From NCBI GenBank assembly GCA_951406725.2, contig OX597831.1:40548001-40612000 (forward strand): a DNA stretch of 64,000 nt, given 5' to 3'. Position 1 is the first letter of the stretch; the number at the start of each line of letters is the position of its first letter. Position numbers and translations under genes: made by a program. This document shows, one piece after another, positions 1 to 64,000 of this stretch. Under the pieces are notes generated by a model. It had not been told where the DNA came from. It saw nothing but the letters and a program-made list of their open reading frames with translations, and ran no database searches. This stretch comes from Octopus vulgaris (taxonomy: Eukaryota).

Positions 1-861
1 ATAAAATATAATAATGTTGGCTCAAGAATCATTCGTTCGAGCGAGTGTGAATTTTGTAATTCATATTTCAAATGTCGCTGATGACGTGTTTCTTATTCAC
101 CATATAATTATTATTATTATATAATCGTAATAGGAGTATTACGTAAGAATTATTGAAACAGGCGTAAGAATGATTATTTTGAAATATCACTGATATTGTT
201 TGTTTTTGTTTTAATTTTAAATGCACTTTGTACTGTTCATACATTGAAGCTTATTCCACCAGTATATTCAACATAACGCTCATATATGCACTTTACATGC
301 AAAGTTTTTGCGATGTACTACGTGTTTCAATATATCTGCTCATTTATTGAACTTACTAAATCATAAAACTATAAGATATATTATAAAACTGCTTCCTTGC
401 AGTTCGAAGGTTTTTAGCTCTTATTTCCAGCAATATAGGTGATACCCAACATCCTCCGTCACAATGAGTCACGAATAAATTTTTCCTTCTTGGTTTTATA
501 TTGTGTGTAGCTGCCTACGTTATTTTGTAATTTTCATATTAGCATTTCGCTTATCCACCCATAAACTTATATGGTAAATATATATATACTGGCAGTTTGG
601 ATTTAGCTAAGCCATTCGATTATGGAGTAGTCACTACTGATGTGCCTGCAATTTTACAGACGAAACAAGTCTAGTCCATTGATCTAGCTTCGCTTATGAG
701 ACAATTATCTCCCCTGTCAGTATATGAAAACTTGCTTCCTTGCGGTCCTAAGGGTTTTAACTCTTATTTCTAGCGATATAGGTGCTACCCAGCACTCTCA
801 GTCAACGCGTTACTGACAATTGGATCTTTTCTCTCTGTCTCTTTACATATTATATATATAA

Positions 862-1068
862 AGTTAATCCAAACAAGAAAACAAAAACAAAAAAACAACA
901 ACGCAAGGACGTGGAACAAATAAAGTATTATTGGACGCTCAGGAAAAAAGGGAAGAAGGAGGGTTTGACATTTTGAGCAGAGCTCTTCGTCGGAAACATA
1001 GGAGAAGGAAAGATCCCGAAAGGGAAGACAGGGGAAAACAATCGCTAGTGATACAGACGAGGTCACAT
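862..1068 (-). mobile_element. Short (TA)n-flanked non-autonomous element carrying a decayed hammerhead motif (Penelope-like LTR / retrozyme-like)
   Basis: Unique segment between TA runs that contains the HHR relic at 963-997. Its left end (aagttaa...caacaacgc...aaagtatta) recurs in truncated form at about 1919-1992. Confidence 0.5.
963..997 (-). ncRNA. Decayed minimal type I hammerhead ribozyme
   Basis: Minus strand reads gttt-CCGACGA-A-GAGC-tct-GCTC-AAAATGTC-aaac. Stem I gttt/aaac and stem II GAGC/GCTC are intact. The core differs from CTGACGA...GAAACGTC by three transitions. Confidence 0.6.
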
Positions 1069-1671
1069 ATATATACATTTGATGCTCAAGCTACGATCAA
1101 TTTTATGCCTTGAATGTATTGAAGGTGTAGTCTAGACATGTTTTAATAACACGCTTTGTGTCACCAAACAATCTTCAAGCTCTGAGAACACGGTCTATAC
1201 AATTTACGAATCACGACGCTAAAACAAGAGAAATCACAACAAAAAAGAGAAAAAAATAAGATGAAGGTGGATGCAGAATGTGAAAGGGTAAAAAAAAAAT
1301 GCAAAATGAAAAGAAAAAAGAAAATTATGTCCCCTTTGACCCTCAAGCCACAATAAAGTTAGATGTTGTGGAATGAATCAACGGAGAGGGGTCAAAAATC
1401 TGCAATACAGCTACTCAGCCCGGGGAGGGTAGTGTCCTCCAATTCTCCATAAAAAAATTGTCTTTATTCTTTTATTCTTTTATTCTTTCATTCTTTTATT
1501 CTTTTATTCTTTTATTCTTTCATACTTTTATTCTTTTATTCTTTTATTCTTTCATTCTTTCATACTTTTATTCTTTTATTCTTTCATTCTTTCTTTCTTT
1601 CATTCTTTTACCCTTTCATTCTTTCATTTTTATTCTTGTATTCTTTTATTGTCTTATTCATGTACTTGTTT

Positions 1672-1992
1672 CAGTTATTTGACTGCGACCATGCTGGAGC
1701 ACCGGCTTAAAGGGTGTTAGTCGAAGAAATCGACGCCATGACTTATTCTTCGTAAGCTTAGTACTTATTCTATCGACCTCTTTTGCTGAATTGCTGAGTT
1801 ACGTTGACATAAACACACAGGCATCGGTTGCCAAGCGATGGCGGTGGGGAGCGGACAAACACAGTGACACACGCATGCACACGTGCACACATATACACAC
1901 ACATATAAACACATAGATAGTTAAATAAAAGAAAGCGGAAAAAGAACAAAAGAAAAAACAACAACGCGACGACGTAGTACATGCAAAGTATT

Positions 1993-2085
<93 letters not shown>

Positions 2086-2203
2086 TATGACAGACTTCTT
2101 CCAGTTTCCGTCTACCAAATCCACTCACAAGGTTTTAATCGGCCAGAGTCTGTAGTTGAAAACACTTGCCCAAGGTGCCATGCAGTGGGGCTGAACCCGA
2201 AAC
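1672..2203 (-). mobile_element. tRNA-derived SINE family B, interrupted copy
   Basis: Matches the full copy at 3204-3649 (tail acttgtttcagt...catgctggagcacc; head part ccaaatccactcacaagg...cacttgcccaaggtgcc). Confidence 0.75.
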
Positions 2204-2218
2204 TGAAAGAAGCTCATC

Positions 2219-2341
<123 letters not shown>

Positions 2342-2362
2342 TATAATATATAAATATACACA

Positions 2363-2506
2363 TGAGGCGCAATGGCCCAGTGGTTAGGGTAGCGGACTCG
2401 CTTAACCAGCCGGGTGGCATCATTTGAAGGCTAAAACAATGCGAAACGCATTGTGACCAGCGATGTGTTGCAACATCTGATAGCCTGGTCAGTCACGGTG
2501 ATCACG

Positions 2507-2510
<4 letters not shown>
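2363..2510 (+). mobile_element. tRNA(Arg)-like SINE head fused to a short tail, internally deleted
   Basis: gaggcgcaatggcccagtggttagggtagcggactcgc has a Pol III A-box and a CTCG anticodon-like loop. The same head occurs on the minus strand near 44095-44133. Confidence 0.6.
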
Positions 2511-2554
<44 letters not shown>

Positions 2555-2729
2555 ACTATGTATATGATTGTTTGTTTGTGTTCGCGCCCCCCCCCCCATA
2601 ATCGCTTGATAAAATATGTACTAAGCTTACAAAGAATGACTCCTGGGGTTGATTTGCTCGACTAAAAGCGGTCCCCCAGCATAGCCGCAGTCAAATGATG
2701 GAAACAAGTAAAGGAGTATAAATAAATAA

Positions 2730-2809
<80 letters not shown>

Positions 2810-2867
2810 TATATATATAGATAGGTAGATAGATAGATAGATATAGATATATAGATAGATAAATATG

Positions 2868-2996
<129 letters not shown>

Positions 2997-3203
2997 TACA
3001 TACATGCATATATATATGCACATCTGCATACATATTCATCCCAATATGCCTCCATATTGTAAGCGTGTAAACATAAAATACAGCTTCTTTCATAATACAA
3101 ACATTGAAAGCAGAACTAAGCGAAAGATAAATCAGAATTTTAACAGAAAATATTATTGACAAGTGTGTTTGTCAAAATATATGAATGAAATATTGTTTTC
3201 TAA

Positions 3204-3429
3204 CTCTTTTCTCTTTTACTCTTTTACTTGTTTCAGTCATTTGACTGCGGCCATGCTGGAGCACCGCCTTTAATCGAGCAACTCGACCCCGGGACTTATT
3301 CTTTTGTAAGCCCAGTACTTATTCTATCGGTCTCTTTTGCCGAACCGCTAAGTAACGGGGACATAAACACACCAGCATCGGTTGTCAAGCAATGCTAGGG
3401 GGACAAACACACTCACACAAACACACACA

Positions 3430-3485
<56 letters not shown>

Positions 3486-3649
3486 TACGACGGCTTCTTT
3501 CAGTTTCCGTCTACCAAATCCACTCACAAGGCTTTGGTCGGCCCGAGGCTATAGTAGAAGACACTTGCCCAAGGTGCCACGCAGTGGGACTGAACCCGGA
3601 ACCATGTGGTTGGTAAACAAGCTACTTACCACACAGCCACTCCTGCGCC
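3204..3649 (-). mobile_element. tRNA-derived SINE family B, full length, with internal (TA)n/(TG)n
   Basis: Head ggcgcaggagtggctgtgtggtaag (A-box) and ggttcagtccc (B-box), CORE-like ccttgggcaagtgtctt, tail gactgaaacaagtaaaagag. Many copies in the window. Confidence 0.9.
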
Positions 3650-4932
3650 TATTTATGTAAGCTAATAATATTTAAAGAAAAACAATTAAGGACCCATTGG
3701 TGTTTCGAGGAAACCAATGTAATTGAGTTACTTTAGTAAAATATTTATTGATATACGCTTTATTATCTGTCGTGATCTACAGCTGAGGTTTGTGGATTTT
3801 AGATTATCATCGCTCAAGTGTGTCTGGTAGAAGTTTTGCTAAAAATACACCGTTATCTTGGTCTGTTATCTTTGATATACAGGTAACTCGGATTTAGTGC
3901 TAGTGACTTGGTGTGATCTTTTGTGTGTGAATAAATGAAGCAATCAATCATTCGATGAATCAGTGAATCAAGCTATCGATATATCGATCTATCCACCAGT
4001 CAATCTGTTAATCAGTTAGTCAATCAATCAATACAAAGTGTCTTTCGACTGCTTGATATGTTATAATCTCAGATAACCTCTGATAGGTTTAAGCCGATAG
4101 CAGTCGAAGGTTTGCTTAATTTCAATACCTTCAACCTATCGATTTCAAGATCAATATACGGTAGCTCAATAATACTACCTGGGGATTCGATAAAATCAAC
4201 TAAAACTCGGCTAATTATCTTTTCGTCTCAAATTTTCGACACTTCAGCTAATCAATTTACTCGAGTTTAAGTTCATCGTATTGTCTGTTCAATAGAAAGA
4301 ATTTGACGTCTGAAACAAATTCCGTAAGTTGGTGCCAATCTTTTAGTGTTTAATCTAATTCTTTTATTTCTTACGATGATTTATGTTTCTCGTTTTGAGT
4401 GAGTATCACCAGAGCGAGGCAAGTTCTTCACTTTTGAAATAAATTGTTGGAGTCATTCCATTTTTGTAATTTGTTTGTAAGTTTCTTGATGTGAAGTCGA
4501 GTATTGAAACAGATTTTCTTGTAGATCGGTACGGCCATAATGTCAATAATAAAGACACGCACTGGTTCTATTTCACTTCTTATTATTCATCAATTGTTTA
4601 GCTGTTTAATAAATTAAGTTATCAACTGGTTGTTTAATCATTCGGTTAATCAATAAATCAATCAATCAGTCAATCAGTCAATCAGTCAATCAGTTATGTT
4701 CTTCAAGACCCTCTCGTCACTGTCGCGACCTCTTCAATGAAATTTTCTCTCTGAAGACATGTCCATCTGAGATACATGTCTGCTGTCTCTTTGTGGAATC
4801 ATTGTTTTTTGTAAAATCTGATATTCAGTACCTATTAGCACTCGCTCTTGGTCATTCTGGTCTTAGGAAAATTGGCAAAACAGCGACATCAGATGATGCC
4901 TAGAGACTACACAGCCTGAAGCTATAAACACC

Positions 4933-5048
4933 AACTAGTCTATCGTAACTAGTCTATCGTAACTAGTCTATCGTAACTAGTCTATCGTAACTAGTCTATC
5001 GTAACTAGTCTATCGTAACTAGTCTATCTAGGAAAACTAGTCTATCGT
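4933..5048. repeat. 14-bp tandem repeat (aactagtctatcgt): 6 perfect units, one partial unit, one further unit
   Basis: Read directly from the sequence. Confidence 0.95.
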
Positions 5049-6726
5049 AAGTCCTGGCATCAAAGAAATACTTTGTTACCCGGTGGGACAACAAACAAAG
5101 GAAGGTGTGGGAAAGCAACTACTACCTTCTCTGATCATTATTGCTGTTTACCAGTGTTAATATCCAGCTACAAATACACGCACGACACACCTCACTATAA
5201 ACTTACCTAGCAGGTTTCCATGTGATATCAGAATGGTCATTTCTCCACGTTGAACTTTATGTTTCAGACCAGTCCGCCCACCTCTCTACTTCTCTTGGTT
5301 ACGTTGTCTAAGCTTACGGGTTGTATGTAGACTAGCTGCCGCCACTAGACTGTTCCTTGCACCACGTATAAACTTAAGGATATTCTGTTTTGGATCTTTT
5401 ATCAAATTTATTCAGGTGATCTGAAGTGACCAGTAGGAACTCCCATATATTTTCGCTTGGAAACCATTGTTATTTCACTTCACTCAGAGGCGCTCGTCTG
5501 TTATTTACATCAATGAAACTAAGTAATGTCAGACTAAGTCAATGTGTCAATATATGTGTTTCTCTGTGTATGTGTGTGTGTGTGTGTGTGTATGTGTGTG
5601 TGTGTGTGTGTGCCTGTGTGCATGTGTGTGTACGTGTGCATGTTGTTTGTATCTATGCGTGTGTGTATGTGTGTATGCCTATGTGTGTATGTGTGCGTAT
5701 ATGTGTGTGTTTGTGTGTGTGTGTATGTGTACGTGTGCGTGCGTGTTTGTGTACATGCGTGCGTGTGTGTGTATGAGTGTGTGTGCACTTGTGTGTGTAA
5801 ACACAAACGTACACACACGGAAGGTTTTTTTCAACCTGTTAGGAATTGTTTACTAGTAAACTAACCCTTACCCTACACCCTGGAATTTAAGGATCCATTA
5901 AATAATGTAGTCACTGATATGCACGCGCAGCACCCTCCATACTCACAAACACACACCCTCACACAAAGAAGAGAAGAAAAAATATTATTAAAAATATATT
6001 ATTAAGTTCAAATCTTAGCGAGGTCAACGTTTCCTTTCACACTTTGAGCGTCGATAAACAACGTATCAGGTCAATGGAATATGTCGACTGTAGTCAAAGG
6101 CGAACGGTATTGGTGACGCCATATTGTAATATATAGCAAAACATGCTGTATACCACAACAGCTCCGCATTGATTACATGAGAACGAGAGAGAGCACAGTA
6201 GAATGCTATTAGATACGATAAGATTGTTATTAATAAAACAATATTGTTTGTTATCCATAAATCTATTATTATTTTATTATTCATAAAAACCTATTATCAG
6301 GTCGTTATTTATAAATAAATCTATTATCCGTTCCATATTATTAAATCTATTGTATATTTGTTATGAATAACTCAAGTATGTGTTCGTTATATATAAATCT
6401 ATTATGAAAGCTGCACTTGTTTAACAAGCGAATCTACGTGAGATTGTGTTGTAATTTAAATAATTACTTTTTTTTCGCTAGTTATAAACGAATAAAGTCT
6501 GTTATCTTCACTTTCGCTGAATTTTCTATAATATTGTGTATTATCAAAATCGTGTGAAAATGTTTGCTTGTGCTGTACTAGGTGACAGTGGATTTGTATC
6601 TGGTATCGGCTTGCGAAAGAATGCGCTGAGTATTGTTGAGACCCGTGCTACGTAAATGCGATACAATGCAGGAATAAATTATACACTCACACACACCTAT
6701 ATATACACATATATATACACATATAT

Positions 6727-7270
6727 GTGTGGTCTCATGTATAAGTACCCGAACTGTTGCTATAGTAACGAAGCTAAAATTCGCAGTGTGAAGCCGCCCG
6801 ACACAGATTGACTTTGAACTCTGCTGTGTATGCGCACAAAGTTTTAACGTTCTAGCTCACTTCCGCTGTTTACAGCAGTGCTTGGCAGAAACGTGTAGCG
6901 TGTGACTGTCGCATTGACCATGGACCTGCATCAACTTTTGTAAAAAGTTTGGTGGTACCTGCCAAGAGGCCTACGCAAAGTTACAGAAAGTGTATGGAGA
7001 GGAGTGTAACTGCCGAAAAAATGTCGATAGTAACGACCTTTCTGAGAGACTCGAAACCAATAGAACTGATGTGCGTCCAGCTGTGGGGGGGAAATCATCG
7101 AATCACCATCCATGAGTTATCAGAGGATATGCAGATTAGCTACGGTTCAGTTCAGTCCATTATCACTGAAGATTTGGGTATGAGATCCGTGTCTGCCAAG
7201 TTTGTACCAAAACTGCATGCAGGTGACAACGCACCTGCCAATGCAGCGCAGCTTGTGCAGCAATTTTAGC
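6727..7270 (+). pseudogene. Decayed Tc1/mariner transposon fragment
   Basis: ORF 6949-7269 contains RITIHELSEDMQISYGSVQSIITEDLGMRSVSAKFVPKL (HTH plus WVP-like linker) joined by a deletion to DNAPA. Confidence 0.85.
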
Positions 7271-7521
7271 CGGGACCCTGGCGGGAGCTATTGCTTCAGT
7301 ACAGAGTAGACGAGTGGAGAATAGTGGCTAAGAGGTGGTTCAATTCCACATTCCTTAAAACTCAGGAACTCGTAGAACCTCACGACCGGATGCAGTTTAA
7401 AAGCAAATCGAAGACATCTGCAAGGTTACAAAACTATAACGCATTGAAAACGCTATATACGTGTATGAAAAGACTATTGACAATCTAATTAATTAAGAAG
7501 TGAACTATAGTCAGCACTAAC

Positions 7522-7554
<33 letters not shown>

Positions 7555-7774
7555 CTCAAGATACGATGGTTTTATCCTTTTGCTGTACATAAATCTCTCA
7601 TCCGTTTGTTATTACTGTATGTATTATTTGTTTGTCGTAAGTCTATTGTCTATCTTGTTATCTATACATATATTATCTTATAGTTTATAATCATAGTATC
7701 CATTTGTTAATCCGTTGTCAATGTGATAGTTATTAATCGCTTAAGACTTGTTATAAATATAATAAATCTTCTGA

Positions 7775-8200
7775 AGGCAGCGAGCTGGCTGAACCGATAG
7801 CACACCGGGCGAAATGCCTAGCTGTATTTCGTCTGTCTTTACGCTCTGAGTTCAAATTCCGCCGAGGTCGACTTCGCCTTTCATCCTTTCGGGGTCGATA
7901 AATTAAGTACCAGTTACGCACTGGAGTCGATGTAATCGACTTAATCCTTTCGTCTGTCCTTGTTTGTTCCCTCTATGTTTAGCTCCCTGTGGGCAATAAA
8001 GAAATAAGAAATGTTTGCACGCCGGGCGAAATGCCTAGCGGTATTTTGTTTGCCGTTACGTTCTGAGTTCAAATTCCGCCGAGGGCGACTTTGGCTTTCA
8101 TCCTTCCGGGATCGATAAAATAAATACCAGCTGAGCACTAGGGTCAATGTAATCGATTTATTGCCTCTCCAGCAAATTTCTGGCCTTGTACCACAATTTA
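7775..8200 (+). mobile_element. tRNA-derived SINE family A, dimeric copy
   Basis: ggcagcgagctggc head, B-box gagttcaaattcc, and central ctttcatcctttcggggtcgataaattaagtacc domain. The body is present twice. Confidence 0.9.
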
Positions 8201-8614
8201 AAACGAATATAACAACTCTTTTTAAGAGTGGTTAAACGCGTATAAGGAATTAAATTTAAATGAATTAACAATAATCCTCGGATCACACTTGCTAAACTCT
8301 TACCTTTTGTTCTTTACAGTCATTAGATCGCGGCCATGCTGAAGTACTGCCTTGATAGTTTTAGTCGAACAAATCAACCACAGAATTTCTTATCTTTCAA
8401 AATCCGCTACTTGTTCTAATGGTTTCAATTTGCGGAACCACTAAATCACAGGAACGTAAACCAACCAACACCGGTTGTAAATCAGTGGGGACGGACAAAC
8501 ACAGTACAAGCACAAACAAACAAACACACTCATATACATATAAGTGAGCCCGTATCGATCAGATCAATACCTGACCAAAATCATTCCAGCTATCAGCGTA
8601 CCCATCACTTTTAT

Positions 8615-9400
8615 AGACATGGTGTATAGTGTATCTTCGACTACATTATCTAATGTGTCATTGTTTCCTGGTATTTACTCAAGTAAGTTCGAAGTGATAA
8701 AAAATTTCCACCTTGGAAGGAGTTGACTTTTTCGACTAAGTATATCTAAGACTACATGATGTAATGTTTTCTTGTTTCATGCTATTTATTTGATCAATTT
8801 CGAAGCGATAAAAGTGTAAAATATCCATCTTGATAAGATTTTACTTCGCACTGACTAAGTGTATCTAGGACTATGATGCTTCATGCTACGAGGTCGACTT
8901 TGCCTTTTATCCTCTCGGGGTCGATAAATTAAGTACCTGTTACGCACTGGGGTCGATGAAATCGACTTAATCCGTTTGTCTGTCCTTGTTTGTCCCTGCT
9001 GTGTTTAGCTCCTTGTGGGTAGTAAAGAAATATATATATTGAATGAAAATTGAACCATACAAAATTAGATCCAGATTGGTCAGATTTGATATTTTGTACA
9101 CTAAGTCCATCTAGGACTACAGGATGTAATGTGTCACTTTCGTACAGTTAGTTTAATTAGATTCGAAGCAATAATAAAAAAAAAAACATAACCCACCACT
9201 TTAATCAGATTTGACTTTTTGTAGACTAGATGTATCTTGGAGGACATGATGCAATATGCCATTTTTTCATGGTATTTAATTGAATTCAAAGTGACAAAAA
9301 AAAAAGGAAAATCCACTTTGGCGAGATTTGAACACGAAAACGGAAAATGAGGCATCTAGTGCTAGCAATTCAATACGACGTCTTACCGTTTCTACTACAT
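8615..9400. repeat. Degenerate 110-120 bp tandem array interrupted by a SINE-A fragment (8889-9031)
   Basis: Recurrent unit gactaagtgtatctaggactacatgatgtaatgt...tcgaagcgataaaa...ccaccttg...agatttgact, about 6 units. Confidence 0.65.
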
Positions 9401-10412
9401 CCACTGTTTTCCATTCCACCGCCGTCACCGAACTATCGAGGCCAGGGCTCGGTTCACGGTTATTAGTGTCTTTGATCATAGGCCAGCCTGATTCAAACTG
9501 ACTTGGGGCTATATAAGAACAATTCCACGCTGTGTACAGTTAATAAATGCTGACGCCATTCTGATACATTTCCACAACGTTTCCATGTCCACCATTAATG
9601 TAAATTCGGCTGATCTTTGCTCAAGGTTAAATCCAGAATTCTCCACGGTGGTTTATTATAACTTGATAACGCAGCAACCCAGATCTCTTCTCGGCTGCTT
9701 TTCTCCCCCCCCCCCCCCGCTAACTCTGCCATATACACCTCAGTGAATATTTCCTAAATATTATACGTACATCTGGTAATAAAGTTCTTTTTATAATGTT
9801 TTTTCAACTTCTCCGTTCTAAAACCTGAAGGCGCCAACATAGCTGATTAGATAACTCGCAATACGCATGTGTACGTAAAAATATTATATCCGGTAACGAA
9901 TAAATCGAGTTAGGAATTTACGCAGACGTTGTGTTCACCAGATGCAACAGGGTGAGAAGCGTTTGTGGTAATATCGATTATATCTCACCATCAGCTAAGT
10001 ATTGTGTTTATAACCGGAAGTATTATGTCTACACACCTTTATCAAAACTCGATAAATCAATATGTTTTTGTTTTGCTTTCTGTTAAGCTATTTATATTTA
10101 TTTATATATATATTTTTTATTCATTCATTTTGCCATTTACCTATACCAAAATGCCGGTCTAATTACTTCACAATTATCGTTGCAGAAGTTCGTTGTTGCT
10201 GTTGTTGTTCATGATGATGATGATGTTAATTTTTAGTGTTGTTGTTTTGTGGTTTGGCACTATATAACCTTTGAACGAGCACAGCTATGATAAAAGAAAA
10301 AAAGAGGAAAAAACTCATTTTAACAGTAACCCTTCTGTTTCTCTGTAAATCAAAAATTGAAAACTACGTTAGCCGTTGTATTTCATTTACATATACATAC
10401 ATACATACATGC

Positions 10413-10531
<119 letters not shown>

Positions 10532-10533
10532 TG

Positions 10534-10574
<41 letters not shown>

Positions 10575-10578
<4 letters not shown>

Positions 10579-10830
10579 AGAATTCACAAAAAAAACAACA
10601 AAACAAAGGACGAAGACAGGTGGTGTAGACAACAAACAGATGTATTAGTTTAACGCACGGGAAATGAAATTGTTTTTAACGTTTCGAGCCTACGCTCTTC
10701 TACAAGAAGGAACACAGAAAGAAGCAAGGAGAAAAAATAAAGAATGTGTAATGGCTAGCGATCTATTATGGCGAATGCCGGACAGAGGGGTCTCACAGGA
10801 AGAAGGGGAGATAAGAAAGTAGTGGTGATC
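10575..10830 (-). mobile_element. (TA)n-abutting non-autonomous element with a decayed minimal hammerhead (10674-10706)
   Basis: Minus strand reads TTGTAGA-A-GAGC-gtag-GCTC-GAAACGTT-aaaa. Stem II and GAAAC plus the ACGT palindrome are intact; the CUGANGA box is degenerate. Confidence 0.5.
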
Positions 10831-12874
10831 CCAAAACGAAGGTGCTCGTGTGTGTGTATAAGAGAGTTTGTATGTGCGTGTGGGAGAGGGCTGGTGACCT
10901 TGATGTGTGCGTATCTGTAGGAGTGGGGATGTGGGGATGGGAAGTAGTCAGTGCTAGTGTGTGCGTGGTGGTGTGATGTGATGTGATGTGGTGTTGTGTG
11001 GCATGGTGGTGTATGGTGTAGTGGTGTGTGGTGTGGTGTGATGCTGTTGGAATGTGGGGGAGGCGAGAGTGGGAAAAGCAAGGGCGGGGTGTGGGTTAGG
11101 CTATATATATGCATATATAGATATATATATCGTTGCAATTATGTTAAACTGTCGTATGTACAAATTTGGCCAAATGTGCTTTTTTTTTTCAATATTTAAT
11201 TTTGTTTGCAATAACCGGTTCTTTTGGTCAAACTATCGTATCTCCAGCTGTTTCAGATGCCAAGATATAAAAAATTATCAAAGTGTAGTAGGTCCCACAT
11301 AGGACAGTCTAGCAAAAATATTTCTGACTGAAAATATCATACATGCATGGAGTTACCATTTTATGCACCCAACAAACTATTATTGTTAAGTTGAAACTGT
11401 TGCTCATGTACACAGAAATGGAATGGTGAAACTATCTTTTCGTTTTCTGGGGAAAAAAAGCATCGTTTTGGACTTACGACACTTTTGCATAATAGCAGGG
11501 ACGCTTCTATCAATAAAAACGAAGTTGGATAAAGTGAGCGGTTTCAGAATAGAACTACTCCGAAGGAGCACCAGTCCTTTCCCAACCACATGGTTCTAAG
11601 TTCAGTCCCACTGTGTGGCAGCTTGAGCAGGTGTCTTCTATTCTAACATGGAGTCGACCAAAGCCCTATGAGTGGATTTGGTGGACGGAAAGTGAAAGAA
11701 ACCTGTCGTATATATCTATATATCTATGTGTGTGTGTGTGTGTGTTTTTGTGTCTGTGTTTGTTCCCCCTTAATGCATGGGGGTTATTTGTCAAAAAAGC
11801 AAACCAAAAAAAAAAGACTATCCCCAAATATAACAATAACCTATGGTTTTCTTGAGGAAAGTAATTTCTGTGCAGTATACAAGTACTATAGCTGCACAGT
11901 GAAAATCACCAGAGGCAGGCGCGGACACCGTTCCTACTATTTCCAACATATTGTGAGTTCCATTACAGCGCAGATAAAAGAATATAAAACCGTTTTATTT
12001 TTTCTTCTCTTCAGAAAAGCAGTTCTGTGGAGCACTCAAATAATGACGATAAACAGTAAGGATTCCCAAGAGAATCAAACTATGATATTCCGAAACTTTC
12101 TTTCTTAACGTGCAGCAAGGTCACAAGAAGTTTTCTGAATATAGACGTCGCATTGAAGCACCACAAGTCAACAAGTATATTTTACACAATAAAGCTGGTT
12201 GTATAGAGATTAGTATCAGAGTTCCGAACAAAAAGTAATGAGGTTTAAGAGTAATAAACGCTTACATAAACGCACGAATAAACATATGCACAGCTGCATG
12301 TAATATAAATATACTTACATTCGTCCATACGTATACGTATTGTTAATTGTATAGACCGACAAAAATTAATTTAAAAAGTGGATCGACCAGAAATGCAGCT
12401 GGCAGCTGTTACTGATTTGCATTTGCATTCAAACACACACATACATACACATACACACACTCACATATATACACACACATACACACATATAACACGGAAA
12501 CATTGTAATACATACATACAAACATACATACATACATACATGCATAAATATGTATACAAGAATTCAGGTAGAATTGCGTCTAATAACGTAATATGACAGG
12601 TATATGCAATAAGTACTCAGAGTGACTAACCAATTAAAACGTCGACTTGACCTGCGACTAAAACGAAGAGGTGTTGTAGATGCCTAGCAATGAACGGCTA
12701 TAAGTGGTTTATCATTAAGCACACATAAAGCGGAAAGAAATAATGAACAGGCAAACGGTCGGTATCCATTTAGAGCCTGGAATTTATTTTAAAATAATTT
12801 CAGAGTTTTTAGAATAGAGTTGTTAGAATAGAGTGTGTTATATACACAAGAGGATTAGAAGGCGTACAGATAAT

Positions 12875-12974
12875 CTCTTACAGCTGTTTCGAGAATAGAC
12901 ACATATATGATGTATTTCTCAGCGGACGAAGATAAGCTCTCCGTATAGTAACGGATTATTCCATCATCAGGGAG
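12875..12974 (-). ncRNA. Type I hammerhead ribozyme with long stem II insert, partly decayed
   Basis: Minus strand reads ctcc-CTGATGA-tGGAATA...TATTCTc-GAAACAGCTGTA-agag. Both core boxes are perfect and stem III is the palindrome ACAGCTGT. The innermost pairs of stems I and II are mismatched. Confidence 0.7.
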
Positions 12975-13201
12975 GGAAGAAAATTGAAGTTGATCCTTAG
13001 TAGAGGATTTTAGTTCTCAGCAGTTCAATCGTCGAAGAGTGAGCGTGGTTTATCATTAGTGGAAGGTTTGTGAGGGTAGAAAGGATAGTGTATAAGAAAG
13101 ATAGGGTCATGAATGTATGAGGATAGATAGAGACTTACTCTCAGGAAGTTACACACACTCACACACACACACACACGCACACACACACACACTTACACAC
13201 A

Positions 13202-13245
<44 letters not shown>

Positions 13246-13779
13246 TATATATATATATATAGACTGTTTTTCAAGGTGGAGGCGAACACCTTTCTCCATG
13301 TGATCGGCTTGAAAAATTGTTAAGACATTAGGATATTTTCCTACATTTCTTAACATGAAACCAATGGTAATCTTAATTCACAAATAAAGAAATTATATCC
13401 ACCAATGCAGTGTTGAACACACATTTTCATCACTCGACATTTACGTATATATATATATATAAAGTAAGTATATTAATTTAATTTAGATAGTATTTAATTT
13501 AAATGGTAACATATATAAATATATATAAATTGTAAGTTGCGTAAATAATCAGAATGTAGTAGTTAGTCCTTATAGAAATTAAGTGATGTATCATAGGTTA
13601 AAACAGATCAAATAAAAACAAATAAAATAACATAAGATAAAATAAAAAGAAATACAGAAAATATATTAATGTAATTTAAGTTTAAAAAGCATATGAATTA
13701 TCCCTTTGTGTAAGTGAGAATAATATGTATAAAAGGAACCGTATTTCGGCATTTAGATCTGTGGTAAAACAGAAAGATG

Positions 13780-14150
13780 TAAAAATATTTATGACCACAA
13801 GAGTAGAACGTTTCATATTGTTTGTTTAATAATTGTGCCAAGTTATGAGCAAGTGTTTATGTGCAAGATTCATTCGAGTAGAATCAAGACGGAACATTTT
13901 GGCCCTTATATGGAGGTCCAGTTTAACTGATAAACCAAGATATATGGTGTAATTTTTCTGAAGTTTATGTATGTGGCCGGCTAGTGAAGTAGATTTATTG
14001 TGGTTCTTTTTTTTTTTCGGATTAAAAATAGCTAACAGGGACAGAATATCGTTGTTTAAAACTGATGGTTGCTCCAATGTAAACTTTACATTGAAAGCTG
14101 AGAAAGAGTTCTTGAGTAAGGATATGAAACATTATATAGCTATTCGCATA
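13780..14150 (-). pseudogene. Decayed GIY-YIG endonuclease domain of a Penelope-like retroelement
   Basis: Manual translation of the minus strand across frameshifts gives CKVYIGATISFKQRYSV, then NKSTSLAGHIHKLQKN, then ISWFIS*TGPPYKG. This follows the YIG..T.F+.R / STxLx+HIxxL / W...PY pattern of PLE endonucleases. Confidence 0.65.
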
Positions 14151-14562
14151 TAAGCATGTGTGTGTGTGTGTGCATGTGTTGTCACAAGTATAGGTGTATA
14201 TAAGTATATGTATATATATGTTTATATATATTCATACAAATACACACACACGCACAAACATATATGAGAAGAAACAATAAACTATACATGCTTTTGTCTA
14301 CAAATAAATGAAAAGATTACTCAATATATGGTGTACATTTTAGACCTGTAAGTAACCCATTGCTGGTTCCCTACATTGCTATATACAGTGGAAATCTCAT
14401 TATTCAATAAATTGGATATGAAATCTATAGTAATTAAATTAATCCCTATACTTAGTTGATTCCAGATGATCGACTTCAGAATGTTGTAACGCAAACCCAA
14501 ATGCAAAATGGAGAATATAAAAGCTTGATCTTGTCATTGTCCCTTTAATATTTCTCTGCTGC

Positions 14563-14797
14563 AGGGCGGCGAGCTGGCGGAAACATTAGCACGCCGAGCG
14601 AAATGCTTAGTGGTATTTCGTCTGCAGTTACGTTCTGAGTTCAAATTCCACCGAGGTCGACTTTGCCTTTCATCCTTTCGGGATCGATTAAATAAGTACC
14701 AGTTACACACTGGGCTCGATGTAATCGACTTAATCCTTTCGTCTGTCCTTGTTTGTTCCCTCTTTGTTTAGCCCCCCTGTGGGCAATAAAGAAATAA
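14563..14797 (+). mobile_element. tRNA-derived SINE family A
   Basis: Full head-body-tail match to the other family A copies. Confidence 0.9.
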
Positions 14798-14997
14798 ATA
14801 TCTTTCTGTTGTCGTTACTATAATATAATTAAGGGTTATCTCTGTGTGTTGCCGTGCGGTGTTTATGTTTTCTTGCGGTCTTCAATAAAAGAGCGGGAAA
14901 CTGCTCGAGAACAAAACCCCACACCGAAGGTTTCTTTGGTTTTAAGTTAAATTAAATTCTCTCATATAGGTTATATGGTTGTATACACTTTTATATA

Positions 14998-15054
<57 letters not shown>

Positions 15055-15680
15055 TTGGAAATGGATGTGTGGCGTTCGATCATATAGCGCACTCTACAAC
15101 CTATCTCTATTCTATCTCTCTCTCTCTTGCTCTTCTTCCTTTCTGCTTTTCTCTCCCACCCTTTTATCCAATTCTTCTCCTCTCCCCTTTACCGTTCCCT
15201 CTCTCTCTCACTCTTCCTCCTTGACTCTCTCGTTGTTCACACGTGACCAACAGCTATCTATCTTTCTTCCACTTCTTTCCTAAAGACAACACGTGCTTTT
15301 GTCTGTCTCTTCGCAAAGCTCGTTTTTCCAGCGTTCACCACTTCACCACGTTAGGGCTATACAGCCCTCAACCCTTTTTTTACTGTTTTTTTTTTCTTAC
15401 TGTCCTGCTTTTGTTACTACTTTAACCCTCCGCAAAAATCCCAAATTTTATTGAATTTGCTTTGCGGGAAGGAATGTTTTAACGAAGGCGCATCTTGTCC
15501 CTACCTTCGAACGCAGAGTAGATAAAATAGGGGACAACTGATGAAGGGGATGTTCTTTATGTTTCCTGTCACGTTTCTCTATTTCTTTCTTTCGTTGTTC
15601 GAAAAAAAGTTCGTTTTCCAAGCTTTTTTATATTCTCGTTTCTCATTTTGTTCACGTTTTGGGACATCCTGTAACCAGAT
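15055..15680 (+). mobile_element. (TA)n-flanked non-autonomous element, same family as 41981-42910, carrying a permuted hammerhead
   Basis: Colinear similarity to the reverse complement of about 42110-42600 (cgtgcttt..., tcgttgtt..aaaaaaagt.cgt, and the ribozyme block). Confidence 0.65.
15488..15549 (+). ncRNA. Non-circularly permuted hammerhead motif, partly decayed
   Basis: gcgcaT-C | TTGTCCC-ta-CCTTC-GAACGC-(14 nt)-agGGGACAA-CTGATGA-AGGGG. Stem I is 7 perfect bp; one A of GAAA is missing. Confidence 0.65.
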
Positions 15681-15781
15681 ATGCACGAATATATACATAT
15701 ATATGTAGGCATGTACATGTATGCGCGTATATATAAACACATATGTATATATATATATTATTTATATTATATATATGCATG

Positions 15782-15838
<57 letters not shown>

Positions 15839-16043
15839 TATAAATAAGAAAATGGAGAAACAATTTTGTTGGTTTATCAGCTTTAGGATATTAAAATATT
15901 GACTTATTTATTTAACAAAACGAAAACCATAATAACATACATTTATACATTAAAATTCAATACATATAGGATAAGAATACAATAAAAAAAACTTAGTATA
16001 GATTATTGAAATCATTAAAATCACTTACAGCTGTTTTAGCCTG

Positions 16044-16101
<58 letters not shown>

Positions 16102-16217
16102 TATAAAAATTCAGGGTGAATACTTGATAAATGTAAGCACCTGTATATGCCAGCTAGTAGCAGAGGTGAGAGGATATATGTATCAAATGTAATAAAAAAC
16201 AGAACACAAAGGATGTC

Positions 16218-16308
16218 GCGGTACACGTGTTTCAAGCTTTATAAACAAATTATTCTTACATCAATGTATAATCGACATAACAGATGGTTTAAAGCTCTCT
16301 TCAGCCGC
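16218..16308 (-). ncRNA. Intact type I hammerhead ribozyme
   Basis: Minus strand reads GCGG-CTGAAGA-GAGCTTTA-(loop)-TAAAGCTT-GAAACACGTGTA-CCGC. Stem I is 4 GC pairs, stem II 8 bp, stem III the palindrome ACACGTGT, cleavage triplet GUA. Confidence 0.85.
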
Positions 16309-16680
16309 AGGCAATTGCTATACCAAAGACCTGTATCACATTATGAAAAGTCCGAAAAGGAACATTTGGTATTATCTATAATGGTAGGTATATTGGGTTT
16401 CACTGAGAAAGTATGTTTGTAAATCTTCATAATCAAATAGGTGTGCAGGGTATTGTTGGACTTTGAAAATCCGTCCATACTGTATCATCAGTCAATATAG
16501 AGTGAATGCTGAGTAGATTCCAGTGGGTTCATTCTTCTTGTAAGGGAAGGAAATAAGGAGAATTGAAGGTTGAGAGAAAAGAGACTTCTTTTTCCTTTTC
16601 TTTCTCTTTTTTCTCAACCTTCAATAATTCAATCTTCCTCTATATATTTTCATTACTGTAGCTATTGTTCACATTTTCCT

Positions 16681-16950
16681 AAGGCGGCGAGCTGGCAGAA
16701 ACGTTAGCACGCCGGGCGAAATGCTTAGAGGTATTTCGTCTGCTGTTACGTTCTGAGTTCAAATTCCGCCGAGGTCGACTTTGCTTTTCATCCTTTCGGA
16801 GTCGATAAATTAAGTACCACTTACGCACTGGGGTCGATATAATCAACTTAATCCGTTTGTCTGTCCTTGTTTGTCCTCTCTGTGTTTAGCCCCTTGTGGG
16901 TAGTAAAGAAATAGGTATTTCATCTGTCTTAACCTTCTGAGTTCAAATTT
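16681..16950 (+). mobile_element. tRNA-derived SINE family A
   Basis: Near-consensus copy followed by the start of a second body. Confidence 0.9.
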
Positions 16951-17167
16951 GTGTGTGTGCGTGTGCATACACATATTATGCATGTTTGCTTCTTGTTTAC
17001 TTGGAATATTCCCATAATGAAGCGAATTTAGTTGCCAAGAACTGAAGTAACCGCAGAATTAAAAGTGCTAAATGCTTAATTCTATAAAGGTCCTTTCCAC
17101 TTTAATCCTTCTATATATGGAGCAAAACCAAATTTTAGGACAATGATGGTTAAACTGTGAGATTACA

Positions 17168-17694
<527 letters not shown>

Positions 17695-17792
17695 ACATAT
17701 ATACATATACGTATATATGTATGTATGTGTATGTATGTATGTATGTATGTATGTACGTATGTATGTACTTATCTATCTATATATCTATCTAT

Positions 17793-17861
<69 letters not shown>

Positions 17862-18304
17862 ATATACATATGTACATGTACACAGAGAGATACACGCATA
17901 TACATGCATACATAAACATGTGTTTGAGTTTATATAACGTTTGTTTGAAAAGAGAGAGACAGACAGACAGAGAGACAGGGAAAAAGAGAGATATATATTT
18001 GTAATGATAGAAGAGAAAAAGCACATTAGAACCCGCCAACTTGATGGACAGAGAGAGAAAACAGAGAGAGAGAGAGGAAGTAGAGATAGAGAGGGGGAGA
18101 GAGAGAGAGGGAAGTGAGGGGGAGAGTGAGTGTGGTAGAGTGAGAAAGGGGAAAGAGACAGAGGGGGGGAGACTAGAAAAAGAAATATCTCATGTAATTC
18201 GATCGCTACTAATTATCCTACTCTAAGAACACGTTGAAGATCTTGCGAAATTAGCTTGAAACGCTACAAGCATTCCTCACGCACACACATCTCTCTCTCT
18301 CACC

Positions 18305-18382
<78 letters not shown>

Positions 18383-18544
18383 GTCTATCTATCTATCTCT
18401 TTGCTTTAGCATTCATTGTATAACTTCTCTGAAATGGTCACCGTTCTGAACCATTCGCAGGTTCAACGTATTGCAGACATGAAATCCATATCTGGTCACC
18501 TTGATCGACTGACCGCGAGTTATATGTCTTACTCGGTGGCTCTC

Positions 18545-18866
18545 CCGTCGGTTACGACGACAAATGTTCCAATCGATCCGATCAACGGAACAGCTTGTTC
18601 GTGAAATTAACGTGCAAGTGGCTGAGCACTCAGACAGACACGTGTGCTGCCCTTAACGTAGTTCTCAGGGAGATTCAGCGTGACACGGAATATGACAAGG
18701 CTGGCCCCCTTTGAATTACAGGTACTGCTCATTTTTGTCAGCTGAGAGGACTGAAGCAATATGGAATAAAGCGTTTTGCTCAACGACACAGCGCAACAGC
18801 GGGAATTGAACTCATGACCTTATGATCGTGAGCCGGACATCGTAAACACTGAGCCATATGCCTTCA
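18545..18866 (-). mobile_element. tRNA-derived CORE-like SINE family C
   Basis: Minus-strand head with B-box gagttcaattccc and CORE-like ttgagcaaaacgctttattcc. The tail is shared with 43745-43925. Confidence 0.8.
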
Positions 18867-19202
18867 CAAAAAGTCGTACTACAAATGCAAAAGAGGTTTC
18901 ACAGTTTTCTTTGGAACTGATTGTTTCAATACAAGCGCACGCACACTCAGACACACACTTACGCACGCATACATACATACATACATACATACATACATAC
19001 ATACATACATACATACATACATACATGCATACATACATGCATGCATACATGCATACATACATACATACATACAAACATACATACATACATACATACATAC
19101 ATACATACATACATACATACATACATACATAATTTATTTTCGTATTTCGTACTTTCGTATTTCATGTTGTTTACGTTTTGTGACGTTCTGTACCCATATA
19201 TG

Positions 19203-19262
<60 letters not shown>

Positions 19263-19263
19263 C

Positions 19264-19304
<41 letters not shown>

Positions 19305-19317
19305 CATACATACATAT

Positions 19318-19376
<59 letters not shown>

Positions 19377-19408
19377 TTTAATTAAATTCACATTTAAATA
19401 TATACATA

Positions 19409-19802
19409 CTAGCAGTATCGCCCGGCGTTGCTCGGGTTGTAAGGGAAATAACTATATAAGCATTTTTAGAGAGTTATAGACAAAAAATAGCAAAAAAATG
19501 CATTAAAAATTGAAAAAAAATTAAGGTAAATTTTTTTTTAAATCGTTGACACATCGTAGATATTTTTAGAGAGTTACTTCCCTTATATAAAAGCGAAAAA
19601 ATGCATTAAAATGGAAAAATATGATGGTAAATTTTTTTTAAATCGTAGACTCATCGTAGACGCACGCTAATACCCAGAAGGGCTCGATATGAATCACGAC
19701 TATAAGATACCCGCTTTTGGTTAAACTGCACCGCAAAATGTGGGAGTAGTTAGGAATCTAAATCGTAGGAGACAGACACACAACTTCACTCTTATATAAA
19801 GA
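19409..19802 (-). mobile_element. Non-autonomous Helitron-like element
   Basis: Minus strand starts TC (a|tctttatataag) and ends with the hairpin cccgagcaacgccggg followed by CTAG|t. Inserted between A and T. Confidence 0.8.
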
Positions 19803-20811
19803 TGCTTTTTTTTTTTCAGTCATAGAGTTAGATTTATGAAGGTCTTCAGTAGAAAATCCTTCGAATTCTGACTCGCTGCTTGATATAATGAAATTCGTAT
19901 CCATTTTTTGTCAGAATTACAAATTTTGAAAACACAATAGGAACAAATTTCGGAAAAAAGTCTCCCATAATTCACGGAATTAAAATTACACTTCGATTTT
20001 TGTACAAAACTGTAGTTGAAGTATTTACGAAGTATAATACGTGTTTTCACGAATGTACTAAAGAGATTTGCTCTGATATTCTCATTTAAATATGAATAGG
20101 TAAATTCGGGCGGCTTGGTAACGATAGGGTTAAACGGATGCATACATTTATTAATCTCTTATTATAATAACTATATATAAGTGTCGTCTGTTTATACATA
20201 AACACTGTTTCATACTGCAATTATATATACATATATCTATATATAATATTATATAATAAAATATATACAGAGTAAAATAAAAACCAATTTACCTTTTCTG
20301 TCCATCCGTGTGTCTTTGCAAATGTGTTGGAATGATAAGTGAGTTGTGATTTGGCGCCTTTTTTACTAATAACAAACACACACGTGTTTGTATGTAGTTG
20401 TATGTGTATGTAGTTGTATGTAGTTGTATATGTATGTGTATGCGTGTGTGTGAGGAATGACACACATACACTCACGCACGCACACATGTACATCAATGCT
20501 TTCGGAGTGATATGTTAAAATATTGAGTTTTCTCGAATTTTGTCTTAATTGGGGGTGAAATTGAAAGAAATATATTATGGCATGAGCGAATGGAGTACTT
20601 TGAAAAATCTTAGGTAAATTCTAATTGAAGAAATTGTGTGAGGATTAAATCGTTATGTATTTATTTGTTTCTGTTTGCTGTGTTTCTTTATTTTTTGAGT
20701 AGTGGTTTAAATACTTTCAGTTTCGTCTTCCTCAAATCACTCTGTCGCTATTTACTTTCATTTTATTCGTTGCCCACTGTGTGTGTGCGTTTGCGTGTGG
20801 TGTAAACCAGA

Positions 20812-21024
20812 CTAAGAAAAGCATTTGACACACACACACCAGAATGTGAGTTTTCTGTAAATTTTGCTTAATTGGAGTTTAAATTTTAAAAACTGGACCT
20901 GGCATGACGCGATGCATTGTACTCTCAAAAATGCTAGGTAAATTGTAATTGAAGAAATCCTATATTGTAGATTTGTATAACTCCCAAAGGGAGGCAGATA
21001 AAATCTGCCTTTTATAATAAGAGA
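20812..21024 (-). mobile_element. Possible Helitron-like 5' fragment
   Basis: Minus strand starts a|tctcttattataaaaggcagattttatctgcct (TC start with a subterminal palindrome). The 3' end is unclear. Confidence 0.35.
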
Positions 21025-22059
21025 TACATACACGTATATATATTTGTGGGTATATGCGTACACATATGTAAATTTGTGCATATAAACATTTTTTCTCTTT
21101 CCAACATACTAAATTTTTATCCTTGCACGCATACACACACACAAATACATACACACACACACACACTCACACGCACCAACAAACATATATAGACATATAC
21201 ACAAACTTATTTACAAACACACACACATACACCTATATAATTCATACCTGGTTAAGTGCATACTTTCAAAGAGATAAACGAGCTAATCTTGTAGACTGAT
21301 GTATGCGTGAATTAACTCAAAGCGTGTCGTTTATAGAGAAAATGATTTTGCAATAGGTTTGCCATAAACTGTTCTTTATTCGAATGTCGTTAGGCTTTTG
21401 AGCAGACGACCGTTTCTTTATTTGATTTGTGTTCCGTTTTTTTTATTTTTATTTTTTTTTTTGTGTGTTCCTGTTTTATAACTGCGCAAAGTATTTGACA
21501 GATAAGTGTGTTACTGAGGACAACACATCTCAGAGCATGTCGGCTTCTAAAGAAAAGAGAGAAGACAAAGAAATAGCACAAGAAACAAACTCCAATAAAT
21601 AAAAAATCAATCAATGCACAACAACAGTTACACCAACAACAACAACAACAACAACAACAATGGCAACAATAGCAACAAGAGAAAGAACAAGCAAGACATT
21701 GAATCTAAACTATTGCCTGAGAAAAACTTCAAAAGGATGGATTCCAGTAAAAGAAGAGACAAACGAAGCGTTTCATATGATAAAAAACATGTGTACATAT
21801 ACAATCCGGCATACAGACGCATACACAAAAGCGCAAATACACACGTACGCAGACATACACACACATACATACACATAGGCACATACACATGCACATGTAA
21901 AGATGCACATACATACATACATACATACATACATACATACATTCATACATACAATACATACATACAATACATACATACATACATACATACATAATACATA
22001 CATACATACATACATACATACAATACATACATACATACATACATACATACATACATACA

Positions 22060-22093
<34 letters not shown>

Positions 22094-22186
22094 CATACAT
22101 ACATACAAGAGAAGACATGTTTACCTGTTTTTTATGCGTATATTCGTGCGTAGCATAAATATCATATTTGAGTGTGTTCATGAATT

Positions 22187-22222
<36 letters not shown>

Positions 22223-22452
22223 CGTGTGTGCGTGCGTGTGTGCATGAACGTCTGTGTGTGGCTGAAGTGTGTGTGTGCTGTGTGTGACTGTCTGTGTGTA
22301 TGTATTTACAGACCCTGTCTCCCTCTATATGTGTCTGTGTATGTGTATGTGTGTGTGTGTGCATGTGTGTGTGAGTGTGTGTGTAAATCCAAACATGCTT
22401 ACTTCATACGTAAATTGCCACGAAAACATGCATACATGTACGTGTATGTATG

Positions 22453-22502
<50 letters not shown>

Positions 22503-22818
22503 TGTGTGTATACACACACACACATACATACATAAATACATGCATGTGTGTGTATGCATCTATGTATGTGAATGTATGTATGTGTATGTATGTCTCTCTG
22601 TGTGTTTGTATGTATGTATACATATGGGTATATGTATATATGTATGCATGTATGCATGTATGTATGTGCATATATGCATGAGTACAGCGAACAATGAATG
22701 CATATAAATGCAGATTTCAAGATTTATGTCTAGTTATATACATTTGAACTTATGCAAGTGCATATGCCCTTATGCATATATTTATATACAAACATGTAAA
22801 TCTGTATGTACAATATAT

Positions 22819-22870
<52 letters not shown>

Positions 22871-23640
22871 ATATCCGCAGGATGAAAAATAGATGGTATT
22901 GATTATTTTGGATGTTGGCGAAAATATTGCTCTTTTAGTACCCACATCTGTTAGGTTGAACTTCGACAAAAACAATTTGTGTGTACTCGTGCGTGTGTGT
23001 GTGTGTGTGTGTGTGTTTATGTGTGTGTGTGTACGTGCTTATACGCGTGGCAGTGTTAACGTATAGATATAGAGAAGAAATATGATCCATTAAAATTCCA
23101 TGACTGCATTTGTAGACATACATATATTATTCACACAAACATATATACATACATATATATATTATTCACACAAACATATATGCATACATATATATATTAT
23201 TCACACAAACATATATGCATACATAGACGCACACACACAAATACACACACTCACACACAGACACATATTGACATACATACATGTATGTATTGACATACAT
23301 ACATACATGCATACATGTATACATAATATTATAATTTAGTACTTCGGTTCAATCAACGTTTCGATATAAAAAAAGTGTCATTAAGATTAAGCCATATTGT
23401 AAACAGATTTTAAACAATAGATTTTGTTCAAATATATGTCCAGTCATATATTTACAAAGGCTAAGTATCAACACAATCGATATTATTATTATCATTATTA
23501 TTATTATTATCATTATTATAGTTGTTGTTGTTGATGTTATCCTACACTCAACAAATATCTAAAAAGATAACCCCTGCAATGAAGCTGGGGAATTTTCTAG
23601 TGTGTTGGTCCCAATAATACATGTGTGTTGGTCCCAATAA

Positions 23641-23678
<38 letters not shown>

Positions 23679-23692
23679 CGATTATAGAGTGC

Positions 23693-24052
23693 TGGAGTGG
23701 CTGTGTGGTTAGTAGCTTGCTTACCAACCACATGGTTCTGGGTTCAGTCCCACTGCGTGGCACTTTGGGCAAGTGTCTTCTACTGTAGCCTCAGGCCGAC
23801 CAAAGCTTTGTGAGTGAATTTGGTAGACGGAAACTGAAACAAGCCTGTCTAAGTTTATGTTTGTTCTCCCCACCATCGCTTGACAACCGATGTTGGTGTG
23901 TTTAACCCCCCCCCCCCCTGTAACTTAGCGGTTCGGCAAAAGAGACTGATAGGATAAGTATTAGGCTTACGAATAATAAGTCTTAGTGTTGATGTATTCG
24001 ACTGAAGGTGGTGCTCCAGCAAGGCCGCAGCCAAATGCCTGAAACAAATAAA
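23693..24052 (+). mobile_element. tRNA-derived SINE family B
   Basis: Colinear with 55651-56060. Confidence 0.85.
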
Positions 24053-24141
24053 TGATCAAAATAATTATATATATTGGCCTTAAGCATGAATCCGAAAAAA
24101 GAAGTACACACTAAGTTATAGAGCGGTATATATTAAAGTTA

Positions 24142-24510
24142 AGCGGCGAGCTGGCAGAAACGTTAGCACGCCGGGCGAAATGCTTATCGGTATTTCGTCT
24201 GCCGCTACGTTCTGAGTTCAAATTCCGCCGAGGTCGACTTTGCCTTTCATCCTTTTGGGGTCGATTAAATAAGTACCAGTTACACACTGGGCTCGATGTA
24301 ATCGACTTAATCCTTTCGTCTGTCCTTGTTTGTTCCCTCTTTGTTTAGCCCCCCTGTGGGCAATAAAGAAATAAATATCTTTCTGTTGTCGTTACTATAA
24401 TATAATTAAGGGTTATCTCTGTGTGTTGCCGTGCGTAATCGACTTAATCCGTTTGTCTGTCCATGTTTGTCCTCTCCGTGTTTAGCCCCTTGTGGGTAGT
24501 AAAGAAATAG
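24142..24510 (+). mobile_element. SINE family A with a 17-bp target-site duplication and an internal captured segment
   Basis: ggtatatattaaagtta occurs at 24125-24141 and 24510-24526. 24261-24435 is identical to 14684-14858. Confidence 0.9.
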
Positions 24511-24691
24511 GTATATATTAAAGTTAGCTAAGGCCGATTTTTGGAATTACCTGACGTTGCACGTCCATAAAAGGCTTGGCTTTATGGCTTATCATACCCG
24601 TATGTGCGTATATAGTGAGGGCGGATGAATGTACATACACTGATGTTTATGTCAACCTTTATAAATAGATTACTTAACATTCATAAGGCAA

Positions 24692-25120
24692 CTAGCAGCA
24701 TAGCCCGGCGTTGCCCGGGTATGTAAGAGCCCCTAGCAGGCAACGACTAATCCCAATCTAGTCCTTTCCCTCTAGGGAACGAAGGCGCATGTGTAGGTTG
24801 CAATGTCTTCTCTTCACTCGAATACTTCTGTGTATACGATGTTCCTAGCTGTCCCTAGCTGTCGAGTTGTGTCCCCTAGACAGAAAATGTGTTGCATATA
24901 AAAAGCTTAGATTCTCGACCCCATGTCGAATTTATCGATTTTTTTCAGAACTGGAGGAACTTTTCAAAATTTTCGCTGCGTTAGTTTTGATTTATGACAT
25001 TGGGCTATGTGTGTGTCAAGTTTCATCAGAATCGGTTGAAAGCCGTTGTCAGGGTGAGGGTACAACCTGACAGACACACAGACACACAGACAAACAAACT
25101 GCCGTTTATATAGAGAGAGA
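24692..25120 (-). mobile_element. Non-autonomous Helitron-like element
   Basis: Minus strand starts a|tctctctctatataaac, has a (gtct)-type microsatellite near the 5' end, and ends with the hairpin cccgggcaacgccggg then CTAG|t. Confidence 0.8.
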
Positions 25121-25517
25121 TCTATGTGTTTATATATGTTTCTCTGTCTTTGTCAATATCTCTATGGGCGTTTCTTTGTGTATGTGAGTGCTTGTTATTT
25201 ATATTGCTTTGAAATGTTTTCTATACATGTGGACTCCTGCAAAACGTTTATACATCTGATTCTACATGCGTACGATCTCACGCAGCAAGCAAGCAAGCAC
25301 ACTCACCTTTGAATGTGTAATGTGCGTGTATGTGTTTATATCTGTGAGTGTGTGAGTGTGTATATTTGTATGTACGTGTTATTGCACAATATATCAAAAG
25401 TCAGCGCGAAAAACATATGCATGTTATTTAATTTTTGTCTTTCCCACTCTGTTTGTAATCTATGTGTTTATCTGGCACACGTCTACTTCTGCCTGCAGAT
25501 GTACCGAGGCATGTATA

Positions 25518-25554
<37 letters not shown>

Positions 25555-25561
<7 letters not shown>

Positions 25562-26146
25562 TAAATAAATGGTACAACGAAGTACCGATATTTACTGGAA
25601 ATAGCGAACGTAATAAATACGACGCTAATGTATAGCTTCACTGCGTATGTACTAGTAAAGATGCGTGTGTGCAACAAACATGAAAAAAATTGTCTTACCT
25701 TTAGGAAGAACATCTGAAAAATGAAAAACCTAGATATCGGATAATGCAGTACCGGTTTCGGATTTTTCAAAATACGAATGCCAATCGTATAATTGATTTA
25801 TCCTCATCAGCTGCATAAACCTCAACAATATTTCAAATGTTGCCACATCTATACCAGTACACTCGTCTGAACGCCAAAACGTTAACAGAGCGAGAACAGT
25901 GAAGAAGTTTCAATGAAAATAGTAATGCAATACGAGAGTATTGCTTTCCAGTAAAGAATAGCCCGTGAGGGTAAAATTATACATAAAAGTAAATAAATAG
26001 TACAACGAAGTACCGATATTTACTGGAAATAGCGAACGTAATAAATACGACGCTAATGTACCATTTATTTACTCTTATGTATAATTTTACCCTCACGGGC
26101 TATTCTTTACTGGAAAACAATACTCTCGTATTGCATTACTAATTTC

Positions 26147-26147
<1 letters not shown>
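25555..26147 (-). mobile_element. (TA)n-flanked hammerhead element: 428-bp unit with 78-bp terminal redundancy and a roughly 90-bp inverted duplication
   Basis: Direct repeat 25555-25632 / 25983-26060, inverted repeat 25914-26004 / 26057-26147, HHR at 25744-25816. Confidence 0.85.
25744..25816 (-). ncRNA. Intact type I hammerhead ribozyme
   Basis: Minus strand reads ATGCAG-CTGATGA-GGAT-(insert with tacga/tcgta hairpin)-ATCC-GAAACCGGTA-CTGCAT. Stem I is 6 bp, G10.1-C11.1 is present, stem III is the palindrome ACCGGT, cleavage triplet GUA. Confidence 0.9.
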
Positions 26148-26183
<36 letters not shown>

Positions 26184-26477
26184 AAATTTAGAGAATGGAG
26201 TTTTCATAGCTAGCGGAACCTCAGAAGTAGTAATTATCCAAGCGAGGGCTAGACCACAAGATACTCTTCCGGCTAAGGATTTCCTGATTACTTGAAGTTT
26301 ATATTGTCGTTGTGTATATATATGTAATAGATACGGATGTGGCTGTGTTGTAAGAAGCTTGTTTCCCAATCACATGGTTCCGATTTCAGTCCCACTGCGT
26401 GGCATTTTGGTCGACTGACTTCTACTATAACCTCAGCCCGACCAAATCTTTGTGAGTGGATTTGAAAGAAGCTCATC

Positions 26478-26603
<126 letters not shown>

Positions 26604-26842
26604 AATGAAAAGAAGAAGGCAAAGAAAATTCTTGAACACATCTTTAATTTGAAGTTACAGATGTTTCTGTGTCATCTACATTTGCAACACTAGTTTACGC
26701 GAACTTCTAAAAAAACAAAAAAACAAAGTGCGTTGTATTTGCGGCTGTTCAAAGAAGACTTCAAATGTAAATAAGCGAGAAAATGGACAAACCTTGGCAT
26801 CGTGATGTTATCAAAAAAAAGGTTTTAGTCCTCAAGGACATT

Positions 26843-27233
26843 CTTTTTTACTCTAGGCACAAAGCCCGAAATTTTTGGGGAGGGGGTCAGCCGAGTAGAT
26901 CCGACCTCAGTACAAAACTGGTAACTTAATTTATCGACCCCGAAAGGAGAAAAGGCGAAGTCGACCTCGGCTGAATTTGAACTCTGAACGTAAAGACAGA
27001 CGAAATACCTATTTCTCTACTACGCACAACGGGCTAAACACAGAGAGGGCGAACAAGGACAGACAAACGGATTAAGTCGATTATATCGACCCCAGTGCGT
27101 AACTGGTACTTATTTAATCGACTCCAAAAGGATGAAAGGCAAAGTCGACCCCGGCGGAATTTGAACTCAGAACGTAACGGCAGACAAAATACCGCTAAGC
27201 ATTTCGCCCGGCGTGTTAACGATTCTGCCAGCT
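26843..27233 (-). mobile_element. SINE family A, dimeric copy
   Basis: Reverse complement of head plus two bodies with the terminal ttgtgcctagagtaaaaaag tail. Confidence 0.9.
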
Positions 27234-27234
27234 T

Positions 27235-27700
27235 AATCATGCTGAAGTAGTTGCTACATTACAGGATGACGCATCAGTATCATCAACAGTGCAAAACAGT
27301 GCAGCTAAATTTACGAGGGAAAGGGAGAGTCTTGAACATGTCAAGATGTCCCGAAGTCTGGACGTCTTGCAATTGCCACCACCATGGAAAACATAGATCG
27401 TGTTCACCGGATGGTGATGGATGACCGATGATAGACTATAAATCAAATAGCCAATTCTATTAGCATAACCTGCGAGCCAGTTCAGAATATTCTACACAAA
27501 GAACTTTATATGATGAAGGTTTCTGCTCATGGGAGCTTCGTCTTCTGATACCTGATCAAAAGTGCGCCAGGCTAATTACATCACGTGAAAATCTGACACC
27601 ATTTAAGGAAAGATGCAGCTGGATTCCTTGGAGATTTCCTAACCCAAGATGAGCGTTGGGTTCATTACTTTGAGCCAGAGACTCAGAGGCTATCCATAAA
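27235..27700 (+). pseudogene. Decayed mariner transposase fragment
   Basis: Across frameshifts: RESLE, ENIDRVHRMVMDDR, NILHKELYMMKVSA, FLTQDERWVHYFEPETQR (TGDE.WV..Y.PE motif). Confidence 0.8.
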
Positions 27701-28146
27701 CTGTGCTACGTTAAGTTTTTGCGTTCTGACGCCAACACCCGCGACGACGTTAATAGCTAACTGAAAGTGTCTTTCTATTGATCAACATCGCTGGCATAGG
27801 GAGGGAAGACGTACATGTATGTGTAACTGTTGGCCTTCCATAATAAAAAAATATATATATCCTTTGATTGGCTTGCATGAAAGAGACGAACTTTTCATGA
27901 GCAGATCCATGGCTTGAAGTGAAATATGGCAGCATCGTCAGAACACAATAAGTACTATAGTAGAATTAAACCGTCACCTTAGTAACTTTACAATTATAAT
28001 GCAAATTCTTAGACAGGAAAAAAAACAACAAAATTTAGAAAATGAAAACAAAAGAAGTATGAACAAACGAGATATATATTTATTGAATCAATAAATCTGC
28101 CGGCTAGATATTTTTTCTTTAATTTACGTCTCAATTTGATTATAAG

Positions 28147-28212
<66 letters not shown>

Positions 28213-28232
28213 CCATTTATATATACGTGTGC

Positions 28233-28267
<35 letters not shown>

Positions 28268-28514
28268 TGTATGTGTGTATGTACATATACGTGTATATGT
28301 GTGCATATAGATATGTGTATATATATGATATATTTGTGTATCTAAATACCCATATACAATATATACGTATGAGCTAGTATGTATATACGTATACATATAA
28401 ATGCATACATAATCTTACACGCACATTCACATATATTGTCATATCTTTAAATTTAATAAGAACTAGAATGGGCATAATTGCATTTAATTCTAAAAGTTTA
28501 TATATGCGCATTTA

Positions 28515-28558
<44 letters not shown>

Positions 28559-28623
28559 AATATATATATATACGTGTATTCATTCATTCATACATACATA
28601 CATACAAATATGCATATACATAC

Positions 28624-28666
<43 letters not shown>

Positions 28667-28725
28667 ATATGCATATGTATTTACAAACGTGCGTAAATTA
28701 ATAAGTATGCAAAAACACATATGTA

Positions 28726-28810
<85 letters not shown>

Positions 28811-29281
28811 CGCATGTGTGTGTGTTTCTGTGTGCGGCCGTGTGTGTGTGGAGGCAAGTATGCATTCACATGTTTGAATATAACAACAGCAAACAAGGAA
28901 CAATAAGAATAATTACAATTAATCCTTAGCAACTCTGTTGTCTTTTTACTTTTGTTTTTTTTAATATTTTTTTGTCTATTTTCCCATTTCTCTCTCTCTA
29001 TCTCTCTCTCTCCGTCTCACCTTCTTTCACTCTCTGTCTCTCCCTCTCGTTTCTCTCGTTCTCTATCATTTAATGAATAGTAGAATTATCCAGTAAAAAT
29101 GCTTTAATTAAACAATCTTTTGTTTCTGGTTAATAATTACAAATATCTATTCTTAACACAAGACATGCGTAAATCTGTGAATACAATAAGTAAAAAAAAA
29201 AAAAAAACTTTTTAAAAACCTCACACAAAAACATATAACACCTTTCTCTCCCTCTTTCTCGCTCTCTCAATACATATATGC

Positions 29282-29327
<46 letters not shown>

Positions 29328-29417
29328 GTATATGTATATGTATATGTATATATATATATATTGATATATATATATATACATATATATATACATATATACA
29401 TATATATACATATATAC

Positions 29418-29482
<65 letters not shown>

Positions 29483-29730
29483 TATGTATACATATATATA
29501 TGTTTACATGTATACATACACATGTATAAATATATATAGGCATATATATAATATATATATACATACTTGTCTTTCTCTGTATGTATCTAACTATCTATAC
29601 ATATATCTATTTATCTATCTGTCTATTTACCTATCTATCTAGCTAGCTAGCAACCTATCTTCTCTCTCTCACTCTCACACTCCCTCACTCTTACTTTCTC
29701 ATTTTATATATAAACAGGTAGATAAAAGTA

Positions 29731-29880
<150 letters not shown>

Positions 29881-29962
29881 TGAATATACATATGTATAGA
29901 TCTATATTTTCAAATATACATACATACACATGCATAGAAACACACACAGACGCACGCACACA

Positions 29963-30020
<58 letters not shown>

Positions 30021-30645
30021 CATACATATATATATATATATTTATATAAATATATATATTTGTCTGTAAGTATGTATATACATATATGTTTAAAGTTTAT
30101 ATATAATTAATGAATCTGAGGTATATTAATTATATATTTATTATATGATTACCTTTCGTTTGTTATTTGTTGTTGTTCTTCGATTCGGAATGTGGCATGA
30201 GCATCTCGATGAAACAGCTGAATTAATTAATTATAGTGATGTCATGAATGCCAGCTTGTTGCCGCCTTGTAATTATTTAATTAATTACCTTAAATGGTGA
30301 GTAATTAAGGCATATACAATAGGAATGTATTTGTGAGTGTATTCGTTATTCTAGCCGTTATTGTTTTTGTTGTTGTTTTAGTTGCTGTTGCTATTGTTGT
30401 TGTTTTTGTGTTTGTGTGTATGTATGTGTGTGCCTTTTCGATTTTATGTAAGTTTACGTAACTGCTTCATTGTATATGTGTGTCTGTAAACACAAAAATA
30501 CACACATATCCATTTACACACACACACACACACACATACAGCTTTATATGTATATTAGGATATATGTGTAGGTATGAATATGTGAATTTATATGTATATA
30601 TTGTGCCTGTGTATATATACACACCCACATATATATGTATGTGCA

Positions 30646-30698
<53 letters not shown>

Positions 30699-30757
30699 AA
30701 GAATAAATAACATGAGAGAAAGAAAAAGAAAATGAAATACACGAGACTATCTATTAA

Positions 30758-30794
30758 CCACTACGATCGTTTCGACTAATCGTTTCATCGGTAA
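30758..30794 (-). ncRNA. Decayed minimal hammerhead relic
   Basis: Minus strand reads ttac-C(-)GATGA-aac-gatta-gtc-GAAACGATCGTA-gtgg. Stem III is the palindrome ACGATCGT. Lies near a (TA)n tract. Confidence 0.5.
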
Positions 30795-30840
30795 GCGGAA
30801 TACTACCAGGTGTATAACCAAATTAAGATAATTACTAATG

Positions 30841-30898
<58 letters not shown>

Positions 30899-30941
30899 CG
30901 ATTCCATTCGATAACGTGCATATTCAATAACGTACATAAGC

Positions 30942-31034
<93 letters not shown>

Positions 31035-31035
<1 letters not shown>

Positions 31036-31425
31036 GTACGCTTTCGTGGTAGAAAATTTAGCAAAAAACGTACTCTATCTAGTGAGAGATAAATCTTATT
31101 TATTTAAAGGACACATTACATGTATTTAAGTACAACTAATAGTTTCATATGTTAAGAAATATCTCAAACCGATATTCTTCAGGCACAAACCACCTATCAT
31201 AACGAACTAAATAAACAATTGAATAATAGTTGAAACGCAAAAAACTGAGAAGGCAGCATATAGAAAACGCAGAAGGTATAAAATGGAAAACGAAAACACA
31301 AAAGCTAAATTATAAGAAGTAAAAAGTTAAAAGGATTAAAGAGGTATTCTTTTTAGAATTTAAATTCTGGTTCGTTATATGTGGTTTGTGCCTGAAGAAT
31401 ATGTTTAAAATATTTCTCAACAAGC
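31035..31425 (-). mobile_element. (TA)n-abutting hammerhead element with an inverted duplication
   Basis: About 31150-31207 is repeated in inverted orientation at about 31370-31422. HHR at 31130-31186. Confidence 0.7.
31130..31186 (-). ncRNA. Type I hammerhead ribozyme
   Basis: Minus strand reads GTGC-CTGAAGA-ATAT...ATAT-GAAACTATTAGTT-GTAC. Stem I is 4 bp with one wobble, stem III is ACTA/TAGT, cleavage triplet GUU. Confidence 0.75.
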
Positions 31426-31441
31426 CCGTCATATATATAAT

Positions 31442-31992
31442 ATAGCACGTCGGGGGAAATGCTTAGCGGTATTTCGTCTGCCGTTACGTTCTCAATTCAA
31501 ATTCCGCCGAGGTAGACCTTTGCCTTTCATCCTTTCGGGGTCGATTAAATAAGTACCAGTTACGCACTGGGGTCGATGTAATCGGCTTAATCCGTTTGTC
31601 TGTCCTTGTTCGTCCCCTCTGTGTTTAGCCCCTTGTGAGTATTAAAGAAATAGGTATTACGTCCTGAGTTCAAATTCCGCCGAGGTCGACTTTGCCTGTC
31701 ATCCTTTCGAGGTCGATAAATTAAGTACCAGTTACACAATGGAGTCGATGTAATCGATTTAATCTGTTTGTCTGTCCTTGTTTGTCCTCTCTGTGTTTAG
31801 CCCCTTGTAGGTAGTAAAGAAATAGGTATTTCGTCTGCCGCTACGTTATGAGTTCAAATTCCGCCGAGGTCGACTTTGCCTTTCATCCTTTCGGGGTCGA
31901 TTGAATCACTACCAATTACGCACTGAAATCGATGTAATCGAGTAGCCCCCTCCCGCCCCCAAATTTTCATGGCCTTGTGCCTAGAGTAGAAA
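31442..31992 (+). mobile_element. SINE family A, trimeric array
   Basis: Three tandem B-box plus central-domain bodies, then the terminal tail. Confidence 0.9.
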
Positions 31993-32149
31993 TAATTATG
32001 ATAGCACCAGTTGCATAGATGACAATCTCCGTCATCACAACTGCACCAGTTGCTAAATGGCAGCCTATGTCGTTACAATTCATCCAGTTATAAAAATGGC
32101 AGTACGCCTTCGCGTTGCACTGGTTGTATAAATGAGATGTTTACCTTTT

Positions 32150-32640
32150 GACCTACAGATTTTAAAAAAATATTTTTTTGTAACTAAACACTTTCAAACT
32201 TCTGACGCTGGTAGAACGTGTCATATAAAACATATTTTACTCTTAGCATTTTTGAGAAAAAAACTTATTTTTTGCAATGGCTGAAACGATGGAACAAAGT
32301 GCTTCCGAGAAATTCTGTTTTCCGCTGGGTAAAACTGCGGCCAAAACAGTAGCCATGTTTCAAACAGCTTACACGAAAGCTGCTACGAGCAAAACACAAG
32401 TTTATGAGTGGTTTTCACGCTTTATGAACGGTCACTTGTTGCTTGAAGACCAACCGCGTTCAGGACGACTGCTGACCTCCCGAACGTTGACCTCTAGCAC
32501 TACTTCGAATTGCGGAAAATGCGCCTTGACCGGTGCATTGCTTCAAATGGAGAATATTTTGAAGGCAATAAAAGTGACAACATATAATACTAAGTGAATA
32601 AATGAATATTGTGAAAATTCCGCTTTGTTTTCAGTACCCC
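32150..32640 (+). pseudogene. Internally deleted mariner fragment
   Basis: ORF 32277-32597 contains KFCFPLGKTAAKTVAMFQTAY...SKTQVYEWFSRF.NG...LEDQPRSGR (mariner N-terminal HTH). Confidence 0.85.
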
Positions 32641-33204
32641 CTTCGGTTTCCCGTGGAAACCGGGAAACTGGTCTATATGATTCATGAAGGAAATTTGCTT
32701 GCTTTGCTTGTTGCTAACCCTATAGCAATTTTATAAACGGCAGCATATGCCCTTACAATACACTACTTTTAGAAAATGACAGCTTGCCTTTGTCGTCGTC
32801 ACACGTTCACAAGCTGAGGTTTTATAAACAGCAGTATGCATTGCGTACCATGCATAGCTTATATAAACGGCAGCTTGTGTCGCTATAAAAACGGCGGCTT
32901 GTGTCGCTATATAAACGGCAGCAGGTGAGTAAAGAGATTTATTTGCTTATGAAATGAATCAATAACACATTCTTCACAAATTCAGAAATTCACAAATCCA
33001 CGACAAGTTCACATTTGAGGAGGAAAGCAGAGAAAGTCATTAGAACTGTCAAATATCCGAACTTTTGGACCTTATCGATCATTATACGAAGCTGTAATTC
33101 GAACTTGTGACCTCAAATACCGTAATCAAATAAAGTTAACGTGTTCAGTGATATGTGCATGCATGTCTCATGTCTATGTATATGTGTGTATGTCTGTATA
33201 CGTG

Positions 33205-33241
<37 letters not shown>

Positions 33242-33669
33242 ATATGTAGATATGTAGATATGTATATGTATATATATATATATATATGTGTGTATATATA
33301 TATGTGTGTATATATATATATATAAATGTATGTTTGTATATATGTATGTATGTTTGTAAGTATGTATTATGTATGTGAGTCTGTGTGCAGGGATGTGTAC
33401 ATTTGTGAGTATTGTGCGTTTATGCGTGAGTGTGTGTTTACATAAAAACACACAGATACACACGGATGTGTATATATATATATATATATACGTGTGTGCG
33501 TGTGTGTGTGCGTGTGTGTGTGCATGTGTGTGTGTGTGTACATATACATATGCGTATTTTTATATATACACACAAGCACAAATACACATACATGCGCACA
33601 CATACGAACGCATACATACACCATGCAAGCACATACACAAACACACTACATATATCTATAGATACATAC

Positions 33670-33747
<78 letters not shown>

Positions 33748-34408
33748 GTACACACACACACATATATATAGATGTGCATATGTGTTTTGGTAATGTATAT
33801 CTAACATAGTTATATGCGAAGTGTTTATAACCTATGTATGAAAATCACTTTATATCAGGTTTTAATTTACTAAATGTTCCAGTGACATCTACTTGAAGAA
33901 CCGTAGCTAGAGTAGCTTACAATAGAATTTATAGCAGCCGTAGCTGTTAGTAATTGCAGAATCTGTTGAAAATTCAATAACCATTTCCATTGTTAGCATA
34001 ATATAGCATTATTTACATAAGGTTATTACAATCTTCACCGCTAAATGTATAAAACTACCTACCAATATTATTACGAGAACAATATATCAAAATTTCAATA
34101 TTTTTAAGTGTAATCATACAATACAAAATATTTAAGTGCAAGCTATATTTTCAGTAGACCTTTTAACTCTTTTGGTGCCAACATATCTGGAACCATCCCT
34201 AGTTTTATTATACAAACTTCAAACTTTTTTGTTTTAAAGTGATCAAAGTTAAAAACCTTCCATAGAAATTTTATATTAGTTTCTGTCACAAATAGTATCT
34301 TACTAATGATAAAATTGATTGATGCAGTCCATTTACCTGTCCCACAAAGTTTCGAGCCTTGTGCCTATAGACTTAATGCAGAAATTATTATTATTATCAT
34401 CATTATTA

Positions 34409-34466
<58 letters not shown>

Positions 34467-34484
34467 CATTATTATTATTATTAT

Positions 34485-35978
34485 ATGTTTGACTTTTGCT
34501 TTATATTTGTACAAGTTGGCTCCAAGTCTCACCCGGAGACCTCAAGAGACAACAGGTTGGAAGTTCACGTTGTTGTTATGCCTAGTGTGCCATATATTTG
34601 GGTTGTTTTTTGTGTTGTACTGGTGGATGTCTAAAAAAAAAGAAAATGTTTGTTTTAAACCTTGAGATTACATAGAAAGTATTTTGCGTAGGATATGAGC
34701 AGTTCCCATGAGCACTATCTTTTGAATTTCTGCCATTTTTGGGTTTCCTGGTATCTGAGTTAGGTAGCAATCAGCCCCTTTTGCTATCATTCCCAGGGCA
34801 ACTATGACAACAGGTATTGTTTTAGTCTTCAGGTTCCACATTTTGCTGATTTCTATTTCAAGATCTTTATATTTGCTCAGTTTTTGGTAGGTCTTGATAG
34901 ATACGTTTATATCGATTGGGACAGTCATATCAATGAGGAGGCATGTTCTTTGTTTGAAGTCTTTCAATATGATGTCTGGCCTATTTGCATCTATCTTTCT
35001 GTCAGTTTGAATGGTGAAGTTCCAGAGGAGTGAGATGTGGTCATTTTCAAGCACTGGGGGTGGTTTGTGTTTCAACCAGTTTTTTTTCATGGGGCAAATC
35101 CAGGTTTTTGCAGATTACCCAGTGAATATATTGTGCAGCTCTATCGTGCCTGTTGAGATACTCTGTAGGCGCTAGAAGACTGCACTTGGAGACCACATGA
35201 TCAATGGTTTCATTTTGTTGCTGGCATACACACGTTGGACTGCTGCTGATCTTTAATATGTTGGCCTGGTAGTTTCTTGTTGGCAGGCATTGATCTTGAG
35301 CTGCTATGATAAACCCCTCTGTTTCAGATTTTAAGCCAGAGGCCATTAGCCATTGGTGGGTCGGGGCTTTGTCAACATCTGCATTATTCGCTCTCTTTGG
35401 GTATTTGCCATAGAGAGGTTTTTCTTGCCATTTATCATTCAGAATATCTAAGGCCGCAGATTTAGCACGGGTTTTCATGCACTTAGCTTCTTCTGTGGCT
35501 GTTTCTTGTATGTCTATCTCTAATTCCGAAATTTGTTGTATTCGGAATTCACTTAGATATTCCTTTGCCTGTTTTGTTACTGAGTATGATGCTTTCTTGT
35601 TTTCATGTTTTGAGACAAGTTTTAACATCCAGTCCTCAGAGTTTTTCAGGTAGGTGTCTAAGCCAATTGTAGCAATCTTCATTGTTATTGCCAGTTGTAA
35701 AAGTCCACGGCCTCCCTCTTTTCTTGGCAGATAAAGTCGTTCTGTATCTGCCGTAGGGTGGTGCATTCTATGCATTGTCAACAGTTTTCGTATTTTTCTG
35801 TCAAGATTACATATTTCAGTAATTGACCAGTTAACGATATTGAAACTGTAAGTCACGACTGGTATGGCTAATGCATTGATCGCTTCGATCCTGTTTCTCG
35901 CATTCAGCTCTGTCTTGAGTATTGTTCTTACTCTGCGATAACATTCTCTCCTGATCCTTTCCTTCATCTCTGAATGCC
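34485..35978 (-). mobile_element. R4/Dong-type non-LTR retrotransposon, 5'-truncated (end of RT, CCHC finger, restriction-like endonuclease)
   Basis: RLYLPRKEGGRGL, ETIDHVVSKC, YLNRHDR, RPDII, IDMTVP and KLSKYKDL in ORFs 35047-36000 and 34668-35090. (TAA)n on both sides. Confidence 0.92.
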
Positions 35979-35996
35979 TTATTATTATCATCATCA

Positions 35997-36059
<63 letters not shown>

Positions 36060-36064
<5 letters not shown>

Positions 36065-36612
36065 TAGTTCTTTTTTATAACGTGCTTTTACTTCATTACC
36101 GAGTGCAGCTCTGTGTGCCTTGGGTATGTGCTGTAATTTATTGTGATGCTCTTATGGTTACTGTATTGAAAGTGTTTTGCGTAGGATGTGTGCAGTACCC
36201 AGTAGTGCAATTTTATGTATGTTATACATATTTGTAAGTCCTGGTGTTTTTGTTATCTATTTGTCTGAATATTTTTTATCATACCTAATGCGCCTACTAT
36301 GATAGGAATTGTCTCTGTTTTTCTGCTTTTAGATTCCACATTCGAGTTACCTCTATTTCCAGGTCTTTGCATTTTGAAAGTTTCTCCATTTCTTCCAGAA
36401 AAACGTTGTCATCTGCTGGTATTGATACATCATTCAGAAAGCATTTTTTTCTTCATGATCTCAGAGAACAATATCTGGCCTATTGGCCTTAATTTCTCTA
36501 TCTGTGTGTATTGGCATATCCCAGAGGATGGTTGCTTTCTCGTTTTCTGTGACCTTTTCTGGTGTGTACCTATACAATCTTTTTTCTGTTGTTATTCCAT
36601 AGTGTTGGCACA
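36060..36612 (-). mobile_element. 3' fragment of a second R4/Dong-like LINE subfamily
   Basis: Decayed LWDMPIHTDREIKANRPDIV and ALLGTAHILRKTLS on the minus strand. Embedded in (TAA)n. Confidence 0.75.
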
Positions 36613-36649
36613 GATTATTATTGTTGTTGTTATTATTATTATTATTATT

Positions 36650-37162
36650 GAGTGAGAGAGCAGTTCATGCCATCAAAGTGACACTGGGGTAAAATATACC
36701 CATCATGACTACCCGTCTTATAAGGGTACACCAAGCACATGCATCACAACCATATGTGCGCGACATGGTGATCTCATATCAAGATAAACAGCACATGACC
36801 TTGCAGGTGGGGCCCAATTAGAATTTTCTTCAGGTTGAGTAGCCCATCCCGCTCAAACGGTCCCTGAATAAGGGTTGTTTAAGGATGTTGAATGAACCAC
36901 CCATGTTTCCAGAGGTGAATTATTAAAACCCCAAAGAATTCCTCTCAACACATGGCTATGATGCTCCCCCACTACTTCTGCTCGTGATCAGAGATGCACC
37001 TATCGTCAGCCACTAAGGGACATGCTCAACTGGTTATGGTCAAACAACTGACAAGCAAATCTGTGGTATTGAGCAGAATATTTGCTGTAGCCCATCTTTT
37101 ATACCAAGACGAAACATACATGATAACACTTCCAATCAGTGGAGATCAGAAGCCATGAGGGT
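36650..37162 (-). mobile_element. Unclassified interspersed repeat ending in (AAT)n, probably a retroelement 3' UTR
   Basis: Higher-complexity block bounded by (ATT)n/(GTT)n tracts within the LINE cluster. No ORF. Confidence 0.4.
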
Positions 37163-37202
37163 TATTATTGTTGTTGTTGTTGTTGTTTGTTGTTCAAAAC
37201 AA

Positions 37203-37519
37203 TCTACTATAATAATACTCTTGCATCTTTCTGCATCGCATCATATAAATGAGAAAGGAAGGGGTGATAGATGAATAAGGAAGGAAGGAAGGGGTGAACC
37301 TTTAACGATTAAAAGAAAGAAGGGGTGAACCTTTAACGATTAAAAGAAAAATCAAACAGCGTTTCAACTCTGTGTGTGTACATGTGTGTATGTCTGTGCG
37401 TGTACAAGGGAAGTATGTGAATGTATGTATCTGTGATTATTATGTACCCTATTTTGTACCTTATTTATATATAAATTACTACAATTAGCCGTTATTTTTG
37501 ACGGCACCGGGCATGCTAG
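37203..37519 (+). mobile_element. Non-autonomous Helitron-like element
   Basis: Starts a|tctactataataatactc and ends ccgttatttttgacgg...gCTAG|t. A second 5' copy starts at 51738. Confidence 0.7.
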
Positions 37520-37884
37520 TCCCCTAATAATGACAAAGTTGGTTTACTAAATTCTTTATTATTTTCAAACGTAATAGAAAATCAAAGACAGTGCAGTTCA
37601 ACAGAAATATGATGAAAAAAAGGATTAATATTAGCAGAACATCTTAACATCTTATCAGGAAGTTCTTGGACTTTTCAAACATTTGTAATACTGTCCTTGT
37701 CGGGTTGCAAGTAAAAACCTATGATAATTGATAATGGTGGTAATTCTCCTACTGGTATTAGTGTATTTCATAATTGTTGAGGAGGCCTTATTGACGGATA
37801 CGTGTCTCTGTAGAACAGGGTCGTGGCGACGACCACTACTCTTGGGCTATTGGTGAAAACATGTTATATCGCTATATACTTGGG

Positions 37885-38225
37885 TAAAGGGTGAAGCCCC
37901 CCTTTGGTCATGAATGGCCAATGGGATTGCACATAGAAAGTTTGCCCTCTAACGCACAAATCTGGACAGGGTTGTTTTTGAAAGACCAGTAGTCGCCCAT
38001 GCATACTAGTCTCCCCTCACCACGCAACCAATGTTGTCCAAGGGAAAGGCAAAGGCCGATACAGCTTGGCACCAGAGACGTCGCAACTCATTTCTACAGC
38101 TGAATGAAATGGAGCAATGTGAAATAAAGTGTCTTGATCAAGAACATAACACACAGCCCGGGCCGGGAATCGATCTCACTATCCCATGATTGTGAGCCCG
38201 ACACTCTAACTTCTGAGCCTTCACA
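37885..38225 (-). mobile_element. tRNA-derived CORE-like SINE family D
   Basis: Reverse complement of the copy at 47110-47418 (gcgacgtc.ctggtgccaagctgtatcg). Confidence 0.75.
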
Positions 38226-38779
38226 TATGCATAGCCGTGCGATATATCTAGAAGTTCAAGAAGTTAAATAAACAAGCGAGAAACGAACTTTTTGTCATAG
38301 ACACGTTTTGTTGTTTCAAGCAGAGATTTATATCTCTCGCATGCAACACATTCCCACAGTCATTAAATAGTAAAAGATTACATACGCTCAGGCAAATATG
38401 CAAGTAGGAGGTTACGTCAGCGATTTGAGAAAAAAAATTGATTTAAGGAAAACAAAGACAGAAAAAAAAACCATTACGTCTTTATAAAATATAGAAGACA
38501 TATTCTTACACATGCATATTAAAAGTATATTTAATAAAAATGTCATCGATTACTGCTTCGATACGGCTTTTGAAATTACTAAATTCGTTTATCAAATCTT
38601 TATTCCCACTGGCCATAGAGACCCCAATAGCAAGCATACGCGAAACCTTGTTGTGTCTGTGTGCGCGTGTGTGTGCGTGTATGTGTATGAGTGTGTGTGT
38701 TTGTGTGTGTATGCACGCGTGTGTGTGTGTGTTTATACCTACCTACATTCATACATACATACAAGTTTAGGTATATATC

Positions 38780-39140
38780 TAATTATTTGGGCACTGGCAT
38801 GTGTAACGCACTGCCTAAATACCAGTCTTGAGAAAAATAGGCTTCGCAAAACCAGAAGAGAAAAAATTAATTTGAAGGCTAAGATCCTAGCCATCACCGG
38901 AACTGTAAAAATCTGTAAAACTTTCCAGAAGTTCATCACTTGAATATATATGAACGTGTCTAGAATTGCAACTATATGCATGAGAATAAATAGATAAAGC
39001 AAAACGTACAAATCTGCACATATTCATTCATACAAAAATACCCTGTTGATGTTGGAATTCCAATGAAGGCGCCTTGAATCTAGGTTAGAAACCGGTTCTT
39101 CCTTTGGTGACAATAAATCGTGAAATAAAACTGAATAATG
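38780..39140 (+). mobile_element. 3' end of another RLE-type LINE
   Basis: II.AL..VTHCL.TSLEK and AITGTVKICKTFQKF resemble the C-terminus of the R4/Dong-like ORFs in this window. Confidence 0.45.
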
Positions 39141-39765
39141 ACATACATATATATTCTTCCTTAGCGTCAAACTGTTTCTTCTTCTCTCACTGGTCTTTGT
39201 CTTTAGTTTTCATTTTTTTTCAGAGGAAGAGAAAGAGAGAGAATAAATTACTATTGTTCCTGAAGGTTCCGGCAAGAAAGTGCAGGTGTTTTTGCCTCAC
39301 AAAACAAACCATGTACGGTCTTACGTTGCTATTTCCAGCTGTCACGTGATTGTCAAACATGATGAGCGAACAATCAATTAATACTTGTCTATACCAATCT
39401 GTTAATTAGTGTTGCTTTTATAGATCGATCTCATGTTTGATTTGGTGTAATTGCTTAAATATATTGCTTGCGTTTGTGACGAATGATAAATGCTCGTTTA
39501 GTGCGTTGAATTCGATTCCCAGAGGCGCGTTGTATACTTCAGCAAGACACTTTATTTCACATTGCTCCAATCCACTAAGTTGACAAAAATTAGTTGTACC
39601 AGTAATACAAACGAGACAAGCCTTATTGCCTTCTGTGTGATGCTAAATAACCCTGAAAAGTACATTCAGGATATGCATGTCTCTGAAGTGCCCCGCTGCG
39701 TGCCCGTCAATTTCCCCAACAGGCTGATCCATTGATCGAATCAATAGCAGCACACTTCGTCGAAT

Positions 39766-40160
39766 AAGACGGCGAGCTGGCAGAAACGTTAGCACACCGG
39801 ACGAAATGCTTAGCGGTATTTCGTCTGCGTTACGTTGTGAGTTCAAATTCCGCCGAGGTCGACTTTGCCTTTCATCCTTTCGGGGTCGATAAATTAAGTA
39901 CCAGTCACACACTGGGGTCGATATAATCGACTTAATCTGTTTGTCTGTCCTTGTTTGTCCTCTCTGTGTTTAGCCCTTGTGGGTAGTAAAGGAATAGGTA
40001 TTTTGCTTGCCGTTACGTCCTGAGTTCAAATTCCGCCGAGGTCGACTTTGCCTTTCATCCTTTCGGGGTCGATAAATTAAGTACCAGTTGCGTACTGGAG
40101 TCGATCTAATCAACAGGTACCTCCACACAAAAAAATTTGGGCTTTGTGCCTAGAGAAAAA
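39766..40160 (+). mobile_element. SINE family A, dimeric copy
   Basis: Head, two bodies and tail. Confidence 0.9.
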
Positions 40161-40929
40161 GAGATTAACTATTATTATTCGCACACACGCACAAACACAC
40201 GCACACACACCGTCTAATTCTTTCTGTTTCCGTCTACAAAATACACTCACAAGTAGCAGCACAGTGGGATTGAACCCGGGACCATGTGATTGAGAAGCAA
40301 ATTTCTTACCAGACAACTACGTCAGCGGTTATGATCGTAAGGTTTTTTCATTGAGAGTACTTCAAGACATTTTCTCATCACTCTGCTTTATGATCATCAT
40401 AGTTCACTTCCGTTTCCAAACCAGTTTGAAGAAACCTACGCGTTGAATAACGAACAAAAGAGAGAGAGAGACAGAGACAGACACACAGACACACAGACAC
40501 ACAGACAATAGGCAGACAGACAGACAGAGAGCATTCAGTACATATTTTAAAGTGCAATTATATGTATCTGAATAACGACTGTTTCTGGTATTTTATTTCT
40601 CACTGATTCAAGAAGTCTCTCCGCAGTGAATTGTTTATCGTCCTGCGCAAATCAGCCTAGGAAGTATTCACACGGCAGCAAAAATGTTGAAAATGAAAGA
40701 CGACACTTTCAACACCCCTTATAGGTCAGTGCTTGCTTATAGTAGGACTACTAAGCACTGACCTGCCAAACCATCTAAATTCCTAAATTCTTCCTTCCTT
40801 ACTACTAACCCTATCTCTGCCCCATCACTTGGACTCTATCACTACACATTTGACACACCTTTACCTTTTATCACCCTCCATTCCTTCTATCTTTTTACAA
40901 TCTAATACCTTTCTCTCTCTACCATCCTT

Positions 40930-41147
40930 AGCTGGCAGAAACGTTAGCACGCCGGGCGAAATGTTTAGCGGTATTTCGTCTGCCGTTACGTTGTGAGTTC
41001 AAATTCCGCCGAGGTCGACTTTGCCCTTTCGGGGTCGATAAATTAAGTACCAGTTACGCACTGGGGTCGATGTAATCGACATAATACCTATGTCTGTCCT
41101 TGTTTGTCCTCTCTGTGTTTAGCCCCTTGTGGGTAATAAAGAAATAG
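40930..41147 (+). mobile_element. SINE family A
   Basis: Near-consensus copy with a short internal deletion. Confidence 0.88.
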
Positions 41148-41589
41148 GTACACATTCCCTTATATATTTGTTTTTCAATTTTTCTTCTTTCTTTCCTTTA
41201 TTCCTCTCTTGTTTTTTTCCTTTTTTTATTATTTTATTATTTTTCTCCTTACTTTCTTCTCTTTCTTTTCTCTTTTTTCTCTTTTTCTCTTTACTTATTC
41301 CTCTCTTCCTGTTTTCGATTTGACCCTACCAATACATTCCCTACTTTTAGGTCACTTTAAATAAAACTCTTGATTCAATAACATTGTGTATCAACTCTAT
41401 ACTTGGAACGACCAATTTTAAATACTATTCGATTTTACTCATAGGGTATTGGAATCTTATATGTATACCATTATGCCTAAATAATGGATCTACAACTACA
41501 ATATCCCTACATATCTCACATCTATTTTCATTCCTCCTCTATTTCGTATCTTATCTAAATTAAGTATTACTTAACCATCCTCTCACACC

Positions 41590-41637
41590 GTTTCTGATGA
41601 AGAGATATAATAAATATCCTGGAGACAGCTGTAAGAC
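41590..41637 (+). ncRNA. Decayed type I hammerhead ribozyme
   Basis: gttt-CTGATGA-agaGATAT-aataa-ATATCctg-GAGACAGCTGTA-agac. GAAA is mutated to GAGA; stem III is the palindrome ACAGCTGT. Confidence 0.65.
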
Positions 41638-41698
41638 CTTCTATCTATAAATGTTCTAAAATGTACACAGTTTTTTTATCTCATAACGAAAAAAAATT

Positions 41699-41798
<100 letters not shown>

Positions 41799-41913
41799 CA
41801 AGATAGACTGTTTCAGTTTCCGTCTACTAAATCCACTCACACGGCTTTGGTTGGCTCGAGGTTATATAGTAGAACCATATTCAGACAAGCACATAACAAA
41901 AACACTCGGACTT

Positions 41914-41980
<67 letters not shown>

Positions 41981-41984
<4 letters not shown>

Positions 41985-42910
41985 TACTTGGATAAGAGAA
42001 ACAACGCGTGCGTTCGGTCATATAATAACAATATAATAAATAAATAAAACATATGCATATATACATACATATATGTACATACTTACATCTATATGTATAT
42101 ATACATGCAAATAAACGGAGGACACGAGAAACGAAAACATAAAATCAAACAAGGAGACGGACTTTTTTTAAACAACGAAAAAACAGAGTACAGGACAAAC
42201 AATACAAGGAAAATTCCCCTTCATCAGCTGCCCCTGGTTCGACTCAATGCGTGTTTCGAAGGTAAGGGCAGAACACGACCCGGCCGAAAAAATCCTTCCT
42301 GCAAAAGGAATTAAATAAAATTATTTTGCAGAGGGGTAAAACAAGTGACAAGAACAGGACGTAAAAGCAATACAAATGAAGAAAAAACAGTAGAAAAAAC
42401 AGTACAAATAAAGAATAACAGGACAAGGAAACCAACAATAAGGGCTTTTTTTAAGCCTAGACGGCGGAAAAATCGGCTTGCGAAAGACAGAGAAGTCGAT
42501 GTTGGCTTGTTGAAAGCACGAGCTGAAAGAAAGTTTTAGTAGCACTCCGGTCAACGGCCAGAGAGAGGAGGAGGAGGAAGAGGAGAGAGAGAGAGAGAGA
42601 AAGAAGGAAAAGAAACCAGAAAGGGTGAAAAATAAGAAGGAGAGAGACAAGTAGAGAGGAAGACAGACAGGCAGGGAGGAAAGGTCAAGTAAAGAGTAAG
42701 AGTGCGCGTTATGATTATTCAAATAAAAACTTACTTGGAGAAGAGAAACAACGCGAGCGTTCGGTCATATAATAACAATATAATAAATAAAACATATGCA
42801 TCCTGTACTCTATTTTTTCGTTGTTAAAAAAAGTCCGTTTCCTTGTTTGATTTTATGTTTTCGTTTCTCGTTGTGTTCTACGTTTATTTGTGGTGTCCTG
42901 TACTCATATA
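41981..42910 (-). mobile_element. (TA)n-flanked element: 747-bp unit with about 75-bp terminal redundancy, inverted duplication and permuted hammerhead
   Basis: Direct repeat 41981-42058 / 42728-42801. About 42107-42194 is inverted at 42801-42890. About 42020-42108 is inverted at 43188-43277. Confidence 0.85.
42216..42277 (-). ncRNA. Non-circularly permuted hammerhead motif with complete core
   Basis: Minus strand reads CGTGT-T | CTGCCCT-ta-cCTTC-GAAACACG-(14 nt)-aGGGGCAG-CTGATGA-A-GGGG. Strand order is III'-UH-I, then II'-GAAA-III, then I'-CUGAUGA-II. Confidence 0.75.
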
Positions 42911-42924
42911 TATATATATATGAT

Positions 42925-43152
42925 AAGGCGGCGAGCTGGCAGACACGTTGGTGCGCCGAGCGAAATGCTTAACGGTATTTCGTCTGTCGTTACGTTCTGA
43001 GTTCAAATTCCGCCGAGGTCAACTTTGCCTTTCATCCATTCGGGGTCGATAAATAAAGTACCAGTTTCGCACTGGGGTCGATATAATAGACTCAATCTCT
43101 TCGTCTGTCCTTGTTTGTCCCCTCTATGTTTAGCCCCTTCTGGGCAGTAAAG

Positions 43153-43155
<3 letters not shown>
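42925..43155 (+). mobile_element. SINE family A
   Basis: Full match to the family. Confidence 0.9.
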
Positions 43156-43191
<36 letters not shown>

Positions 43192-43276
43192 TGTATATAT
43201 ACATATAGATGTAAGTATGTACATATATGTATGTATATATGCATATGTTTTATTTATTTATTATATTGTTATTATA

Positions 43277-43319
<43 letters not shown>

Positions 43320-43322
<3 letters not shown>

Positions 43323-43484
43323 CATACAGAAAATTGCACTACTGGGCATTGCACACATCCTATGCAAAACACTTTCAATACAGTAAACATAAGAGCATCA
43401 CAACAAATCACAGCACATACCCAAGGCACACAGAGCTGCGCTCGGTAGTGAAATGAAAGCACGTGATAAAAATAAGACTACTGA
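43320..43484 (+). mobile_element. Very short 3' end of the second R4/Dong-like subfamily
   Basis: NIQKIALLGIAHILCKTLSIQ* plus a 3' UTR matching the reverse complement of 36060-36225, followed by (AAT)n. Confidence 0.75.
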
Positions 43485-43553
43485 ATAATAATAATAATAA
43501 TAATAACAACAACAATAATCATATGGAAAATAATAAAGAAATAATGTTCGTTG

Positions 43554-44176
43554 CACTTCAGCGTGGCTGTTCCATACAGAACTATGCAACTAGATTTTAA
43601 TCCTAAGAAAATAGGTTTTTGCACCTGGTTAACGACACAGCTTGTGTCTGATATATTGCGAGTAAGGAAGCGAACCACTCCTCCACCCATCTCCTTCCTC
43701 GAAAACGATAATTTCCGGGGTTAAAATGTAGAGACATCGTGGCACTTCGTCAGTTACGATGACAAGGGTTCCAGGTGATCCGAACAACGGAACATTCTGC
43801 TCGTGAAATTAACGTGCAAATGGCTGAACACTCCAAAGACACGTGTACTCTTAATGTAGTTAGCGGAGGAGATTCAGCGTGACACAGAGTGTGACAAGGC
43901 TGGCCCTTTGAAATACAGGTACAACAGAAACCAGGAAGAAAGAGTGAGAGAAAGTTGTGGTGAAAGTGTACAGCAGGGTTCACCGCCACCGCCTGATGGA
44001 GCCTTTGGAGCTTTAGATGTTTTCGCTCAATAAACACTCACAACGCCCGGTCTGGGAATCGAAACCGCGATCCTACGAGCTGGATCCTACGACCGCGAGT
44101 CCGCTGCCTTAACCTCTGGGTCATTGCGCCTCCACTGTAGAAAAATAGTTCTGTATGGAACAGCCACGCTGAAGTG
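43554..44176. mobile_element. MITE-like element with 32-bp perfect inverted termini and a nested SINE
   Basis: cacttcagcgtggctgttccatacagaactat at 43554-43585 and its reverse complement at 44145-44176. Confidence 0.65.
43745..44133 (-). mobile_element. tRNA(Arg)-derived SINE with the family C tail
   Basis: Minus-strand head ggaggcgcaatgacccagaggttaaggcagcggactcgcggtc...ggtttcgattcc. The tail is shared with 18545-18725. Confidence 0.85.
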
Positions 44177-44511
44177 GCAACAAATATTACATTTTAGTAT
44201 CGTTACAACTTACATCACTTTTAAGGATTCTAGAACCAGCTACTTTACTTGAATAAAGAAATACATTTACGAAAAAGAAAAGCCACCAAACGCTCAAACT
44301 CCTTCAACAAAAAACAGTGAAAAGTTTCATCGTGGTGGTATTTGACATTATTGTTCTTGAATCTATTCTTTTTCCCCTTCACTTTTATTATTGTTCAATC
44401 GTTATTTGTTAAACTTCTTATGCTTCTCTCTCTTTTTTTTTTGTATGCTCTATTATCTGTCTTGCTATCTTGTCGACCATCTTTCATTACAGATCTATTT
44501 CGCTCTCTTCA

Positions 44512-45097
<586 letters not shown>

Positions 45098-45882
45098 TTC
45101 TCTCGTTAACCATCTATGTTGTTTTTATCCTTTTACATGTCTTTATTCTTCTATTTTCCCTATATATATATATATAATAAATATCCTATGTGTGTGTGTG
45201 TTTGTAAGTATGTGTATGTTTCTGTAAGTATATGTACACACACACACACACATACACACACACACATGCACACACACACACACACACATACATGTATATA
45301 TATATATATATATCTCTTCTCTTCTCTCTTTCACACACATATATACCGACAAATACTCGTCTTGCTCTCTCAATGTTTCTTGTCATTTTGATCTTCGTTT
45401 ACTTTTTCTCTCGTTTCGCGTATTTTGTTTTTGCTCTTCGGCTTTCATTATTTTTTTTTATATTTTTTCGTGTCGTCTTTCTCTGTATGACGGCATGAGC
45501 AGAATGTTGTTTATTTATTTTTTTTTTTAATATTCACTACACAAGGCCTCGTTAGATAAAGATTTTCCTTTTTAAAAACCACTGAATTTAGTCTTTGTAA
45601 TATTTTAACCAACACAAAAATGAAAGAAAAAAAAGACTGAAAATATTTTTAGTCTTTATAAATTTTTCTTTACTCTTAAAACAAAAGCCGAAAATAACAA
45701 TTTAAAAACAGCAAAGTATATCATTAAAAACTAGACAAACTCTCTAATAGGATCAATAATGTGTCGAGCCGAAAAAGAGACGCATCAATGCGTTCATTCG
45801 ATCTTCTAAAAATAGAAGTCAATCCTTCCTGAAACCACATTAATAACTTTCATAAAGAAAGGGACGTTGGATGACGTAGTTT

Positions 45883-46100
45883 TACGAAGTGGGGGTGCTA
45901 AAAATTCCGGACTTTTGGTTAAATAAAATACAGGAGGCGTAGGAGTGGCTGCGTGGTAAGTAGTTTGCTTACGAACCACATGGTTCTGACTTCAGTCCCA
46001 CTGCGTGGAACCTTGGGCAAGTGTCTTCTGCTATAGCCTCGGGCTGAACAAAGCCTTGTGAGTGGATTTGGTAGATGGAAACCGAAAGAAGCCCGTCGTG

Positions 46101-46175
<75 letters not shown>

Positions 46176-46550
46176 GCTTGTGAATATGTTTGTTCCCCCA
46201 ACATCGGTTGACGACCGATGCTGGTGTGTTTATGTCCCTGTAACTTAGCGGTTCGGCAAAAGACCTGATAGAATAAGTACTAGGCTTACGAAGAATAAGT
46301 CCTGGGGTCGATTTGCTCGACTAAAGGCGGTGCTCCAGCATGGCCACAGTCAAATGACTGAAACAAGTAAAGAGAGAGAGAGAGGGTCTGTTAATTATGA
46401 TTTTATGCAGTATATTTCCCGCTGAGATTCACAGACTTATTGTAGCGGTCTTTCATTTTTCCTAAGCCCTGTAAAAGAACTCCGAAAGTTGGGCCTCCAA
46501 CTAAGCCTTTAAGTTCCTTAAAGCCAGGAACTTCTCAGCGCTCCCTTGTA
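45883..46550. mobile_element. Mariner-type MITE relic with a nested SINE-B
   Basis: Imperfect TIRs ta-cgaagtgggggtgctaaaaattccggacttt and aaagccaggaacttctcagcgctcccttg-ta. Confidence 0.55.
45936..46374 (+). mobile_element. SINE family B, full length
   Basis: Head, internal (TA)n and tail all present. Confidence 0.9.
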
Positions 46551-47109
46551 ATTACACTACTGTATTTCAGAAGAAAAAAAAAACTTGGGGGTCAATGGAT
46601 ACGTAATAGCTGGAAATATATTGCTCGTTGGCGGGTCCGGTTAGGGCTAACCTGGGTCTAAAACATTGCAAAATCAACAACAACGAATGAAGAAAAAGCA
46701 CTGTGGAAGTGTCTATACTTACAAATTGTAATTGTTGTTTAATCAACAAAATTTTATATAGAAAAGGAAAAAAACGAAACAGCGATCTAACGGTTGGAAA
46801 TTTCTTTCGTAAAGCATTCTTTAAAATGATCTTATTTCATATAAGAATTTTTATAGTATAGGTTTATATTTATCTGGAAATTTGCTTTAAATGTTTTCCT
46901 GTATTTATTTGTGAGCGAGTGACCCATGGCTTATTGGTTAGATTGTTGCACTGAAGACAACCAGATCGTAGTTCCAATTCCTGGATCGGGGAGGGCGTTG
47001 AGGTCTTGAGTAAAACACATCGTTTTACGCTGTTCCAAGATTATTTTGACGCCTAATGTGCGGTGCATTTGGTACCTGTTTAGGCAACGTCAACTTGATG
47101 GCAGGAATA

Positions 47110-47418
47110 AGCAACACGTTAGAACGTCGGGTTCGCAATCATGAAGTAGTGAGTTCGACTGTCGGACCGGGCAGTGTATTGTGTTCTTTATTTCACGCTG
47201 CTCCAGTTCACTCAACTGTAGAAATGCGACGTCACTGGTGCCAAGCTGTATCGACCTTTACCTTTTCCTCGAACAACATCGGTTGCAAAGTAAAGGGAGA
47301 CTATTATGCATGGCCGACTACTGGTCTTTCACAACAAACTTCACGGACTTGTGCCTCGGAGGAGAACTTTCTATATTCAATCCCATTGTCATTTATAACC
47401 GAAGGGGTCTTTACTCTT
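47110..47418 (+). mobile_element. SINE family D, decayed
   Basis: B-box gagttcgact; colinear with the reverse complement of 37885-38225. Confidence 0.7.
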
Positions 47419-48524
47419 TTTACATTTAATCACAATAAACATATCATCAATGTGGGCTGTTCAGCAAAAAATTGCAGAACCGTCCCTTTCGGACACGAGG
47501 GACAACAATCGTATATTTCTTTGGTCTTTGAATGAAAACTATTTTAAAGAAATAAGACCATTTTATAAAAATGTTTGTAGCAGAACTGCAGCCTTCTGTT
47601 AACATTTATTTTTTTAAAATTTCTAAAAATAAAAAAATACAGTTAAGATTGGTAAACATATTATTATAGTTTCAGGCATGGCTGTGTAGTTAAGAAACTC
47701 CATTGAAGCCGTATGGTTTCGGTGTTCAGTTCCATTGAAAGGCGTGTCTCAGGCAAGTGTCTTTCACTACAGTCCTGGGCCTATCACTGATTTGTGAGAG
47801 AATTTGCCAAACGGAAACTATGTGAAAGTTCATAGTACACAGACACACGCACGCACGCACATACACACATACACACACACAGCCTGCACCTATATACATA
47901 TATATAACAGCAGAATATGGAGAAAACTTTTGATCAGCAAACAAACAAATTGACTAATATCGGTTAACTATTTTTTACTACAAAATTTAACATTGCTTAC
48001 GGCCGTTTCGGCTACCAATGTCAGTTGGTGCCTACAAAGAAAATTCCGAAAATTATATTCGTCACCTTTATAGCACATTCGATCTCGTACATGGAGATTC
48101 GTCAGAGTGAATACAAATACATAAGATAAAAGAAGGGAAGAGGGAAGAAGAAAGAACAGGGCCTCGAGATGAGGCAAGAAGGCTCAATATATTACAATCA
48201 TGCCATTTTGCAGAGTGAAGCTTAACGTCGATGTGCAAAAGAGTAAACTAGCAAATAATCCAGAAAAATAATTGGTGGGTTACCTCTTTTATAGGGGTAC
48301 CAGGGTACATAAATAATAGTAAAATATAACTAGTGCTAAAGTAAAACAGGAATCGCCAATATGTCTAGAAAAAGGACAGTTCTTGTGATTTCGTAAATAG
48401 AGCTAATTAATATTTATCCCAAAACAAACACGTAAAGTTTTTATAATAGTATCCTTAGTGAAATATTCAAGAGACCAACCACCTATTCACCGTAATGTAA
48501 TTCACCAAAGTCCAGCTATATCTA

Positions 48525-48569
<45 letters not shown>

Positions 48570-48584
48570 ATGCATATATATCTA

Positions 48585-48634
<50 letters not shown>

Positions 48635-48668
48635 CCTACCTATCTATCTATCTATATACCTACCTATA

Positions 48669-48729
<61 letters not shown>

Positions 48730-48730
48730 G

Positions 48731-49858
48731 ACAGACAGATCTCAACATGTTGTAGTTGAAGGGGTAAAATCAAGCCCAGCCAAAGTCAGTAGTGGCGTTC
48801 CGCAAGGCACTGTGCTGGGCCCACTTCTTTTCATCATTTACATTAATGACATTAATGACATCATCAAGCACAGCAACATAAAAATCTTTGCAGATGACTC
48901 CAAGCTACAGAAGGTCATAAATGAGGCGAGTGACCGGACATGCCTTCAGTCAGATCTACTGGCTGTTATCCAATGGGCAGAAAAAAACAATATGCTGCTG
49001 AACGAGGATAAATTTGAGCTAATCCACTTTGGAAAAGAGGATGCCCTGAAACTCCCATACTCCCTTCCTTCAGGTGAAACTCTCGCGGCGTCCAACAACA
49101 TCAGAGACTTGGGAGTAATTGTGGACAACAACGTAAGCTGGGCCACTCATATAAACACCAAAGTTGACATGGCCCGCAGAATGTGTTCCTGGATTCTCAG
49201 AACTTTCCAGTCGAGAGATATCCACACCATTATCCTTCTCTTCTCCACTTTTGCCCGACCCCACCTTGAATACTGTTGTCCACTGTGGTCTCCCCACACA
49301 ATACAAGGTATCATAAAAGTTGAAGCACCTCAAAGGGCAATCACAAAAAGATAGATGGCATGACAGGCCTCGACTATTGGGGTCGGCTAGAAAAGCTAAA
49401 ACTCTATTCTCTCCAACGTCGTCGTGAGCGCTACATCATCTGCATGATGTGGAAAATATTCCATCAGCATTGCCCAAATGATGTTGGCATCACCTTTAAG
49501 GTACATCCAAGGCTTGGGCCCCGTGCCATCCGCCCAAAACAAAAATCGCACTCTCATCTCATAACAACAATACGGCACAATTATTTCACCTCAATTGGCC
49601 CCGCTCTCTTTAACATTACACCAAAACACATTAAAACAGAAACTGACCCTATAGGGTTCAAGAAGTCTTTGGACAGATTCCTTCAAGAAATCCCGGATAA
49701 ACCCCCTACACCCGGATATGTCTCTGTAAACAATAACTCTCTACTTGAGTGGGCCATAGTGCCCAAATTCTGACATGAAAGACTTCACCAGGTGGTGCTA
49801 TTAAGTTAGACATGGCCTGGGCCAATAATGGCCGAAACCTATCAAAGTATATCAAAGT
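48731..49858 (+). mobile_element. CR1-group LINE, 5'-truncated reverse transcriptase with 3' UTR
   Basis: SGVPQGTVLGPLLFIIYIND, FADD, RDLGV, HLEYCCPLWSPH, LKLYSLQRRRER. One frameshift near 49354. 3' short repeats tatcaaagta. Confidence 0.93.
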
Positions 49859-49877
49859 ATATATATATGTATATATG

Positions 49878-49908
<31 letters not shown>

Positions 49909-50209
49909 ATATATGTATATATATAATGCGAATACAGAAACACACACACACACACACACACGCACATGTACATGGGCAAGATGTAAGATTGTGTGCGTAT
50001 AGACATATGTCTAGTGTAGATGCTTGGGCAGCTGTCTGTCTCTATAGAGAGAACGAAGGAGGGAGAGTGATAAAAGAGAGAAAGAGAGATAGACACCATG
50101 ATTTTTCTTTCATTTACTTGAAACGCGACAATGCCGCAGCTGGCACAGCTATTGATGTTGTTGTCGTTGTTTGTCCTTTTCCTCGAAGCTAACTTGGCCT
50201 TAACATGTG

Positions 50210-50250
<41 letters not shown>

Positions 50251-51503
50251 GTGTGTGTGTGTGTGTGAATGTTTGTATGTATATATGTATGTATATACAT
50301 CGAGAAGCATTGTCTAGAGGCACGATTATTGTAACGACACACGCTATAGAAATTTGAATTTGCAGCCCACACTCTGATAAATACATGTAACTGTCTGGTG
50401 TTTTTGCAAGATGTGCTTTACCAATTACCTTTACGAAAATGCAACCACCCTGCACATATATAAAAACACATATTTATCATATAACTTATGACATCAATTC
50501 TTTATAACAGGAGCACATGACTCATCGTTGGACTAAAGTCATGAGCAAAGTTTATCTCAAAATACTTTGCTCACATTTGTCTCTTAAATGCATTGCTCAT
50601 CATGTGAAACATGGTCGTCAGAGGAGTTGAAGATTATGTTACCCTAAAGATATCATTAAAAGACACTTCATTATATCAAAAGAATGTCGTAGACGTTCTA
50701 AGGATGAACGTAACAAATTTCTTTTAATTTTTCCCACCGTGTTTTCTCATATTTTTATCTTATATTTTTCTGGTGACGAATGAGTGTTGGAAACGTCAAG
50801 CCTCCTTTCTTTTCTTTTTCAAGCTTTAAGCTAATAATACATTTATCTAAACTGACCCTCTGGTGTTGTGTACTTTTTATGTTTATTGTCGAGAATGTTA
50901 GGATTTTCCATTCACGATCGCAAGATAGAGATACTAGCTCCAGGAATGAGCGGCACTTAGTCTTCTTCAGCAAAAAAAAACTTCATTTCACATCGACGCA
51001 CCCAGTCAGTAGAAACCGGTTTGTCCTGCGTCGGAATGGCATTCCGTTTGGTGGCAGTGCAGAAATCTCGGTGAATTATGCGTCATAAAATTGCACGCCT
51101 AGTTAGTGGGCGAAGGGTGGTATCATTTGAAAGCTACAACAATGCGAAGAAGTGCATTGTGATCAGCGGTGTCAGATCGGTACAATGAAACAGCATCTAT
51201 ATGTATATATATATCTGTGCGGTAAAAAGCTTGTTTCCTAATGGATCCCGATTTAGTCCCACTGCGTGCTATCTTGGGAGATTGTCTTCTGTTATAGCCA
51301 CTGATGTGTTTGTGTCTGTGTTGACCCTCACTATCGTTTCAGCACCGGTGTTGGTTTGTTTACGTCTCCGTAACTTAACGATTCCGCAAATGAAGCCGAT
51401 AAAATAATTACCAGATTTAACAAAATATTACTGGAGTCACTTCTGTCGTAAAAGATAAAACACACACACACAAAGTAAAAGACACACACACAAAGTAAAA
51501 GAT

Positions 51504-51561
<58 letters not shown>

Positions 51562-51737
51562 AATGTATATGTATATACATATCTATATACATAAATTCAA
51601 CATGTGCGATTCTTTCTTGTCTTGGGATTCACGGTCAAATGGCTGGGTGGAATTGCGGGAAAAATTACACAGATGTGTAGAATGATCCGGTAGTGATGCT
51701 GGGCTTTCTATCATAGCTCCCATGATTACGGAGATAA

Positions 51738-51975
51738 TCTACTATAATAATACTCTTGTGTTTATGAATGAGAAAAGAAGGGATGATAGATGAATAAGGA
51801 AGGATGGGGTGATGTTATACTTGGTAGTGGGATGATGAAAATTGTACGCTGGAAAAACCGAATCAAACAACGTTTCAACTCTGTAGGGATATATGTGTAT
51901 GTAAAAGGTAGATTTCTGAATGATTGTGTGTCTGTGTGCATGGGCGCGCGTGTGTTTGTATGTGTGCGCGTGCAA
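51738..51975 (+). mobile_element. Helitron-like 5' fragment, family of 37203-37519
   Basis: Shares tctactataataatactcttg, gatagatgaataaggaagga and aatcaaaca.cgtttcaactctgt. Confidence 0.65.
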
Positions 51976-52206
51976 TGGAAGTGAGATGGTTCATCTTTGT
52001 TCGCTTAGTATTTGGGTTTATTCTTTGATTTGGTCGAATCTTGGTTGTTTTTTTTTTGTTTTGGGTGGGGGGTCAGTTATTTTTAGCGCTTTGACAAAGA
52101 AAAAGTCATACTAAAATTGCTTTTTAACGTAAGCGTGCCGAAACAAGTCGAATACTTACACAGAGCAGGTTATACAGCCACATCATCCAAACGGACCGGG
52201 TGAATG

Positions 52207-52285
<79 letters not shown>

Positions 52286-52304
52286 AAAGTGTACGTACGC
52301 CGCT

Positions 52305-52725
52305 ATATGTATATAAAATAAAATACAAAATGGGACAAGAACGCAAAACATCCGGACAACTAAGTGATACAAAAAGTACAACAAAGCATCCAGATAGACG
52401 ATACAAAAAAGCAAGGACGTGTCATTCGAAGTCTTTTATCCTCAGTCAAGAACCGGATCATCCTCGCAATTTCGGCTGATTAATCTTGAGATTGCTCCAA
52501 TCTGGCTAGCCCCAAGGAAAAACTAACCTAAGAGCATTAGATTCCTTGGAAAAAGCATCGAATGTATACGAAAACAAGGACAGAAAAAACAGACGATGTT
52601 ACACGAATATAAAAACAACAATACAATAAAAATGAATATACCTGGATGTTGTGTTGTCCATTTTTGTATCACCTAGTTGTCCAGCTGTTTTGCGTTCTTG
52701 TCCCATTTTGTATTTTATTATATAA
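52305..52725 (-). mobile_element. Microsatellite-flanked element with about 80-bp inverted termini and a permuted hammerhead motif
   Basis: About 52312-52393 is inverted at about 52642-52722. Confidence 0.75.
52430..52495 (-). ncRNA. Non-circularly permuted hammerhead motif, second sequence family
   Basis: Minus strand reads GCAAT-C | TCAAGA-ttaatcagcc-GAAATTGC-(14 nt)-TCTTGA-CTGAGGA. Stems I (6 bp) and III (5 bp) are perfect; stem II is poorly defined in this copy. Confidence 0.6.
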
Positions 52726-53141
52726 ATATATATATACACACATACATATGTGTGTGTATGTGTGTGTGTATACAAAAGGCTTTATATACAAAAGGATGCT
52801 TCAGTTTTAAAATGTCCAGTTTATTGAATGACGCCTGCAATGTTTCATATACAACTATAAAAAGGTGAAAAGCAATATGAATTATGATTTATGGAACAAT
52901 TACCTCCAGTTTGTGTTGTTTTTTTCGATTATTTCGTTTCCTCGAATATGTATTTATATTTCAATATAGCAGAATAATATATATTCAGTTTCTGAAACAA
53001 AGTCATGTACTTGTGTCTGTATGTGCATGCTATGCATGCACGTATGTATGTATGTATGTATGTATGTATGTATGTATGTATGTATGTTTGTATGTATGTA
53101 TGTATGTATGTATGTATTTATGTATGTATGTAGGTATGTAT

Positions 53142-53175
<34 letters not shown>

Positions 53176-53470
53176 TGTATGTATGTATGTATGTATGTAT
53201 GTATGTTTGTATGTATGTATGTTTGTATGTACGTAGGTGGGTATACATACAGCCGGACATATGTATATGCATATCAGTTTCTATGCATATGCAAAAATAT
53301 ATATTCATATACTCATGAATACAGTTACATATCTATATATACATTTACATATTCATACATGGAGACATGTCTCTCTTCTTCTCCCTTTTTCTCTCGTTCC
53401 CTTTCTCTCGTTCTCACTCTCCTTCAGTATATATATGTGTGTCTGAGTGAGTGTGTGTGCGTGAGTGTGG

Positions 53471-53573
<103 letters not shown>

Positions 53574-53654
53574 TAGAGAGAGATATACATTTGAATGTAT
53601 AAAACACAAATGTATGCATACATGTGTGTGTACGTTTGTGTGGGTGTGTGTCCA

Positions 53655-53692
<38 letters not shown>

Positions 53693-53746
53693 CATGTACG
53701 TAAGTATGTATATATATCTGTGTGTGTGTATGCATATTTATATATA

Positions 53747-53786
<40 letters not shown>

Positions 53787-53834
53787 GCATACATATATAC
53801 TATATATGTATATATGTATGTATGGACGTATGTG

Positions 53835-53865
<31 letters not shown>

Positions 53866-54497
53866 GTATATAATATATACACAAATGTATATTTCTGTAA
53901 ACATTTATATATACATATACGTATGTTCGTGTGTGTATATATATATATATATATATACATGCACACACACACGCACACACGCACACACAGCTATCATTGC
54001 ATATATTTACATAGCCTTCCCCAATATACCATTTCGTATGTTCCAATAGATGACATCGTGTATCAGTATATTAACTGAGATTTTATTTATAGCGACGTTA
54101 ATTCACATTCAGCGTGGCAGCTGCACTGATAGTGTCTCTTCCCAGTGAAATCAATAATTTATCAAACATGTACTGTTAGTAGATCACCCTACAAATATGA
54201 TCGCTGTAGGCTGGCGTCAAGTTCTCGAAAATCTACGGCTGTGGTATTGGTGTTGAATATTGGTACAAGGCCAGCAATTTATATTGGAGAGGCTAAGTCG
54301 GTTACAACGACCCCAGTGTTCAACTGGTATCTATTTGATCGGTCCTGAAAGGATGAAGTGCAAAGAAGACCTTGGTGGTATTTGAACTCAGAATGTAAAG
54401 ACGGACAAAATGTCGCTAAGCATTTTTGTTCGGCGTCCTAACGATTCTGCCAGCGTGTCGCCTTATCTACGTCTGTAATAATGATTTCAAATTCTGG

Positions 54498-54610
54498 CAC
54501 AAACCCAGCAGTTTTCGGGGCACAGACCCAGCAATTTTCTGTCACAAACCCAGTAATTTTCGGGGCACAGACCCAGCAATTTTCTGTCACAGACCCAGTA
54601 ATTTTCGGGG
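54498..54610. repeat. Short tandem repeat of about 21/24-bp subunits (cacagacccagcaatttt)
   Basis: Five related subunits read directly, adjacent to a decayed SINE-A. Confidence 0.8.
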
Positions 54611-55107
54611 GAGAGGATAAGTCGATTACAACGACCTCTTCCCCAGGGATTAACTGGTACCTATTTTATTTTATGAGCCTTTCTAGCGATATTAACATCA
54701 TATGACACGAATTATGAAGACATTGCATTGCATTTCACGTAAAGTGTGCCAACCTTCTGAATGAAAAGTCGCTTGAAAAGGGGGCTACAAGAAGTTTTAA
54801 TTTTGAGCCTATAAACACGAACACGAAATCCACCGCTCAAAATCTGGTTTATCCGCAGTCAGCTCTGAGAATAAAAAAAACTTATGGACGTAGATATCAA
54901 GTTATGACTGGCCATTTTCTTCTGTAATTTTCAGTTATGTTATATCCAGAATTACATTAACTAATGTGTTCTTTATTGAAGATAGTTTGTTTTAATTAGA
55001 AATATGGCGGCAATTCCTAGCTACGCAGTGATTCTATTGTTTGATTGAGTTCTTTGAATGTATCGTTGGATGGTATAGTTCACTGCAGTAAGCAGCAACA
55101 TTTAATA

Positions 55108-55412
55108 TTCTTTTCTACTCTAGGCACATGGCCCGAAATTTTGTGGAGGTGGGCAGTCGATTAGATCGACCCCAGTACGCAGCTGGTACTTAATTTATCG
55201 ACCCCGAAAGAATGAAAGGCAAAGTCGACCTCGTCGGAATTCGAACTCAGAACGTAAAGACAGACGAAATACCTATTTCTTTATTACCCAGAAGGGGCTA
55301 AACATAGAGGGGACAAACAAGTCGACCTCGGCGGAATTTGAACTCACAACGTAACGGCAGACGAAATACGGCCACGCATTCGCCCGCCGTGCTAACGTTT
55401 CTGCCAGCTCAC
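55108..55412 (-). mobile_element. SINE family A, dimeric copy with an internal deletion
   Basis: Reverse complement of the family sequence. Confidence 0.85.
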
Positions 55413-55650
55413 CATTTGGTTAGACGGGAAGGGCAACATACAAGGCTCTTTATACATTTCCAGTACTTCCAGATACTAGTGCTGTGGTTCCCAAGCTTTT
55501 TCGGGCTGCCGCCACTCTTGACACCCAGACCACATTCCTAGCGCCCCCACCCCAACTAACCTTCACAAACATAGAACTCTTTCTGATGCAAATTCAAAGC
55601 AACTGTATTTCACAAATAGAACTTAACCTAACGTAGAAACCTAACATATA

Positions 55651-56060
55651 GGCGTAGGAGTGGCTGTGTGGTAAGTAGCTTGCTTACGAACCACATGGTT
55701 CCGGGTTCAGTCCCACTGCGTGGCACCTTGGGCAAGTGTCTTCTACTATAGACTCGGGCCGACAAAAAACTTGTCAGTGGATTTGGTAGACAGAAACTGA
55801 AAGAAACCCGTCGTATATATGTATATACATATGTATGTGTGTGTATATATGTTTGTGTGTCTGTGTTTGTCCCCCCAACATCGTTTGACAACCGATGCTG
55901 GTACGTTTACGTTCCCGTAACATAACGGTTCGGCAAAAGAGACCGATAGAATAAGTACTAGGCTTACAAAGAATAAGTCCTGGGGTCGATTTGCTCGACT
56001 AATGGCAGTGCTCCAGCATGGCCGCAGTCAAATGACTGAAACAAGTAAAAGAATAAAGAG
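55651..56060 (+). mobile_element. SINE family B, full length
   Basis: Head, body and tail present. Confidence 0.9.
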
Positions 56061-56625
56061 TCGAGAGGAACACTACAAGGCATTGTCTCCTACTCGCTGG
56101 CAGTTCTTCAAATGATTCCTTCTGGACTAATATTTTATTTTATTGACCTCGAAAGAATGAAAGCTAAAGTTGACCTCAGTGTGAAAACAAAACATACGGA
56201 AGGTCATTTTGGTCTACGCTTCCATGTTTCTGTCGGTTTGAGTCCTCGTTAGGTGGATTTGAATTCCTCCCATAAGAAAGTATGCACACGGGCGTGTATG
56301 TGTGAGTGTGTGTGTGTGTTCATGTGTGAGCGTGTGTGTGTGAATGTGTGTGTGCATGTGTGCGTGTGTATGTGCGCATGTGTGCATTTGCGCATTGCAT
56401 CTGTGTGTGCATGTGCATGTGTATGTGTATGTATATGCATGTGCATGTGCGTGCATGTGTGTGCATGTCGGGGGGTGTATGTGCGCATGTATGCATGTGC
56501 ATGTGTGTGTATGTGTGTGCATGTGTGCGTGTATATGTGCGCATGTGTGTATGTGTGTGCATGTGTGCGTGTATATGTGCGCATGTGTACATGTGCATGT
56601 GTGTGTATGTGTGCGCATTTGTGCA

Positions 56626-56665
<40 letters not shown>

Positions 56666-57392
56666 TGTAAAGGTTATCATTGTACACATAAGTGACTTGA
56701 GAGCAACAAATGTTAGGGCTGGCCACCCGATCTCCATGGTGAAAGAGTGATCGGACCCACAACGTTGCACCTGAACGAAATGTGCGCAATGTGCGGGGTT
56801 ACCTCTTTACGGCCGGGTGGACCAGAGCGAAAGGTAATGAAGTGTTTTACTTAAGAACACAACGCCACATACCCCAACCCCCACACCTCGATCTGGGAAT
56901 CGAAATTAAAACCTTGCAATCGTGAGTTCAACACCCTAACCATTAAGCCATGTGCCTTCGCATATGCGCATTAGTCCACAGTTTCATCCTAAGAGGTTTT
57001 AGGATACGCGTCTCTCATCCGCTCAACATTACAGAAACAAAGAATAAGTATTGCTCCTAAGGATCCTCAACAATCGGACAAGGAACGTATTAGCTTTGAA
57101 CATATTTTTTGAAAAAAATTTCTTGGGCCCCAGAATTCACAACACGGTTTACCAGGTTTCCATAGCGTATAAAAACCCGAGATGACAACCTTGGGGCGTC
57201 AATCCATTGCAAGATTTTAGAGGAGAGGAGACAAGCCTATTTCAAATCTCACAATCGTTAATTGACCCTTGAACAAGTTCCTTCATAGGTTCTGATGTCA
57301 CAGAGACTGAACCACACTCCATATGTATATTATTAGACATAGCTCCCTGAAGAATGTGAACCATGGGGGTAATTTCAGGGTGTGTGGATTTT

Positions 57393-57746
57393 TCGATTAC
57401 ATCGACTCTAGTACTCAACTGGTACTTATTTTATCGATCCCGAAAGGATGAAAGGTAATGTCGGAATTTCAAACCAGGGCGTAAAGACGGACGAAATACC
57501 GCTAAGCACTTTGTTCGACACGCTAGCGATCTGCCAGCTCGCCGTCTTGAAACAATAGTAATACTGATTTCAAATTCTGGCACAAGGTCAGCAATTTCAA
57601 GAAAGGCGTATTTCGATTACATCGACTCCGAAGGGATGAAAAGCAAAGTCGACCCCGGCGGAATTTGAAGTCAGTACATAAAGAGATACGAAATGCCGCT
57701 AAGCATTTCGCCCGGCGTGCTAACGTTTCTGCCAGTTTGCTGTCTT
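57393..57746 (-). mobile_element. Two decayed SINE-A monomers
   Basis: Repeated cgattacatcgactc...ggatgaaa...gctaagca...ctgccag. Confidence 0.75.
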
Positions 57747-58141
57747 AATCCGAACTACAAATTATGAAGCCAGCATCTTCAAACCAACAAATATAAGTGA
57801 GCATGTCATTGCATCATTATGTTACAGTGTTGGGTATAGTATAATGTTTGTTTCATTTTATACGGCCGCGTAAGGTGATTGCCAACCAAATTTGAAGAGA
57901 TCATCACCTGCTTATGGTATACAATTCCCCACCGGCAGATGTCCCTCTGATATTTCAATGGTTTCGCTAGGGATCCGTAACTGTAGACAGCGGCCCATAG
58001 ACAATTTCTGTGGCATCCAGTTAAATCAGCGACTAGCATCAGAGAGTTGGTGTCAAGTTTTGAAGTAATGATTAGGGTCGTCACACTTCCTATTTCTAGC
58101 ATGTCAGTTGATCACACAGGAACACCAACAATAGGCTCTAT

Positions 58142-58908
58142 ATTCTTTTCTACTCTAGGCACAAGGATGAAAGGCAAAGTCGACCTCGGTGGAATTTGAA
58201 CTCAGAACGTAAAGACAGACGAAATATTGCTAAGTATTTCACACGGCGTGCTAACGTTCCTTATTTTTTTATTACCCACAAGGGACTAAACATAGAGGGG
58301 ACAAACAAGGACAGACAAACGGATTAAGTCAATTATATCGACCCCAATGTGTAACTGCTACTTATTTAATCGACCCCGAAATGATGAAAGGCAAAATCGA
58401 CCTTGGCGGAATTTGAACTCAGAACGTAAGGACAGACGAAATACCTATTTCTTTACTATCCACAAATGGCTAAACACAGGAAGGACAAACAAGGACAGAC
58501 AAACGGATTAAGTCGATTATATCGACCCCAGTGCGTAACTGGTATTTAATTTATCGATCCCGAAAGGATGAAAGGCAAAGTCGACCTCGGCGGAATTTGA
58601 ACTCAGAACGTATCGGCAGACGAAATACCGCTAAGCATTTCGCCCAACGTGCTAACGTTCCTGCCTGCTTGCCGCCTTTGTAGAAGAAAAATATTCTTTT
58701 TTACTCTAGGCACAAGGCCCGAAACTTTTGGGGAGAGACCAATCGATTAGATCGACCCCAGTACGCAACCGGTACTTAATTTATCGACCCCGAAAGTATA
58801 AAAGGCAAAGTCGCCCTCGATGGAATTTGAACTCAGAACATAAAGACAGACGAAATATCGCTAAACATTTCACTCAGCGTGCTAACGTTTCTGCCAGCTC
58901 GCCGCCTT
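58142..58908 (-). mobile_element. SINE family A multimer (four bodies)
   Basis: Four tandem ggaatttgaactcagaac B-box units. Confidence 0.9.
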
Positions 58909-59334
58909 AACACTAGCTCTATATTGAAAACGTTTTTGTTACTTAACCTACACGGCAGCTCGGATAGATCAAAACACTCCAAAAGTGACCATCGCGGTGA
59001 TAAATTTCTACATCGAGGACGAAACTGATTAATATGTACCTCGTTTAATCTTGAAACAGCAAATAATGATTTGGGTGATTTTTGCTGCTTTTTCTTGCAG
59101 CTGGAGTGGTTGCATGGAAACCCCCATGACAGAGTTTATAAAGCATGTATTGGTGATGTGTGAGGGATGGTGATGTATGAGGGGAGGGGTGGATAAGCAA
59201 GTAAACATAACACATCTAATCTAAAAAGAAAATTACTTTCTCGAAAACAAACATTTCGGAATGATGGATAGCTTACAAGACCAAAGCCACAATATTTAGG
59301 AGCAAAATGAGAAAGAAAATAAATAGCACATTGG

Positions 59335-59998
59335 ATGATAATGATGATGATAATGCTAATGATGATGATGATGATGATGATGGTGATGATGATAATAATA
59401 ATAATAATAATAACAATAATAACAATAATATTAATAATAATGTTGGTGGTAGTGGTAGTGGTGGTGGTGGTGACAGGATGATGATGATGATGGTGATGAT
59501 GATCATCAGGTTGATAATGACGATGATGATGATGATGATGGTGATGGTGATGATGATGGTGATGACGACCAGGCTGCTGCTGATGATGATGATGATTATG
59601 ATGATGAGGATGATGGTGATGATGACGACGACGATGATAATTATCTCGATGACGACGATGATAATGTCTGTGCTGGTGGTGATGGTGACGTCGAGGGTGG
59701 TTACGGTGACGGTTGTGGTATAGGTGGTGTTGCTGCTGCTGCTGCTACTGATGATAATGATGATAATGGCGGTGGTGGTTGTGATGGTGGTGGTAATAAA
59801 AATCTCAACTATAACACCCTCACAACTGCCACCACCATCACAACGGCGATAAGGACCACCACCACTAACAACAACAATAAGAATGACAATAACAATAATA
59901 ATAATAATTTATATGATAATAATAATAATATTAATAATAATAATAATAATGATAATAATAATAATAATAATAATAACAGCAACAACAACAATAATAAA
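59335..59998. repeat. Compound trinucleotide microsatellite (GAT, AAT, GGT, CAA)
   Basis: Read directly. Confidence 0.9.
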
Positions 59999-60492
59999 AA
60001 AATTTTAAATACGATATTTCGTTGATTTTCGTTATTTTTCACAAAAAGTCATTCATATCTACATTTGATTGAGTGAAACTATAGAATTTCCACAATAAAA
60101 AGCTAGTAATGGTGGGGGTGGGGTGGAGGTGTTGGTGGGGGTGGTGGTCGTCATCGTCGTCGTCGTCGTGGCGGTGATGGTGGTGGTGATAGTGATGAGG
60201 TCAGGTGTGGGGTTCTAATATTTGATGCCTTATAGTTTGGCGCCGACACCGAAGGATTAAATCTACTTTGTATAGCAACAATTCATTCAACACGTGATTT
60301 ATAACGAGCAACCAACAACAAGAACAAGAACAACAATAATAATAATAATAATGATAATATTTTCTACAACAGTCGCAAGGCATGAAATTTTGGGGAAAGG
60401 GAATAAGTCGATTACATCGACTCCAGTACTCAACTGGTACTTAATCTATCGACCCCGAAAAGATGAAAGGCAAAGTCGACCTCGGCGGAATT

Positions 60493-60599
<107 letters not shown>

Positions 60600-60601
60600 T
60601 C

Positions 60602-61032
60602 ATTCTTTTATTAGCCACAAGGGCTCACATAAAGCAACATTAAATGCCATGCTACAACATAAAAGACAAAAACAGGACGGTACAATCTGTTTTTCAGCGT
60701 GTAAACAATATAAATAATAATTAAAATTGAACAAATTAAAACTCCCCATAGGGGAGGCGCTTTAAGGTCCTCGTGAAAAAACCCAGAAGAGCCACGGTTG
60801 CCTGATCAACAGAGCAAGAGCCCTTCTACTTTAATTCCCCCGCCTTTTTTTACAGGAGCACACGTAGAATTGGTCCTTTCACACTGGTCATTCTTCCAAT
60901 ATTCACCCACCTTTCAACAAACGTACCACAAATTGAAAAAGTTGATGAGGGTTTGGCCAAAGAAGAAAATGTCTGTCTTCGGCCCTTTCAAACAGGTCCA
61001 CCATACTACCTCTTTCGCTACAGCCGCAAACA
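60602..61032 (-). mobile_element. Probable 3' end of an L1/Tx1-type LINE
   Basis: Minus strand AVAKEVVWWTCLKG...GQTLINFF resembles the K..IW..R C-terminal motif of L1/Tx1 ORF2. Ends in aataaaag next to a long (AAT)n. Confidence 0.35.
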
Positions 61033-61051
61033 AATAATAATAATAATAATA

Positions 61052-61995
61052 ATTCTGGCTGATAAATGGCAAGAAAAACCTCTCAATGGCAAATACCCAA
61101 AGAGAACGAATAATGCCGATGTTGACAAAGCCCTTACCCATCACTGGCAAATGGCTTCTGGCTTAAAATCAGAAACAGAAGGGTTTATCACAGCAGCCCA
61201 ACATCAATGCCTACCTACAAGGAACTACCAGGCCAACATGTTAAAGAACGACGTCAACAATAAAATGAGACCATTGATCATGTTGTCTTCATGTGCAGTT
61301 TTCTTGCGCCTTCAGAGTATCTCAACAGGCATGATAGAGCTGCACAATATATTCACTGGGTAATTTGCAAAAACCTGGACTTGCCCCATGATAAAAAATG
61401 GTTGGAATACAAACCACCCCCAGTGCTTGAAAATGATCACATCTCACTCCTCTGGAACTTCACCATTCAAACCAACAGAAAGATGCAAATCAGCCAGACA
61501 TCATATTGAAAGACATCAGACAAAAATCATGCCTCCTCATTGATATGAATGTCCCAATCGATATAAACGTATCTGTCAAGACCTACTTAAATCTGAGTGA
61601 GTATAAAGACATTGAAATAGAAATTAGCAAAATGTGGGACCTGAAGACTAAAACAATACCTGTTGTCATAGGTACCGTAGGAATGAAAGCAAAAGGGGCT
61701 GAGTGCTACCTAGCTCAGATACTAGGAAACCCCAAAATGGCAGAAATTCAAAAGATAGTGCTCATGGGAACTGACCATAACCTACGTAAAATACTGTCTA
61801 TGTAATCTAAAATTTTAAAACAAACATAATTTACTTATGGTTTCTTAAACATTCTCTAGAACAACACTATGTACAAAACCAAATATATGGCACCATAGGC
61901 ATAACACCAACATGAACTTCTAACTTGTTGTCTCTTGAGGTCTCTGGGTGAGACTCGGATCCAACTTGTACAAATATAAAGCAAAAGTCAAACAT
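61052..61995 (+). mobile_element. R4/Dong-type LINE, second 5'-truncated copy of the 34485-35978 family
   Basis: DKWQEKPL.GKYPKR, GLKSETEGFI, YLNRHDR, EIQKIVLMGT..LRKILSM. Shared 3' UTR; (TAA)n on both sides. Confidence 0.92.
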
Positions 61996-61997
61996 AA

Positions 61998-62064
<67 letters not shown>

Positions 62065-62065
62065 T

Positions 62066-62098
<33 letters not shown>

Positions 62099-62125
62099 TA
62101 GTAGCAGCAGTAGTAGTAGCAGTGA

Positions 62126-62173
<48 letters not shown>

Positions 62174-62429
62174 AAATAGTAGTAGCAGCAGCAGCTAAAT
62201 TATGATGCCCAAGGAAATAAAACTGCACCCAGTTCTGCTATATCCCGTCCTTGGTTCTGTAATGAAATGGCGATTGGTGTTCGTTCTTAGATTTTGTTCA
62301 ATTTTAATTTAATATATTTCATGGGGAGGGGGTGCGTGTGGGTGGGGGTGGGAAGTATGTGTATACTCTCGAAACTTGATAATTAGTTTTTGATCGATAT
62401 CTCGAAGTCGGACAAGTTAAAGACGAATA

Positions 62430-62441
62430 ATTATAATAATG

Positions 62442-62496
<55 letters not shown>

Positions 62497-62535
62497 TAAT
62501 AGTAGCAGCAGTAGTAATAGTAGTGGTAGTAACAA

Positions 62536-62568
<33 letters not shown>

Positions 62569-62696
62569 AGATAATGATGATGAGGGGGTTGGAGGATGGA
62601 GAGGGAGCAGGAGTAGTAGTAGTAGTAGTAGAAGAAGAAGGAGAAGAAGAAGAAGAAGAAGAAGAAGAAGAAGAAGAAGAAGAAGAAGAAGAAGAA

Positions 62697-62728
<32 letters not shown>

Positions 62729-62827
62729 AGAAGGAGTAGTAGGAGAAGAAGAACAAGAAGAAGAAGAACAAGAAGAAGAACAAGAACAAGAAGAACAAGA
62801 AGAACAAGAACAAGAACAAGAACAAAA
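62430..62827. repeat. Compound (AAT)n-(AGT)n-(GAA)n microsatellite
   Basis: Read directly. Confidence 0.95.
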
Positions 62828-63552
62828 GCCATGACATGTGATAGGTGGCGCCACGTACTTAAAAAAGGAAAGATAAATGAACGAGTGTGAAAGTTCAAGA
62901 AAGTAAGACAAAAACTGGCAAAAAGAAACAATATCGGTTTATTATTTCAAGGTAACATTCCACAACTTCATAAATATTTAGATATTATGTATATATATGC
63001 ATATACACATACATACACACACATACATACGTGCATATATACATACATACTTATATACACACACACACACACACACATACATACACCCATACACATATAC
63101 ACACGTACATATATATATATGTATACAGACACGCATAGAGATATGCATATATATATGTATACATATATATCTACAAACACACACACACACATATATACAT
63201 ACACACATATATATATATATATACACATATGTATACACATATATATACACATATATATATATATATACACAGAGACACATATATTTTGTACATATGCCCT
63301 TATTCAAAAATACATGTCAGTATATTTACATGCATACGTACACATACACATATTTATATGCTAATACATATACATTCATAAATATATATATATATATATA
63401 AATATATGCATAGCCATCTAAATCTGTCTGTCTCGTTTTCTCTCCCTCTATCTATCTATTTATGTATCTATCTATCTATCTATATATATATATATATATA
63501 TATATTTGTGAGTCTATGGTTATGTCTTTGTGTATGCATTTATCCATATACT

Positions 63553-63590
<38 letters not shown>

Positions 63591-63592
<2 letters not shown>

Positions 63593-64000
63593 GAGGGGAG
63601 TTCAATAAGTAATTCCCCTGACCCACTTCCCTTAGCAGTAGAGCAACGAAACTTGGTACAGTTATTAGTATTTTTCTACATAGGAACCACATAGGCTGAT
63701 CATCTGGGATACATAGGCTGCATCATCTGGGAAACGCTTTCCTTTCAAAAATAACTTCATGGCTGGGAAGAGGTGAAAATCAGAGGGTGCAAGGTCAGGA
63801 GAGTAGGGCGATGGGGGAGGAGTTCATAGCTGCACGCCTGTGCTTCTGATCTGGCGACAAGCGAGTTGTAGACCGGAGCGTTGTCCTGCAGGAAGGGGAT
63901 GCCTTTGCTGATCTTGCCCCGCCTCTTGATTTTGATAGCTTCTCTTAATTTCCTCAAAAGTGAAGCATAATAGGCTCCTGTAATTGTGTACCCTTTGCCA
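63591..64000 (-). pseudogene. Mariner transposon 3' end with TIR (runs off the window)
   Basis: ta-cgaggggagttcaataagt TIR. The minus strand encodes KLREAIKIKRRGK...LQDNAPV...YELLPH and, after a frameshift, DLAPSDF. Confidence 0.9.

What the first reader, a model, noticed from the sequence alone, without database searches (positions are those of the whole stretch)
52430..52495. Unrelated element with the same permuted hammerhead topology
Seen: different helix sequences (stem III ATTGC/GCAAT, stem I TCAAGA/TCTTGA, AUC triplet, CUGAGGA) in the same strand order and again with a 14-nt linker between III and I'. The host element has about 80-bp inverted termini. Inference: a second sequence family using one topology suggests a ribozyme subclass rather than chance. 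Caveat: stem II is not convincing here (best option GACT/AGCC after a 5-nt insert).
Basis: partly seen in the sequence, partly recalled or inferred. Interest (0 to 1): 0.75.

Follow-up and report, generated by a model that had tools for sequence, protein, structure and literature searches.

The report
Scrambled hammerhead opened inside its core
A short, abundant repeat in this animal genome carries all the signature letters of a hammerhead self-cutting RNA in a scrambled order, and its helices are predicted to be wired in a layout I found in no paper searched, which would, if it cuts, explain why some Naiad retrotransposons seemed to lack a hammerhead.

Summary
The missing stem II lies upstream of the finding, not downstream: GGCU (52511-52508) pairs with AGCC (52477-52474). 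Directly 5' of it sit an 8-bp hairpin (V) and a strand that pairs with the bases after A9 (helix IV). The chain therefore appears to enter at G10.1 and leave after A9, a break the published six-permutation scheme assumes cannot occur.

The same wiring, with different helix sequences, is in two other window copies, in 16 of 23 long copies of a coral-type repeat (3 of 69 chance matches), and, read by eye, in five published Naiad retrotransposon tails. Six nematode Naiad tails read as type-CSG hammerheads.

The host is a 429-bp, (TA)n-flanked Penelope-like fragment with 94-nt inverted arms. This copy has two private mismatches. Cleavage is untested, the predicted fold is not the lowest-energy one, and 5' ends of copies do not mark the cut site.

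The parts
52304..52732 (-). Host element: non-coding Penelope-like fragment between TA-rich runs
   Evidence: 4,333-12,071 contigs laid per run in 4 of 4 runs and (TA)n loose ends at 52318
52639..52732 (.). Inverted arm at the 5' end of the ribozyme strand
   Evidence: 94 nt, 88% identical to 52304-52396
52304..52396 (.). 3'-terminal arm
52558..52564 (-). Helix IV distal, 5' strand (7 bp with 52429-52423)
   Evidence: pair probabilities 0.94-1.0
52550..52556 (-). Helix IV proximal, 5' strand (pairs 52437-52431; one mismatch private to this copy)
52512..52549 (-). Hairpin V, 8 Watson-Crick bp, 22-nt loop, 0 nt from IV and 0 nt from G10.1
52507..52511 (-). Stem II 5' strand, G10.1 = 52511 (4 bp in this copy, 5 bp with the majority G at 52507)
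   Evidence: 52507 changed in 99% of depth in 4 of 4 runs
52484..52495 (-). S block: stem III strand, U16.1, C17 (52490, predicted cut on its 3' side), stem I strand
52466..52478 (-). G block: stem II 3' strand (C11.1 = 52474), G12-A13-A14, stem III strand
52452..52465 (-). 14-nt linker with a 9-nt quasi-palindrome (52463-52455) and GGU before stem I
   Evidence: the outer pair of the palindrome changes on both sides on a loose-end haplotype
52439..52451 (-). Stem I strand and core C3-A9 (CUGAGGA; majority A at N7 = 52441)
52423..52437 (-).
42216..42336 (-). Second family, same wiring: IV 5 bp, V 8 bp, II 5 bp, III 5 bp, I 8 bp
15426..15548 (+). Decayed second copy of the second family: one A missing from GAAA, 4 two-sided changes and 4 broken pairs against the 42.2-kb copy

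Best explanation
The minus strand encodes a predicted hammerhead ribozyme whose cleavage-site, GAAA and CUGANGA blocks lie in non-circular order and whose core is likely opened between A9 and G10.1, sitting in the tail of a probable non-autonomous Naiad-type Penelope-like element. 5' to 3' the strands run IV, hairpin V, II, III-UH-I, II'-GAAA-III', I'-CUGANGA, IV'. Shown from sequence: the core letters and complementary strands for all five helices. Inferred: helices IV and V stack on each other and cross over to the core as a four-way junction, holding A9 next to G10.1 without a covalent link; the core then would cut 3' of C52490 by the usual hammerhead chemistry (established knowledge: 2',3'-cyclic phosphate and 5'-OH). 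The two products would stay paired through II, III and IV. The likely role is trimming element transcripts, as proposed for ordinary Penelope hammerheads, possibly needing the element's protein. The family master is more likely active (about 0.6) than this mutated copy (about 0.35).
For: (1) The IV-V-II module is in 3 of 3 window copies with 0-nt gaps between IV, V and II. Shuffling the 110 upstream bases gave any module in 27, 8 and 18 of 2000, and an equal or better one in 4, 0 and 11. (2) It is in 16 of 23 long coral-type copies against 3 of 69 non-family matches to the same core words; a downstream stem II of 4 bp or more is in 0 of 82 family copies. (3) Stem II words differ between families yet pair and start G10.1-C11.1: GGCUG/CAGCC (this family's majority), GAAGG/CCUUC, GGCUCC/GGAGCC, GACACC/GGUGUC in Naiad_Obim and Naiad_Ovul (by eye). 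(4) Both private changes of this copy that fall in helices (52432, 52507) break a pair that the majority restores; three A/G polymorphisms (52433, 52435, 52436) sit opposite U in helix IV. (5) Of the 11 numbered core positions checked only N7 is among the 40 variable sites shown; H17 is C, U or A, not G, in the families seen. (6) Two-sided changes: 4 of 31 pairs between the two second-family copies, 4 of 43 pairs in 22 coral-type copies. (7) An unpaired base between 9 and 10.1 is typical of Penelope hammerheads (PMC4209133), so this step tolerates change.
Against: No cleavage assay. ViennaRNA, which cannot model the three crossing helices, prefers a different rod for this copy (-42.3 kcal/mol against -19 to -21 for nested subsets); pair probabilities are at most 0.15 for V, 0.01 for II and 0 for III. 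Six shown variants break a modelled pair as listed (52437, 52467, 52484, 52544, 52556, 52558); 52484 is compensated on a loose-end haplotype and 52556 may be an indel shift, the rest are unexplained. 8 variable sites were hidden. Within-family covariation is modest (6 to 33 of 500 shuffles reach it, 23 of 500, related sequences). 7 of 23 long coral-type copies lack the module. The descriptor was written after seeing the motifs. Naiad_Esco fits only partly (no clear V, II starts A-U). 5' ends of 82 coral-type copies fit a smooth fall-off better than a hard limit at the cut. No RT-coding neighbour ties this copy to a Naiad. A canonical Penelope hammerhead cut only with protein and was not needed for insertion in vitro (PMC11167929).
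Confidence: 0.62

Rival explanations
1. The five-helix fold is real but no longer cuts. It is a hammerhead-derived structure kept as a binding or pausing signal for the element's reverse transcriptase.
For: No assay; competing folds are more stable; copy 5' ends pile up in and just beyond the structure without marking the cut; hammerhead cleavage was dispensable for insertion in vitro in another Penelope element.
Against: Catalytic letters are kept while helix sequences differ between families, with N7 free and H17 not G; nematode Naiad tails read as complete type-CSG hammerheads at the same place (by eye).
Confidence: 0.2
2. One reading: an ordinary type-SGC hammerhead whose stem II is GGCU (52433-52430) after a 5-nt insert, dead in this copy because of the change at 52432.
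For: The majority letter restores GGCU in 4 of 4 runs. A strong 9-bp helix between 52467-52459 and 52419-52411 resembles the extra helix of published SGC ribozymes. Natural stem II can be 1-2 bp (PMC3088659).
Against: The would-be G10.1 (52433) is A in 8-17% of depth. No such partner in 82 of 82 coral-type copies. Published SGC rows seen have 0-1 inserted base. The same bases pair in helix IV.
Confidence: 0.08
3. Stem II is made by GG(C/U) just 5' of the stem I strand, giving one long I+II hairpin that could only work as an antiparallel dimer.
For: GGU at 52454-52452; GGC or GGT in 66 of 82 coral-type copies; minimum-energy folds use such a pairing in the 42.2-kb copy; Penelope hammerheads are proposed to act as dimers (PMC4209133).
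Against: Only 2-3 bp, against 4-7 bp for the upstream partner; it does not explain helices IV and V or their 0-nt spacing; the loose-end haplotype has GGA.
Confidence: 0.06
4. Chance complementarity in an AT-rich, self-complementary repeat, with no selected RNA structure.
For: The descriptor was shaped after the fact; 3 of 69 chance loci pass the upstream module.
Against: 0 of 200 strict shuffles; 0 of 32 viral chance matches pass stems I and III; same wiring in families without sequence similarity.
Confidence: 0.04

Closest known systems
Type-SGC hammerhead ribozymes (HRIMA-1 and SGC variants; Eckert et al. 2023, PMC10085705; main text parts 1-6 of 8 read, supplement parts 1, 8, 18, 19 of 42 and one search)
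   Same: S-G-C order of cleavage site, GAAA and CUGANGA; three crossing helices; short link from stem I to stem II; full core.
   Different: There stem II follows CUGANGA after 0-1 base and the blocks are assumed unbreakable; here the stem II strand lies upstream of S and two extra helices sit at the A9/G10.1 step. The paper found SGC only in metatranscriptomes and none in genomes of known organisms; this is in a genomic repeat.
Type-CSG hammerhead ribozymes (same paper; two sequences, metagenome DNA, both cleave)
   Same: Same non-canonical cycle C-S-G, with stem II linked to stem III by about 10 nt; moving the I-CUGANGA part of a CSG ribozyme to the 3' end gives this layout.
   Different: CSG is open between G and C and has a helix joining stems I and II; this one is open inside block C.
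Minimal type I hammerheads of Penelope-like elements (Cervera and de la Pena 2014, PMC4209133; parts 1-2 of 4 read)
   Same: Sits in a Penelope-like repeat; extra sequence between positions 9 and 10.1; G10.1-C11.1.
   Different: Those are canonical C-G-S with little or no stem III and are proposed to be dimers; this has a full stem III, scrambled order and could fold as a monomer. One canonical example lies in this window at 25810-25750.
'HHR_half_core' / 'HHR_core' in Naiad elements (Craig et al. 2021, PMC8557442; passages, metadata sheet and 3' ends of 53 of 54 Naiad consensi seen)
   Same: Naiad_Amil, Aacu, Anas, Obim and Ovul tails show this wiring by eye; (TA)n targets and inverted flanks match the host element; the 42.2-kb copy shares a 14-nt stretch and both stem I hexamers with Naiad_Obim.
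   Different: The paper reports no canonical hammerhead in Naiads and assigns no structure to these cores; this copy has no coding region to place it in the clade.

Membership tests
Hammerhead ribozyme | Core CUGANGA, GAAA and NUH | tested here: met
   CUGAGGA 52445-52439, GAAA 52473-52470, AUC 52492-52490
Hammerhead ribozyme | Stems I and III adjoining the core, with A15.1-U16.1 | tested here: met
   6 bp and 5 bp
Hammerhead ribozyme | Stem II starting R10.1-Y11.1 | tested here: met
   G52511-C52474, 4 bp here, 5 in the majority
Hammerhead ribozyme | A9 joined to position 10.1 directly or through 1-2 bases | tested here: not met
   The 10.1 strand lies 72 nt upstream of A9; the gap is bridged only by predicted helices IV and V
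Hammerhead ribozyme | Site-specific self-cleavage after H17 | not testable with these tools
   Needs an assay; the 5'-end test was uninformative
Hammerhead types I-III (Rfam) | Circular block order and a covariance-model match | tested here: not met
   Order is S-G-C; no hammerhead family among 5 matches at E up to 10 over 52300-52740
Type-SGC hammerhead | Block order S, G, C | tested here: met
Type-SGC hammerhead | Published descriptor: CUGAUGA(U)G followed at once by stem II | tested here: not met
   Descriptor read and compared by eye, not run: N7 is G or A and no stem II follows A9; downstream stem II in 0 of 82 coral-type copies
Type-SGC hammerhead | Helix joining the linker before stem I to the sequence after stem II | tested here: inconclusive
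   A 9-bp helix 52467-52459 / 52419-52411 is possible but overlaps stem III, and common variants at 52463, 52465 and 52414 break it
Naiad Penelope-like element | N-terminal GIY-YIG endonuclease and Naiad-type RT in the element | tested here: not met
   The 429-bp copy holds no such gene; 0 of 9 window ORFs scanned hit GIY-YIG. Link is by tail structure only
Naiad Penelope-like element | Insertion in (TA)n with an inverted 5' copy of the 3' end | tested here: met
   feature described in PMC8557442; shared with other Penelope clades
Non-LTR retrozyme | Tandem units each with a type I hammerhead | tested here: not met
   Single, non-tandem copy in the window; motif is not type I
MITE (DNA transposon) | Fixed terminal inverted repeats shared by all copies | tested here: inconclusive
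   Summed depth at 52619-52633 is 0.2-1% of the peak over the motif, suggesting the 5' arm joint is rare, but contig depth is no copy count

The most novel reading that the evidence does not exclude
Naiad retrotransposons do carry self-cleaving RNAs that earlier descriptors could not see: complete type-CSG hammerheads in nematodes, and in corals and cephalopods an active seventh hammerhead layout that is both non-circularly permuted and opened at A9/G10.1 by a two-helix junction, present in very many copies in animal genomes.
Probability: 0.5. Interest if true: 0.9.

Novelty: new variant of a known kind. Interest (0 to 1): 0.8.

Why it matters
Eckert et al. listed six possible hammerhead layouts on the assumption that CUGANGA and its flanking stems cannot be separated, and found the scrambled ones only in environmental sequence. 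A cleaving example of this motif would break that assumption, show that the A9-G10.1 bond can be replaced by a helical junction, and put non-circular permutations in animal genomes at high copy number. It would also give a direct test of an open point in Craig et al. 2021, that Naiads lack hammerheads: the 'half cores' would be whole ribozymes in another order. All constructs are about 150 nt and can be assayed by in vitro transcription.

Tried and rejected
No whole genome is held, so no genome-wide copy alignment was possible. Exact or near-exact patterns for this family found nothing in metagenome contigs, prokaryote genomes or viral contigs. A pattern for the second family found 0 viral loci and 1 bacterial locus; by eye that locus has no stem III. 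Rfam: none of the 150 best of 413 whole-window matches shown was a ribozyme, and none of 5 local matches. No RNA holder was listed among 24 runs; this says nothing about expression.

5'-end test for cleavage: among 82 coral-type copies the rate of 5' ends drops from 15 in 218 position-copies (4-8 nt upstream of TTAAT) to 4 in 982 (9-40 nt) (predicted cut at 6). But a hard limit at 6 fits 3-5 log-likelihood units worse than a smooth fall-off, so I do not count it as evidence of cutting. The palindromes after A9 first looked like dimer signals; in the coral family they proved to be the helix IV strand.

Prior art: 9 answered paper searches and term searches in PMC13725137, PMC7936874, PMC10162972, PMC13159263, PMC3088659, PMC11167929 and bioRxiv 10.64898/2026.07.22.740005 (passages; for the preprint also part 1 of 5) showed no report of permuted hammerheads in Penelope-like elements or of an opening at A9/G10.1. 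The library lacks most subscription journals, the preprint's supplements are closed, and I saw only part of the Eckert and Craig supplements, so prior mention is not excluded. Earlier-findings look-ups by sequence and place were empty.

Full report
Observation. The motif is on the minus strand as described. Reading 5' to 3': stem III strand 52495-52491, C17 at 52490, stem I strand 52489-52484, AGCC 52477-52474, GAA, stem III partner 52470-52466, 14 nt, stem I partner 52451-52446, CUGAGGA 52445-52439. A descriptor using only the core words and stems I and III, in any order, gave two hits in 64 kb, both S-G-C (52445 and 42227). Shuffles gave 0 of 200 at strict and 1 of 200 at loose settings. A relaxed scan added a decayed relative of the 42.2-kb copy at 15538 and a canonical Penelope-type minimal hammerhead at 25810, among several weaker hits. 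Rfam does not recognise the motif.

Host element. The motif lies in a 429-bp segment between TA-rich runs, with 94-nt inverted arms 88% identical. It is single in the window but abundant: 4,333 to 12,071 contigs of each of four public runs (four organism labels, three studies) lay on it, with similar variant spectra and (TA)n loose ends. About ten positions differ from the majority in roughly 90% or more of depth, so this is a mildly decayed copy. The organism is not shown by any search; that it looks like an octopus is my recollection, supported only by the likeness of the second family to octopus Naiad tails.

What is published. Eckert et al. (PMC10085705) describe S-G-C hammerheads that cleave at 0.007-0.19 per minute, found in metatranscriptomes and not in genomes of known organisms. 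They assume CUGANGA cannot be separated from stems I and II by more than one or two bases. Their descriptor needs stem II right after CUGAUGA(U)G, and the alignment rows I saw have 0-1 inserted base. The window motif fails this. Craig et al. (PMC8557442) report that Naiad elements target (TA)n, form inverted flanks and lack canonical hammerheads, though 8 families have a 'half core'.

Finding stem II. I read the last 290-520 nt of 53 of 54 Naiad consensi by eye. Six nematode families show complete C-S-G hammerheads with the joining helix. Three coral and two octopus families show S-G-C with stems I and III but no good stem II after A9 (the Aacu consensus has mismatches in I and II). One squid family fits partly. 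In the other 41 I recognised neither layout in the stretch shown, which does not show absence. A pattern built from words shared by the window and the coral tails returned 119 metagenome loci from a third of the collection; 82 form one repeat family, nearly all from two assemblies. In their upstream flank the partner of GGAGCC appeared: GGCUCC, about 10 nt before stem III. Directly 5' of it is a hairpin, and directly 5' of that a 10-nt strand complementary to the bases after A9.

Back to the window. The same three elements were then found by script in all three window copies, with no gap between IV, V and II. Here II is 52511-52508 with 52477-52474, V is 52549-52542 with 52519-52512, and IV pairs 52554-52550 with 52437-52433 plus a 7-bp distal part. 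Shuffled upstream sequence gave any such module about 1% of the time. In the coral-type set the module is in 16 of 23 long copies, 5 of 59 other (mostly 5'-truncated) members and 3 of 69 non-members; a downstream stem II is in 0 of 82 members. The octopus and coral Naiad consensi show the same strands by eye. The variants mostly fit: the two private changes in helices each break a pair the majority restores, three A/G sites lie opposite U, and N7 is the only core position among the 40 rows shown (8 rows hidden). Overlapping loose ends suggest a subfamily with stem I UCGAGU/ACUCGA, two pairs changed on both sides; this rests on consensus pieces with 0.69-0.91 agreement.

Against. Six shown variants break a modelled pair unless compensated elsewhere. 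Within-family covariation is modest. Nearest-neighbour folding prefers another structure by a wide margin, though it cannot score the crossing helices. The pile-up of copy 5' ends near the predicted cut looked promising but fits a smooth fall-off better than a limit at the cut. GG(C/U) before stem I is conserved here and in 66 of 82 coral-type copies and is not explained by the model. Nothing shows that the motif is transcribed or cuts.

How it likely works. Shown: core letters and complementary strands. Inferred: IV and V stack into one helix whose nick presents A9 and G10.1 side by side, a four-way junction that replaces the covalent link; stems I, II and III then build the normal core, and cutting would occur 3' of C52490. 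In terms of the published scheme it is the non-canonical C-S-G cycle opened at a fourth point, which would connect it to the nematode CSG forms. The role is probably the one proposed for other Penelope hammerheads, trimming long transcripts (PMC4209133), with the caveat that one such ribozyme needed protein and was dispensable in vitro (PMC11167929).

Earlier notes of this scan describe phage hammerheads opened at the same step (e1-5983839, e1-5861567) and twister-like motifs in bivalve Naiads (e1-6818684). I saw e1-5861567 before finding the upstream stem II and e1-5983839 after. They are unchecked AI notes and are not counted as support.

Verdict. Real feature; works like a hammerhead by anatomy; not a member of types I-III or of type SGC as defined. 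New variant of a known kind, interest 0.8. Confidence that the five-helix structure is real about 0.88, that the family master cleaves about 0.6.

Noticed in passing
Craig et al. 2021 supplement, 3' ends of Naiad-1/2/3_Nbra, Hcon, Hpol, Asuum: Each reads by eye as a complete type-CSG hammerhead with stems I-III and a long helix joining stems I and II; only two CSG sequences were published.
   Followed up: partly
Same supplement, Ptep, Smim and Dst Naiads: CUGANGA preceded by a C run, with a complement of the following bases a short way upstream; I could not resolve the layout in the stretch shown.
   Followed up: no
Same supplement, bivalve and hemichordate Naiads: A different shared motif near the 3' end instead of a hammerhead core; earlier AI notes call it twister-like.
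   Followed up: no
window 25810-25750, minus: Canonical type I Penelope-style minimal hammerhead (palindromic stem III, long loop II) in an element with inverted arms.
   Followed up: partly
window 52463-52455, minus: Nine-base quasi-palindrome in the G-C linker whose outer pair changes on both sides on a subfamily haplotype; possible small hairpin or dimer contact.
   Followed up: partly
window 52454-52452; L034-L151: GG(C/U) directly before the stem I strand here and in 66 of 82 coral-type copies; unexplained, could be an alternative pairing with GCC.
   Followed up: partly
window 7774-8210, 14565-14858, 16680-16949, 24143-24514, 26840-27234, 31443-31992, 39766-40167, 40930-41150, 42924-43162, 58163-58908 and others: Abundant dispersed repeat of about 250 nt with a B-box-like word and internal duplications; looks like a tRNA-derived SINE (label from recall).
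   Followed up: no
window 34416-36060, 48407-49773, 60806-62064, 32256-32597: Broken retroelement and transposase remnants: RVT_1 at 48407-49351 (E 7e-11), weak zf-RVT at 35050-36060, Mos1 HTH_48 at 32256-32594.
   Followed up: partly
window 17168-17694: Inverted arms of about 90 nt around a microsatellite-filled interior.
   Followed up: no
Eckert supplement row Ga0247524_116441: A published SGC variant has the same stem III words as this element; probably coincidence.
   Followed up: no
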